DNA of 64,000 nucleotides from Leptogorgia sarmentosa (taxonomy: Eukaryota), in assembly GCA_964658305.1 (NCBI GenBank), contig OZ210884.1, forward strand, positions 1,922,001 to 1,986,000, written 5' to 3'. This document shows positions 1-64,000 of the stretch, piece after piece. The notes below the pieces were generated by a model. The model ran no database searches and was not told the DNA's origin. It was given only the letters and a program-made list of their open reading frames with translations. Numbering within the stretch: the first letter of the stretch is position 1; each line of letters opens with the position of its first letter. The position numbers were made by a program, and so were the translations under genes.

Positions 1-3000
1 CAAAAGACACGAAAGCAGAAGACACGAAAGCAGAAAACAAAGAGGAAGATCAATTTAACATGGTATGTCTTACAGTATGTTTGCTTATGAAGTGCTTCTA
101 AAAATCATTTACAAATATTGCAAGGTTTGGTTGTAAAAAACGTATATAGCAGCCTTTATTAGGCCTGTCTTTCTTAGGCATAAGTGACACATGCATACAA
201 GATGTGATCTCACAATTCGCTTTCACAAAAGGTTTTATTTCACATGCAACTTCCTTTTTGCAAGTGGTATATGGGTTTCACGTAGCTAAGATTGATAGAT
301 TCACATATAAATCACCTGTAATCCGCCACTGTTATTAATTGTGGAATATCCTGCGCGTGCTTCCAGGAATATTTTCAGAGTGGCCGTTACGCTAAAGGAA
401 AGTCTATATTAGTCATTGAATGGACGAACCAACATGGCTGCCATAGTCGAGATCTGTATTGTAACTTTGTGCTTCAATATCGATGTCAAGAAGACAAGAA
501 AGACGGAAGTTTGAATGAGCACTCGATGAGAAATGGTAAGAAAGCAAATGCCGTTTGTAACCATATCAGGTGATGGCTGACGAAATTATTCCGACAGGAG
601 GGAAAAAAAGATTTCAGCCACATTGCGACCAAATGAAAATCTGGCAATGACCGCCATTGCATCAAGTTTGCAACGTTGCAAATGTTTTGCAAATTTACAA
701 AAAAATTCAGAGAAAATACACTACTAGACTTGTGCTATTGAAAGCTTATTTGCGAAAATTTGAGCCTATACCCTACTCCTCTCAATGAAAAAGGATTTTT
801 ATTGGCGAAAGTTTTTTTTTTAAATTTGAACATATTTCGCACCCTAAAAAAAACCCACGCAGATTTTTATCGGGTTGCAAACTTAGTACAAATCCATTAT
901 TTCATCAAACATTCAATTTCAATTGAGTTGAAAATCTTTTCGTTATGCAAATGGTTGCGTAAACCTTTGTTGAATTAAGATACGTGCACACGCTACGATT
1001 TGTCAAGCACGATTCGAAGTCAGGACGACGTAATCGAGTGAGCCCGCACGAGACACTCATATTTCCAGTTACGATTCAATCTTAACGAAATAGAATGACA
1101 GTGTCAGAATTGTTTTTCATATACGCCAGACTATCAATCGTGCCCAAAAAAATCGCAATGTCCAAACGTAGCTTTATCTCGTTTAATAATATACATAAAA
1201 GAATTACTCGACTGTGATTGGTTCATTTCATTGCAGTTAATCCCAAATCACAGTGCAACTTTCAGTAATCACAGTGCAATTTTTTGTAATCACTTTGACC
1301 CAATCAAATTAGAGCTCAAGCTACAGTTTTCATCAAAACAAAATAAACATGGTGGCCGCGTTAAACAAATTAAAAATTGTCTTCGAGTCGAAAATATAGG
1401 TTTTATCTTTCTCTTATGACGGAAAACACTATATCTCAAACAAGACTAACAAAAGTTACGTGTTTGGGCGAATTTTTGAAGCAGTTATCGCTGTAAAATG
1501 GGAAATAAACCAAACAGGAAAACTCTGCCGGTGAAATTTCGCTTTGAGACGTAAGTTAACACAACAATTGTCTCGAATACTTTCATACGAACTATTAACA
1601 AGCAATAGTATGGTTTCTCATGCAATTTGGAATTAACATACACTCCTGAGGCCTAGGTTAAACGTCGGACTTTTCATGCGCCGAACCTAATGTTAATGAG
1701 CAAAGTTCTTTGTTTGAGCTCATTTCGACGTTTGACGTAGGCCTGAGTTTTCCACGCAAAGACCTGAAATAGCACTCGTCCTTCTGACTCGTGCTATTTA
1801 GAGGTCATATTAATAATGCTACTGCACTGCAGCTATAATGCGCCATTCGAAATTGGATAGTTGATATTTTGTGACGCACCTCGTTAATGTCATTTTAATT
1901 GTTTGCCTTGTTGCGACGTCCTGTTTTATTGCACATGGTGGAAAATTCGTAGAATCTGTAGAACTGGCGGAGTGTTTACACACTGTTTGTTTAGTGTTTT
2001 TCGAATGCGATATCATTATGAACACAACAGCACCTTTCTCGTTGAAACCTGTCCACTGGTTTGTTTTTTCGTTCACATAGGATATACAACAAAAACCCCG
2101 GAATATAGTAAGGAGAATAAGCCGTTCAAAAGTCGCTCGGATAAGGACAAGAAGTTAAAAAAAGATTCGTCCCAATTTTCCAGAGGTCTTCATGAATCCT
2201 GGGAATGGTATGATAAATGCAACAAAAGAAAGCGTAATGGAGGTATGAGGCTTGAAGGATAAAAAGTCATTCTGTTGAATTATTCTGTTTTCTCATACCT
2301 GAGAAAATATTTTGCATTCACATAATTGCTATTTTATCAAGAAATATACGTAGCGATGAGGTAGCCAAACAAATTTTTGGTATATTGCATTAGCATACCT
2401 GCAAAAATTGCTTATCAACGGTATGGGCGGCAGGCATTGGAGGTTGAATTATTTACCAATACCAATGAATGTTGTTTTGTTTAAAGGATTATTCACTGCT
2501 GATCAGCAGTTGCAAGGCGACACAGCCAAGTATACTCGACAAAATGCAAATGGCGGCCGCAGTGGTTACGAATGTCCTGAGGAACGGGATTACTATCCGT
2601 ACTGGCATCCCACTGACTGGATCGATATAGCTGTATATACCCCCAGTAGGCGTAACTGCGGATATTACCAGAGAGAAAGTTTTAATGTTAAGCCTAAAGG
2701 TCAGTAACATTAGTTATATGGTCCCGCTAAGTATTTGATTACTATAATAAATCTCCCACCTTAAATATTTCTAAGAAAAATGTGCCCCTTCATTCCTTAC
2801 CACCACAACATCTGCTTTGTTTATAATGAACAGTCCCTTAATAGACTTTTCCTGACCAAACTGTAACCCGATCGTATATCTCACACGTTGCGTGAAGGGT
2901 GCATATCAGCATCATGCAAGTGCACTAAAATGATTTATCTTGCGAACACAATTTCGGTTCACCTATGTATCTCAGGGGCGCCGCCAGGTTGTTAAAGATG

Positions 3001-6000
3001 GGGGTGGATGCGCGGTGGGGATCGAAGAGGTGATATTCCCAGGGGGTTGGGGAATACACGCGAGAAAATATTTGTTTCTGGATTCTCTAAACGTCTATTT
3101 TTAGCATTTTCAGGTAGGTATATTAATAATTTAAAGCCCACATAATTGGAGATTTCTTAAACTACAAAATCGCATAGGCTGCTGAACACCCATTAGTGAA
3201 CTTTAATTGGAAACACATTCCAATATTTCACGAAGGCAATTTTCTGTTCTTAGTCAATTGATTATCTCAAATGATATGAACTAGCATTCTGAATAATTGT
3301 ACTCCGCCTCCCACTTTTCACTTCAGATTTAGTACAATCTCAAAGTTGGTCATTAAAATAACCGGGGGGGGGGTCTTAGAATCAGCTTAAGTCAATGTTA
3401 TTGTATCATTTCACTTCATTTAAGTACTAGTACTTTGCAAGATGTCCCAAACTGCTTGTTAAGAACTCAAAGCAATCAGTGCCCACAATTCTTATTTACA
3501 GCCTGATCTCACACATGGCAGAATTACATGTAAAGCAAAATATTCATTAATAAGCACACATACATGATATGGAATCACGCGTGGGACAACCGTCTGGGCA
3601 CTAGGGGAAATGTGGCGTTCGCCCACCAAGAAAATTACTTGTTAGCTTCACGTCATGGTTTTTGCCCCGCACTAAATGTATTTCACTTGTATTGGTACTG
3701 ATCATAATAATGCAATCTTGATTCTTGGTGAGAACATTATTCAAAAGCTAATACGCTAAAGATTCCACAAAACTACAATGCCCTTGAGCAAAAAATAGCC
3801 TAGTTATCCGCAGCTATTCCCGCATGAAGTTCTGCAAACCCAAGGGGTAGGGGAGAGCGAGAGTCGTGCGAAATTTCATCCTTATGTTCAAAGATTATCT
3901 TTCGCCATCTCTAAAATAAATTACCCAAATACATACAGTTTAAAATGGTTTGTGGACAATAGTTTGAATAATTATTCGGTCGCTGTTTATTGAATTTTGA
4001 TCGTTGTAGATGGATTATATGTCTCCAAGTTAATTTAAAATTTTATTTCCTTTGCTACAGCGGAATGTCTTGAATACTACGATTCAACAGAAAAGGAAAA
4101 AGGTTTCCGCCACGTCTCTTCCTTCAACAACAAAGCTGAATGCGAAGACAATGAAGGCTTCTGGGTTTCATTCCGGAATTATCTAGAAGAATACCCCAAA
4201 GCAGATACAGAACAAAAATGTAAACGTGCCGCCAGTTCTATGAAACTTCCTCTTATTTGGGCCATTCCTTATCGATCGGAAGAAATTGATAATTTGAAAA
4301 TAGTTAATGGCGATGTTGAAACCTTGAAACGATGCCTGGTAGCACTTCCTCGACCCGCATGTCATAAAACTCCACATACAAGAGCTAATCATTTGGGAAA
4401 TACTGCTCACGTTGTTCCTGCCCGTTACCATTGGGTTATTCCTCATTTTCCGTCAAATAAAGACCAAAGATGCGTATTACGATTGAGGTTAGTGATAGAA
4501 ATGTTTTACATCATGCCATCATGTCCAAATTTAACCATGCAGTAATGGTTAAATTTCAAACAAATTTTTAAGAAATGAATTGAATGAATGGAATGAATTG
4601 TAAACCTTTCAAAAAGAAGACACGCTGTACCAGATGTATAAACAATAATTGGTTACTTTAGTTCGGAGAATTTATTTACCTTGTGGCAATGCTAGTCAGA
4701 CAATATGTCGACACCAATTTTGGCTGAATTTTAAGATCCACCACGACAGCTAAAAATAGCAACTCAAATTTGGTTAAAAAAATTTACATTGTTGGGACGA
4801 AACTTTGCAGTTTGAATAATTTGAACACTCTTCATTATGCTCGAGCGACGAGCGTATAATCCCGGAGCGATGGTAATAAATCCCAGGCTAATCTCACATG
4901 GGAAGATAAAATTCATTTTTTTCATTTTGGGTCAGTCGTAGATCATCAAATATGGCAAATAGAAAAACTACCACTATGTTCTATAAAATAATTTTCCATG
5001 GTACTCCTTCGATAACACACCATTTTTTTAAGATTTGCTTTTTAGAGTAGGTTTTTTAATCGGGTGAAAATATCGAGCATGTTGTGCAAGTTTTCAATGC
5101 TTTGTGCAATTTGGTTGACAAAGCGTCAATCGTCATAATTAGATTGACTCCAAGTGTAATTTGAGTTTAAAAAAATGAACGAGCTGTTTGCCAATTCAAT
5201 TGTCATTCACATGACGACAGTAAGTCGAAGGCTAGCATTTAAAATACATGTATCCGATGAAAAAACCCCCGTTGTTTATTCATTTCAAATTAAAATCACG
5301 AATTAGCAACAAAAATAAGCTTTTAGTAATTATGGCTGACGGGATGTACACAGAAATTCTTCCTCTAAACGAAAGGCGAAAAATGCCATTGCTCTTTTTT
5401 TAGCAAAAATATTCAAATATCGGAACCAAATGAAACACGTTGGAATGGAATTAGCTATGCATTTACTATTTTCGAACTTATGAAGGAGATGATCACCCCA
5501 TATGTTCTCATGTTTTCTCCACTTTCTTTATAGATATAACATTTCCACGGGGGATTACCCACCATACAGAACGTTCAGTGATAAAAACAATGATCCGTAA
5601 GTATTGTGGTCTAAATTAATTTTTTTTTACTGCATTTCCAAAAGCGTATCAAACTCATTGTACTTGCACATTTGGTAGTGCATCCCGTTTTTGCAATTTG
5701 ACGCACGTTCGTTACTATTTACAAAATAATTTATTTATGAAATTAGCGTGTCACATGTGAAATGTTATGTGAATATTCCGTGAGGGCAGCAAGCAAAAAA
5801 GAGTATTAAATAGAAAAGAGATAATTGTGAATTTGAACATGAAATATCAGTCGAGAACCCAGATATGTCGAGAACGCAGAAAACAGTTTGTATGAAATTG
5901 AAATGAAATTAAAAGAAGTCGATATGCAACCTCCATATGGTCGGAAAAATCATCTCAAAATAATATGAATTAACGTATCAAAATAATTGAATTTTAGTGT

Positions 6001-9000
6001 AATTTTCAGTTAAGTTGTGCCTGGTGCATGCTGAATTTGTATAACAGGCTCAAATTCATACCCAAACCATCGCTATGGGCGGTCAAAGCAGCATTTCGCA
6101 ATACAAACTAGCTATAACTAGAAATACATATATGCAGCAACCCCTCGCCTTACTAACCAATTAATGCAACTATATTTTTGGAAAATGAAGTACTTCAAAG
6201 GCTGCCTGATGTTGTTGTCATGGCAACACGATCGGAAATTCATATTTCTGTATTTTTTTGAAAATAGTCAAAATATATCAGCTTTTATCTTTATTTTATT
6301 GGCATTTTTTTTTTTAATTTCGAGAACCATTTGTTATCCGTACGTTATTAGGACTAATATAAACTTGAATTTGGTGCGAAATACTACATTTATTTGCATA
6401 AAACGGTTTAAATAAGTCAGTTTTGATATGAAACAATTTCCAGCCAATGTTCGCTCGTGTTCTTTTGGGGTAAAGTTTGTAAATATTTTGTAAAGTCTTG
6501 CCTTTAAAATGATAAATTTATACTTTAGAATTGAACCGTGAATAGGCTCTCGCAAATGTAATTTTCATAATTGAAGGGAAAATCGTTGATAAATTTAAGG
6601 CGAGAACTATAAAATCAAAAGAATATTCACGCGCCAAAAATGTTCAATATATGTAAATGAGTAGGGCAATGTCATAGATGAGTCTGGTATGTGTCAAAAG
6701 ATTTGGAATAAATACGGTAGGGTTTAACTGCAGAATAAAGAAATCACCATTCAGGAAAAAAAATCACCATTCAGGCAAAAATCTCACCATTCAGGCAAAA
6801 AAATCGATCCCGTGTACGTGTTGCGCTGCATATATTCTTTCCCTCGAAATTCCGAAGAAAACCTTTCTGTTCGAGAAAATGAGTCGGGCAAAATGTTTTG
6901 TAAAATGCTTGATCAGGAATTTTAAGTTATTCCGTGATTAACTTAGCAGAAATGAGATAAGCGCCAAGAGAGAATAAAGAATACTGCTCTTATATTGTGC
7001 AATGACTTTCTCAAGGAAAATTGTACAATAATTATTCGTCCGGATCTGCTTGTTCAAAGCTACTGTAGGTTAACGCTAAACCCGGGTGGAAATTAAATTC
7101 AACCGATAAATTATTCGGTACGTCAATTTAGCTACTACGGAACTTCAAAGAAGAAACCTCGTGTTAATCCAGACAAGATTTCTGAAGAAACATTTCTAAA
7201 TTTACAGACAGTATACTGGGAAATATGTTTAGATCAGATTTTTCGTTAACCCAGGTTTAAGTTAACCGCTTTATTAAACAACTGTCCCCAGAGACGTCGC
7301 GAGGTTGTTGAAGCTGAGAGAACACGGTGAGCAACGAAGATGTGATATTTCCAGTGGAACTTTGGCGCATACTCCCGAAAAATGTTTTTGAATAATGGTC
7401 TCTCCTAAATGTTATTTTTAGCATTTTTTTACTCTGTTATATTGACAATCGGAATGCCTGTTATCGCAGGGTTTCTCCAAAAAACAAACGTTGAACAGAC
7501 TGTCAAACACACATTATTGAAAAATAACTGGACACACACTGCAGTATTTCACAAAGGCAACTTAGCTACTGTCCTCACCTAATCGATTATCTCCAATGTT
7601 TCTGCACTGAAATCAAATAGCATTTTCAATATTAAAAAACTGGGTGAGGGGGGATTCTCGACAGTCCCCTTTCGGGCGGTGCTCCGCTCACACCTGAAAG
7701 AGAAAGATCAAAATTATAATAAGACTTGGGATGACTTGTCATTTCAGTGCCACTAGTTTTTTTTTGCCTGTTCACTCGACTGCTCTGATCCTAGAGAGAC
7801 AGTTATTACAATATTTATCTTCAAGAAACCTATTTATTTTCTTTAGTGGTAATGGTGTAAACTCTCCAATCCAAAACAACCCAACAGTAAACGTCGGCAA
7901 ATTCAAGCTCCCATTGAAGCTCGCTATCAACACAGCTCAATTTGGACGCACATTTCAAGATCGTTCACACTTGTTCAAGCTCGTAAAGAGGCCTTCGGGT
8001 GTGTCACAGAGAAACCCCATAATTAATCTGAATGTTCGAGGGAAACGGGGGAATATCGTACAAGTTTATCCAGCGGTCGAATACGACTTTATTCCAAAAT
8101 TCATGAGTATTCCAAGTACATGTATGGTGCACGTCCAGTGGACAGGTAAGTTGTTGTTGTCGTTGCAAAAGTTTTGAAGTTTAGGTATAATTATTAAATT
8201 ATACAGTAGTATTAAATGAGTATAGACAGTTGCGTGCAATACCGCTGGGAAATAAAATTTGTATCTTTAGTTAGTGCATGCGCTATTTTTCACACATGAA
8301 ATTTGCTGCATGGGCGTTCTGCATGATTGGTCATACGATTTCTTTCACTATTGGATATTTGTCGGATGAGCGTTTTCATTGAAGGGCGTTCTTTTGCCTC
8401 CACCGGTTTGCAGGTTAGTGTAGAGTCTGATTTTGCGAACTATTTTGGGAGAGATTTATGGAATTTTCACAAATTATTACTCAATTGAAACAAACATGTT
8501 TGGTCATAAAGAAAACGTTTAGGGCTTCATTAACTTGAAATAAAACTCCTGCTTGAATTTTCATATTCTTTTCAAAAGTACACTCCATATTTATTTTAAA
8601 GACATTTTTTATTTACCTACGCTTTTGGCTGTTTTTCGGAGAGGTCCGGTTGTATTTTACCGCAGGCCGGATGCATTTCACAGCTGGCCGGATGCATTTC
8701 ACCGCAGGTCGGATACAAAAAAAACGCCCCGCTGTGAAAGCCGTATTAGCCACTCAGATTGCTTCATTCTCATTTATTTCTGTGGTATCTAAAAATACTA
8801 TTTCAGCATTTTAAAAAGGGTATATGTGCCCTCCCGGTTATCACCATAATGGCCTTATGGCAACTCCTGAACTTGGGCACAGGATGTACGGTTACACATT
8901 GAGGAAGGATAGCATTGTGGAGTCACCAGAGTGCTCAAACTGCGAGCGGAGAGCAATGCATATTGCAAATAGTGAAAGTCTAATAAATACTCTCCTCCCA

Positions 9001-11657
9001 ATCCAAGAGAGTGCTCAAACTGCATGAGCAGTGAGCGAAATATACAAAACGTATAACAATGTGCCCTCGATTTTAACCCTTCAGATTTAGAACGATCTCA
9101 CGGAAAACAACTGACAACTTATTGGCAAATAGTTTATTATGCAAGCGTTGACGTCAAGCGTATATACACTGCTCTATGTCACATAAAGTTCACAAATATT
9201 AATTATTAAGTATTTCAATGAATATTGCAAGAAAAGTATGGAAATTGAATATCTTTCTTCATACTACTCTTTCTAGTTGCTGCCAAATTCAAAATGGTTA
9301 TACTGCAACGTAGCCTTTTGTTGTTGTCTTTTGGAATAAATATAATTATTTTGAAATATGTTATAACCAACATATATTATAAAACTGAATAAAATATTCA
9401 ACGGTCGGAGTACTGATATAAAAACAATAAACTAACAATCACTTACTTTCCAGGATCGAACAGCAATCCACAAGACAACGATGGACAAGGTACTGCAGGT
9501 AGGTTTAAACGGATTTGATGAAAATTTACAAGTTGCAAGTTTGAAACTCTGGAAACGTCCATGAGTTATCTTTAACTATTCACATACTTTCATTTAATTT
9601 TTAACAATTATTGAATGAGTTTGAGCACGACCTGAAGAATTACCAAGCTCGAAGTTGTCGTTATAAACCGAGTCCGATTTTGATATCGTTAAACTGAGTG
9701 GGCTTGATAATTGTTTAATTCAATAATTGTTTCACTGTTTAATTGAAATATTCAAACGATTTCAGCACATTCCGCACCTGCCTCTGACCGTTCACCCTTA
9801 ACGGTGGTAAATATGTTGTTGTATACATAAGTGTCCTATTCAGTTCCGAAAATATCATGTTAATTAACGGTTAAAGGAATACGTAGACTTCATTGATGTT
9901 CGGGTCTTATCCACCGTTTAAGCTAAATGGGCTACGACAACCAGCAAATGTGTCTTAAATTCCTCAAAATAATATAAACTTCTTTTCCTCTTGAAAAAAC
10001 GATCTTACGTTCTCCTTCAAAGTACTCTTTCAATCCATGTCAAGATCTTTGCTCGTTGTGATTGTTTTATTTTTCCAGGGTTTTTTCCCATTTTTAATTT
10101 GTCCAAAAATTTGCGAAAAGACGGCGCCATATTGTTTTCATTCGTGTTCATAACAATGACGTCAGTGAGTCAATGTGATGCTCGTCATCATCATCATCAA
10201 TTTTTTTTCTTCATATTGACCATTAGACGACATTTTGCTGCTGTGAATGTCTAGATTCCATATTCGATAAGCTATTGAGTTGATATGACGAACTCACCAT
10301 TCGCTGTTCGCAAATCAGGAACGAGGAATACTTGAAATCAATAATAAATATATGTTATTTACCGGCTGGGAGGTCCGTACTGGAAAATATTTTGTCGAGG
10401 TCTCAAAAACGGCCCGAGGCCGAAGGCCGTGGGACGTTTTTGAGACCGAGACAAAATATTTTCCAGTACGGACCGACCTAAATGGTAAATAACTTATTTA
10501 TTTTTTTTCCTCGATGTTATGATAAAATTCGTCAAAAATTCCAGTGTTGTGAACTAGATTTTGAGATCAGTTTGTCTGTTTACTTTGCTACTCTATCGCA
10601 AGTATGGCTGCTAAACAGCCAAGACGAAGTGAGAAAAAACCCTTCAATATTGACGCATTTTCTTCCATATTCACGCATTTCCACTTAACATTACGATGAA
10701 AAAGGTAAACTTGTTAAAATTATTTATTTTCCCGGTCGTTTCACGATACAAACATGGTTAAAATACGCTTTAGACAGCGAAATATTTCGCCGAGAATGTT
10801 TTGTTTTGTTCATACTGGTGAGACTTTGTTGATACTTATGAGTTTTTGTCGCTGTAAATACCCCCTAAAATATCCCTTAGCATAATAAAATGAACTTTCA
10901 TGTGTTCTTTATCGCCTAAACTCGTTTTGAATATTTTAATAAGTGGCCATTCAATTTTAAAAAACAAAAACATTGGCTATATTTGTAATTAAATCTACGA
11001 GAATGCATGCGAGCGGTCCGTAAAGTAGGTTACGGACCGCTCGGCAACCAATCAGAAAGCTGTATTTAGGTTACGGACCGGGAGTTACGGACCGGAAAAA
11101 AATAATTACTGTTATTATACATTTAATATTTATTCTCGTCCCTGATTGGTCAGAAAGCACCGGTTAATTCTCGGTATTCGGTAATTATTACGTATTTTCC
11201 TCAGCTTCGCTTCGGCAGATAACATTGACCTCGGTCTGAATAATTCTTGATGTCATGCTCAGCCTCATCCAATAATTGTTTATTTTCGTTGGCAGGTACA
11301 GATCGCAGCAACATAGTTCAAACCAAACACCCTTCTGTGAATTATCCTTTGACCTCGGAAGAAGCATCAACACTGTTCTCAAAGGCCAAAATTATCTGGT
11401 CAAGTAGTGAAGAAACGAAGACAAATGACGATCTTGCAATAAGTATGGCTTCAGCTGGTTATTACGAAAGTGTTTCCAGTTTGAGCAAAAAGTCGACAGC
11501 ACTTGATACCGAGTTAAACAACGCCCCAGCATCGTATCGTGGCATGTTATTGAGCTTCCAACCTGGCAGCTATTACTACATGTGCTCAAGAAATAACAAC
11601 TTCAGCAATCGTAATCAGAAGGGGCGAATCACAGTGAAGAGGTCACGGGGCAAATAG
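1..11657 (+). CDS. DD3-3-like protein, copy A (5'-partial, no FN2 cassette)
   Basis: GT-AG exons in consistent phase: <1-62, 367-535, 2081-2242, 2487-2699, 4061-4487, 5534-5596, 7847-8145, 9454-9498, 11296-11657. Translation includes [69 protein letters not shown]. Several exon lengths (213, 63, 299, 45) match the paralogs. Family recognised from memory of Dictyostelium DD3-3 homologs. Confidence 0.9.
1185..1812 (+). mobile_element. Non-autonomous palindrome-ended repeat (family also at ~19490-20000 and ~61710-62110)
   Basis: Three alignable copies (AAAGAATTACTC..TGATTGGTTCATTTCA..AAACATGGCGGCCG..) with a terminal hairpin at 1761-1806. Confidence 0.75.
1650..1743. mobile_element. 94-bp PIF/Harbinger-type MITE nested in a larger repeat
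   Basis: TIRs GGCCTAGGTTAAACGTCG / CGACGTTTGACGTAGGCC with 3-bp TSD TGA (1647-1649, 1744-1746). A related end occurs at ~50845-50870. Confidence 0.7.
6740..6805. repeat. Three tandem copies of AAAATCACCATTCAGG
   Basis: Directly visible. Confidence 0.8.
8640..8716. repeat. 21-bp tandem repeats (CCGCAGGCCGGATGCATTTCA-like)
   Basis: 3-4 degenerate units. Confidence 0.7.
10345..11105 (-). mobile_element. Non-autonomous element with a 140-bp imperfect palindrome
   Basis: Palindrome 10353-10493 centred on CCGAAGG; CCAATCAG near the far end (11048); TTACGGACCG subterminal repeats. Confidence 0.7.
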
Positions 11658-13003
11658 AATTCTCTGTCCGTTTTTTTTTACAATAAGAAATCTCCCGCTT
11701 GCTTCTTCTATGTAGCTTGATAATTAAATTCCGTGCACAAGTTTGATTTAATTTTTTTTTTCTTATGACACAAAATTTCAAGGAATTAAAGTTTTTCAGT
11801 GCTGGTTAGCGCAAACATTAGGTTGAAATTGAACCCACAGTTTTGGTTTCTGCTACACGTCCGTAGATTTGGAACTTAACAAACAAAACTATACTATTTG
11901 TCCAGAGAAAATGTGTGAAGGAATATTTGCAAGATTATAAACAAACCGCTGGGAAATTTGCTTTGAATTTCACGTTAACCCAGGATTAAGCTAACCGACT
12001 CTTGAACAACTGGCCCCTTATCTGCTTCAGAATGGCAAGAAGGATTTATAAAGTTCGTAATCTACACCACGTAATTAAATAATCGCATGGTAAAATTATG
12101 AGATAAGAAAATCACGTGGTGTAAACTACAAACTTTATAAATATTATCTTCACCATGCAAACATAAAATGAAATGAAGGGAAATAATGTTCTCTTGACCA
12201 GCGATGTAGTAAAAATTGAACTTCTTCGCAAATTTTTCAACTTCGATTTCGCGTGAATGAAGCGGCAAGCAAGATTTCTAATTGTACTCTAGGCAATATA
12301 ACAAGCCCATTTTTTGCACTATATATTATATACTCACCATTTATGCTATTTGTTATACTTTCTTTTTTCAACATATTTGAACGTTGGATTAATAGTTATT
12401 TTTTGGTCTGCACCAAATATATCCTTAACGGTGCATGAACAACAGGCGTTGCAGGCACTATATTTGTTATGCATGCTGTTTCTACTAATTCGAATGCACT
12501 TTTGCGATTGTATGGCTTCTTTAATAAATATATTCAAGAAATTGAATTCTCAACGCAAGGTTTACTTTTGAAAAGTTATGTCTCTGGTCTCTCAAAATGC
12601 GTTTGGTTTGACTGTGTATAGAAAGTGTCGGTTGAGACATGCTCGTGTTCTGCATCAGTCGTAATTGTAGCTTTCATTGGCGCGGCGAGTGTAGCTATAT
12701 CCAAATTATCGAACATCAAATTGTTGAATTCTAATTTGAAATATATTGAAAAAGAAACTGTTTGAAAAACAATTGAACTTATTCATAAGGAATTCGTTTG
12801 GCAGAGCCCCAAAAAGTAGTTGCCGAAATCAATGTCAGGGGGAAAATGATCTGAACAAGAAAATGGATCGGTTCATGCCAGTTGGCTGTGCTGTTACTTC
12901 ACGTATAGCGAATGAGATTTAGCATTTAGAGCAAGCCCTATACGTGTAGCCTGCGTCCCATTGCGCATTACTCCAAGTGGCGAATCTTAATGCATCGTTT
13001 AGG

Positions 13004-13421
13004 CAGGTCCGTAACTAGCACATAGGTATTGGGGGGGGGGGGGGGGAGAACCCTACATTTTTGAATAATTTTCCCCGTTCTAATCACGCAATCACAGTAG
13101 TATCACATAATCTTACCAACACTATTTATTAAACAAATATAGAAGAGTAAGTGCGCACGCGTAAGTTATACTAAGCATAGCATCTACGTAATGAATTTGA
13201 CCGAAAGATATTTGCTACAAGATAGACATGCCACAAGTCGACCTATTCTAGCTGCAAAAGTGCACAATTTCTGACAACTTACAACATGTGTAATCTTTTT
13301 AGAAAATGTTTGCCTCCATATTTTCCGAATACTGTAGGATTGGTAATTTTCCAAATAGCACGATTCTCAAAATGTTTGCGGGGTGCTGCACCCCCCAATA
13401 CCCCACTTAGTTACGGACCTG
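13004..13421. mobile_element. hAT-type MITE
   Basis: TIR CAGGTCCGTAACTA / TAGTTACGGACCTG, inner G/C tracts, imperfect 8-bp TSD CGTTTAGG / CGTTCAGC. Confidence 0.75.
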
Positions 13422-14128
13422 CGTTCAGCTAGCGTGTATAACTTATTGTTGAAGATGAAATTGATATTCTTCTGTAACGTTTTATATTTATCCACTTTTT
13501 TTTGCCTTCCGGCAAATACATCGGAAAATTTATTCCTTTTATTCACTTTAAATAGACTAAACACTAACCTCCTTTCTCGGTAGAGAGTGTGTTTGCAGCG
13601 CAATAATTTTTTTCTCATTTGGAATCAGTTGCGATATTTGGGAAAAAAAATCAGGTTAATTAATATATATTTTTCTAGTCTTTATTTTCAGTGCACGTGT
13701 CACATGCGGAATTCTTCCTATGTATAGGAACACTTTCGTTACCTATTAATGATAATAATTATGAAATATTAACTTCATTTTGTAAATTGACCTCGTTTTA
13801 TCGTCAAACATGCTTTGAAAAGAAATAATTTCTTGCTGTTGTTTGGGGTGCAAGGCCTATTAGCGAGCCAACAATCGTAGCTATTCAAACTCTGATACCA
13901 AAACACTTATTTTATCCGGTTCTATAAGGAAATTTCCTCGTTCACAGACTCGCTTCATTAAAAAGCTGTTAAAATTCCCATGCTCATAGAAGAAAGATGT
14001 TGCGGAATATTCAGAGCATGAGGAAAAAGTCATTCATGTCAGAGAGAATTCATAAGGCTTCGTTATCATATAGAGCGAAATTTGAGTGGAATTTGTGCGG
14101 TTGCAAGAGAAAAAGAAATCTTTCAGCC

Positions 14129-14240
14129 GTGTTGGTTTGTGTTGTGTTGTGTTTGTGTTGTGATGTGTTGTGATGTGTTGTGATGTGTTGTGATGTGTTG
14201 TGTTGTGTTTGTGTGGTGTTTTGATGTGTTGTGCTGTGGT
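14129..14240. repeat. (GTGTT)/(GTGTTGTGAT)n microsatellite
   Basis: Directly visible. Confidence 0.9.
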
Positions 14241-15231
14241 ATGTATGGGGGACTGAAGATGAATTCCCCCAAGATAAAGTGTTCAGTTTGGACAGAGCAA
14301 CCCTAATTGAACAATTATTATAAATTGAACAACTATATTACAAACATATTTTTCATCTTTCAAGAAAAAATTAGCAGTTTCTTTTCCTGCTTACTTTTCT
14401 GTAGTCGTCAGATTACTATTTATGCGGCTGCAATTAGAAACGCTGATAGTTTACACATTTTACCAGGGTTTCCAAAATGGAAGAAAATAACTTTCCAATA
14501 GTGGCCACCACTGTGAACTGAGGGGTGAATTTCATTAGTGCATAATTATTGTACAATCTTCATTCCTACATGAGGAAAGCCGTATTTAAATCAGCAGTGG
14601 AAATCCTACTTTATACATTATACATTATACACGAGATACGTTTTTTCTTTTCCGGGGGGGGGGGGGGGGGGTAGAAGTTGAAAGGAAATGATCCGCAAAA
14701 ATGTGGTTAGTTATCAAAAGCGAATTCCTTGAATAAAAACAAAGAATCGGTCAGAGATTTTTTGTGTGAAATGGAATTTATTGGAAAAATGTTACTGTGT
14801 GTATTTAAACTACTGCGTAATAATATTCATAAACGAAGGTTCAATAAGCTTCATCACTACAGACCCTGCTATGTTCTCGGTAATTCTCTAGTGGCTAATA
14901 TTACGTTTACAACGATGATAATAATACAAAAGTAAGTAATTAAGTGCAAATGATAATATGGAATACGTTTGGTATATGCCGTAAAGTACAATTAAAAATC
15001 TCGCCTGTCTCATTATTCTCGTCTTTTTGTGGTTGGCTTTTGGTATATTATATGAAAAATTATTGCTAATATTGGCAATTTTTGGGAACGAGCATTTTGT
15101 TACAGGGAATTAAATAAATCAGCAGTAATGAATAATGGCTTTTTCAATCAATATCGAAAAAAATGAAATTAAAGGGCATGGAAGAGGCAAGCAGAAGATT
15201 TCTTATTGTAATACAAAAGTAGCAAGTACGT

Positions 15232-18200
15232 TTATGGCTCCACTGTGAGCCGTCCTTTCTGATTACGATTGCTGAAGTTGTTATTTCTTGTGCACATGTA
15301 GTAATATTCACCGGGTGGAAATTTCAATAGCATACCACGATACGATGCTGGAGCGTTGTTCAACTCATCATTAAGCTTCGTCTTTGTGCTAAAACGCGAC
15401 ACACTGTCGTAATAACCAGCGGAAGCCATACTCGTTGCAAGATCGTCACCGGTCTTCGTGTCAGCGTCGCTTGACCAGATAATTTTCGCGTTAGTGAACA
15501 TCGTTGATTGTTGTTTCGAGGTTAAGGGATAGTTTACGGAGGGGTCTACCATTTCAACAATATTGCTTCGATCGGTACCTGGGTAAAGATTACACAAAAG
15601 TAAATACGACTAGTACATTACATACAAAAAATGAATGTTTATCCGTGAAATGGTAAACCATTTTTTCTAATGATGAAGATGAAATGTTGTATTAAACGAG
15701 GCAATAGGCGAGCGAAATTACCGAAATAAAATAGTCTTTGCATTGCGCGAATAAAAAGATTCATTGTTTGTTTTTATAGTACAAAAATAGGCTATTGCTT
15801 TTCAAGAATTATAAAAATATAAACGGAGTAAACACACTGCGATCACTGTGTCAAAAGTGAAAAGCGTGTTGGAAACCTGGAGTGCAATAGTTATCGTACT
15901 ATTGCACTATTGGAAAATGAAACCTTTTATTCAATATCACGTGACCATAATTAACCGATCAAACGACCTGGGCAACGTAGTATTATATAAATTGGGATGA
16001 TAGATTCACGTTTCCGGTTAAATCAAAGCTCAACTTATAATTCGCAATAAATTACACGTACCATCAGTCCCTTGACCATCATTGTCATTCGGGTTGGTGT
16101 TTGAACCTTAAAAATGAATCATCGTGAGGCCATTGTTTTGTTATCAAAAGTATACAGTGTTAATCAACTGTATGTTTAGAATCAATTTTGAAATCGGCGG
16201 CAAATTATACATAAATTTACTGCATACCTACGTACAGTATTAAAAAATCAACAGTTTGTTATAACGGCAAAACCAGTAGCTACCGACTTACCTGTCCACT
16301 GGATATGTACCAAACTTGTACTTGGAATTGTCAAGCGTTTTGGGATAAAGTCGTATTCGACTGCGGGATAAACCTGTACGATATTTCCACGTTTCCCTCG
16401 AACGTTCAGATTATAGATGACGTCGGAATTTAACGCAGCGTTACGCCTGGACACGAGTTTGAATAAGTGTGATCGATCTTGAAATGTGCGTCCAAATTGA
16501 GCTGTGTTGATGGCGAGTTTTAATGCCATCTGAACTTTGCCAACTGTCACTGTTGGGTTGTTTTCAACTGGAGATTTTACACCATTATCACTAAATACAA
16601 AAACGACCTATTTGAGGATAATGGTTACTATAGAAACGTCGCTTGGGCAAGGTTAGCTGAGTGAACGGTCACAGATATCGATGATGATTCGTTCTTATTC
16701 TGTCGAGGCCTAGTTATTGTTTAATTTTACATTTTTGTTGATAAAAAGGTACTATTATCAGGGGCGTAAAATCAGAGAGGGTTTTAGCGATTAGATGATC
16801 TAAATGTCGAAAATTTTCTTGCTCGACCCCAAGCATGGATTTCGCAACGCGAAATTCCTGCTCCCCTCCATTTTTATCGGCAAATTTTCGAAAACAAAAC
16901 GCGCCAATCAAAATGCACCACCATATGTTGGCCTTCAGTTTAAATTAAAACGTCAAGCAAGCTTTTAACGGGTGCATTCTTAACGAAATCGACAATACTT
17001 ACGGATTATTGTTTTTATCCCCGAACGTATTAAATGGTGGGTAATCTCCGGTGGAAATGTTGTACCTATGGAGAAATTTAAGAAGAAATTACCTTCTGCA
17101 GATTTACCAACACGTTAGCAACAGTATCAAATTAACATGGCAGTTTCTTCATCATGCTCAATATTTCACTGAAAAGATCAATGGCTTGTTTTCCACATTG
17201 GATTAAAAAAAACAAATAAAAACCATGTACAATATGCAGTGGGCAATTTTAGGAAAAAAAACAAACTAATTCATTGGTATACAGCATTTGAAAATGCTAA
17301 GTCTTTGGAGAATGCTGTAAATTTGAAAATGATGTAATGAAAATGCTGTAAATTTATCATAAGATTTAGTCGTAAAATTAAGTTTGAAATTTTTTATAGT
17401 ATCGATTTTCGTTAAACATGAAGACGCACGTTTCTATCACTAACTAACCTTAGTCGTAACACGCATCTTTGTGTATTACCAGACGGAAAATGTGGAATAA
17501 CCCAATCGTAACGTGCAGGAACGACACCACGTGCATTCCCTAAATGATTTGATCTTGTGTATGGAGCTCTTCGACATTCTGGTGGAGCCAGTGCAACCAG
17601 GCATCGTTTTAGTGATCCCACGTCATTGCCAGCCATTTTCAAATTGTCAATGTCTTCCGAGCGATAGGGAATAGCCCAAATAAGAGGAGTTTCCGTAGAA
17701 CTAGCAGCTTTACATGCAGCTTCTGTTTGATACTGGGGGGATTCTTCCAAATAATTGCTGAATGAAACCCAGAAGCCTCCATTGTTTTCGCACTCCGCTT
17801 TGTTGCTGATAGGCGAGTCATGGCGGAAACCGTCCGCTTTTGAATTGTAGTATTGAAGACATTCCTCTGCAGAAATATATGTACAAACTTTCGTTATGAA
17901 TAGTGCTGGCCGGGAAACTGCATGATCGATCTACCTGCCGAAGATTTATCTGAATTTCGACACCATGGTTCATGCAGTTGTGTATCAAAGTAATTTAAAA
18001 TTATGTATATATAGTTAGGTGCGGAAGTTCACTAATCAGAAACGTTTAGCGCGTTTAGCTAACAGTTAACTACGAAACATAGTTAAGTGTTTTATACCAT
18101 CGCACGAGATCAAGACAGGGGAACAGAATAATCACGCAAACCAAATGCGATAATTGTGCTATTGTACCTTGGCTGTATTTAAAAGTGGTGTCATTTCGTA

Positions 18201-21200
18201 TGCATGTTAATTAATTAATATTGCCGTCCAAAATTGTGTCAGAAAACGATTTAAGTCAATTACTATTCTGATGTTTTCGCTTTGTACAGTAAAATTATAA
18301 GGCAAACGTTTTTTCTCATTTTCGCTAGGTTATATGAACAGTTTAAAAAAATGAAGCTTAACCATCGCGGCAGAGTTTAAAGGGACTGACCTTTAGGCTT
18401 GACATTAAAACTTTCTCTCTGGTAATATTGGCACATATTGTCGTTATGAGCAAAGACTGCAATGTCAGTCCAATCAGTGGGATGCCAGTACGGATAGTAA
18501 TCCCGCTCTTCAGGACATTCGTAACCACTGCGGCCTCCATTTGCATTTTGTCGGGTGTACTTGGTTGTGTCGCCTTGTAGTTGTTGGTCAGCAGTGAATA
18601 TTCCTATAAATAATACAAAAAAAAACAAACAAACACCTGTGTAAACATTACAAATATACGATTTTTAGGAATTTTAGTTTCGTAGAGATAATGGCGGCCA
18701 ACAGATTTTTGCTGTAGCTACTATAGATATGTAATTTTTGACGCTACCGAAGGTTTTCGTTCTTGGGTACATTAATGGCTTTTGCTTTTAGTCTATCGTA
18801 ATTATGTTATCGACTAACTGATTCTCAAGTAAGAAATTAAAGTCTATACCTCCAGTTGCTCCTGTGTTGTCACTAAACAAAAATGGGAAACGGAAATGTC
18901 CTAAAAAAAGAAAAACAAATGAAGTTAAGCATTGTTTTACAAGACTGAAGTTCAATCATTATTCTTTCAATAATTGTTTGCTATTATTTGTAAAAAAAAC
19001 CCAGCATCGAAATATTTTTCAGTTCTCTACCACAGCGGACTCTTTTTTGCATTAGCAATTACTGGCATGTTGCTTTTCTATTTGCATTAGATTGTGGTGC
19101 ACAAAGACAACTATTAGACACGTTTCAAATGAATTACTGTGGTCAATAGAAACAGTTGCAAAAAAACAAACAAATTCTTAGTACATTCTTATTGTCCACA
19201 TTCTTCTTGAAGCAGTTGTTGAAATGAAAATCATTAGTTAGTAAGCAAAAAACAATAGCTGGTTAGAAGATCCCATATATGTTTTTCAAAACAATTTACC
19301 TGGATATGATCTCCTTTTCCTCCCATCTGAAAAGAAAATGAGAAAAAAATAAGAAGAAGTAGAGTTGTGGATGTATCTTTTGCATAATTTGTATGTAAGA
19401 TAATTTGTAATAGCATAAAATACATTGTGTGAGTAGTCTGTGATGGCAGATAATACAGCTATTAGACATTGTATTGTTTCATTTGTAAAGATATATAAAA
19501 AAGTGTTACTCGACTCTGATTGGTTCATTTCAGTGCAGTTAATCAAAAATCACAGTGCAATTTTTGTAAACAAAGTGCAATTCTCTGTAATCACAGTGAC
19601 ATTTTCTGTAATCACTTTGAACCAGTCAAATTAGAGCTCAAACGACAAATTTCTTCAAACAAAACAAACATGGCGGCCGCACTATTTAACAAAGTAAAAA
19701 TTGTCTTCGGGTCGAAAATTTGGCTTTCACCTATTTCTCAAAATCGGATAAAACTTTATCTCAAACATGACTAAAAAAAGTTTGGTGCTTGGGTAAATTT
19801 TAAAAACCCTTTTCGCAAGCAAAAACCATGCAAGAAAACTTTGGTGGTGAAATTTCGGTTTGAGACGCATAAAGTTTACACTACAATTGTCTCGAATACT
19901 TTTACTTGTACATTATTAATAAGTAATGGCATGGTTTTTCGTGAAATTTGAGTATAATATGCACTCGTGATTTTTCGAAAAACCTCAAATATACTACTCC
20001 CAACTATGCTTTTACCTTTACTTCTATTGCTTCCATAATCGCACTGCATGTGCATGTCGGCACATATTTTTCGGCTCTCTCAATTACACGCATAATTCAG
20101 GGTTTCAATATTCATATTAATTCAACTGTTATCGATATTTTCTATCAATGGTAGTCGAAGCAAAGCAGTTGCAGATATGATATTGCGTGAAATATGGTAC
20201 TGCTCGTACATGCCGTCCTGTGTTTGATGATAATCGGTCGCTTCTGTACAGTTTTACAGAAATATTATAATTATTATGTGTTCTATGTCCGATTCTACCA
20301 AAACAAGTATAGTATTTTCAATTGATTTCTACGACGTGTTGTCGAATCCAGCTTTATCCCAGTCAACTCCAATCAAAATTTTTTCTAATTAAGAAATATC
20401 ACTTACTGATTGCACATACACCCCATGGTCCGACCTGTGCTGCCGTTCCACACCATAATGTTTTACCATAGTCAACCGTTGTACAGGAGTAATACTTTAC
20501 GTTTTTATAAAGAAAGGGAAAATGGCAGCAATTTCCTGATCTTGTTTTAACCGAACAAGTGTTGGCTGAAAAAATAACGTTAAGCTTTGGTTAACTTTAC
20601 ACCATTGTAGTTCAAAACATTTTTACCAAAAAATAAATGTCAAACTCAAAGCATTCATCTATCGGTGTCCGAAATGGTTTTATATTTCTGATAAACAGTA
20701 AGTCAATAAAATGGTTGTTACGATTTTTGTAATTAACATTTCAATTGGTTGCCAACTATATTATCATTATCATGTCTAATTAAGAAATATCACTTACTGA
20801 TTGCACATACACCCCATGGTCCGACCTGTGCTGCCGTTCCACACCATAATGTTTTACCATAGTCAACCGCTGTACAGGAGTAATACTTTACGTTTTTATA
20901 AAGAAAGGGAAAATGACAGCAATTTCCTGATCTTGTTTTAACCGAACAAGTGTTGGCTGAAAAAATAACGTTAAGCTTTGGTTAACTTTACACCATTGTA
21001 GTTCAAAACATTTTTACCAAAAAATAAATGTCAAACTCAAGGCATTCATCTATCGGTGTCCGAAATGGTTTTATATTTCTGATAAACAGTAAGTCAATAA
21101 AATGGTTGTTACGATTTTTGTAATTAATATTTCAATTGGTTGCCAACTATATTATCATTATCATGTTTGATGCCTTACTCCGTTAATTAGAGCAATTAAC

Positions 21201-24200
21201 ATGTATATATTTATTTGTATCTGATGAGAATTTATTCAATAGCTGATTTCCGCTTCCTCTGTATAACCAACACTTCATACAAATATCCAGCAATCTTCTA
21301 ATTATTTGTGGAAAATCACTCACTGCTCAGGCAATCGTCCCATGTTGAGCGACTGTTGGTCGCTTGGGTTTGAGTTCCACACCATAATTTGTTTCCATAA
21401 TTAACCGTTGTACACGAGTTATACTTCTTGCCTTGATAGTTAAATGGAAATACGCAGCATTTTCCGGATCTAGTTTTCACTGAACAAACGTTGGCTGAAA
21501 GAAAAACATTTTCATGTAACTATAACATTTCCTGCAATCTAATTGGTCCAGAGTGACCGTCTCTGATGTTATAGTTACTGGCTAGCCAGTATCTTTAAAT
21601 TTTTCATATTTCTTCAATTTGAAATGGCTGCACGGTTTGCTGGAGTTACACAGGAATAAATAGAGAAAATTAAACAAGAAAGCACCGCCAAGAAAACAAA
21701 ACAGGCGACAAAAAATGGTTAAAAAATCTTTCAAGGTGAAATATTTTATTTAGCATTATTTTTATCCAACAAAACTGGCTTTTTTCACTAGCAAAGTGGT
21801 GATATGAGCGTGACTTATTTTATGTGAACAACTATAAGCAAAGTAAACAAAACTTGACTGATTCCTAATTAACAGACTGTCAGTTTGACCTGGAAGTGTA
21901 TACTAAAACAATTTGTCGCCTCGGGCTCGGTGATTATAAGCCTCCCTGAGGCGCGAAGCGGCGAAAGGCTTCTAATCACCTCGCCTTCGGCGACTACTGG
22001 AATATACCATAAGTACCATTATAAACATGAAGCATCCAAATACCCGTCGGGGAATTGGATGAATATTTTTGGATGAATAGTATTATTCGTTGAATTATTT
22101 CATATTATATTTGATTTATGACTCCGTTGAAATGATTTTTATCAACCTTTCCATTTCGACGACATGATATTACTGTACGCGATTCGCGCTTATGCTCAAC
22201 AAACCTCATGGAAATATAGAGGTTTTTTTCATGGAAACTAAGAAATATCACTCACTGGGCTCAGTAGAAGTGCTCAAGCAATCGTCCCATGTTGAGCGAC
22301 TGTTGGTCGCTTGGCTTTGAGTTCCACACCATAATTTGTTTCCATAATTATCCCTTGTACACGAGTTATACTTCTTGCGGTTATAGGTAAATGGAAATAC
22401 GCAGCATTTCCCAGATTTAGTTGTGCTTGCACAGCGTACTCCTGCAAAATAACATAAACCTTTTGTTTCAACTTAGTATTGTCCGAAATTTATAATCTTC
22501 TCATAATCAACGAATTTATAATGTTAAGATTTTATATTTTTTTAACAGAAAATGAAATTGACGGTATGGCCTTTTCTCCACTAAGCAACGTAACTGACCT
22601 AAACGCTTTCTTTTGTTGCATTTGTCATACCATTCCCAGGATTCGTGAAGACCATTGGAAAATGTTGATGAGACACTCGTCAACTGCTGGTCCTTTTCTG
22701 AGCGACTGGCGTACCAATCTTCATTATATTGCGGAGTTGCTTCTTCATGCCCTATAGGTGGATTAAAAATTATCAAGGCCCGTTTACAACGGAAATTTTT
22801 GCTCCGAGTTTATACTGACATCAAGTGAACTAAACTTTTCTCTTTCAAAGTAACAAATAAATTTTAACTATTAATATTTTCATGCTTTAATTTTTACACC
22901 AGGTTCGAACTACAAACGGACCAAGATAGGCGACCGTACATGTCTAGCATTCTCACCATTTCTCATAGTGTTCAACGTTTTATCTTTTGTGTCTTTTTGG
23001 CATCGATATTGAAGAACAAAGTTGCAATTCAAATCTCGATCGTTGCAGCCATGTTGGTTTGTCCATTCTATCGTTAACACAGATCTTCCTTGATTACTTG
23101 TATGTCCTTTGCCACTCTGAAAATAGTGCTGAAAAACGCGGACACGACATTTCAGAATTTAGTCGTGAGGTTGCAGGGAATGTTAGTTTAGGATGTTCAA
23201 GCTGGATGAGAGATCATTGCACGACGAGTTTTGTTTCGTGTTTTACTGACTAGAGTCCGTGTAGGCTTACGAGTAAGCGAGATTTGCTGTTAAAATTTGC
23301 CAGTATCTCTTCCTTGTACTCATAAAACAAATTTAACTTCACAGTTGGGTCGTTTCTACGATTATTATTATCCACTCGTTGTAGTGGATCTCATTAGTAA
23401 CTAGAAGCAGACAATATCCGTCACTGTTGGAGTTTGAAGTCATTTTACTTGCGCGAAAAACTTACTTTGATGGATTATTATTTTTAAATTGCAGCCACTG
23501 CTTCTCAGTTAATGTAAATATTAATGTCTAAGTTTTTTCTGATCGACTTACTCTGTACATACAGGAGTGTATAAAAAGAGCTAGTCCCTAAAATTCAAAT
23601 TAGTCATAATTATAGTGATCGGATTAAATTGTTTTGAGCTGCCTAGTGTTGACGATATGTCACACAAACATGATTTATTTACGAAGGAAATGTCCCATAA
23701 CTGAAAAATCCTTTGTCTTGAGGGTCGCTCAATGATTGCAAGCAATAATGCTCGTTTAGTGAATTAAATACCATGCGGCTAATTTGAATTTCGAAGACAA
23801 GTAGGGTTTTTTCGCTACTTTCGCCATTGAGCGAGAGTAACAAACCCAAATGTATAAAATACTTGTGTGGAATACATGATGCTTTGTCGCCGGATACATT
23901 TATTTACCAGGCCTACTTCAGGGTGCCAGATTGCCTAAAATCGCCTAAGATCACCTATGGTCGCCTGAGAACGCCTAAGATCGCCTGAGATCGCCTGAGA
24001 ACGCCTAAAATTGCTCAAGATTGCCTATGATCGAGATATATTACATACGATGAAATAAGGATTCTGGACTTAATAGGGAGTCTGAATTGAGAGAAGGCAT
24101 CAACTTTTTTTTATAATCCCAAATAATCCTTACATAATATCACCCAATATTGTTTGTCTCGTAGCAAATTTGTATTACATTTTTAGCAGAAAAAAAACAT

Positions 24201-24914
24201 TATAGATTCAGCGGGCTGTAAACTTACCATGTTAAATTGCTCATCCTCTTTTTTTGATGGTTGGTCTGTTTTATCGCCAACATTGTATCCACCTTTAGCA
24301 TTGTTCTTAAAATGTTTGAGAAGTAGGAATATCAAATGTTTGGACCTTTGAAACAGAGTTGCAAAAACGCTGCGGATATGCGCGTACCACGCGGAGGGAG
24401 GTTTCCCTATGTGAGGTGAACGAGGAAAGTTTCAGCAGAATAGTACCTAATCAGTAGAAACTAGCAATAAATTTCCATGCAATTTTCAATGACGTAATCT
24501 AATCGTAATTTGGCCATATAAAAGGTGCTTTACACAGATATTTTAACAAGTGAATACTTGACATTATTATACGACAATGACGTCATTTTACCATATAATG
24601 GCAAAACAGAGTGCAGATACCCAGCCGTAATGCACTCGCCGTATTGCACTCTAATATACTTGTTTGAAACCGGTTTGCTTGCGATCTCAAAACAAAGCAA
24701 TAAAAGCCAATTAAATGGCCAACGCGAAATATAAGTTATTTAAATGTTAAATTATCAGAACTACAGTTGTGTGTCGTATAATAAATTCCTTATTTAATGG
24801 TTTGACATGCAATACGGCCTGGTATTTCACTCGTTTCTCGCATTTTCCTCGCCCTGCGGGCTCTGAAAAATACTTACGAAACTCGTAAAATACCAGGCCA
24901 TATTGCATGTCAAA

Positions 24915-24957
<43 letters not shown>

Positions 24958-25746
24958 CATATTATATTATTTGATATTATATATCTATGACAATTGATCA
25001 TTTTCAATGCTTTTGACATTATGTAGATAAATGTCAGTGCTGGTAGTCTGGTGCAACATAACCAATCCTGCAATGGAGCATACAGAGCTAGAGTATTCCT
25101 TGTAGACTAAAACAGATATTTGTAGAAATGCAGTAGAAGTAAGAAACAGTTTACAGGGCCTTTTTTAGGATTTTTCAGTGGGGGTTGGCCAAACACGAAG
25201 AAGAACTTTAATGAAGGATGGAAATTTCATTACAAAATAGGAAGGATGGAATTGAAAGGGAAATAATTATAAATCAAAAAAGAAATCTACATTTAAGCCG
25301 GGTTCTGGCCGCCCTCCCCCAGAACATTTTTGGATTTTTGAGTTCTCTCTTTTGGGCAACATGGGTGTAGGTTTTAGCCCCCGAGTTTATATAGGTTAAA
25401 AAGATCCTGTCATTTTGTTTTAGGCTGTAAAACTCACCTGAGAGTCGAACAGTCGATTGTTATTTCCTCTATTAGCATTAGCTCCATTCAGGCGATTATT
25501 TGAACCTCTGGGATTGTGAAGAAAAATATCCGCGTCACTCAAACTAACCAATAGACCTGCCGGACAAAGAGCGCAAATTATTAAACAAGAAACTTATAAT
25601 TATTTATTTGCAATTTTTTAACACACTGTAAAAAGAAAAAGTTTCGTGTTGATTTCGCAAAGTGAAAGTTGTTAACAAACATTAAAAAACGACTGTTTAC
25701 CTGCTATAATAACAGTGGCTGCTGGAGACAAACAAACAAACGCCAT
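15232..25746 (-). CDS. DD3-3-like secreted protein with 4 inserted FN2 domains, copy B (~901 aa with all exons; ~650 aa without the cassette)
   Basis: Coding exons in order: 25701-25746 (MAFVCLSPAATVIIA), 25438-25556 ([14 protein letters not shown]), 24228-24305, 22957-23128, 22599-22751, FN2 22256-22441, 21324-21494, 20798-20956, 20407-20565, micro-exons 19300-19326 and 18850-18900, then 18391-18603, 17449-17866, 17003-17065, 16292-16590, 16062-16106, 15232-15578. Total 2706 nt, in frame, all GT-AG. Confidence 0.88.
20407..20565 (-). CDS. FN2 domain exon 4 of copy B
   Basis: Near-identical to exon 3 (one T/A amino-acid change); 159 nt, gtaagt donor. Confidence 0.82.
20798..20956 (-). CDS. 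FN2 domain exon 3 of copy B
   Basis: NTCSVKTRSGNCCHFPFLYKNVKYYSCTAVDYGKTLWCGTAAQVGPWGVCAI; 159 nt, phase 1-1. Confidence 0.82.
21324..21494 (-). CDS. FN2 domain exon 2 of copy B
   Basis: NVCSVKTRSGKCCVFPFNYQGKKYNSCTTVNYGNKLWCGTQTQATNSRSTWDDCLS; ttttcag acceptor, gtgagt donor; 171 nt. Confidence 0.85.
21517..22020 (+). mobile_element. Crypton-like non-autonomous element
   Basis: Decayed ORF start at 21624, MAARFAGVTQE*IEKIKQESTAKKTKQATKNG*KIFQ, resembles the N-terminus of animal Crypton/KIAA1958-like proteins. Palindrome at 21915-21993. Confidence 0.55.
22256..22441 (-). CDS. FN2 domain exon 1 of copy B
   Basis: VRCASTTKSGKCCVFPFTYNRKKYNSCTRDNYGNKLWCGTQSQATNSRSTWDDCLSTSTEP matches the FN2 pattern C-x-FPF-x-Y...Y..CT...WC...W..C; phase 1-1, 186 nt. 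Confidence 0.85.
23930..24030. repeat. 10-bp minisatellite (ATCGCCTAAG-like) x ~10
   Basis: Directly visible, degenerate. Confidence 0.9.
24550..24918 (+). mobile_element. Palindrome-ended repeat (second copy at ~63595-63915)
   Basis: Direct alignment of the two copies; hairpin at 24797-24918; 14-bp ATTGCACTCGCCGT repeats (about 2 versus 4 copies). Confidence 0.75.
24917..24954. repeat. (AT)n microsatellite
   Basis: Directly visible. Confidence 0.95.
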
Positions 25747-28700
25747 ATTCGGCTACACAAAGAAACAACAAATATTAATAAAGAAGCAGGACTTCATGAA
25801 TTAGGCTATTTTTCATCAATATGTACAGTGTGTATACAGTCAACTCTATGGAAAGCTAGACCTCTGAAAATTTAAATTGGCTTATCGAGCCTCAAAACAC
25901 AACATTTGCTAATTATGGGACATTTATTATTATTATTTATTTTTTTATTTTTATATTTCTGTGACGTGTCATGAACTATTCGCAGTTCAGACCAATCAGA
26001 CTTTTTATTTCGAACAATTTTTATCCACCCTGTAGGTACCGATAAAATTAAGTTGATCAACCTCCGAACCATAATCAATTATGTGTCCGTAAGTAAATGT
26101 GTCCTAGTCGTTTAGGTGAAGGTATAGCTGTAATGGAATTATTCGGTTTCCTCGTCATAAAAACAAATTTCCAAGCATGCAGCTTCACGTTTATCATTTA
26201 TCAGTAGAGAAGGCTATAACTACGTATTATTATATGGCTTTTCAAAATTCTCTATTTTGATTGGTTTACAAGCGCTACGTAAGAACCCATACACGGACCG
26301 CGGTCCGTATTTTCCGTTTCTTGGCCGGTGTCCCAAATATCGTTTATCTGACGGGAAATTTCCCTTTGCAAACAGAAAATATTTTTGCTTTTTAATTTCC
26401 AATTTTCATAAAATTTACAGACAAAAATTTCAAACAACCAAATTGTTGTTCATTGAAGATGTAAGCCTACCGTATACTGTAAGTAAAACCGATGATATTG
26501 TAACCAGTTTAATTCGCGTGAAAAGCATATGCTCAACAGTCAATTCAGCCATATAGTAAACGGATTATTGACCTCGTTGTTCGGTCTGCATTGTGAAATA
26601 TCAGTACAGTGCAGACCTCACACTCAGTTAATACCCCTTTATGATAGCATTTATATATATGCTTCGTATTATATGCATTAATCCGAAATAAAGACAAACA
26701 CCATTCACCGTTCATGGGGAATAATTTGCCGAATCCCCAGAGCGGAGGGTCGATAAATTATATATTATATCGATAAATATGCCACACAAAAAATAGCCCA
26801 ACATAATTACATAAATGCATTTTTCGTTGGCTTTGTTTTTTTTCCGCGTGTTTTCCGTGTAATATACCTTGAATTTCCTCATTAAAAATAGCACTACATG
26901 CCTGTAGCATTTTCATTATGGTCGCGTTTTTCGCATGTCTATCGTTCAGTATCGTTGAATTTTATCGCCTCTGTGATCTCCGCCATTTCAACTTTAATAA
27001 TATAAAATTTTCCCATCATATTGCTGGAGCCGTGCGTGTTGTCTCGCGTACGCGTGGTTTATACGAATATGTTCCACTCCATGTTCCCCTTGGAAAATGG
27101 GGTCGAACATAGTCCAAAGGTAAGCAGCCTCGGTGACGTATGGCGTAATATCCTGATTTCATGCCCACGTGGCACAAACTGGGCAATTTGAAAATGAGAT
27201 AAATATAATAATTCATGTCAACTCTCACTAAACTTGGAATATTTTCCTCATAAAATCAGCAGAATATGAAGGGTATACTGTTTAACAAACAAATGAACAC
27301 ATGCATAATCACAGGGCACTGTAATTATATATGCAATGCGTTTTCGAATATATAAGAGGAAATAAAACCCGAATGTTATCTTCTCATATTGTATCCTGAC
27401 TTGGTTTTATTAAAACATTAATATTAATGCATGTCCACTTTATTTCGAATGCAATGCATCACAAAGAATTTATAGCTACTTCAACTGAAAATTATACACC
27501 CACTATCATTATTTCTCCTTTTCAAAGCATCTGAGTTTAAGAAATTTAGCTGACGATAACGTTTTAATCTTACTAATAAGAATGTCTGATCAAGATGCGT
27601 AATTCGAGGTTGTTTTATATTGAACAATTGCATGCTGTATGCTAATAAGACGATCCTCGTTAATTATGCTCCATATTGTATAATAACTTTGCTATACAGT
27701 GCATGCAGAAAATAAAACGCAATTGTGTATTGAAAATGGTCTATTACTATGAGTATCACAATTTCAATGGCATAACTCAATATACTGAATTGCGCTTTAC
27801 GAAGATATTTTAATCAGTGAAAAAGACAATACTTTAATATATGCACTGTTACTATTTTGCACTCTTTACATCCAGATATTGAAATGATCACAATTGATCA
27901 TGGATGTTCATTGCACAGTTGTGTTTTTTTGTACCCCGTGTAGTATTGAAATTTCACAAGTAGTTACAAAGAAGATTGTTCACAATATATAAATACTATT
28001 TTTCCTTTCGATGCGAAAGTCTTAGCAACTAAGTAACTCTGCTTCTGATAACTTATTATTCCAGGATAATGGATGCACGACATTAGATATGCACTTGATT
28101 AACGACACTATAAACGATCTCTTTGCAAACAAAGGAGGGATTAAGTGGCTCTTATGATACTTGGATCTTGCCAAATGCTGTCAGTTTGGAGGCGGGGATG
28201 TACGTGCAGGATATACAAAGAGTCTTTTCTTAAAAATAACCCGTAATGATATACTGTAGCGGTCACACGCGACAAAAATGCCATTCCAGGCAGATACATA
28301 TATTAAATTATTATCCTAATTTATAACACCATGCAGATGATATTATTATATACACTTAGTGTCTGCTCGCAAGGATAGTTACTATCCTCCCTAGATTCCT
28401 AGTTACTTCACGAGATTGCATATTTTAAACGATCCAAAAGTATCATGTAAGGAATAGATTCAGAAGGCCATGCAATAAAAGCTGTTTTCTACTGAGCGAA
28501 AATTTTTGCGCGAAGGGAGAAACAAGGAACCTGATTTGCTGGCGACAGGCACTGACAAAACCACCATCTAATCACAATCCCGTTTTGAATTTGGCTATCC
28601 GCCCGAATGATGTAATCGCCTTTTCAAAAACGGACTTAGTGTTAACGTTTATAACATTTTCTAAACAATTTAAGAACGTTATGTTGTTCAATATGCATAT

Positions 28701-30759
28701 TTGCAGGCACTTACCTTTTCAGAATTTTCAATACAATATACAATGCTCTAGGTTTTCCAAATTTTGCGTTGCTTTGGCCCTGCCTTCCAAGCGTAAGTAC
28801 TCGATGCCAAATGAGGAATAGCGATATTATCTGAATGTTTAATATAAATTGACACAATTCTATGGCTTTGTTCAATTTTTAATTAAAATATAATGAAAGG
28901 TATGTGATTGGTGTAAAAAAGTATCGTGGGAGGAGTTAGTTCATAGGTGTGCCGAAGAAAGCTAATAAACGAACACATTTAATTAAAGATAAATTAAAGT
29001 TTGCTAAAGATCGAAAATCCCACGCGTCTGCGTGGTAGTTGCAAAAATCTACGAACTTTATCCGAATACTTGCAAACTTGCGACATACCATTACTTGAGA
29101 CATTGATTTTTTTAAAATTTTTAATGTCTTGAAATTACTTTGGTTGCCAGAACGCTTTCCACCAAATATGCGAACAAGTTCAGAATTTGCAAAATAATTA
29201 TTTGTTATGAACCCAATCAAGCATGCGTTAATGGCATGAATACTAGATGCAACAAATGAGTTATTAGAATACTCGGAAACTAGCATATACTGTTAAGAAA
29301 TTTCAATAATTGTTGAACACTGACTACATAAAGACAATTTCGGTTGAAATATTGGCCCTGTAGGAATAAAATGTCCCTAACTCTCCCACAAATATCATAG
29401 AGTAAACTGAGTAAAACCGACAGAATAAAACCAAAGCGATAAACACCGAGGCTTTAGAAACTATTAATGGCCAGTTTTGGCATTTCAATCAACTTGCTCT
29501 GCCGGGTGCATTTGGAATGTAGACTCTTTGAAATTCACATGTAAAGAAAGTTTTTGAGCAAATTTGTATAGCTCTAAGTATACTCCTTGTAGTTCATTTA
29601 GACAACCTAGGAGGTTAACTCAATCCAGGTTTCCTTTTAAATCTCTCTGGTTAACGAGAGTTAAGTCTTCATTGTGATAATGTTGAGAAATTTCGATCAA
29701 TTGCAAACATCTTTTGAATTTATGATTGTTTTTGCCCGCTGTACTTTTGTTGAAAAAAATGACTGTTTATTAGACATTGTCTCCGTAAATGAATGAAATG
29801 TCATTTTTCTGGGTGGTATTATGTTGTATATGCACTAGATATTAGCTTTACCACTTGATACAAATAATATTAAATTTAAATAACTTATTTACCATTGTAA
29901 GTGTTAATTAATTTTTTTTAAGGAGAACTTTCCATGCAATTACGTGACGATTCATAACCCCTATCTAATTCTATTATTACTAATTAAAACTGAACCTGTG
30001 AAAAAAATTTGAAACGAAACTAGAATAATTAATTCCATTCCTGTTGTACAACGGGCATATTATTACTTGAAATGGGATTGGAACTAAGTTTCGAAAATTG
30101 TAATATGCATGGAAACTTGTCTTATATGCTGCAAACACTGAACGCAATCCAAATGAGTACACTTGCAGTAAAGAAGCTGACTAGCACACCAAAGTCATTA
30201 AAATTATGACGCGTACGAAAGATTGAATATCGTTTGCATGAAATGATAAGAATAGATGAAATATAGCTACTTCACAGCTACGCTCGCAATAGATGTAGAG
30301 ATAAAGTTATAATTAACTATATATTGCCGAACGTCACTTCCAACGTTTCTTCTCATTTATATTAAGTCTCAGTAATCTTTTCTTATGCACCCAGCTGTAG
30401 CGCCAAGTGTTTCAAATGACAACATAAGCCATTGGCAAATATTAATTTCCGGAGTGCCGATTTTAATCTTTTGGCTACGTGATGTTATTATCGTTCGATT
30501 TTCATCTGTAATTTCATGGGGAGTTAGAGTAAGAGGAATTTCTAGCTAAACAAAATCTAAACCTAATTGTATTGGCCGCTATTGCTAATAGTAGAGATTA
30601 TTGTTTCGAGCCAAGTTGATACTGGCAAATGAACCAACATTTAGATCTTTTCACAGTGTCAAGCGTGCACGTGTTTTGATACATGATATTATATTTCAAT
30701 ATAATACATAGTGATACATGATATATTTCATTTCAAGCCAGGTTTTTCTGATAAATATC

Positions 30760-31140
30760 ATTGTAGTCAATTTCCTGGACGCTGATTGGCTAAAAAGCTT
30801 CAACAACTGCGCAAATTAAACATTAATTCCACAGATGTGCAAATTAAAGTTAATTGCACGGTTTCGAGCCCGCGATACATTATAAAAACAAATAAATAAA
30901 CACTTATCAACGCTAAAATTCTTGTTTTTTTTGTCATTTATTGTCAACTTTGGACAAAAAAGGTTTGTGAACGTGTACTACAATGATATTAATGCGAAAT
31001 TACACTTGTTCTCGAAGTATTAATGAAAAATTGCACTTGTGTTTGGCGAAATACCGCTCGTGTTTCGCACTCGCGGTATTTCGCCAAACACGCGTGCAAT
31101 TTTTCATTAATACTTCTCAAACCGTGTAATTTCCTATACA
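30760..31140 (+). mobile_element. Non-autonomous element with a terminal palindrome
   Basis: CTGATTGG at ~30783; palindrome 31016-31115. Confidence 0.65.
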
Positions 31141-33077
31141 AATTAGTATTTTACCCTAGAATAGATGCGATTTTTGAATGTATAATTTCTGCAAGTACTT
31201 GCAATGTATATCACAAAATTATGCTAATATTTTTCAAGTATGGAAGATTAGTATGTGACATCTAATACATATTTGCAAAACCAAGCGTTGTAATTACGCT
31301 ATATAGCTCCTTGCAACATCAATCAGCTAAGAATCGAACAGTCAGTTGCTGCGATTCAGTATTAGAATATGCTCAAAATTAATAATTTCATTTCCATAGG
31401 ACATTGGAAGAAGATGTCACATTGGCATCCACACTAACCAGTGGCTCCATCAAATTTCACCAATGACAACAAAACCTTATTCACCTTCAAAAATTCATTT
31501 TGATCCCACTTGAAACATGTGCGTGGATCAATACTATCCAATACGGACATGTTTTCAATACGGAAATTTTTCTTGTTACATCATATAACATGGTATTTTG
31601 ATCGGATTTGAGCAAACTATAGTCAAACTAATCCTACGCATGGAAGTACTTGTACGTAAGCTTATTAGAGGTTTATGTAATTGGTGTGTGTAAATACGAA
31701 AATGGCTTAAATTATTGAGTTCGAATTATGCAGGAATGTTCAAGAGCGTGATTATCTCAGTTTTTGCAATTTCCTAAAACAAATATCTCGTCATATTTTC
31801 TCATATGAATTTACATATAATATTTTCTTGGGTTTGCGACTCCGCAAAAAACATTAACAGAAACAGTTTTTTAACGCGGTTATCCTTTTGAGAATAAGAG
31901 AGCAAATACCATGAAATACCACTGATGCATTCATTTTAAGGGTATAGATACCCGGCGTTTAGTAAACTACATGAAGCAAAGTAATATACTACATCTAGCG
32001 CAGCTGAGTCGATGTGATCGTTGCCAAATGACTTACAAAGGAATATTTCATATCAACAAAATGCCAATTTTCTTACATTTTTTAACAAGGAGAATTCAAG
32101 ATATTTAGCTCGTACCATAGGCTGCACCAACGTTTGAAGCTAAAGGTATCAGGTCTTCTAATAATTTACCTTTCTCGCTCTCTTAAACTGTACGTAGGCC
32201 TAAAACTGGACGTCACAAATTGAAGATATCTTGAAATTTAAATGCTTTCACTAGCTTGCCGAGATATTATCGCCAAGCACAACAAATGTTACTGACAACA
32301 ATGACTGTTGCGGAACGTTGGCACACAGCACAACCGTAATTTCTAGATAATATTTAAAAGCATGCAACATGCTTTTCGTCTTTAAGGCAAAAATTAGCAG
32401 ATTCATTTCCCGCTGTGTTTTCTGTGGTTTTCAGAGTACGTACACACTAATAATGAGACTGCAACTTACAAAACCAGTAGTTGGTACATTTTGCTAGGGT
32501 TTACAGAATGGAGGAAGATTTCATTTCAATAGTCAACCCTGTAGAGTGATTGGTGGATATTAGTAGTACATAATTATCGTTTACAATGTTGAGAGAATTC
32601 CTTTTCGTAGCCGAAAATCATTAGTAATAAAGGTTGAAAATGTCCATATGCATCTAGATACTATTAATTCCTGTTCATCTTTTCTGCAAAGTATAGCTAT
32701 TCCAATGACTTCAACTAAACATGATTTCCTTTTACTGTATTCTATGTTGTTTGAACACTGTTTATCTGGACATTGGATTTTGTACACTGAATTGAATGAG
32801 AGTATTCGGGTCCCTGTTGAGTGGGTAAAACCATGAGATATGGCCAATTATATCCGAAAAAGATCCAATTCAGTAATAATGGTGTTGCAGATAATAGAGT
32901 AAAAACACTTCGTAAATCGGAAGAGCAAGAATTTTGTGTGAACACGTATTATTGTGGAGAAACTGACGTTGCATTGAACAATATAGCAAACTATACATTC
33001 AACTCTATACCGCAGACAAAAGTTAAATAAAATATTAAATGTAATTATTCGACTAACCTGAACGAGCACAAAATTAC

Positions 33078-33185
33078 ACAATCAGCCACTTCCTTTTGTG
33101 GTGCTTCTTTCCAAAAGACGAATTGCTCTTTGACTTCAAATGCACAGCAAATGGAGAATTTATAGTCCCCGTGTCTAATTAGCAA
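33078..33185 (-). promoter_or_regulatory. Putative TATA promoter and non-coding exon 1 of copy B
   Basis: Minus-strand TATAAAT at 33158-33164, then a conserved ~60-nt exon ending in GT donor (gtaatt, 33077). Homologous to the block upstream of copy C. An AG acceptor lies 6 nt before the B ATG (exon starts at 25752). Confidence 0.7.
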
Positions 33186-35109
33186 TATAAACTCCTCCTC
33201 TCGCTTTCTATCTTGTTTTTGTCTTGATAATAATTTGACATGTACAATCATTTGGCAGTTTAAATGCAAAGTATCGCAAACCTCTCAGACTAACTTGACA
33301 CCCCTAATTAATGCATGAATGCGGATTAACACCCACTGGGGTGTCAGTCGTGGCATTAATTTTAAGGATCCACGCATAATTAGCATACAATACGTCGAAA
33401 ACAAAAACAAAACCATTGAAATAAATGCATTGTTTTAAATTGAAAGCCGTGCACTGGCTAGATCCAAAATGGTAATAAGACGATTTTCAGATCACACTAA
33501 GCAAATGAACAAAAAAACCCGTTTACTTTACAAAGCAATACAGTAATTATTAAATCTGTCCAAAATTGACGCATGATTGCGTTCAGCGTATAGGGCCTGA
33601 ACGATTGTCAATGATATTTTGTAGAAGTCACTCTTTTATTGTTAAACGTTGGTTTTTGCAGCTCTGCAAATTTACATTAACTTCTGAGACTAAGGTCTAA
33701 TTTATACGTTGCTCTTATGCCAACGAAGACACCTAATTATCAAATGTTTGAATTGCATTTGACCTGACGATATAGCCCCGTCTAATACGTCGGATTTTGG
33801 TCGCGTCGAATTCAATTCAAACAGTGGATAAGACATGACTAAGTTCATTATCTCTTGTTTGAATTGTAAACAAAATTCGACGTATGAAACGAGTCTAAGA
33901 ACGAAGTCTAAACTGGGCCTAACAGCAACACGAAAGCGTGAAATTATATCTTGGTCTTTTTGTGTGATTTCGAGTCAGAATGGTCCAACGCTCTGCAGGA
34001 CAACTCTCTGTCAGTTTGCTTGCTTCGATCGTGGCGTCAACGTAACGTTTTCGGGAATCGAATTGATATAATACAGACACTTACGCTAGTTACGCGCCAT
34101 TCAATTCAATCCTGGAATATACAGCTCATTCAAACAAGACATCAAATTACACAGTAAAAATAGCACAACAGTTTGATCTCACTAAATACCCGTTGGAAAA
34201 CTTCCACTTTATTGTGTTGTATCACGTCTATGTCTACAGAAATTAAGTACAATATATACTATCTACTAAGAGAAATATTGATGCAAGTAAAGAAGCGAAC
34301 AATATAATGGGCGAGTCAGGAAAAGACTGCCACCTTTCGCATTCATATTAGCCGCGAGCTAATTGGTGAAATTTTACTATTTCCCCCTGCAAGTTGACCC
34401 TGTTGCCTTACTGATCAAATGGTATGACTAATCATGAATAATAAGAGACGCAGAGTGCCACGAGAATTTCAACATAACATTCAACATTACTAATTCACTA
34501 TAATTTTTCCATAATATACCAATTCTTTCGCCCCGAGACATTTAGACAATTAAATAATCGTGGAAAGCGCAATGAGCAAAAATTTCCAACTTTGTCGTTA
34601 AATATTTCCACTATTTCTGAATGTATTAAGGGAAGTATTCCATTTCTCAAGCTACAAAATGTACTCTATGTTTGACGATCTAAACGTTTAGAGTTTATAG
34701 TTCGCAAAAGACCACTTCATTGAATTAGCAGTATGTACTTGTATTGCTTTACACGGTCTGTAAAAAGATATAACAAAATTGGAATTATGCGTAAACCAAA
34801 CACGACGTATTGCGACAAATAGCCCTTGTTTAGTTGTCGCTCTTATGTCAAAATTTCATTGTGTCAAATGCAATCCAAACAACAAAATAATGAGACAAGA
34901 TACCAACTACTGTTTGAGTTGCATTTGACGCAACGTCAACTTCTAACTGAAATATTTATCAGTTTTATACCTGCAACGAGGGGTATTCGAGAAAAAATTA
35001 CCCTGAGGGATGAAACCGAACAAAAATACATCTTTTTCACATTTTCACTTCCTTTTCCCCTACAGCTTTCGCCATCTTTAATTTATGTGAGCAATAACGA
35101 GCTGGAAAT

Positions 35110-35195
35110 TCGAGCGGGGTATTTCAAAGTGGAATACTCCGAACGGGGTATTTCAAAGTCGAATAGTGCGAACAGGGTATTTCAAAGTCGAATAT
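35110..35195. repeat. Three tandem copies of GGGTATTTCAAAGTSGAATA
   Basis: About 29-bp period, visible. Confidence 0.8.
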
Positions 35196-36019
35196 CTTGC
35201 CCCGGAGAAAAATATAGGGTATAAAGTTCCCATGGCATGGTATTCGCTAAAAAAAATTATGGTACCAATGGTACAAATGTGAGCTTTTGATTGGACAATG
35301 TAACAGTGAGGTATAATATATTAATGTATTATTATTATATATTTCATATATAATAAATATATGTGCGAAATGAGGAAAGTTTTTCAAAATTTAAAGGTTT
35401 GCTGAAGACACATTGACATTGTTTCAGATTAGCTTTTTATTAGCTAGTATTTTAGAACTATATACTCAGTATTTTCATCACATATTTTAAACATTGTAAT
35501 TTAATTTATTTAGGTTTTAAGGTGCTTTTGATCATATACATATGGATATTTATGCAATATAAATAATGAATTATTATTATTATATTAACCGGGTCATAGA
35601 ATATAAAGTGATCCAATATTAATCTTTCGACATAGTAAAAAGCGGCAAACCTTCATGGATGCTTGTATGGCGCGAAATACAAATTATAGTAACTTTCACG
35701 GCACCATAACATTGAGTTGTACCGTTAATTTACTCAAAAATTGAGCGCAACTATGTCTGAAATTTCTGGTAAAACCAACATTCACAACATCCACTTTTGA
35801 AACAGTGAGTTGTTATCATGATACGACGATACGAAGTTAAAATCATCACGTAATGTATCCGAGTTTTTAAAAAGCCTGGGCAAGATACATTTTTTCGTAA
35901 TCCGATGACACGAAGTGAAATGTGATATACCCGAGTGTTCAGAAAGCACGCGTGTGACAGCCTTCGTGATGCGATCATACGATGTTAAAATTATTACCGA
36001 TTAAGTTTACCACGTTTAT

Positions 36020-36982
36020 ATCTGGTGTTGATTTGGCTGATATGCTTATAGCTATCTATCGCACAAAGATCAAGACAAAGCGGTGGTATCTAAAAGTGTT
36101 GTTTCACTGTCTTGATATTGCAAAAGTCAATGCCTGGCTATTGTACCGTCGCCACTGTGTTTTGAAGAAGGTGCCGAAGAAGCAGCAGCAACCGCTCCTA
36201 GATTTCTCCCTAGAAATTGCAGCAAGTCTGATCAAACATGGTAAGTCTGGAATGACAAAAAGGTTGGCAGACCATCACTAGAGCAAGCAGAGGTCCGGGC
36301 AAAGGCAGAGAAGCGTGGGAGAAAGCCAGACACACCAATGCCCGTGAAGGCGATAAGGTTAGACACCAGTCATCATTGGCCGGATTACAGGGATGGAAAG
36401 AGCGTTGCAGACATTGCAAGACTGGTTTCAGCAGGGTGTATTGTGATAAGTGTAGTGTGTGCCTGTGCCTTAGCAATACAAGGAATTGCTTTCGAGACTT
36501 TCGCACCACTAAATGAGAGACATAAACACTAACTTTGAAGTTAATGTTGAATTCAGGTTTTAAATGCTTTAGAAATTGAGTAAAATATTTTCTATTTTAT
36601 GTGGTATTAGTAACAACCATGACTATTAGTATTATGGCCGCAAACCCCCCCCCTCCCCCGCGCGATGCCCTCCAGCCAACCTCCCCCGTACTGAAATAGC
36701 CTAAAACACAACACCACTTGAAGGAAATCTAGATCTCAGGTTGTATCTTGTAAATTCCTGAAAAGCTGTATAAAATATATTGTTGATTATGCATGATTTT
36801 AACTAAAAATTGTACCCCTAAATGGGCATTGTTGCCATATGGCAACAAATAAAAAAATTACTTAACCCCCCCCCTTTCCCAATTTTTTTCCATTTCACAT
36901 TGTTATTACTCTACATTTAAAGAATATATTGTGTCAAAAAAACATTTTTTGACACTTTTTTCAAAATGTGCCCAGCGCAGGG
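36020..36982 (+). mobile_element. Decayed piggyBac transposon, 3' portion
   Basis: GVDLADMLIAIYRTKIKTKRWYLKVLFHCLDIAKVNAWLLY (PGBD-type C-terminal region), then a frameshifted Cys-rich tail (RCRHCKTGFSRVYCDKCSVCLCL..RNCF). Ends ...GCAGGG followed by TTAA at 36983-36986. No left end seen. Confidence 0.85.
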
Positions 36983-39199
36983 TTAATAAAAGACTAAACT
37001 GTAATTCAAAATGTGATTGAATACGCATGTTGTGTTTAGGGTGCAGGTTTACTGTTAGGAGTAGTGTTTACTATACTATTACTAATAGTGAAGTAAACAC
37101 TAACCCTAACCGACTATTAGGTTTAGCAATATATAGCTTGATGGCAATACGTCAGCGACTGATGTATATTAATGGCAGAAATAAAGCCATGGTTACCTAC
37201 GTTTTTTTGAAAAGATTTCAATCGCATGAATTTCACGTAGGCACTAAATTTTGAACACATGGGAGAAAAAATGCGTGCACACACGATTAGAAAATATTTT
37301 GTTCACTCCCCCACATTTAAAAAACTTGAAGCTCGGCCTTTTCACCCGGATTTAAATCTCCAGAACTCTGGAGAATCAAGAGCACGTTGAGAATAGTGTG
37401 CTGCCTCGTTGACGCTTAGCAGCAATTATATAGCTAGTGTCTTTTTCCCTACTTTCAATATTTTAATGACCAAGTTCATGTAGCTTACATGTGTGGATTA
37501 AGCTAATCCTACATCACGCATGTGCTTTTTTTTGAAAACGTTCAATTGTACAAATGTTGCATACTCAACAATGCTTCAATTATGAAAGGCCCAATTTTAT
37601 GCATGAAGTTATGAACTGGAATAAACCGCTGGGGAGCATATCGTGAGAGGTGCATGCATTTCTACAACTAGACAGAGACAAATTTCTTCTTTGCGACGAA
37701 TGAATCTCAAAACATGATTTCTTTTGCTTTTTCGACGGCGGCGGCAAAATAATTGAGTTCCAACAGGCTTTAAACAATTTGAAGGGAGGAAAAAGAGAAA
37801 CTAATGTATTGCAGGTTTTGCATGTTGCTAATTAGATAATATTTTTTCGCGATGTAAAGTAAACTCGTAAAAAGGATTTTGTTATCTTTAGTAGGACCTG
37901 CTGCTCATTAAAACCACGTTGCATTACATTTAACTAGAAGAGCCTAGAAGAGAACTATTGTCTTTGTATGCATTGTTCAACTTTTTTCTCTAAAACGTGT
38001 GAAAATAATAAAGCAAACAATAGTTTTGACATTGGATTAATCAGCATTTTTTTATTTGCGAAATATTCGTCTTTCAATGATATTTTGTCAAATGTAAGCC
38101 GATATTTTGTGTGAAATATTATTACTATTATTTGAAAACAACATGGCGAAATAAATACTGAATTTTTATTCTTGAATTTTGGTGTTTCAAGGTAAAACAA
38201 TTTCAAGGCAACCTATATACGTTTGTATTCTTGTACATGTGAATTGAGTTAACCAATATTTTAAAATAATGAAATTGTCATTTATCAAAAAATTGTCATT
38301 TATCGAACATAAACATTTTGGCAGTCATTCTTGTCTTCCTTTTCCTTTCAGTGTGTTCGCCTCTCCATGATACTACGCTTTAATTTGGAAATCCCTGTTG
38401 ACTCGCTCATGCGTATTTCGAGCTAAACCGTCCATCTCATCCATAAAAACTTTGCACGCGTAATCAGTAACCCTTGTTTTGGGATTAGACCGTTTGCTCT
38501 GGGAAAAATATCTGATAATAACTTTGAAGAAAAAATCTTTATAGTTCGGATTACAAACCTTTGAAGAGACCGCGATTGGAAACGTTAATTACTGTTTTAC
38601 ACGCTATACATGGGATGATTCATACGTTCTTCAGAATAATGATCAGCAGACACATGGCTTTCGAAAGAAACTTCTTTAATGAAGATTTACCACAGACAAA
38701 AATTCTTTTAACAAACTCTAAAGTATTAAAATCATATATAAAAACGTTCTCTAAAAGCGGATGTAAACTGCAGAGTAGCACCATGCATAACCAAAGACCA
38801 AACCATGCAGTCTTCTTGAAACTTCATCTACTGACCAACATTACCTAATCTAACATGCATAACAATTATTACAATATAAAAGTAAGTGCAAATAAGTAGT
38901 AAGTGCATGTATAGTGGGAAAAAAAGGATTGGTATAATTCCTGAGGTACGGTTAGAAATCCGCTTGACTCTTCTTTCGTAAGACTAATTTTGAACAATTT
39001 TTTGCAAATTTGTTTTTGTTAAATTTCGTCTTTGAATTGAAAATTATTTGTATTAAATTTTTTCTTGAAGTGGATTAGTTAGAGGAAAATTTGAAAGGAA
39101 ATCTGAACAAACTAGTAGTAATTGGTGGTGAATTTTTTGCAAGTATTCCATCTGAATTTGAACCAAAGGAAGAGTCAAGTAGTGAAATTCGTACGTATA

Positions 39200-42100
39200 C
39201 TAATTGTAAAAGCGGATGTGGTAAGGGCGTGACCATCGTTTCCCTACGGTGAGTCGTCCCTTCTGATTACGGTTGCTGAAGTTGTTATTTCGTGTGCACA
39301 TGTAGTAATATGTCCCAGGTTTAAACTTCAATAGCATGCCACGATAGGATGCTGGGGCGTTATTTAACTCATTATTAACTGCTTCTTTCGTGCCAAAACG
39401 GGACACGTTGTCGTAATAACCAGCGGAGGCCATACTTGTTGCAAGATCATCTCCCGTCTTTGTGTCCTCGTCGCTTGACCAAATAATTTCGGCGTTAGAG
39501 AACATTGTTGAGAGTTTGTTCGAGGTGAAAGGATAATTCACAGAGGGGCGTTTCATTTCCACTATGTTGCTTCGATCTGTGCCTGGAAAGAATGCAAAGA
39601 AATGAGTAGAATGCAAAGTAAATAGGCTTAGTACATGTACTGAAATAATTAATTTAAAGCTGGTTTCCATTGAATCGTAATTGTCGAAAAACTCGCAGCG
39701 CAAGCGTCGCCAAGCTATATCACGATTTAATGGAAACGTGAGTTGTGGCGATGATTACGACACTTACGATGATGTGGGAAGAATAGACTATTGGCGATTT
39801 TAGCAACAACGAATGCTGCGAGACCTTATGACTGGTAGCTACGATAATCACGACTTTCGCGACAGTTACGATTTAATGGGAACCATGAGGCTTCAGATTT
39901 CTAAGTTGCCACTTGTAAATTCACACAAATTCTGCATACCTGCTGTCCCTTGGCCATTATTGTTCTGTGGATTGGTGTTTGATCCTGAAAAATAAATGAT
40001 CGTAATCTCATGATTTTAATACCAGCACAGTGCCTACTGTATATTATTATGTATTGCATGCAATTATAAATTTTGCAACGGCAACACGGGCTTACCTGTC
40101 CACTGAATATGGACCAAATGACCACGTTTAATTGTCAGACGTTTCGGGATGAAGTCGTATTCTACCGCGGGATAAACTTGTACGATATTGCCCCGTTTCC
40201 CTCGGACATTCAGGTTATGGATTTCGTGACTATCCGAAACATCGTCACGCCTGGGTACGAGCTTGAACAAGTGTGATCTATCTTGAAAAGTGCGTCCGAA
40301 TTGAGCTGTGTTGATAGCAAGTTTCAGTTGCATTTTAACTTTACCAACTTCTACTGTTGGATTATTTTGCACGGGAGATTCTACACCATTATTCCTAGAA
40401 ACAAAAATGACTTATTTGAGAATAACGATAACTATTCCAATGTAGTTAATATCACGGTACCAAAATGAGTTGAAGATTTTTCATTTTGCCTTACGCAAAG
40501 CATGATTTTAATTTTGATTTTTTCAGATAAGTCGTATAAGTGAACAAGACGCACGAATCAGTTCGTGAGGCATGCCCAGGTAAATGTTCAAAAATCGTGA
40601 AATCACGTTAGTTGATAGGTTTATACGAATTTTTGTATCTTATATCAACATGTCCGCGAGAAGATGAGCTACCAGTTGAACATGTAGCTATAATATAACA
40701 AAATTATCACATCTTTTGGTATTAAGTGAAAAATAGAACTAGGTAGTTTTTCCAAGGGCCGCTAAGCTTTTATCATCTTTAGCGAATGCTGGAAATTTGC
40801 CAGCAGTTGAACGGCTTCGACTGTGGCGGTTCTTCGATTACGGCGCCCGCGACTCGAGAAAATGAAGAAAAAACAATAAAAAAAGATTAAAAGCGCGATC
40901 GGAAATTATAGACTCGATGACGTACCGTCCAGAGGTAATGAATACATATTTTCTCAAATTATAACCCAGAACTTAATTCTTACGCAATATAACCCTATTT
41001 TTTTATCCCATTATTGCTTATCAGGTACATATATTTTCCTCGTTTCCCTTCTGCTAATATGAAATTCATAGCTTATCCTACGCCAATACAGTTCAACGAC
41101 ATACACAATACTTACGGATCATTGTTTTTATCGGCGAACGTCCTATATGGTTGGTAATCTCCAGTGGTAATATTGTACCTATATGAAAAAAAAGTAGGAA
41201 AATAATAATAATTATCATCTCTTTTTTTATCAGTTCATCACAACATTTCATCAAATTAGGTTTGAAATTTCTTTTTCCTGGTATCGGTTTTTGTATCTGC
41301 GCTGTCGCAGATACTATGCTATCGACTTTGTTCACTGTTCACTTGCAGCCAATCAGCGGCGAGCTTTTGTTTACAATGACGTTATGCAATATGGCGGCCG
41401 TCGAGGAGTGAAGGCGATGTTGAAATGCTTTTACTGGGAAAATGTGTTGAAATACGAATGGTTAAATAAACAATTTTGACTTTCTGAATTCCAGGGAATG
41501 TTGTAATTCAACAAATTATTTAAAACAACAGGGGACAAATTTCGCCGTTTCGGTCTTGTATAATTCACTTCGTGTATTGCAGTCAATGATTGCAGTTGTA
41601 TTGCGCAATATTTGTACGGTGTTTCCGCATTGTTTCGCGAATTTCATTTAAATAGAATTGAAGAAATCTTGAATTTATTTTAATTTCTTTCTTTTTTGTT
41701 TCTGTCTTTTTTTTCAATTGAGGTCTCTTTAATAGTTTGAATTGAATTTCGATAATAATGTTTAAAATGGACCAGTCCACTTGTAATTACATTTTTGACC
41801 TTCGAGTGTTTCCAATTTGGAACAGCAAGTATCTAGTTTATCAGAGTCAAAGGGTTATTTAAGGATTTAAAGGAATAGCAGTAATCCGATAATGTGACAG
41901 AAGTTACACATGATGATTGTTGGTGGTTATATACTATAAGCTGCAGATACATGTATGCTTTGGGTACCTATTTTTTGTAAACTAACTAACCTCAAGCGTA
42001 AGACGCATCTTTGTGTTTTACCAGACGGAAAATATGGAATGACCCAATCGTAACGTACAGGTTTCACATTACGAGCATTCCCTAAATGATTTGATCTTGT

Positions 42101-45100
42101 ACGTGGAGCTTGCCGACAATCTGGCTTCGCCAGCTTAACAAGGCATCGTTTTAACTTTTCGACATCATCACCAACCATTTTCAAGTTATCAATGTCTTCC
42201 GATCGATATGGAATGGCCCAAATAAGAGGAACTTTCGGGCAACTTGCCTTCTTGCATTTTGCCTCTGTGTCTGCTTTGGGGTATTCTTCAAGATAATTGC
42301 TGAATGAAACCCAGAAGCCTCCACTTTTTTCGCAATCAGCTTTGTTGTTGAAAGAAGAGTCATGGCGGAAACCATCTGCTTTTGAATCGTAGTATTGAAG
42401 ACATTCCCCTGTAGGAAAGGATGTAAAAGCTTTACTGAGTTAAAAAAAAAGGCTTGGAAAAATACATTATCCATGCACCTATCAAAGATTCGATTAAATT
42501 CAAAATCATATAGTGCGAGAAAATGATTACAAAGATCAACCTCGAGGAAGTTTCCGCATCGTGCCCTGCCTGTATATGTAGGTAATATCAGTTGATCTCT
42601 GCATGTTCATTAATTCGAAACAAGTTAACGGAAATTGTACCATGTCTGTCAAGAAACCGACAACAATTTGCATTCCCACTGCATGTTCCATTTTTGTCAA
42701 ATAGTTTTGAACAACGTAAGAAGAACTTGGGTATATATCCGGTCTGTTAAAATGTTATCACAGCAGCACGATACACTCTCGCCGTCGTGTATTGACAATA
42801 ATAAGCAAAAGCCTTGTGTAACAAGGACGTTCAAGTATATTAAGCATTTGTTTAAGAGCTCGAAAAGGATATGAGGAATCGTTGAAGACGAGGTTTAACA
42901 TAAGTAACACAAACCGACGCCTTAATAACCTGAATTATTATATGCCTTTTCAAAATTCACTATTCTGATTGGTTGACAAGCGGTCCGTTAAAACCCATAT
43001 CCGGACCGTGATCCGTATTTTCCGTATCTGGACCGATGTCCCGGATGTCGTTTATGTGGCGGGAAATTTCGCTTTGCAAACAGAAATACTTTTTTGTTTT
43101 TAAATTTTCCAATTTAAAATTTGCAGAGAAAAATTTCAAACAACCAAATTGTTTTCGATTAAGCATGTCTACCGTATACTGTTACCAAGTGAAACTGACG
43201 ATAGCCGATATAATTCGCACGAAAAGCCTATGCTCAGACTCAATTCATCCATATAATTAACAGATTATTCACCTCGCTTGTTCGGTTTGTACTGTGAACT
43301 ATCAGACCTCGGCATTTTGCATTGACCTCGCTCCTTCGTCGCTCTGTCCATACTAAGAAACCTCGGTCCAACATTTCACAGTACAAACCCCACGCTCGGT
43401 CAATAACCCTTTAAAATCCGACGAAAACCGAATTTATGTAATAATAGTTTTGTTATTTATTTGTATATTTATTCGACTTAGGGTGAACGCATTGTACATA
43501 AGAAACTTTCTTTGAGAAAACCATTTGTATTTTTCAGCTTTTGGCATAAGCAGCATAAATTAGTCGACGTCATAGGGTGATATTATTTTCAATATACGAT
43601 ATAATTAAGAAATAGATAACGAGTCGCGTGCCATTATGCTGTTATAATGCACGAGGGAAATGTTGGGAGAATACGAGAGAATCGCGTAAAACACGAGGCG
43701 TAGCCGAGTGTTTTACGCGATTCTCGAGTATTCTCACAACATTGCCCGAGTGCAATTATAACAGCATAATGGCACGCGACGAGATTTTCTATTTCTTTTA
43801 TAATATAAGAGAATATTAGCGCAACAAAAAACTTCGTTAGGAAGATCAAAATTACAATTCTCTTTACATGTAATCAAGCGTGTTCTCAAATGTTGCCAAG
43901 TAGCAACACAGCTTTATTCCTTTAGCTGAGCGAAAGCAAACAATTCAAGCGTTTTTTATGGATGTATTTTTAGTATATATGTATTTTTATTGTCTTTTTG
44001 TCAAACCAAAGAGTCGCGGGAGAAATTTAATAGCTAGATGCGTGCATTACGCTGTTATAATGCACGCTCATTAGCCAATCACGTTGCAGATTTTACCCCA
44101 CTTATATTATAATTACGTAATAATGTCGTATAATTTACCCACTACTCTTGTCCAATCAAAACTCTTGAATTATTCGAAATTGTTCGGTTGATGTTTTAAG
44201 TTAAACATGTTGGATATAATTTCTGCTTGAGCATGAGAGATATATGTATATAATTTAAAAATTGAACTTGAACACGAAGCTTATTATAATACTGACCTCT
44301 AGGTTTCACATTGAAACTATCTATCTCGTAATATGGGCAGCTAGCCTTATAAAAAGGAAAGACCGCTATGTCAATCCAGTCAGTAGGATGCCAGTAAGGA
44401 TAATAATCTCGTTCTTCAGGACATTCGTAACCACGTCGATCACCATTTGCGTTTTGTCGGGTGTACTGGCTTGTGTCGCCTTGCAGATTCTGGTCAGCAG
44501 TAAATAATCCTATGAATCAACAATTGATAAGCCCTGTTAATTGGTCCAGTCTCGTTTTCCACTCGCCCTAACGTTTGTTAGGGGTCACGAGTGCGTTTAA
44601 AACATATAGAGCATTATGTAGGTTATTTTTTGTCGAAAAAAAGCTTTCTTGTTTTAATATGTTCTGGCCTTTGCCTTTCATTTCAACATTTTTTTGACCA
44701 ACATTTTCTTCGTATTAAAATCCTTGCCTCAGTTGCTCTTAAGTTTACATCGAAGATAGAAAAAGTAAAGTTACTATGCGTTGGCCGGACTACTGGAATA
44801 ACAGCAATGATGTAATAGCGCCGGTAGCTTGCCGGTAGCTGGAAATAATGTTTGCATCAGCAATGCCCTAATCAATGAAAACTGTTAAATGAACACTTAC
44901 TAATAAGAACTTCATAATAACTCCCCCTCCCCCCCCTCTCCTCCCCCCTCGACCTCCCCTCCACCTCCCCCTCCCCCTTCCCTCCCCCTTCCCTCCCCCT
45001 TCCCTCCCCCTTCCCTCCCCCTTCCCTCCCCCTTCCCTCCCCCTTCCCTCCCCCTTCCCTCCCCCTTCCCTCCCCCTTCCCTCCCCCTTCCCACCCCCTT

Positions 45101-48100
45101 CCCTCCCTATTCCCTCTCCCTTCTCTCCCCCTTCCCTCTCCTTAAAAAATTTTGTTACTCATAATTCATTTTTCAATCTTATTCCCACCAGTTTATGAAG
45201 AATGTGGGTAACAGAAAAATTGTCAAAGTTCTTCGAGCTTTGACATTGGATAGTGTTGTACATTGTACACTGATAGTTTAAAAGTACATAACCGGAAGAA
45301 ACTTAACTTAAGCTTGTAGAGAAACAAATTATATATTATTTTGATTTAATCTGGAAACTGTTCCAACAAAACCCATAACGGTAGCATTGGCTGATTTGAT
45401 CTAAACTGTTAATGAAAACTGTTGATGATCTGTCCAAAAAAACTCACCTTTGTTTCGCTTTCTTTTGGTGCATTTGTCATACCATTCCCAGGATTCGTGA
45501 AGACCTTTCGAAAAGTCTTCTGAATCACTTTTCAATTGCTCATCCTTTTTCGAGCGACTGGTATAAGTATTTGGAGTATATGTCGGTGTAGCTGTATCGT
45601 CCCCTATAGTAAATGAAAGATAACAAGTCTACATTTTGTAAACGCTAATAAAATAAAGCATCGTTGTTTCATTTACAGATTTGCAGGAGATGGAGTTTAG
45701 ATAGGAACCTTTTTTCTAATGCATCTTGTATTGTTTCAGTATATCAGAATATCCTACGCATTTACGCATGCATGAGTAGAAAATAAACTCGTGCGATTTA
45801 AAAGCGGCAGTTCAGATTTTTCTCCGCGATAACGCAACTTCCGAAAACGGAAGCAATTCAGGAGGCACGTGCATTTTAAATCTGTTAGGCGCATACAGTA
45901 ATTTGGTTGGAAACTCTCGTATTTTAGCAAACTGGAAATTGGAATAGGGGAAAGACAAGGGAATAGTTTTGCATTGGAAAATCTCTGTTGACTTCAACAC
46001 TTAGCTGAAGTTTCCCTTTTCTGCCGGCAATGATTTTACAACAATGGCTTGCTCAAATCTTTCCTAGCGTATGTGGGAATCTTGGGGCCCTTAAGTGAAC
46101 CATGGGCGATTAACTTTAACGGTCAAAGAATTCAAACAAATCTATGAAATATGACTACAAGTTAATTGAACTCTTTTAGTCAAACAACAGCATGTAGCTA
46201 ACTATTGATGGAACGTCACATTCAAGAAGTTAAAAGGAAAATTTAAGAGCTACGGACGTTGCATAAAACAGGAGGCAGATTTCTTACCATTTCTTATTGA
46301 GTGCGTATTCAAGGTGTCATGTTTTTTGTCCTCTTGGCATCGATATTGAAGAACAAAGTTACAATTCAAATCTCGATCATGGCAGCCGTGTTGGTTGGTC
46401 CATTCTATTTTTAGCACAGATTTTCCTCGATTGAATCTATACGCTCTGCCACTCTGGAAATAGTGCTGAAAGAAGGAAAGGACATTTTCCAATGTAATCG
46501 TGAAATTGCAAGGGATGTTACTGTGTTAAAATTAAAGGGCAATGTCACCGCCGATTTAAAAAAAATAGGATTTAGTTGTTCCAGTTGTAATCAATATGGC
46601 GACCAGATCAGGTGAGTGTCTGGTGGGAAATTCGAGAAATAAACGATTATAACGCAATAGTCCAAATAGTGCATAGAAAGTTTGTAATAGGCAGCATAAA
46701 CCCATTGGATTTACCATTGGATGGGGGATTGCATGGAGGATTGCATAGAGTGTGCGGGAAATTGAAAAACTATAATTTATAAAAACACGGAAAATGTTCC
46801 TATTTCTTATATAACATGATGGATATTGTCATTCCAATACTTTTGAAATTCACGGAAATGCTATAAACAATTCTAAGGAATCCTGTCCTTTAGCTATCAT
46901 TTTCAGCACCATAATATGATACGAATACATATACACATTTTTTTCTCAGTTATCCCAAACTATTACATTCATATCTATGATACCCTTAGGAATCAAACAC
47001 CAAATTAATATATTTGCTAAATATAAGATCGATATGATTCGTTCCTATTTGCTTTTTACTGTAATTCCAACTTGTCTTCTAAGAAATTTGTAATCCATTT
47101 TTACAAAACAAAAATATTAAAGGAGGAATTATAGATTCAACGAGATGACTGTGGACTTACCATATTAAATTGATCATCCTCATTTTTTGATGCTTCGTTT
47201 GTTTTATCGCCAACATTGTATCCACCTTTGGCATTGTTCTTGAAATGTTTGAGAAAAAACATTTTAAATGTTTAGACCTTTAAACTTTATGTTATACCAT
47301 TCAGCATATACCGTAAAAACGTAAACCCTTAGAAATTCAATTGGAATTCAAACGTCTCGCGGAAGTCTGACCCCACATGTGAATCAACTATTGACAAATT
47401 AATTGTTTGTTTTTTTTGACTATACGAAACTGCTTTTCAACGATGTTTTAATTTCTTAATAATTCACTAAATACTTATGATGCATCCTCTGCACTCTTTA
47501 CTCGAGATATCGTAGGTAGATCGAGTTTAAAAATGGGCTTCGATTTTCCTTTTTTTCGGTCGGGAGTTTGCAAAAAACACGCGTGAGCGACACGAAGTCC
47601 TTGAACCAATGAAAATCGTCGTTGAATCGTTTCACGCGTGGGTGTCATGGTCATGCCACGCGCACTGCCAGTGGGTTCGTCATTTATGCACTTCATTGCT
47701 ATATGTCGTTCGTTCCGTGTTCGACAGTGGTTTGTTAGTGTAAAAATTTGGTTTTCGTTGATGAACATTAAATCCGTGGACTCAGCGATGTGCCTGGTAA
47801 TAATTACACACGCCAAGTGCGGTTGGAATTCACAGAAGAATGGCGAGCGATTCCGTGACGCTTTAATCAAACTCCAAGTAGCCCGAGTGAACGTCTGATA
47901 AGCGTCTTGTTACATTAAGATTAGTGGCTCCCCATTATGATAATATTATGACAATAGATCGTTTTCAAACCTTACGACATTATGTTGATCATTCTGAGTA
48001 CTGGTGCAACCTGTATATGTCACGCCATGAGCAGGCAGAGCTATAGTATTCAATGTACACTGAAATACTACAAATAGATATTTCTAACCGAGCAGTAGAA

Positions 48101-48480
48101 GGTATGAAGCTGTTTATTTTAGGCTGTAAGCCTGTAAAACTACCTGAGAGTCGAAAAGTCGATTGTCATTTGCTCTGTCGGCATTAGCTCCATTCAGACG
48201 ATTATTTGAACCTCTTGGATTGTGGAGGTAGATGTCCGCATCGCTCAAACTAACCAATAGTCCTGTGAGACCAAAAACACAAATTATTGAAAAAGAAACT
48301 TGTTATATTATTGATCTTCGAGTTTTCAAACACTGTATATAGAAATATGTTTTCTTCCATTTGGACAAATGCAAGTGGATCAAAATATAGCCCGAAATCA
48401 TCATGTTAACGAACATTAAAAATCCGCTCTCTACCTGCTAGAATGACAGCGGCCCCTGGCAGCATACAATTAAGCGCCAT
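39200..48480 (-). CDS. DD3-3-like secreted protein, copy C (~665 aa, no FN2 cassette)
   Basis: Exons 48435-48480 ([15 protein letters not shown]), 48144-48262, 47161-47238, 46288-46465, 45448-45603, 44297-44509, 41991-42408, 41116-41178, 40096-40394, 39940-39984, 39200-39582. Total 1998 nt, in frame, GT-AG. Confidence 0.9.
42933..43412 (+). mobile_element. Palindrome-ended repeat (internally deleted copy at ~26225-26640)
   Basis: Two alignable copies starting ATTATTATATG.CTTTTCAAAATTC.CTATT.TGATTGGTT; hairpin at 43262-43410. Confidence 0.75.
43610..44112 (-). mobile_element. Non-autonomous element with a 158-bp imperfect palindrome
   Basis: Palindrome 43623-43780 centred on GCGTAGC; GCCAATCAC at ~44074. 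Confidence 0.7.
44921..45142. repeat. Polypyrimidine minisatellite (CCCCTTCCCTC)n
   Basis: About 220 bp of nearly pure C/T with an 11-bp unit; G-rich on the sense strand of copy C. Confidence 0.95.
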
Positions 48481-48816
48481 ATTTTTCTACACAAATGAAC
48501 AACACATAGTTATGATCGAAGACAAAAGTGGTTGTGCATTAGGATACTGTTTCGACATTGTGTATACTCTATTAATTCCAAAGTTTGAAAATTTCAATCT
48601 TCAAACATATTGAAAAATAAGTCACTCTAATGGATTGAAATTAGATTGAAAAATACTATTTCAATGTACAATTCGGTTGAAAGGAGCTACTGTCAGTCGA
48701 TAAAGACCACTGAGAATCATTTCAATCTTCATAATAAATGTACCTTATACCGCAGACTGAAGACAAATAAAATTTCAAATGTAAATGTTCGACTCACCGG
48801 AATGTCCAGGAATTAC

Positions 48817-48925
48817 ACAATCAGCGACAATCTTTTGGGAAGCTTCTTTCAAGAAGACGAATTGCTTTTGTGACATCAAATGCACAGCAAATGCAGAATT
48901 TATAGTCCCCGTGTCTAATTAGCAA
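48817..48925 (-). promoter_or_regulatory. Putative TATA promoter and non-coding exon 1 of copy C
   Basis: TATAAAT at 48898-48904 (minus), donor gtaatt at 48816, acceptor tgtag 6 nt before the ATG (48486). CTAATTAG just upstream of the TATA is conserved in both B and C. Confidence 0.72.
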
Positions 48926-51900
48926 TCAAAACTCCTCCTCTGCCTCTCCGTCTCTGTTTTTTGTCTGTGTCTTCATAATATTTCAATGAGTAGAATAATT
49001 GAGCACTTCACATGCAAAGTGTTGGAAACCTCTCAGACTGACTCGACACCCCTAACTAACGCATGCGGAATAACACGCACTGAGTACACACAAGAAAAAA
49101 GTAGGATTATTAGGAGGAGTCACCCACGCATAAGGTCAAATGCAGTTTGTCAAAAAATGCAAAACAAAACCACTGAAACGAATGCATTGTTTGAACTTGA
49201 AAGTCCCTGCACTAGCTTAATCCACAATATTGAAATGACTGATTGATTAAGTAATGTTAATAAGATTTTAAATCCCGACGAGCAAAAAGATTTAAAAACG
49301 TCCACTTCACAATGGAGTACAATATCTATGAACGATTCTGACAAAATTGGACGCATTTTTGTGTGAGTTCAGGTTTCGTGCATTGAAATTCAAAGTGGAT
49401 GGGGTTATTTTGGGACACCCTGTTGAAATATTTCTCTTGCTGTTGAATCTGGGCAATTTGCAAATTTATAATAAAAATAAAGAACTTTTATTGAAACGGA
49501 TTCGTCATTAAAAAAAACGATCATATAATTACAGATATATTCAAATAATTTATGTATAGAAAGTAATACCATAAGTTAGATTAAACCGTGCTATAGTCAA
49601 AAAGTTTGACATCTGCTCAGTAAGAGCAGTGTCAGTCACTAGTGAAGTTCGCAAATTTATAATTGCTTCGAAAACGAACAGCAACACAAACGGTGAAAAT
49701 ATTTCTTCGTTTTGGGACCTGTGTGCTGTACAAGTTGATGACAGCTTTGATTTTTCATAAGTGGCTTGGCGGCTGCATTTGACAGAAGTTGCCGTGATAT
49801 CTGGGTTACATCAAGCAAACGAAATAAATGAATCCTCCAGGACATAAATTTAGTTTACTGTGAGATTTAATTTAATTGCATGCTAATAGTTTGTGAGAAG
49901 TATATTAAAACCAGAAATTCCGAAATCCTTCGCTTTTTATTAATTTCATTCAATATATTTGTCAGTTCCGACATCACAATCAGAATGACAATGGACCTTA
50001 TAATTATATATAACAATTATTAAATTCCAACCTTAATAATAATTTTGCCTGCAATAATTAAAGGTAAAAATCGTGAAATGGCCAAGTTCCGTCTCTAGGT
50101 TTAACTCACTAAATACCTTTCAAAAAACTTCCGTGTTATTGCGTTTGATCACGTTTTTCTCTACAGAGGTTAAATGCAATACAACCACTTAGACAGATTT
50201 CCATGCAACAGGAAAGAGGAAGAACGTGGGTAGAGGCTGAGTCAGAAAAAACCTGCCAAACCTGCTATCGGCGAGGTTATTGCTGAAATTTGACCATTCC
50301 ATGTGCAAGTTGACCTGGAATGAATAATGTTACAAAGAGTTCCATGCAAATTTTTTACTACTTAGTGATTCACTTATTGAACTGGTAAGGCGAGTTACTC
50401 GTTTGAACCATCTAAACATTTCACCGGAAAACCCATAAATTTTTATTGAAGACGACCTAATTTACAACAGTTCCTTTGCCCTACAATTATTTGATCATGA
50501 CATGATAAGTCATCATCCAAGCAAGCAAAATCATCATGAATTAATTCACAAATATAATTGTTATTTCGACCAAAATTCGACGCCTTTATCCTTCAATCGT
50601 CTCACTCGATCGAAGAGACGGCGGCAGGTGAAGATATTTATTATTTACTTTGCGTGTTTGTGTTGCTGTTCATTTTAGTCTTTAGAAACTATTTTAAACT
50701 TCCAGAGTCGTAACTCGTGACATTCGCTCCCTTCAAAATCGGATAAAGATATTTCTGCCCCCCCTGAAAAAATTTATCCCGCACGCTAATGTTTTTGGGC
50801 CAACCCACAGTCGACCTAATTGGTCGACAGGATCGGTTAATGTAAAGTTCGACGTTTGAACCAGGCCTAAGCAGACAGTCTGCGTGTATAGTGTACTGTT
50901 TAGCAAACATATACGACCACAGCTATAACAATGATGTGCAATGATCTCTTCTATGTATAATATGAAACAAAATCCGAAAGTTATCGCTTCGTAAAAGTTA
51001 ACGTGCTGGGTTATTAAGAAAGCAACATTCAGGTTCACTTGTTTTCAAACACAATTAACTTCCTTAGCAAAGAGTTTACTTGAATTCAAAATTACATAGC
51101 TAATATTACTGTTTCTTATCTTGAAAGCACCTGAGTTTTCCAATCTATCTCATAATAATATGTTTTGCGTGAGAAGAAGTCGGATCACGATGCATAATTT
51201 GTTGTCACTATTCACCTACTGCTTTATAGAGGCCTGCTATAAACATTATCTACATGGCACATTCTTTATACATCCACGCATAACGTGGGAGTGATCCGAA
51301 ACCTCTTGGAAGGAAACGCGATGGAATAATTATAACAATAAACAGGGATTGTCGGCTTTTTTTCAGTCTGTCTTCGTTCTGTCCACGAAAGCTGTCACTT
51401 GATCTATTGTCAATGACGTTTGCGAGATGAATTTTTGCTCACCATGCAGATAAGTTATCTTGCGTTTAGGTACTGGATTGAAATTGTAATCCTTATTGAT
51501 TCGATCGTGCTGTTCGACGATCCATTATAGCGAAATATTTTCAATAAAGATTGTCATTTGTATTCCATATGTCTCGTTCCGTATGCAAAGTTATTCACAA
51601 ACGAGTTCATTCTAGAAAGTTTGTAATGAACTGCTCAACTGAGCTCATTTCAAAGCAAATATAAAATACAGGCCATCTTGAATCGTCATTGTTGGCATAA
51701 CAACAGTAATGACTTCACTTTTCTGATCAGTTTTCAAATTTCGATATTTAAAGACCGTCTTCACTTCGAGAAGTTGATCGTTGATGCATTATAACAGTAG
51801 CGAAGCACTTTAAAACTTAGTCAATAAAAAAAGTCACCAGGTTTAATAATATGCCGACTTTATCGCAAAGTCATTGTGAATATGATTGAATTTATTCTTA

Positions 51901-51943
51901 TTCCCGGGATAAACGACATTGCACAATCGCTATATGACATTTA

Positions 51944-52342
51944 CAGGGTGTATAAAAAAGGGAACGCTTTCAAAGTCGTATTGTAGTATTTTCACATGCA
52001 TAATCCCTCGTCAAATTGATATGCGTACTACACACTCCCAAGTTCTTTTACACACTGGCATCTGGACGAAATTAATAATACTTAAATGCAAACGGATTTC
52101 CAACAATTTGCTCTTCATGTAAAAATTGCTCAGAAAAATATACAACATGCATATTAATTTTTTTGACACTACCGTCAATTTCATATTATTAGTTCTAATT
52201 TGCATTCAAGTATTGTCCGATGACTGTGAATGACCTTGTGTTCATGCCCAACATTAATTTTAAGCAAATAGCGATGTTAAAAATGCCACAATGCCCTGCA
52301 GGTAATTTGAATTTGAGAGGCTTAACTTTTTTATGTACCCTG
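51944..52342. mobile_element. Tc1/mariner-type MITE
   Basis: TIR CAGGGTGTATAAAAAAG / CTTTTTTATGTACCCTG flanked by TA on both sides. A related end occurs at ~23563. Confidence 0.7.
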
Positions 52343-55300
52343 TAAAGTGGTTAGTGGATTTGAAAAGTCGCTTCTTTATCCAGCACTTGTTTGTTTAACT
52401 ACAGAATTTGACAAGACCGGATTATCACAAGAACTACTCAGTCTATTATTTGTTCGAATGTATATTGTGTGCCTCAACATATTCAAGTGGAATCCACTGG
52501 GTTTGCGTAATTTATTTCTGAATAATGCTTTTCCTGTAATGAGAAAGCATAGTGACGTTCACCGTTACGAAAACTTCGTATGCAAACTGGAAAGGAAGTC
52601 AAATTAAAGTCTCATTTTAATGAATAATGTTCTTATAGTTCTAAAGTTTTTAAGACTATTTTGCATGTTTACTGTCAAGCAGACTACATGCACAGTGAAA
52701 TTGTGATGTTGAGCTAATATAAATTTTCATCTGCGAAGAAGAGATAAATTATATTGTTATCCAATCAGTTAGATTTGATGCCCGACTTAATCCGTATATT
52801 TCAAGTCGGGTTCAGTATAGCGGGGGAATACAACATTGGTGCAGTCAGGCTATTCTGAAGAGGCCCAGTTAAGTTCCGCATACCCTCAATGAAAGATTGA
52901 AAGGCTATTATATTCCCTTTCATGTTGGCGTAGTCGGCTTTACTGTTATATAATATACATGTATTCAGCAATGCGTAGAATCATGACATCGGTAACTTAC
53001 AGTAACGTTGAACACTGCCGATTTACGGATGCAAGAAGGCAAAAGATTGCTATAACGCTTAACAAACAAAATAATGATAAAAACAAATAATTTACACAGC
53101 GTCTTCTTGCCTATTGTATTGGGAAGAAATCTGGATATCATCAAAAAAGCAATAGCGCTCGTCGAGTGGCCTTCATGGTTGATATTACCATGACTTAAAT
53201 TAACTTGGCATCAAGTCAAAATATAACCCCAGACAATATTTCCTTTTTACTATGTTATGTCGATTTCTTTTTCGTTTTATCTTGTCATTGTTTGGGAGAA
53301 GTCTCGTTGCATTGGTTGTTCTGTTGTTAAGCAGTAGGTACACAATTGCTGAAGAAACGCTCACTCGTTCATACTCGATTCAATATGCGTCATGAAATTT
53401 GATTCGGAGAACTATATCAATTTTACACAAAGACATACAAGAGTTCTTTTCGCATATCAATGTTTTCATATACAAATGATGCAATGGCTTTTCTTGTAAT
53501 AGAAAATCATTACCTAGCACCACTTTGTTGTGACTTATAATAATTAACCACAAGCTCTTATCGTTCAAAGAAACGACTAAGTAGCTTTTCTGAAGCCCGC
53601 CGCACGCTAGCCCACTTGTCCCCCGTACTTGTTATTCGTTACAAGTCAGATCGAGAAAAATGCTCGTTTGCAGGCAACATTAATAAACGTCGTTTTCGTC
53701 ATTCCTGACATGACGAACATGTTTGATAGTTGGTTTCCTTTTCGCGAATAACAAGTACACGCGACAAGTGCGATTTTTTGGAATGCTAGACAACATCACA
53801 ATAGTGATTACACTATATGACAATAAGGAAATCAAAACCAGAATTGAAGCGAATTCTTGAATTAGGCAAGCCATACATTATTAAATGCCCCTTGTTGAGT
53901 AATTCAAATCGGAATACAAAAGGTGCTAAGTGCAGGATCTTCTCGATGTTGTGCAATACATATTTTTATACACTCCAGCACATTCCCCCAATTGTTTCTA
54001 TTCACTCTTGATATTTGCTTTCTTAAGAATCTTGCGCGCGTGTTGTCATTATTTTTTTTTCTTGCGTGTTATTTGTGATATGCATGCTTGTATGCATATA
54101 CGGCTAATTCAAAACAGTTTGTCCTTTTCAAACTCAAAATATTAAACATTCAAACTATGAGCGTGCGTCCATCGTGGAAACACATTGCCTGGTTTTGCAT
54201 AATTAACTATTGAATTCCGGTTTCGATGAAGTGTTTGCAGAGTTCAGAAACAAATGTCAGACCTGCATGGTTGGAAAGCTAGCATTATTTGCATTTGAAA
54301 AAGACTCCTTGTCATACTCATGAGCAAAACAAATTTCAAAGGAAAAATGTCTTCTTTATACAGGGCTTTATCGGCAAACCAATGAGACCATCTGCTTGCG
54401 TGGCGGTATTATGCTTAGCAAGGTAATTAATTCCAGTGCATATATGACTCATTTGCTATGAATTTAAAATACGTGCCGATACATTGTCTAGAAGACGAAA
54501 TTTCCGCAATGTCGAGAAATCGCTTTCTTTGACATCTGTACTTATAATATACGCTCACTTAATTCTTCAATTTGAAAGCCCATGATTTCGGTCAACCATA
54601 TTGCTCTACGTCGTACGTCTTGGCTATACGCACACGAAATCTTATTAAACCTTCACTCGTGGGTTTCAATTATTTCATTTATGTGCGAGAACAAGCCATG
54701 CATTCCCAAGATGCATTGCGCGCTCATAGTTGAACGTTCAAGGTTTTGAGTTTGGAAAGGACAACCTGTTTTGAATTAGCTGTATTACAGAAATACCTTG
54801 CCATCGAAGATAAAGCAATATACATTCGTCGTATCTTGAGTCACTTAAACACAATCGGTTAAACTTCGCATGGTGTGCTGTTCAACAGACAAATTGACAA
54901 TGATAAGAACGATAATATTATACAGTGTCTTCTTCTTAAATTTGACGAGATTAGCTATATGTTCTGGTAAAATCGAAATCTCTTCCATTAAAAAAAATAT
55001 ATATATAGTATCATGCACAAAAATTGACGACATGTCCATAAGCATTAAGCAAGTCGTTGTCAGGTCCCTGGTTGGGCTGGATTAATTGCTAAGATTTTGA
55101 TTTTGATTTTGCTGGGAACAACTAGTGATATTATTGCTTCGTGTTTCATTTAAAGTATATGAATTTGTTTTCCCTTTCACGTCGTCGTAATTCGTTTGAC
55201 ATTAAGATTTAAGTAGCCTTTTCTGGTGATGCGTTTGTTGATATACTGCTCAGCATTTGCTGCATATTTGATGAAGGGGCGTTCTATGCCATTGATGTGA

Positions 55301-57270
55301 TTATGGATTATTTTTGGCTTGCAGACGCTTTTGGTACTAATGATGTAACAACTGTACGCTTTCTTGTCATCGTAATACCATAATTCATACTCATAATTCG
55401 TACTGAGTCATACAAAACTAGCATGCAAATAGAGAATGCGTCTAAATATCGAAACTTGAAGACAATCTTTTCCATTAAGAAAGATAAAGTAGGCGTGTTG
55501 ATTAGTGGATTATGAAAATTCTAGCGAGACATGACCTTGGCGGTTCACAATTCTGACAACAGGAAATTAAATCGTTCTGATGACTAAAAGCAAATTTCGT
55601 ACTCCGCCAGCATGTAAAAAGCTACCCTCAATTGTGTAAAAAAGTGTTACCAGTGTAGTGGACGGGGTTGGGTTAAAATACGGGGTTTTATACGCTAAGT
55701 TAAAAGGATTGTTGACAACGTACTATTCGATAGCGGAAATAACTTTGGAATTTTGTTATGCGATCACATGCATGTTTGTGTGATATGTGTGTGGGCGTGT
55801 TTAAAGAAAAAACACCGGCTACACGGAAACTAACCAAATTCCACATTGTATATGGCAATAATAATTTATAGCGGTAATCGAACTTCCCAGTGTACCAATG
55901 TATATCCACGAGCTTAAAATAATGTTTAAAATATCTGCTAGGAATACTTGACGTTCTGCATCTGAAATCGTGTTAAAAGGCTCAAATCTAATCGAAAAAA
56001 GGGCACATTTTCTCGTTTACAAAAAGGGGGGGGGGGACCGTGCCCCAATGCCCCCCTGTTCCGCGGCCCTTGGTGTTGAGGAACCCCGCGCAGCTTTATC
56101 AACTGTTACATAATATGCCTTTTCTTCATTATTTCAATAGTTTTGTTGCCTTATATGAATGCGGGGGTAAAACGGGTATTTTAAAGAAAGCGTGTTGTTG
56201 AGATTTGTGGAGACCTTGCCGTTATGTAGACAATTTATTGTTAATATACGTCATAAATGTACAGTAGCTACGTTGCACGTCAATGTTATTTGCCCAATTT
56301 CTTGTAGACTATAAATACATAAGTTTATTTGTTATTGAATTCCTTGTGTATTTATTTGTTAACATTCTGACGTTTTTGAACAAGCGCATTTGCCATCATA
56401 TGGTCATCAAACAGGCTTGATGACTTTGTGAGTTGAGCATGGATAATGGATAGAAACACTTCATCATTAATATTCTTAAAGCTTCCACTTTATCTAGAAA
56501 GTTAGCTAATTGTCAAGACTACGATAAATTATATTAAAGAATCTAATGTCCTCAATGATCTGCTTACGACTTGGTATAATATTATAGAGCGTCTTTTTCT
56601 GAAGGTTCAACATTTTAAACACTAAAATTTCGCAAGAAATACTAACAGAGTGTCCGTATTACCGAGGATTCCAATTCTCAATTCTTAAAAAACGGGGAGG
56701 AAGTCGGGGTTGAACGGTAATGATCCGCAAAAATGTGGCTGCATATCAAAAGCGAATTCCTTGAATAGAAACAAAGAACCGGTCAGAAATTTTTTGTGTG
56801 AAATGAATTTATTAGAAATTGTTACTGTGTCTATTTAAATTACTGCGTAGTAATATTCATGAACGAAGGTTCAATAAGCTTCATCACTACAGACCCTGCT
56901 ATGTTCTCGATAATTCTCTAGTGGCTAATCATTATTACGTTTACTACGATGATTATAATATAAAAGTAAGTAATTAAGTGCAAATTAAATGATAGTATGG
57001 AATACGTTAGGAATATGCCGTAAAGTACAATTAAAAATCTCGCTTGTCTCATTATTCTCGTCTTTTTCTGGTCGGCTTTTGGGGGATTTTCTGAAAAATT
57101 ATTACTATTATTTGCAATTTTTGTGAACGAGCATTTTTTTACAGGAAATTAAATAAATCAACGGTAATGAATAATGGCGTTTTCGAACAATATCGCAAAA
57201 AATGAAATTAAAGGGCATGAAAGAGGCAAGCAGAAGATTTCTTATTGTAATACAAAAGTAGCAAGTACGT

Positions 57271-60200
57271 TTATGGCTTCACTGTGAGCCGTCCTTTCTG
57301 ATTACGATTGCTGAAGTTGTTATTTCTTGTGCACATGTAGTAATATTCACCGGGTGGAAATTTCAATAGCATACCGCGATACGATGCTGGAGCGTTGTTC
57401 AACTCATCATTAAGAGTCGTCTTTATTGTGCTAAAACGCGACACGCTGTCGTAATAGCCAGCGGACGCCATACTCGTCGCAAGATCGTCACCGGTCTTCG
57501 TGTCAGCGTCGCTTGACCAGATAATTTCCGCCTTAGTGAACATCGTTGATTGTTGTTTCGAGGTTAAGGGATAGTTTATGGAGGGGTCTACCATTTCAAC
57601 AATATTGCTTCGATCGGTACCTGGGTAAAGATTACACAAAAGTAAATACGACTAGTACATTACATACAAAAAATGAATGTTTATCCGTGAAATGGTAAAC
57701 CATTTTTTCTAATGATGAAGATGAAATGTTGTATTAAACGAGGCGATAGGCGAGCGAAATTACCGAAATAAAATAGTCTTTGCATTGCGCGAATAAAAAG
57801 ATTCATTGTTTGTTTTTATAGTACAAAAATAGGCTATTGCTTTTCAAGAATTATAAAAATATAAACGGAGTAAACACACTGCGATCACTGTGTCAAAAGT
57901 GAAAAGCGTGTTGGAAACGTGGAGTGCAATAGTTTTCGTACTATTGCACTGTTGGAAAATGAAACCTTTTATTCAATATCACGTGACCATAATTAACCGA
58001 TCAAACGACCTGGGCAACGTAGTATTATATAAATTGGGATGATAGATTCATGTTTCCGGTTAAATAAAAGCTCAACTTATAAATCGCAATAAATTACACG
58101 TACCATCAGTCCCTTGACCAGCATTGCCATTCGGGTTGGTGTTTGAACCTTAAAAATGAATCATCGTGAGGCCATTGTTTTGTTATCAACAGTATACAGT
58201 GTTAATCAACTGTAAGTTTAGAATCAATTTTGAAATCGGCAGCAAATTATACATAAATTTACTGCATACCTACGTACAGTATTAAAAAATCAACAGTTTG
58301 TTATAACGGCAAAACCAGTAGCTACCGACTTACCTGTCCACTGGATATGTACCAAACTTGTACTTGGAATTGTCAAGCGTTTTGGGATAAAGTCATATTC
58401 GACTGCGGGATAAACCTGTACGATATTTCCACGTTTCCCTCGAACGTTCAGATTATAGATGACGTCAGAATTTGACGCAGCGTTACGCCTGGACACGAGT
58501 TTGAACAAGTGTGATCGATCTTGAAATGTGCGTCCAAATTGGGCTGTGTTGATGGCGAGTTTTAATGCCATCTGAACTTTGCCAACTGTCACTGTTGGGT
58601 TGTTTTCAACTGGAGATTTTACACCATTATCACTAAAAACAAAAACGACCTATTTGACGATAATGGTTACTATAGAAACGTCGTTTGGGCAATGTTAGCT
58701 GAGTGAACGGTCACGGATAACGAAGATGATTCGTTCTTATTCTGTCGAGGCCTAGTTCTTGTTTAATTTTCCATTTTTGTTGATAAAAAGGTACTATTAT
58801 CAGGGGCATAAATTCAGATAGGGTTTGGGGGGGGGAGCGTCTCACCCCTTCCCCCAGATATTTTGAATATAATAATTTTATGTATAATATTACACTCGTC
58901 GGGCAAAACGAAGAAAACGTCGGGCAATATTAATGTAAGCCTGGCTGGAAGAATGAAGATCGTTTCATTTGTTAAATTTGTTCATTCAAGTGTTAAATTT
59001 GTAAGATTTTAAACGAAATACTCCGTAAAACTCGTTATTTTATCACAAATTTTCTTTTGACGCGATCATGAAATTGCCGTTTCCGGCGATTTAGATGCTT
59101 TAAATGTCCAAAATTTTCTTGCTCGACGCCAAGCATGGATTTCGCCTCGCGAAATTCCTGCTCCCCTCCATTGTTATCGGCAAATTTTCAAAAACAAAAC
59201 GGACCAATCGAAATGTACTACAATGTGTTGGCCTCCAGTTTAACTTCAAATTTTAAATATTCTTTGAACGTACGAATGCATTCTCAACGAAATCGACCAT
59301 ACTTACGGATCATTGTTTTTATCCCCGAACGTATTAAATGGTGGGTAATCTCCGGTGGAAATGTTGTACCTATGGAGAAATTTAAGAAGAAATTACCTTC
59401 TGCAGCTTTACCAACACGTTACCACAGTATCAAATTAATATGGCAGTTTCTTCATCATGCTCAGTATTTCAAATATTTTCACTGAAAACAGCAGTGGCTT
59501 GTTTGCTACTTTGGATTATTAATAATTGAAAATGCATAGAATTTTTTCTCTACAGCTAACAAGAAATAAAAATCCATGTGCAATATGCAACGTGCAATTT
59601 TTAGAAAACAAACAAACTAATCCGTTGGTATAATATTCAACAATTTGAAAATGCTGTAAATTTATCACAAGAATTAGTCGTAAAATTTAGTTTGAAATTT
59701 TTTACAGTATGGATTATCATTAAACATGAAGACGAACGTTTCTATCACTAACTAACCTTAGTCGTAACACGCATCTTTGTGTATTACCAGACGGAAAATG
59801 TGGAATAACCCAATCGTAACGTGCAGGAACGACACCACGTGCATTCCCTAAATGATTTGATCTTGTGTATGGAGCTCTTCGACATTCTGGTGGAGCCAGT
59901 GCAACCAGGCATCGTTTTAGTGATCCAACGTCATTACCAACCATTTTCAAATTGTCAATGTCTTCCGAGCGATAGGGAATAGCCCAAATAAGAGGAGTTT
60001 CCGTAGAACTAGCAGCTTTACATGCTGCTTCTGTTTGATACTGGGGGGATTCTTCCAAATAATTGCTGAATGAAACCCAAAAGCCTCCACTGTTTTCGCA
60101 CTCCGCTTTGTTGCTAATAGGCGAGTCATGGCGGAAACCGTCCTCTTTTGAACTGTAGTATTGAAGACATTCCTCTGCAGAAATACATGTACAAGTCTTC

Positions 60201-62780
60201 ATTATGAATCGTGCTGGGAAACTGCGTGCATGATTGGTCTACCTGCCGAAGATTTATCTGAATTTCGACACCTTGGTCTAGTTGTTTATAAAGGTTAATT
60301 TAAAGGTATCTATAGTTAGATGCGGAAGATCACTAATCACAAAAGCGCGTTTAGCCAACATTGAACTGTGAAACATAGTACAGTGTTTTATACAATCGGA
60401 CGAAATCAATATAGTTAAACAGAATAATTACGCAAACCAAATTCGACAATTATCCTATTGTACCTTGGCTGTATTTAAAAGTGATTTCATTTCGTGTGCA
60501 TGTTAATTAATCAATATTGGCATCCAAAATTGTGTTAGAAAACGATTTAAGGCAGTTGCTATTCTGATGGTTTCGCTTTGTTCTGTAAAATTATAAGGCA
60601 CAAGTTTATTCCCATTTTCGCTAGGATATATATGAACAGTTGAAAAAATTGAAGCTTAACCATCGCGGCAAAGTTTAAAGGGACTGACCTTTAGGCTTGA
60701 CATTAAAACTTTCTCTCTGGTAATATTGGCACATATTGTCGTTATGAGCAAAGACTGCAATGTCAGTCCAGTCAGTGGGATGCCAGTACGGATAGTAATC
60801 CCGCTCTTCAGGACATTCGTAACCACTGCGGCCGCCATTTGCATTTTGTCTGGTGTACTTGGTTGTGTCGCCTTGCAGTTGTTGGTCAGCAGTGAATATT
60901 CCTATAAATAATACAAAAAAAAAACAAACACCGGTGTATAAACATTCCAAGTATACGATTTTGTAGGAATTTTGGTTTCTTGGCGATAATGACGGCCGCC
61001 GTGCATGCAGATTTGTGTTTTGCTATAGAAATGTAATTTTTCACGCAATCAAAGTTTTCGTTCTCGGATACATTGATGGCTTTTGCTTTTAGTCTTTCGT
61101 AATTACGTTATAGACCAACTTATTCTTAAGTAAGAAATTAAAGTCTATAGCTACCTCCAGTTGCTCGTGTGCTGTCATCAAACAAAGAGAGGAAAGGGAA
61201 ATGTCCTTAAAAAGAAAACAAACGAATTAGTTAAGCATTGTTTAAATCAGCTTCAATCATTATTTTTTCAATATTGTTTGCTATTATTTGTGTAAAACAC
61301 CGGCAGCGAAATGTTTTTCAGTTCTCTACCACTCCGGAATCTTTTTAGCATCAGGAATTACTGCAAGTTACAGGCAAAAAACAAACAAATTCTTATCACA
61401 TTCTTATCACATTCTCGAAACGGTTGTTTAAATTTTGAAATGAAAATCATTAGTCAGCCAAAACAATAGCTGCTTTGAAGGTCCCATATCTGTTTTTTTT
61501 CAAAACATTTACCTGGATATGATCTTCTTTTTCTCGCTGGAAAAGAAAATAAGAAAAAAAATAAGAAGAAATGGAGTTGTGAATGTATCTTTTGCAGAAT
61601 TTGTACGTAATATAATCCATAAGAGCATAAAAGATATTGTTTGAATAGCATGTGACTGTGACTGTGTGATGACAGATAATACTGCTATTAAATTTTGTTT
61701 CATTTCCAATAATATACACAAAAGAATTACTCAAATGTGATTGGTTCATTTCAGTGCAGTTATAATTAATCGCACATCGCAGTGCAATTTTCTGTAATCA
61801 CAATGCAATTTTTCTGTTACACTTTGAAGCAATATATTTGAACCCAAGCGGGAGATTGCTTCAAGACAAAACAAACATGGCGGCCGAGCAGAACAAATTG
61901 AAAACTGATTTCGGATCGAAATTATGGCTTTTACCTTTTTCTTATATTGGAAATTAAAACTCTATCGCAAACAATACTAACGTGTTTGGGTAAATTTTTA
62001 AAACCATTTTCGCAAGCAATAATTAAGCAAGAAAACTGTGCCGGTGTAATTTCGCCTTGAGGCGTATAAAGTTTACACTACAATTGTCTGGAATATTTTT
62101 ATGCAAAATATTATACAATTATTATACAATTATTGGATGAGCCTGCGCAAAATATGCTGATTAATCTGTGACGAGAAGATCAAATTTTACTTCCCAAGGC
62201 AAGGCCGAAAGCATTGGCAAATAATTGATCTGCGAATAATTGATCTCTTAAGTGAACAACTGTTGGCTGAAAAAAATATACAGTGTATCTTTACACAATT
62301 GTAGTTCAAAACATTTTTACTGAAAAATAAATGTCAAACATTTATCGGTGTCAGAATTGGTTTTATATTTCCGATAAACAGAAAGTCTATAAAATGGTTG
62401 TATCGAATTTTGTAATGTCAATTTTTACCTATATTATATTTATCATGTTTGATTTCTAACTCCGTTAATTAGAGCAATTAACATGTATATATATACTCTT
62501 TATTTGTATCCGATGAGAATTTATTCAATAGCTGATTTCCACTTCATCTGAATAACTATCACTTCATAGAAATATCGAGCTATATTCTAGTTTTTTGTGA
62601 AAAATCACTCACTGCTCACGCAAGCATCCCATGTTGAGCGACTGGTCACTTGGGTTTGAGTTCCACACCATAGTTTGTTTCCATAATGAACCGTTGTACA
62701 CGAGTAATACTTCTTGCGTCTATAGGTAAATGGAAATACGCAGCATTTTCCGGATCTAGTTTTCGCAGCACAAACGTTGG
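57271..62780 (-). CDS. DD3-3-like protein with FN2 cassette, copy D (5'-partial; close paralog of B)
   Basis: Exons: FN2 62613-62780, micro-exons 61513-61536 and 61155-61205, then 60689-60901, 59757-60174, 59307-59369, 58334-58632, 58104-58148, 57271-57620. Upstream exons lie beyond the window. Confidence 0.87.
62249..62266 (-). pseudogene. Remnant of a destroyed FN2 exon in copy D
   Basis: Acceptor ttttttcag plus CCAACAGTTGTTCACTT matches the start of B FN2 exons 3/4. The sequence then switches to a repeat fragment (AGATCAATTATTTGCC). The upstream intron aligns with B 20957-21160. Confidence 0.7.
62613..62780 (-). CDS. FN2 domain exon of copy D (counterpart of B FN2 exon 2)
   Basis: NVCAAKTRSGKCCVFPFTYRRKKYYSCTTVHYGNKLWCGTQTQVTSRSTWDACVS; 168 nt; flanking intron aligns with B 21170-21320. 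Confidence 0.85.
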
Positions 62781-62989
62781 CTGAAAAAAAAAACATTAAC
62801 TTTGGTTTACTCTTTGGAAAAAGAAAACATTTTGTGTGTTTCTAAATTGATTGATTTTAGTCACACTCATTCAAAGAATAATTTTGTTTTTTAATTACCC
62901 GCCCAATCCACTCAACCTGCATGCGCGAAAATTTTCATGTTTCAACGTGCCCAGTTTATTTAAATGGCTATTTTATATTATTATTATTC

Positions 62990-63592
62990 AGTTTATTATT
63001 TACTCAATTCTGATTGGTTAATTTACCTGCAAATAACTGCCTGCAAATATCACTTCAACTGCAAATATTTGGTGCAAACAGTTTATTGAGCATGCGCATT
63101 TAGTTCAACACTCGCTCAGCTGCAAATAATGGTTTGCTCATGCGCATTTGACTTCATTTTCTTGCGTCCGATTAATGGATTAGGCAAGCATGGCTCGTTT
63201 TGCAGGATATTTTACGAATGAGTTCTCTTCTCTTCCACACGAAAAAGACGCCGAAAACACCAAGAAAGCAACCAAATCTGCTTTAACTTTTTTTCAAGAG
63301 TATTTATAATTCAAAGGAACGAAATTTAAGGCTAAACGACTTATATTAGCGTCCAAAAGTAAACTTTCTGCAGTAGTCGAGAAATTTTACGCCGAAGCGA
63401 GTGACAAAGATCGTAAATAATAAACTGAATAATAAAACAATTATTGAACTCGGCTGTCGCAAAATATCGTGATTTATCAGTGGCTCGCAGATCAATTATT
63501 TGCCTCTGCATTCCTTCGGCATCGGCAAATAATTGATCTGCTCGCCACTGATAAATCACGATATTTTGCTCACCCTCGTCCAATAATTGTAT
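62990..63592 (+). mobile_element. Crypton-like non-autonomous element
   Basis: CTGATTGG at ~63010; decayed ORF from 63190 (MARFA...EKDAENTKKATKSALTFFQEYL*) then KFYAEASDKD; palindrome 63437-63590. Confidence 0.6.
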
Positions 63593-64000
63593 ATTATACG
63601 ATAATGACGTCATTTTAGCATAGAAAGGCAAAACAGAATGCAGATATCCAGCCATAATGCACTCGCCATATTGCACTCGCCGTATTGCACTCGCCGTATT
63701 GCACTCTATAAAGCGGTTTGTTTGCGCGTTGGCCGAAAATTTAGCGAAATATAAGTTGTTTAATCTAATAAATGTTAAATTATCAGAAATTCAGTTGTGT
63801 GTCTTATAATAAATTCCTTATAGAATGAGTTGACATGCAATACGGCCTGGTTTTTTTACACGTTTCTCGCATTACGAAAATCGTAAACAGGCCACATTGC
63901 ATGTCAAGCCATTAAACAAGCTATATATAATTTTATATACCATAAATACCATTTATAAACACCCAGCATCCAAATACGTGTGCGGAAATTGAGTGTATAT

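What the first reader, a model, noticed from the sequence alone, without database searches (positions are those of the whole stretch)
18850..22441. Exon-shuffled FN2 cassette inserted into the middle of a DD3-3 protein
Seen: in copies A and C the exon ending ..KRKRNG/NK splices directly to GLFTADQ. In B the same phase-1 intron holds six extra phase 1-1 exons: four FN2 domains plus 27-nt and 51-nt micro-exons, 753 nt or 251 aa, with the frame preserved. D has the same micro-exons and at least one FN2 exon. Known: FN2 modules bind collagen/gelatin or phospholipid headgroups in MMP2/9, the mannose receptor family and seminal BSP proteins. Inference: a lineage-specific DD3-3+FN2 architecture that gives a protein family of unknown function a variable binding module. 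All exons are symmetric, so combinatorial skipping is possible.
Basis: partly seen in the sequence, partly recalled or inferred. Interest (0 to 1): 0.85.

Follow-up and report, generated by a model that had tools for sequence, protein, structure and literature searches.

The report
Binding-domain arm spliced into coral protein
A soft-coral gene of the little-understood DD3-3 family has four fibronectin type II exons and a conserved protease-type motif inserted into its middle; spliced contigs from runs that appear to be RNA include at least three of the four, two other soft corals share the design, and it likely gives a secreted protein a cut, fast-evolving arm predicted to bind matrix or cell surfaces.

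Summary
Copy B of a four-gene octocoral DD3-3 cluster has six extra phase 1-1 exons (753 nt) in intron 5. Four score as Pfam fn2. Spliced contigs from three runs (one study; RNA inferred from GT-AG joints) join exon 5>F1>F2>F3/F4>27 nt>51 nt>exon 12. F3 and F4 are 99% identical and cannot be told apart. The apparent skip joints are mRNAs of paralogs C and A.

The design is not species-specific: Dendronephthya XP_028414361.1 (three FN2) and Paramuricea CAB3980509.1 have it. It is rare (2 of 271 fetched DD3-3 proteins of 450 aa or more), and my searches found no paper on it.

(1) A furin-type R-K/R-K/R-R motif follows the array in 4 of 4 FN2 genes. (2) The insertion replaces a 99%-conserved Asn in a length-fixed, ordered coil. 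(3) The predicted core is a weakly LPMO-like sandwich spanning the insertion, plus a cupredoxin-like domain.

Variation seen is exon gain, loss and fast substitution; combinatorial skipping was not shown. Best model: a furin-nicked, two-chain secreted protein with a tethering FN2 arm, like the MMP-2/9 insert. Verdict: a new variant of a known kind.

The parts
25701..25746 (-). B exon 1: start codon and most of the hydrophobic signal peptide
   Evidence: joint 25554-25699 in 3 RNA-like runs
25438..25556 (-). B exon 2: predicted mature N-terminus [13 protein letters not shown]
24228..24305 (-). B exon 3 (DD3-3 core)
22957..23128 (-). B exon 4 (core; holds the invariant Q-H-G-C)
22599..22751 (-). 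B exon 5, ends KRKRL + phase 1; lacks the family's conserved Asn
22256..22441 (-). FN2 exon F1 (186 nt, phase 1-1)
   Evidence: Pfam fn2 1.8e-11; both flanking joints in contigs
21324..21494 (-). FN2 exon F2 (171 nt, phase 1-1)
   Evidence: Pfam fn2 4.5e-11; joints
20798..20956 (-). FN2 exon F3 (159 nt), recent tandem twin of F4; separate inclusion not shown
   Evidence: Pfam fn2 1.7e-10; 392-bp 99.0% duplicate
20407..20565 (-). FN2 exon F4 (159 nt, phase 1-1)
   Evidence: Pfam fn2 8.8e-11; joints, shared with F3
19300..19326 (-). 27-nt micro-exon encoding G-R-K-R-R-S-Y-P, a furin-type motif
   Evidence: joints in 3 of 3 runs; 0 nonsynonymous changes against D
18850..18900 (-). 51-nt spacer micro-exon ending A-T-G before G-I-F-T-A-D-Q
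   Evidence: fast-evolving against D
18391..18603 (-). B exon 12: DD3-3 core resumes
15232..17866 (-). B exons 13-17 (17866-17449, 17065-17003, 16590-16292, 16106-16062, 15578-15232), including the C-terminal cupredoxin-like domain
62613..62780 (-). D: F2-type FN2 exon (168 nt, phase 1-1)
62240..62266 (-). D: broken relic of an F3/F4-type exon (acceptor plus ~25 nt, then unrelated sequence); lower end approximate
61513..61536 (-). D: 24-nt micro-exon encoding R-K-R-R-S-Y-P
61155..61205 (-). D: 51-nt spacer micro-exon
57271..60901 (-). D: C-terminal core exons, 96-98% identical to B; D's 5' exons lie beyond the window
39200..48480 (-). Paralog C, no cassette (665 aa; intron 5 = 45447-44510); lower end approximate
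   Evidence: C-type joint in 3 of 3 runs
1..11660 (+). Paralog A, no cassette (5' end outside the window; intron 5 = 2243-2486); upper end approximate
   Evidence: A-type joint in 1 run at depth 4.6

Best explanation
Gene B encodes a likely secreted DD3-3 protein carrying a spliced array of FN2 modules, likely gained by exon shuffling in an octocoral ancestor, that is predicted to be cut by furin just after the array, leaving a two-chain protein whose FN2 arm would tether it to collagen-like matrix or cell surfaces. Shown: the exons, their phases, inclusion of at least three FN2 exons and both micro-exons, the same design in two other octocorals, and the conserved tetrabasic motif. Inferred: the signal peptide routes the protein to the secretory pathway. 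The array leaves the core at an ordered coil after a helix, inside a beta-sandwich built from strands on both sides of the insertion. A cut after R-K-R-R would give an N-chain of about 45 kDa (with the basic FN2 array) and a C-chain of about 54 kDa held together by that sandwich. The arm would then be fixed at one end only, free of the tight geometry of a length-fixed site. Arm length and sequence vary by exon duplication, exon loss and rapid substitution, not by shown alternative splicing.
For: Exon phases and open frame. Pfam fn2; best solved matches are the FN2 inserts of MMP-9 and MMP-2. Contig joints. The same site is used in XP_028414361.1 and CAB3980509.1, and an F1-like phase 1-1 exon occurs in metagenome contig L001. 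R-K-R-R|S in B, D and Dendronephthya and R-R-K-R|G in Paramuricea: 4 of 4 FN2 genes, against 8 of 220 other DD3-3 proteins with such a motif in the 60 residues before LFxAD. The motif lies in a stretch with pLDDT under 50 (354-393), and its exon shows 0 nonsynonymous against 2 synonymous changes between B and D. The only hydrophobic stretch is N-terminal. The uninserted model has pLDDT 90.7 and pTM 0.91, and LPMO-type chains align over residues 25-474, across the site. Other DD3-3 proteins have gained WSC, C-type lectin or SUEL modules (5 of the 49 long representatives).
Against: No cleavage or binding data exist. The four motif-bearing genes share ancestry, so they are not independent. A second RxK/RR occurs somewhere in 65 of 271 family members, and the family's invariant RGKR fits the same consensus. 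The FN2 array was modelled at pLDDT under 50 from a shallow alignment, so the low confidence of the linker is weak evidence of disorder. FN2 genes have lost Asn193 (99% conserved), so the core may not work as in paralogs. Trees do not give one FN2 clade: A-D group at 100/99 on C-terminal halves, and B plus the Dendronephthya FN2 gene is rejected on N-terminal halves (AU p 0.008). A single gain therefore needs gene conversion or movement of the cassette between paralogs. The runs are from one study and are not recorded as RNA.
Confidence: 0.45

Rival explanations
1. The protein stays one chain and the FN2 array loops out as an exosite, as in MMP-2/9. The basic motif is only a linker or a polyanion-binding patch.
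For: MMP-2/9 carry FN2 repeats inside the catalytic domain without a cut (established knowledge; best solved hits). AlphaFold folds the inserted Dendronephthya protein with the core largely intact (pTM 0.76).
Against: The tetrabasic motif with a small next residue is kept in three species and sits on its own micro-exon with no amino-acid change between B and D. Confidence drops next to the insertion (residues 391-430 and 31-60) compared with the uninserted model, though the alignments differ.
Confidence: 0.2
2. The FN2 paralogs are recognition proteins or decoys. The core has lost its usual activity, and the fast-changing array and spacer serve self/non-self or microbe recognition.
For: Asn193 is lost in B and both Dendronephthya copies. 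Nonsynonymous change is raised in the FN2 exon and the spacer (p 2e-5 and 7e-7) while synonymous change is not (p 0.29). One run holds an FN2 exon end that is absent from the window. An ascidian homolog is linked to hemocyte allorecognition (PMC6916515, passages) and a sponge homolog is induced by microbial patterns (PMC6208332, passages).
Against: dN/dS of the FN2 exon is 0.8 and counts are small, which fits relaxed constraint as well as positive selection. The core is under purifying selection (0-0.26). The ascidian marker depends on glycans, not on an inserted module.
Confidence: 0.18
3. The array is cut at both ends (KRKR in exon 5 and RKRR) and released as a small basic, disulfide-rich membrane-binding protein, like the seminal BSP proteins.
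For: B has K-R-K-R just before the array. The array is basic (pI 9.1; 26 K+R against 8 D+E). PDC-109 is among the solved matches.
Against: Dendronephthya has K-R-N-R there. The two Arg are 95-99% conserved in all DD3-3 and lie in an ordered segment. Cassette-free A and C also have KRKR.
Confidence: 0.1
4. The symmetric exons are skipped combinatorially to make many isoforms from one gene.
For: All six exons are phase 1-1. The F2>F4-type joint could be a real F3 skip. Dendronephthya XP_028414346.1 has the shortened junction and no cassette in its model.
Against: No B-type skip joint is among the listed rows (15 of 29, 15 of 53). The direct joints carry C or A letters. F3/F4 collapse in contigs explains the F2>F4 joint.
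Confidence: 0.07

Closest known systems
Protein DD3-3-like XP_028414361.1 (Dendronephthya gigantea, 860 aa) and CAB3980509.1 (Paramuricea clavata, partial)
   Same: FN2 array at the same site, then a tetrabasic motif, then a spacer ending T/S-G-G before LFTADQ. The Dendronephthya protein also has the shortened junction without Asn.
   Different: 3 FN2 (Dendronephthya) or at least 1 (partial Paramuricea) against 4 in B; different spacers. They are automatic annotations, and no description turned up.
Gelatinases MMP-2 and MMP-9
   Same: Tandem FN2 modules inserted inside a folded domain of a secreted protein; best solved-structure matches to F1 (E 6e-16 and 2e-14).
   Different: The host is not a metallopeptidase. 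These FN2 have six Cys, not four. A furin-type motif follows the array.
Class 1-1 module exon shuffling (Patthy; PMC8001218, passages read)
   Same: One domain per exon with phase-1 introns on both sides, inserted into a phase-1 intron of an extracellular protein.
   Different: Here the module sits inside a length-fixed motif rather than between domains, together with a cleavage-motif exon.
Dictyostelium DD3-3 and ascidian HrSMLP1
   Same: Same family by name and homology of relatives; signal peptide.
   Different: No FN2 is mentioned in the passages read. Dictyostelium DD3-3 is described as single-pass (PMC10022678, passage), whereas B has no second hydrophobic stretch.
LPMOs (AA10, AA13, AA15), X325, and cupredoxins
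   Same: Model residues 25-474 align to LPMO-type chains starting at their first residue (Z 4.1-4.7); residues 484-657 align to cupredoxins (best Z 7.0, rmsd 2.3, 93 aligned).
   Different: Asp, not His, at the predicted mature N-terminus; no His in the C-terminal Cys loop; Z values are within the range of common folds.

Membership tests
Fibronectin type II domain (PF00040) | Profile score above the curated cut-off over the whole model | tested here: met
   5 of 5 exons, 41-48 bits against 22.2, positions 1-42 of 42
Fibronectin type II domain (PF00040) | Four conserved Cys and the FPF/Y/WC aromatic core | tested here: met
   9 of 9 aligned repeats, each with two extra Cys; alignment to MMP-9/MMP-2
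Fibronectin type II domain (PF00040) | Binding to collagen/gelatin or choline lipids | not testable with these tools
   ligands recalled from vertebrate members only
Class 1-1 shuffled module | Domain bounded by phase-1 introns and spliced in frame | tested here: met
   also the L001 exon
DD3-3-like proteins | Sequence homology along the core | tested here: met
   exon 13 is 63-78% identical to named octocoral DD3-3-like proteins; tree. No Pfam model covers the family
DD3-3-like proteins | Typical C-x2-R-x-R-N-x-G-L junction (a conserved trait measured here, not a curated definition) | tested here: not met
   Asn 99% conserved in A2; 8-residue spacing in 261 of 266; B and both Dendronephthya copies lack it
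Gelatinases (MMP-2/9) | Zinc peptidase domain hosting the FN2 insert | tested here: not met
   only fn2 in the Pfam scans; family profile finds no solved relative; no HExxH in the B translation
Furin/proprotein-convertase substrates | R-x-K/R-R in an accessible linker of a secreted protein | tested here: met
   4 of 4 FN2 genes; low-confidence linker; consensus recalled
Furin/proprotein-convertase substrates | Actual cleavage | not testable with these tools
   needs protein data
LPMO / X325 copper proteins | LPMO beta-sandwich fold | tested here: inconclusive
   Z 4.1-4.7, rmsd 3.6-4.7, 128-154 aligned; whole 667-aa model searched, domain not folded alone
LPMO / X325 copper proteins | His as the first residue of the mature chain | tested here: not met
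   Asp25 is 95% conserved and is the first aligned residue; signal cleavage site inferred
Type-1 copper cupredoxins | Cupredoxin fold | tested here: inconclusive
   Z 7.0; Foldseek E 1.6e-3 to 2.3e-3, prob 0.99-1.0
Type-1 copper cupredoxins | Cys-His-Met ligand loop | tested here: not met
   the loop reads M-C-T-R-N-N-N-F with no His; this Cys is under 85% conserved; ligand pattern recalled

The most novel reading that the evidence does not exclude
DD3-3 proteins are an unrecognised family of secreted metal/redox proteins: an LPMO-like sandwich with Asp in place of the N-terminal His, joined to a cupredoxin-like domain, wired in some eukaryotes to a NOX/ferric-reductase module and aimed by swappable binding modules. 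Octocorals built a furin-activated version whose hypervariable FN2 arm is inserted beside the conserved N-terminal face and targets matrix or foreign cells.
Probability: 0.15. Interest if true: 0.85.

Novelty: new variant of a known kind. Interest (0 to 1): 0.5.

Why it matters
DD3-3 is widespread in invertebrates and protists, with loose links to allorecognition, response to microbes and coral settlement, but it has no Pfam model and no solved relative. This cluster offers a natural comparison, paralogs with and without a binding arm side by side, with clear predictions for a cut site, chain sizes and ligand class. It is also a clean cnidarian case of a module shuffled into a length-fixed motif together with a cleavage-motif exon. 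The fold leads and the reductase fusions make a metal/redox function for the family testable. The shuffling process itself is textbook, and the architecture already sits unremarked in two database proteins, which limits the surprise.

Tried and rejected
Separate nested FN2 gene: rejected, because contigs join the FN2 exons to DD3-3 exons on both sides. Cassette skipping in B: the 18605-22604 joints were rejected as such, because the letters between match the C and A junctions; 14 of 29 joints were not shown, so a minor skip is not excluded. D as an allele of B: unlikely, since cassette introns are 75-85% identical, although the 3' end is 95%; not settled. A and C as chimeras with a non-FN2 5' half from another clade: not supported; A, B and C stay nearest each other in the N-terminal tree, without starred support. 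No genome is held for this window, so the rest of D and other paralogs could not be read. No run is on record as RNA. A search with F1 alone for longer proteins gave no hit among 3 candidates. The family profile found no solved relative (best E 0.55). Foldseek gave no match at E 0.001 or better for either model. P0195 (17 fn2 stretches) is not a DD3-3 protein. The two other long inserts assigned to the site by hmmalign (P0168, P0300) are alignment slips: both keep R-x-R-N-x-G-L further on. The earlier-findings index had nothing. The protein atlas gave no answer, so no language-model look-alikes were seen. No complex prediction was run, because both chains come from one predicted domain and a pass would say little. 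Supplements of the papers were not opened and could list octocoral DD3-3 genes.
Full report
Setting. The window (about 36% GC) holds four intron-containing DD3-3 paralogs: A (+), B, C and D (-). The closest database proteins are from Paramuricea (78%), Dendronephthya (75%) and Xenia, so the source is inferred to be an octocoral. No whole genome is held.

Observation. B's intron 5 (3995 nt, against 244 in A and 938 in C) holds six AG/GT-bounded exons of 186, 171, 159, 159, 27 and 51 nt, all phase 1-1, totalling 753 nt. The 17-exon model reads as 901 aa with no internal stop. Four exons of B and one of D pass Pfam fn2 at E 1.5e-12 to 1.7e-10. Each repeat has six Cys. The best solved matches to F1 are MMP-9 and MMP-2. 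F3 and F4 are a 392-bp tandem duplicate at 99.0% identity. D keeps an F2-type exon, a 24-nt and a 51-nt micro-exon, and only a relic of the F3/F4 type.

Expression. Six runs hold the stretch, none recorded as RNA. I laid 4 of 6 on the whole gene and 3 of 6 on the cassette. X4-X6 (one study) give contigs that skip GT-AG introns exactly, and X1 does not, so X4-X6 are taken as RNA. Joints seen: exon 5>F1 (2 of 3 runs), F1>F2 (3), F2>F3/F4 (2), F3/F4>27 nt (3), 27>51 nt (3), 51 nt>exon 12 (2). The joints that skip the cassette carry letters matching C's junction (3 runs) or A's (1 run, depth 4.6), not B's. Only 15 of 29 and 15 of 53 joints were displayed, and contigs drop rare forms, so minor skipping is not excluded. 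Whether F3 and F4 are both included is unresolved. X6 has a back-joint between F3/F4-type exons with an end absent from the window, pointing to another allele or paralog.

Not species-specific. Cluster look-up exposed Dendronephthya XP_028414361.1 (860 aa, three fn2 at the same site) and Paramuricea CAB3980509.1 (partial, one fn2). A metagenome scan found 1 relative among 160 pattern matches: a lone 183-nt phase 1-1 exon that starts like F1 and scores best against F2 and F1, with no DD3-3 exon seen on its 1.8-kb contig. An FN2 profile run over all 307 fetched proteins hit only these two DD3-3 proteins and one pure FN2-repeat protein, that is 2 of 271 DD3-3 proteins of 450 aa or more. The searches listed only the best 120 of 2506 and 150 of 3153 hits, so this is a sample.

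The site. Between the conserved Cys and LFxADQ there are 8 residues in 261 of 266 aligned proteins (6 more did not align). In the cassette-free alignment R190, R192, N193, G195 and L196 are 95-99% conserved. B ends exon 5 with KRKRL and the Dendronephthya copies with KRNRV: one residue short and without the Asn. The uninserted model (pLDDT 90.7, pTM 0.91) puts the site in an ordered coil after helix 181-189, at pLDDT 95-96. The inserted model keeps the core but loses confidence at 31-60 and 391-430, and the array is under 50 because its alignment was shallow.

The missed feature. After the last FN2 come R-K-R-R|S (B, D, Dendronephthya) or R-R-K-R|G (Paramuricea), then a spacer ending T/S-G-G. 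This fits the furin consensus (recalled). Background: 8 of 220 other proteins have such a motif within 60 residues before LFxAD, and 65 of 271 have one somewhere besides the invariant xGKR. Between B and D the motif exon has no nonsynonymous change, the core exons have dN/dS 0-0.26, the FN2 exon 0.8 and the spacer 2.2. The nonsynonymous excess is significant (p 2e-5, 7e-7) and the synonymous one is not (p 0.29) (small, rounded counts).

The host protein. B has one hydrophobic stretch, at the N-terminus. The structure search gives cupredoxins for residues 484-657 (Z 7.0, rmsd 2.3, 93 aligned) and, lower down, LPMO-type chains (AA10, AA13, AA15, X325; Z 4.1-4.7) over 25-474, with Asp25 as the first aligned residue. 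These Z values are middling, so they are leads. If right, the cassette splits one domain, and a nicked protein would stay together through shared strands. Among the 49 long representatives scanned (of 150), 9 carry ferric-reductase/FAD(/NAD) modules and 5 carry WSC, C-type lectin or SUEL domains. One, P0189, has an internal WSC followed later by R-K-R-R.

History. On C-terminal halves (34 chosen rows) A-D form a clade (100/99) and the FN2 label needs 2 changes. On N-terminal halves (23 rows) a B plus Dendronephthya-FN2 clade is rejected (AU p 0.008). Because site, repeat type, motif and spacer end are shared across species, and the lost Asn between B and Dendronephthya, I infer one gain followed by gene conversion or cassette transfer within tandem clusters. 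A and C keep the ancestral junction, so they are not simple deletions of B. This is inference, and the trees alone do not support it.

Literature. 'DD3-3' is in 11 papers, 10 listed; 'DD3-3-like' in 4, 3 listed; with 'fibronectin' in 1; 'Dendronephthya gigantea' with 'fn2' in 0. FN2 with octocoral or cnidarian terms gave no relevant title (listings only). I read matching passages only: PMC6916515 (ascidian homolog tied to hemocyte allorecognition), PMC6208332 (sponge homolog induced by microbial patterns; cites a Dictyostelium knockout with faster aggregation), PMC12960093 (a DD3-3 enriched in coral settlers), PMC8001218 (class 1-1 shuffling), PMC6805232 (table entry) and PMC10022678 (single-pass DD3-3). 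The 2005 Dictyostelium paper was not read. Subscription papers and supplements were not searched.

Verdict. The feature is real, spliced and conserved across at least three octocoral genomes. It works like the MMP-2/9 insert in layout but is not a gelatinase. The best model is a furin-nicked two-chain DD3-3 with a variable FN2 tether (0.45). New variant of a known kind; interest 0.5.

Noticed in passing
P0178, P0182, P0205, P0208, P0212, P0269, P0273, P0285, P0286: 9 of 49 long DD3-3 representatives are fused to a membrane ferric-reductase/NOX-type module, suggesting the family works with a transmembrane electron source.
   Followed up: partly
model of P0023, residues 25-474 and 484-657; window 25438-25556 and 15232-16590: The DD3-3 core is predicted as a weakly LPMO-like sandwich with Asp where LPMOs start with His, an invariant His109, and a cupredoxin-like domain without the usual ligand loop.
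   Followed up: partly
P0189, P0303, P0245, P0160, P0261: Other lineages inserted or appended WSC, C-type lectin or SUEL modules; P0189 has R-K-R-R after an internal WSC and an acidic spacer.
   Followed up: partly
P0062, P0072, P0083, P0123, P0124: Five cassette-free DD3-3 proteins have a furin-type motif 30-32 residues before LFxAD, so nicking near this site may recur.
   Followed up: no
window 20434-20564 (run X6): A back-joint with an FN2 exon end (K-S-F-G-I-C-E-T) absent from the window: another allele or paralog with tandem F3/F4-type exons.
   Followed up: partly
window 14677-16784 against 56709-58826: B and D are 95% identical at the 3' end including introns but 75-85% in the cassette, which suggests gene conversion. 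Run X4 shows only the D-type letters at several last-exon places.
   Followed up: partly
P0002 (XP_028414346.1): A Dendronephthya paralog with the shortened, Asn-less junction but no cassette in its model: a real loss or an annotation skip.
   Followed up: no
window 36256-36513 (+): Open stretch ending in a Cys-rich motif that resembles the tail of piggyBac-type transposases (recalled, untested).
   Followed up: no
window 44900-45150: A long G/A-only repeat tract inside intron 5 of C, the intron that holds the cassette in B.
   Followed up: no
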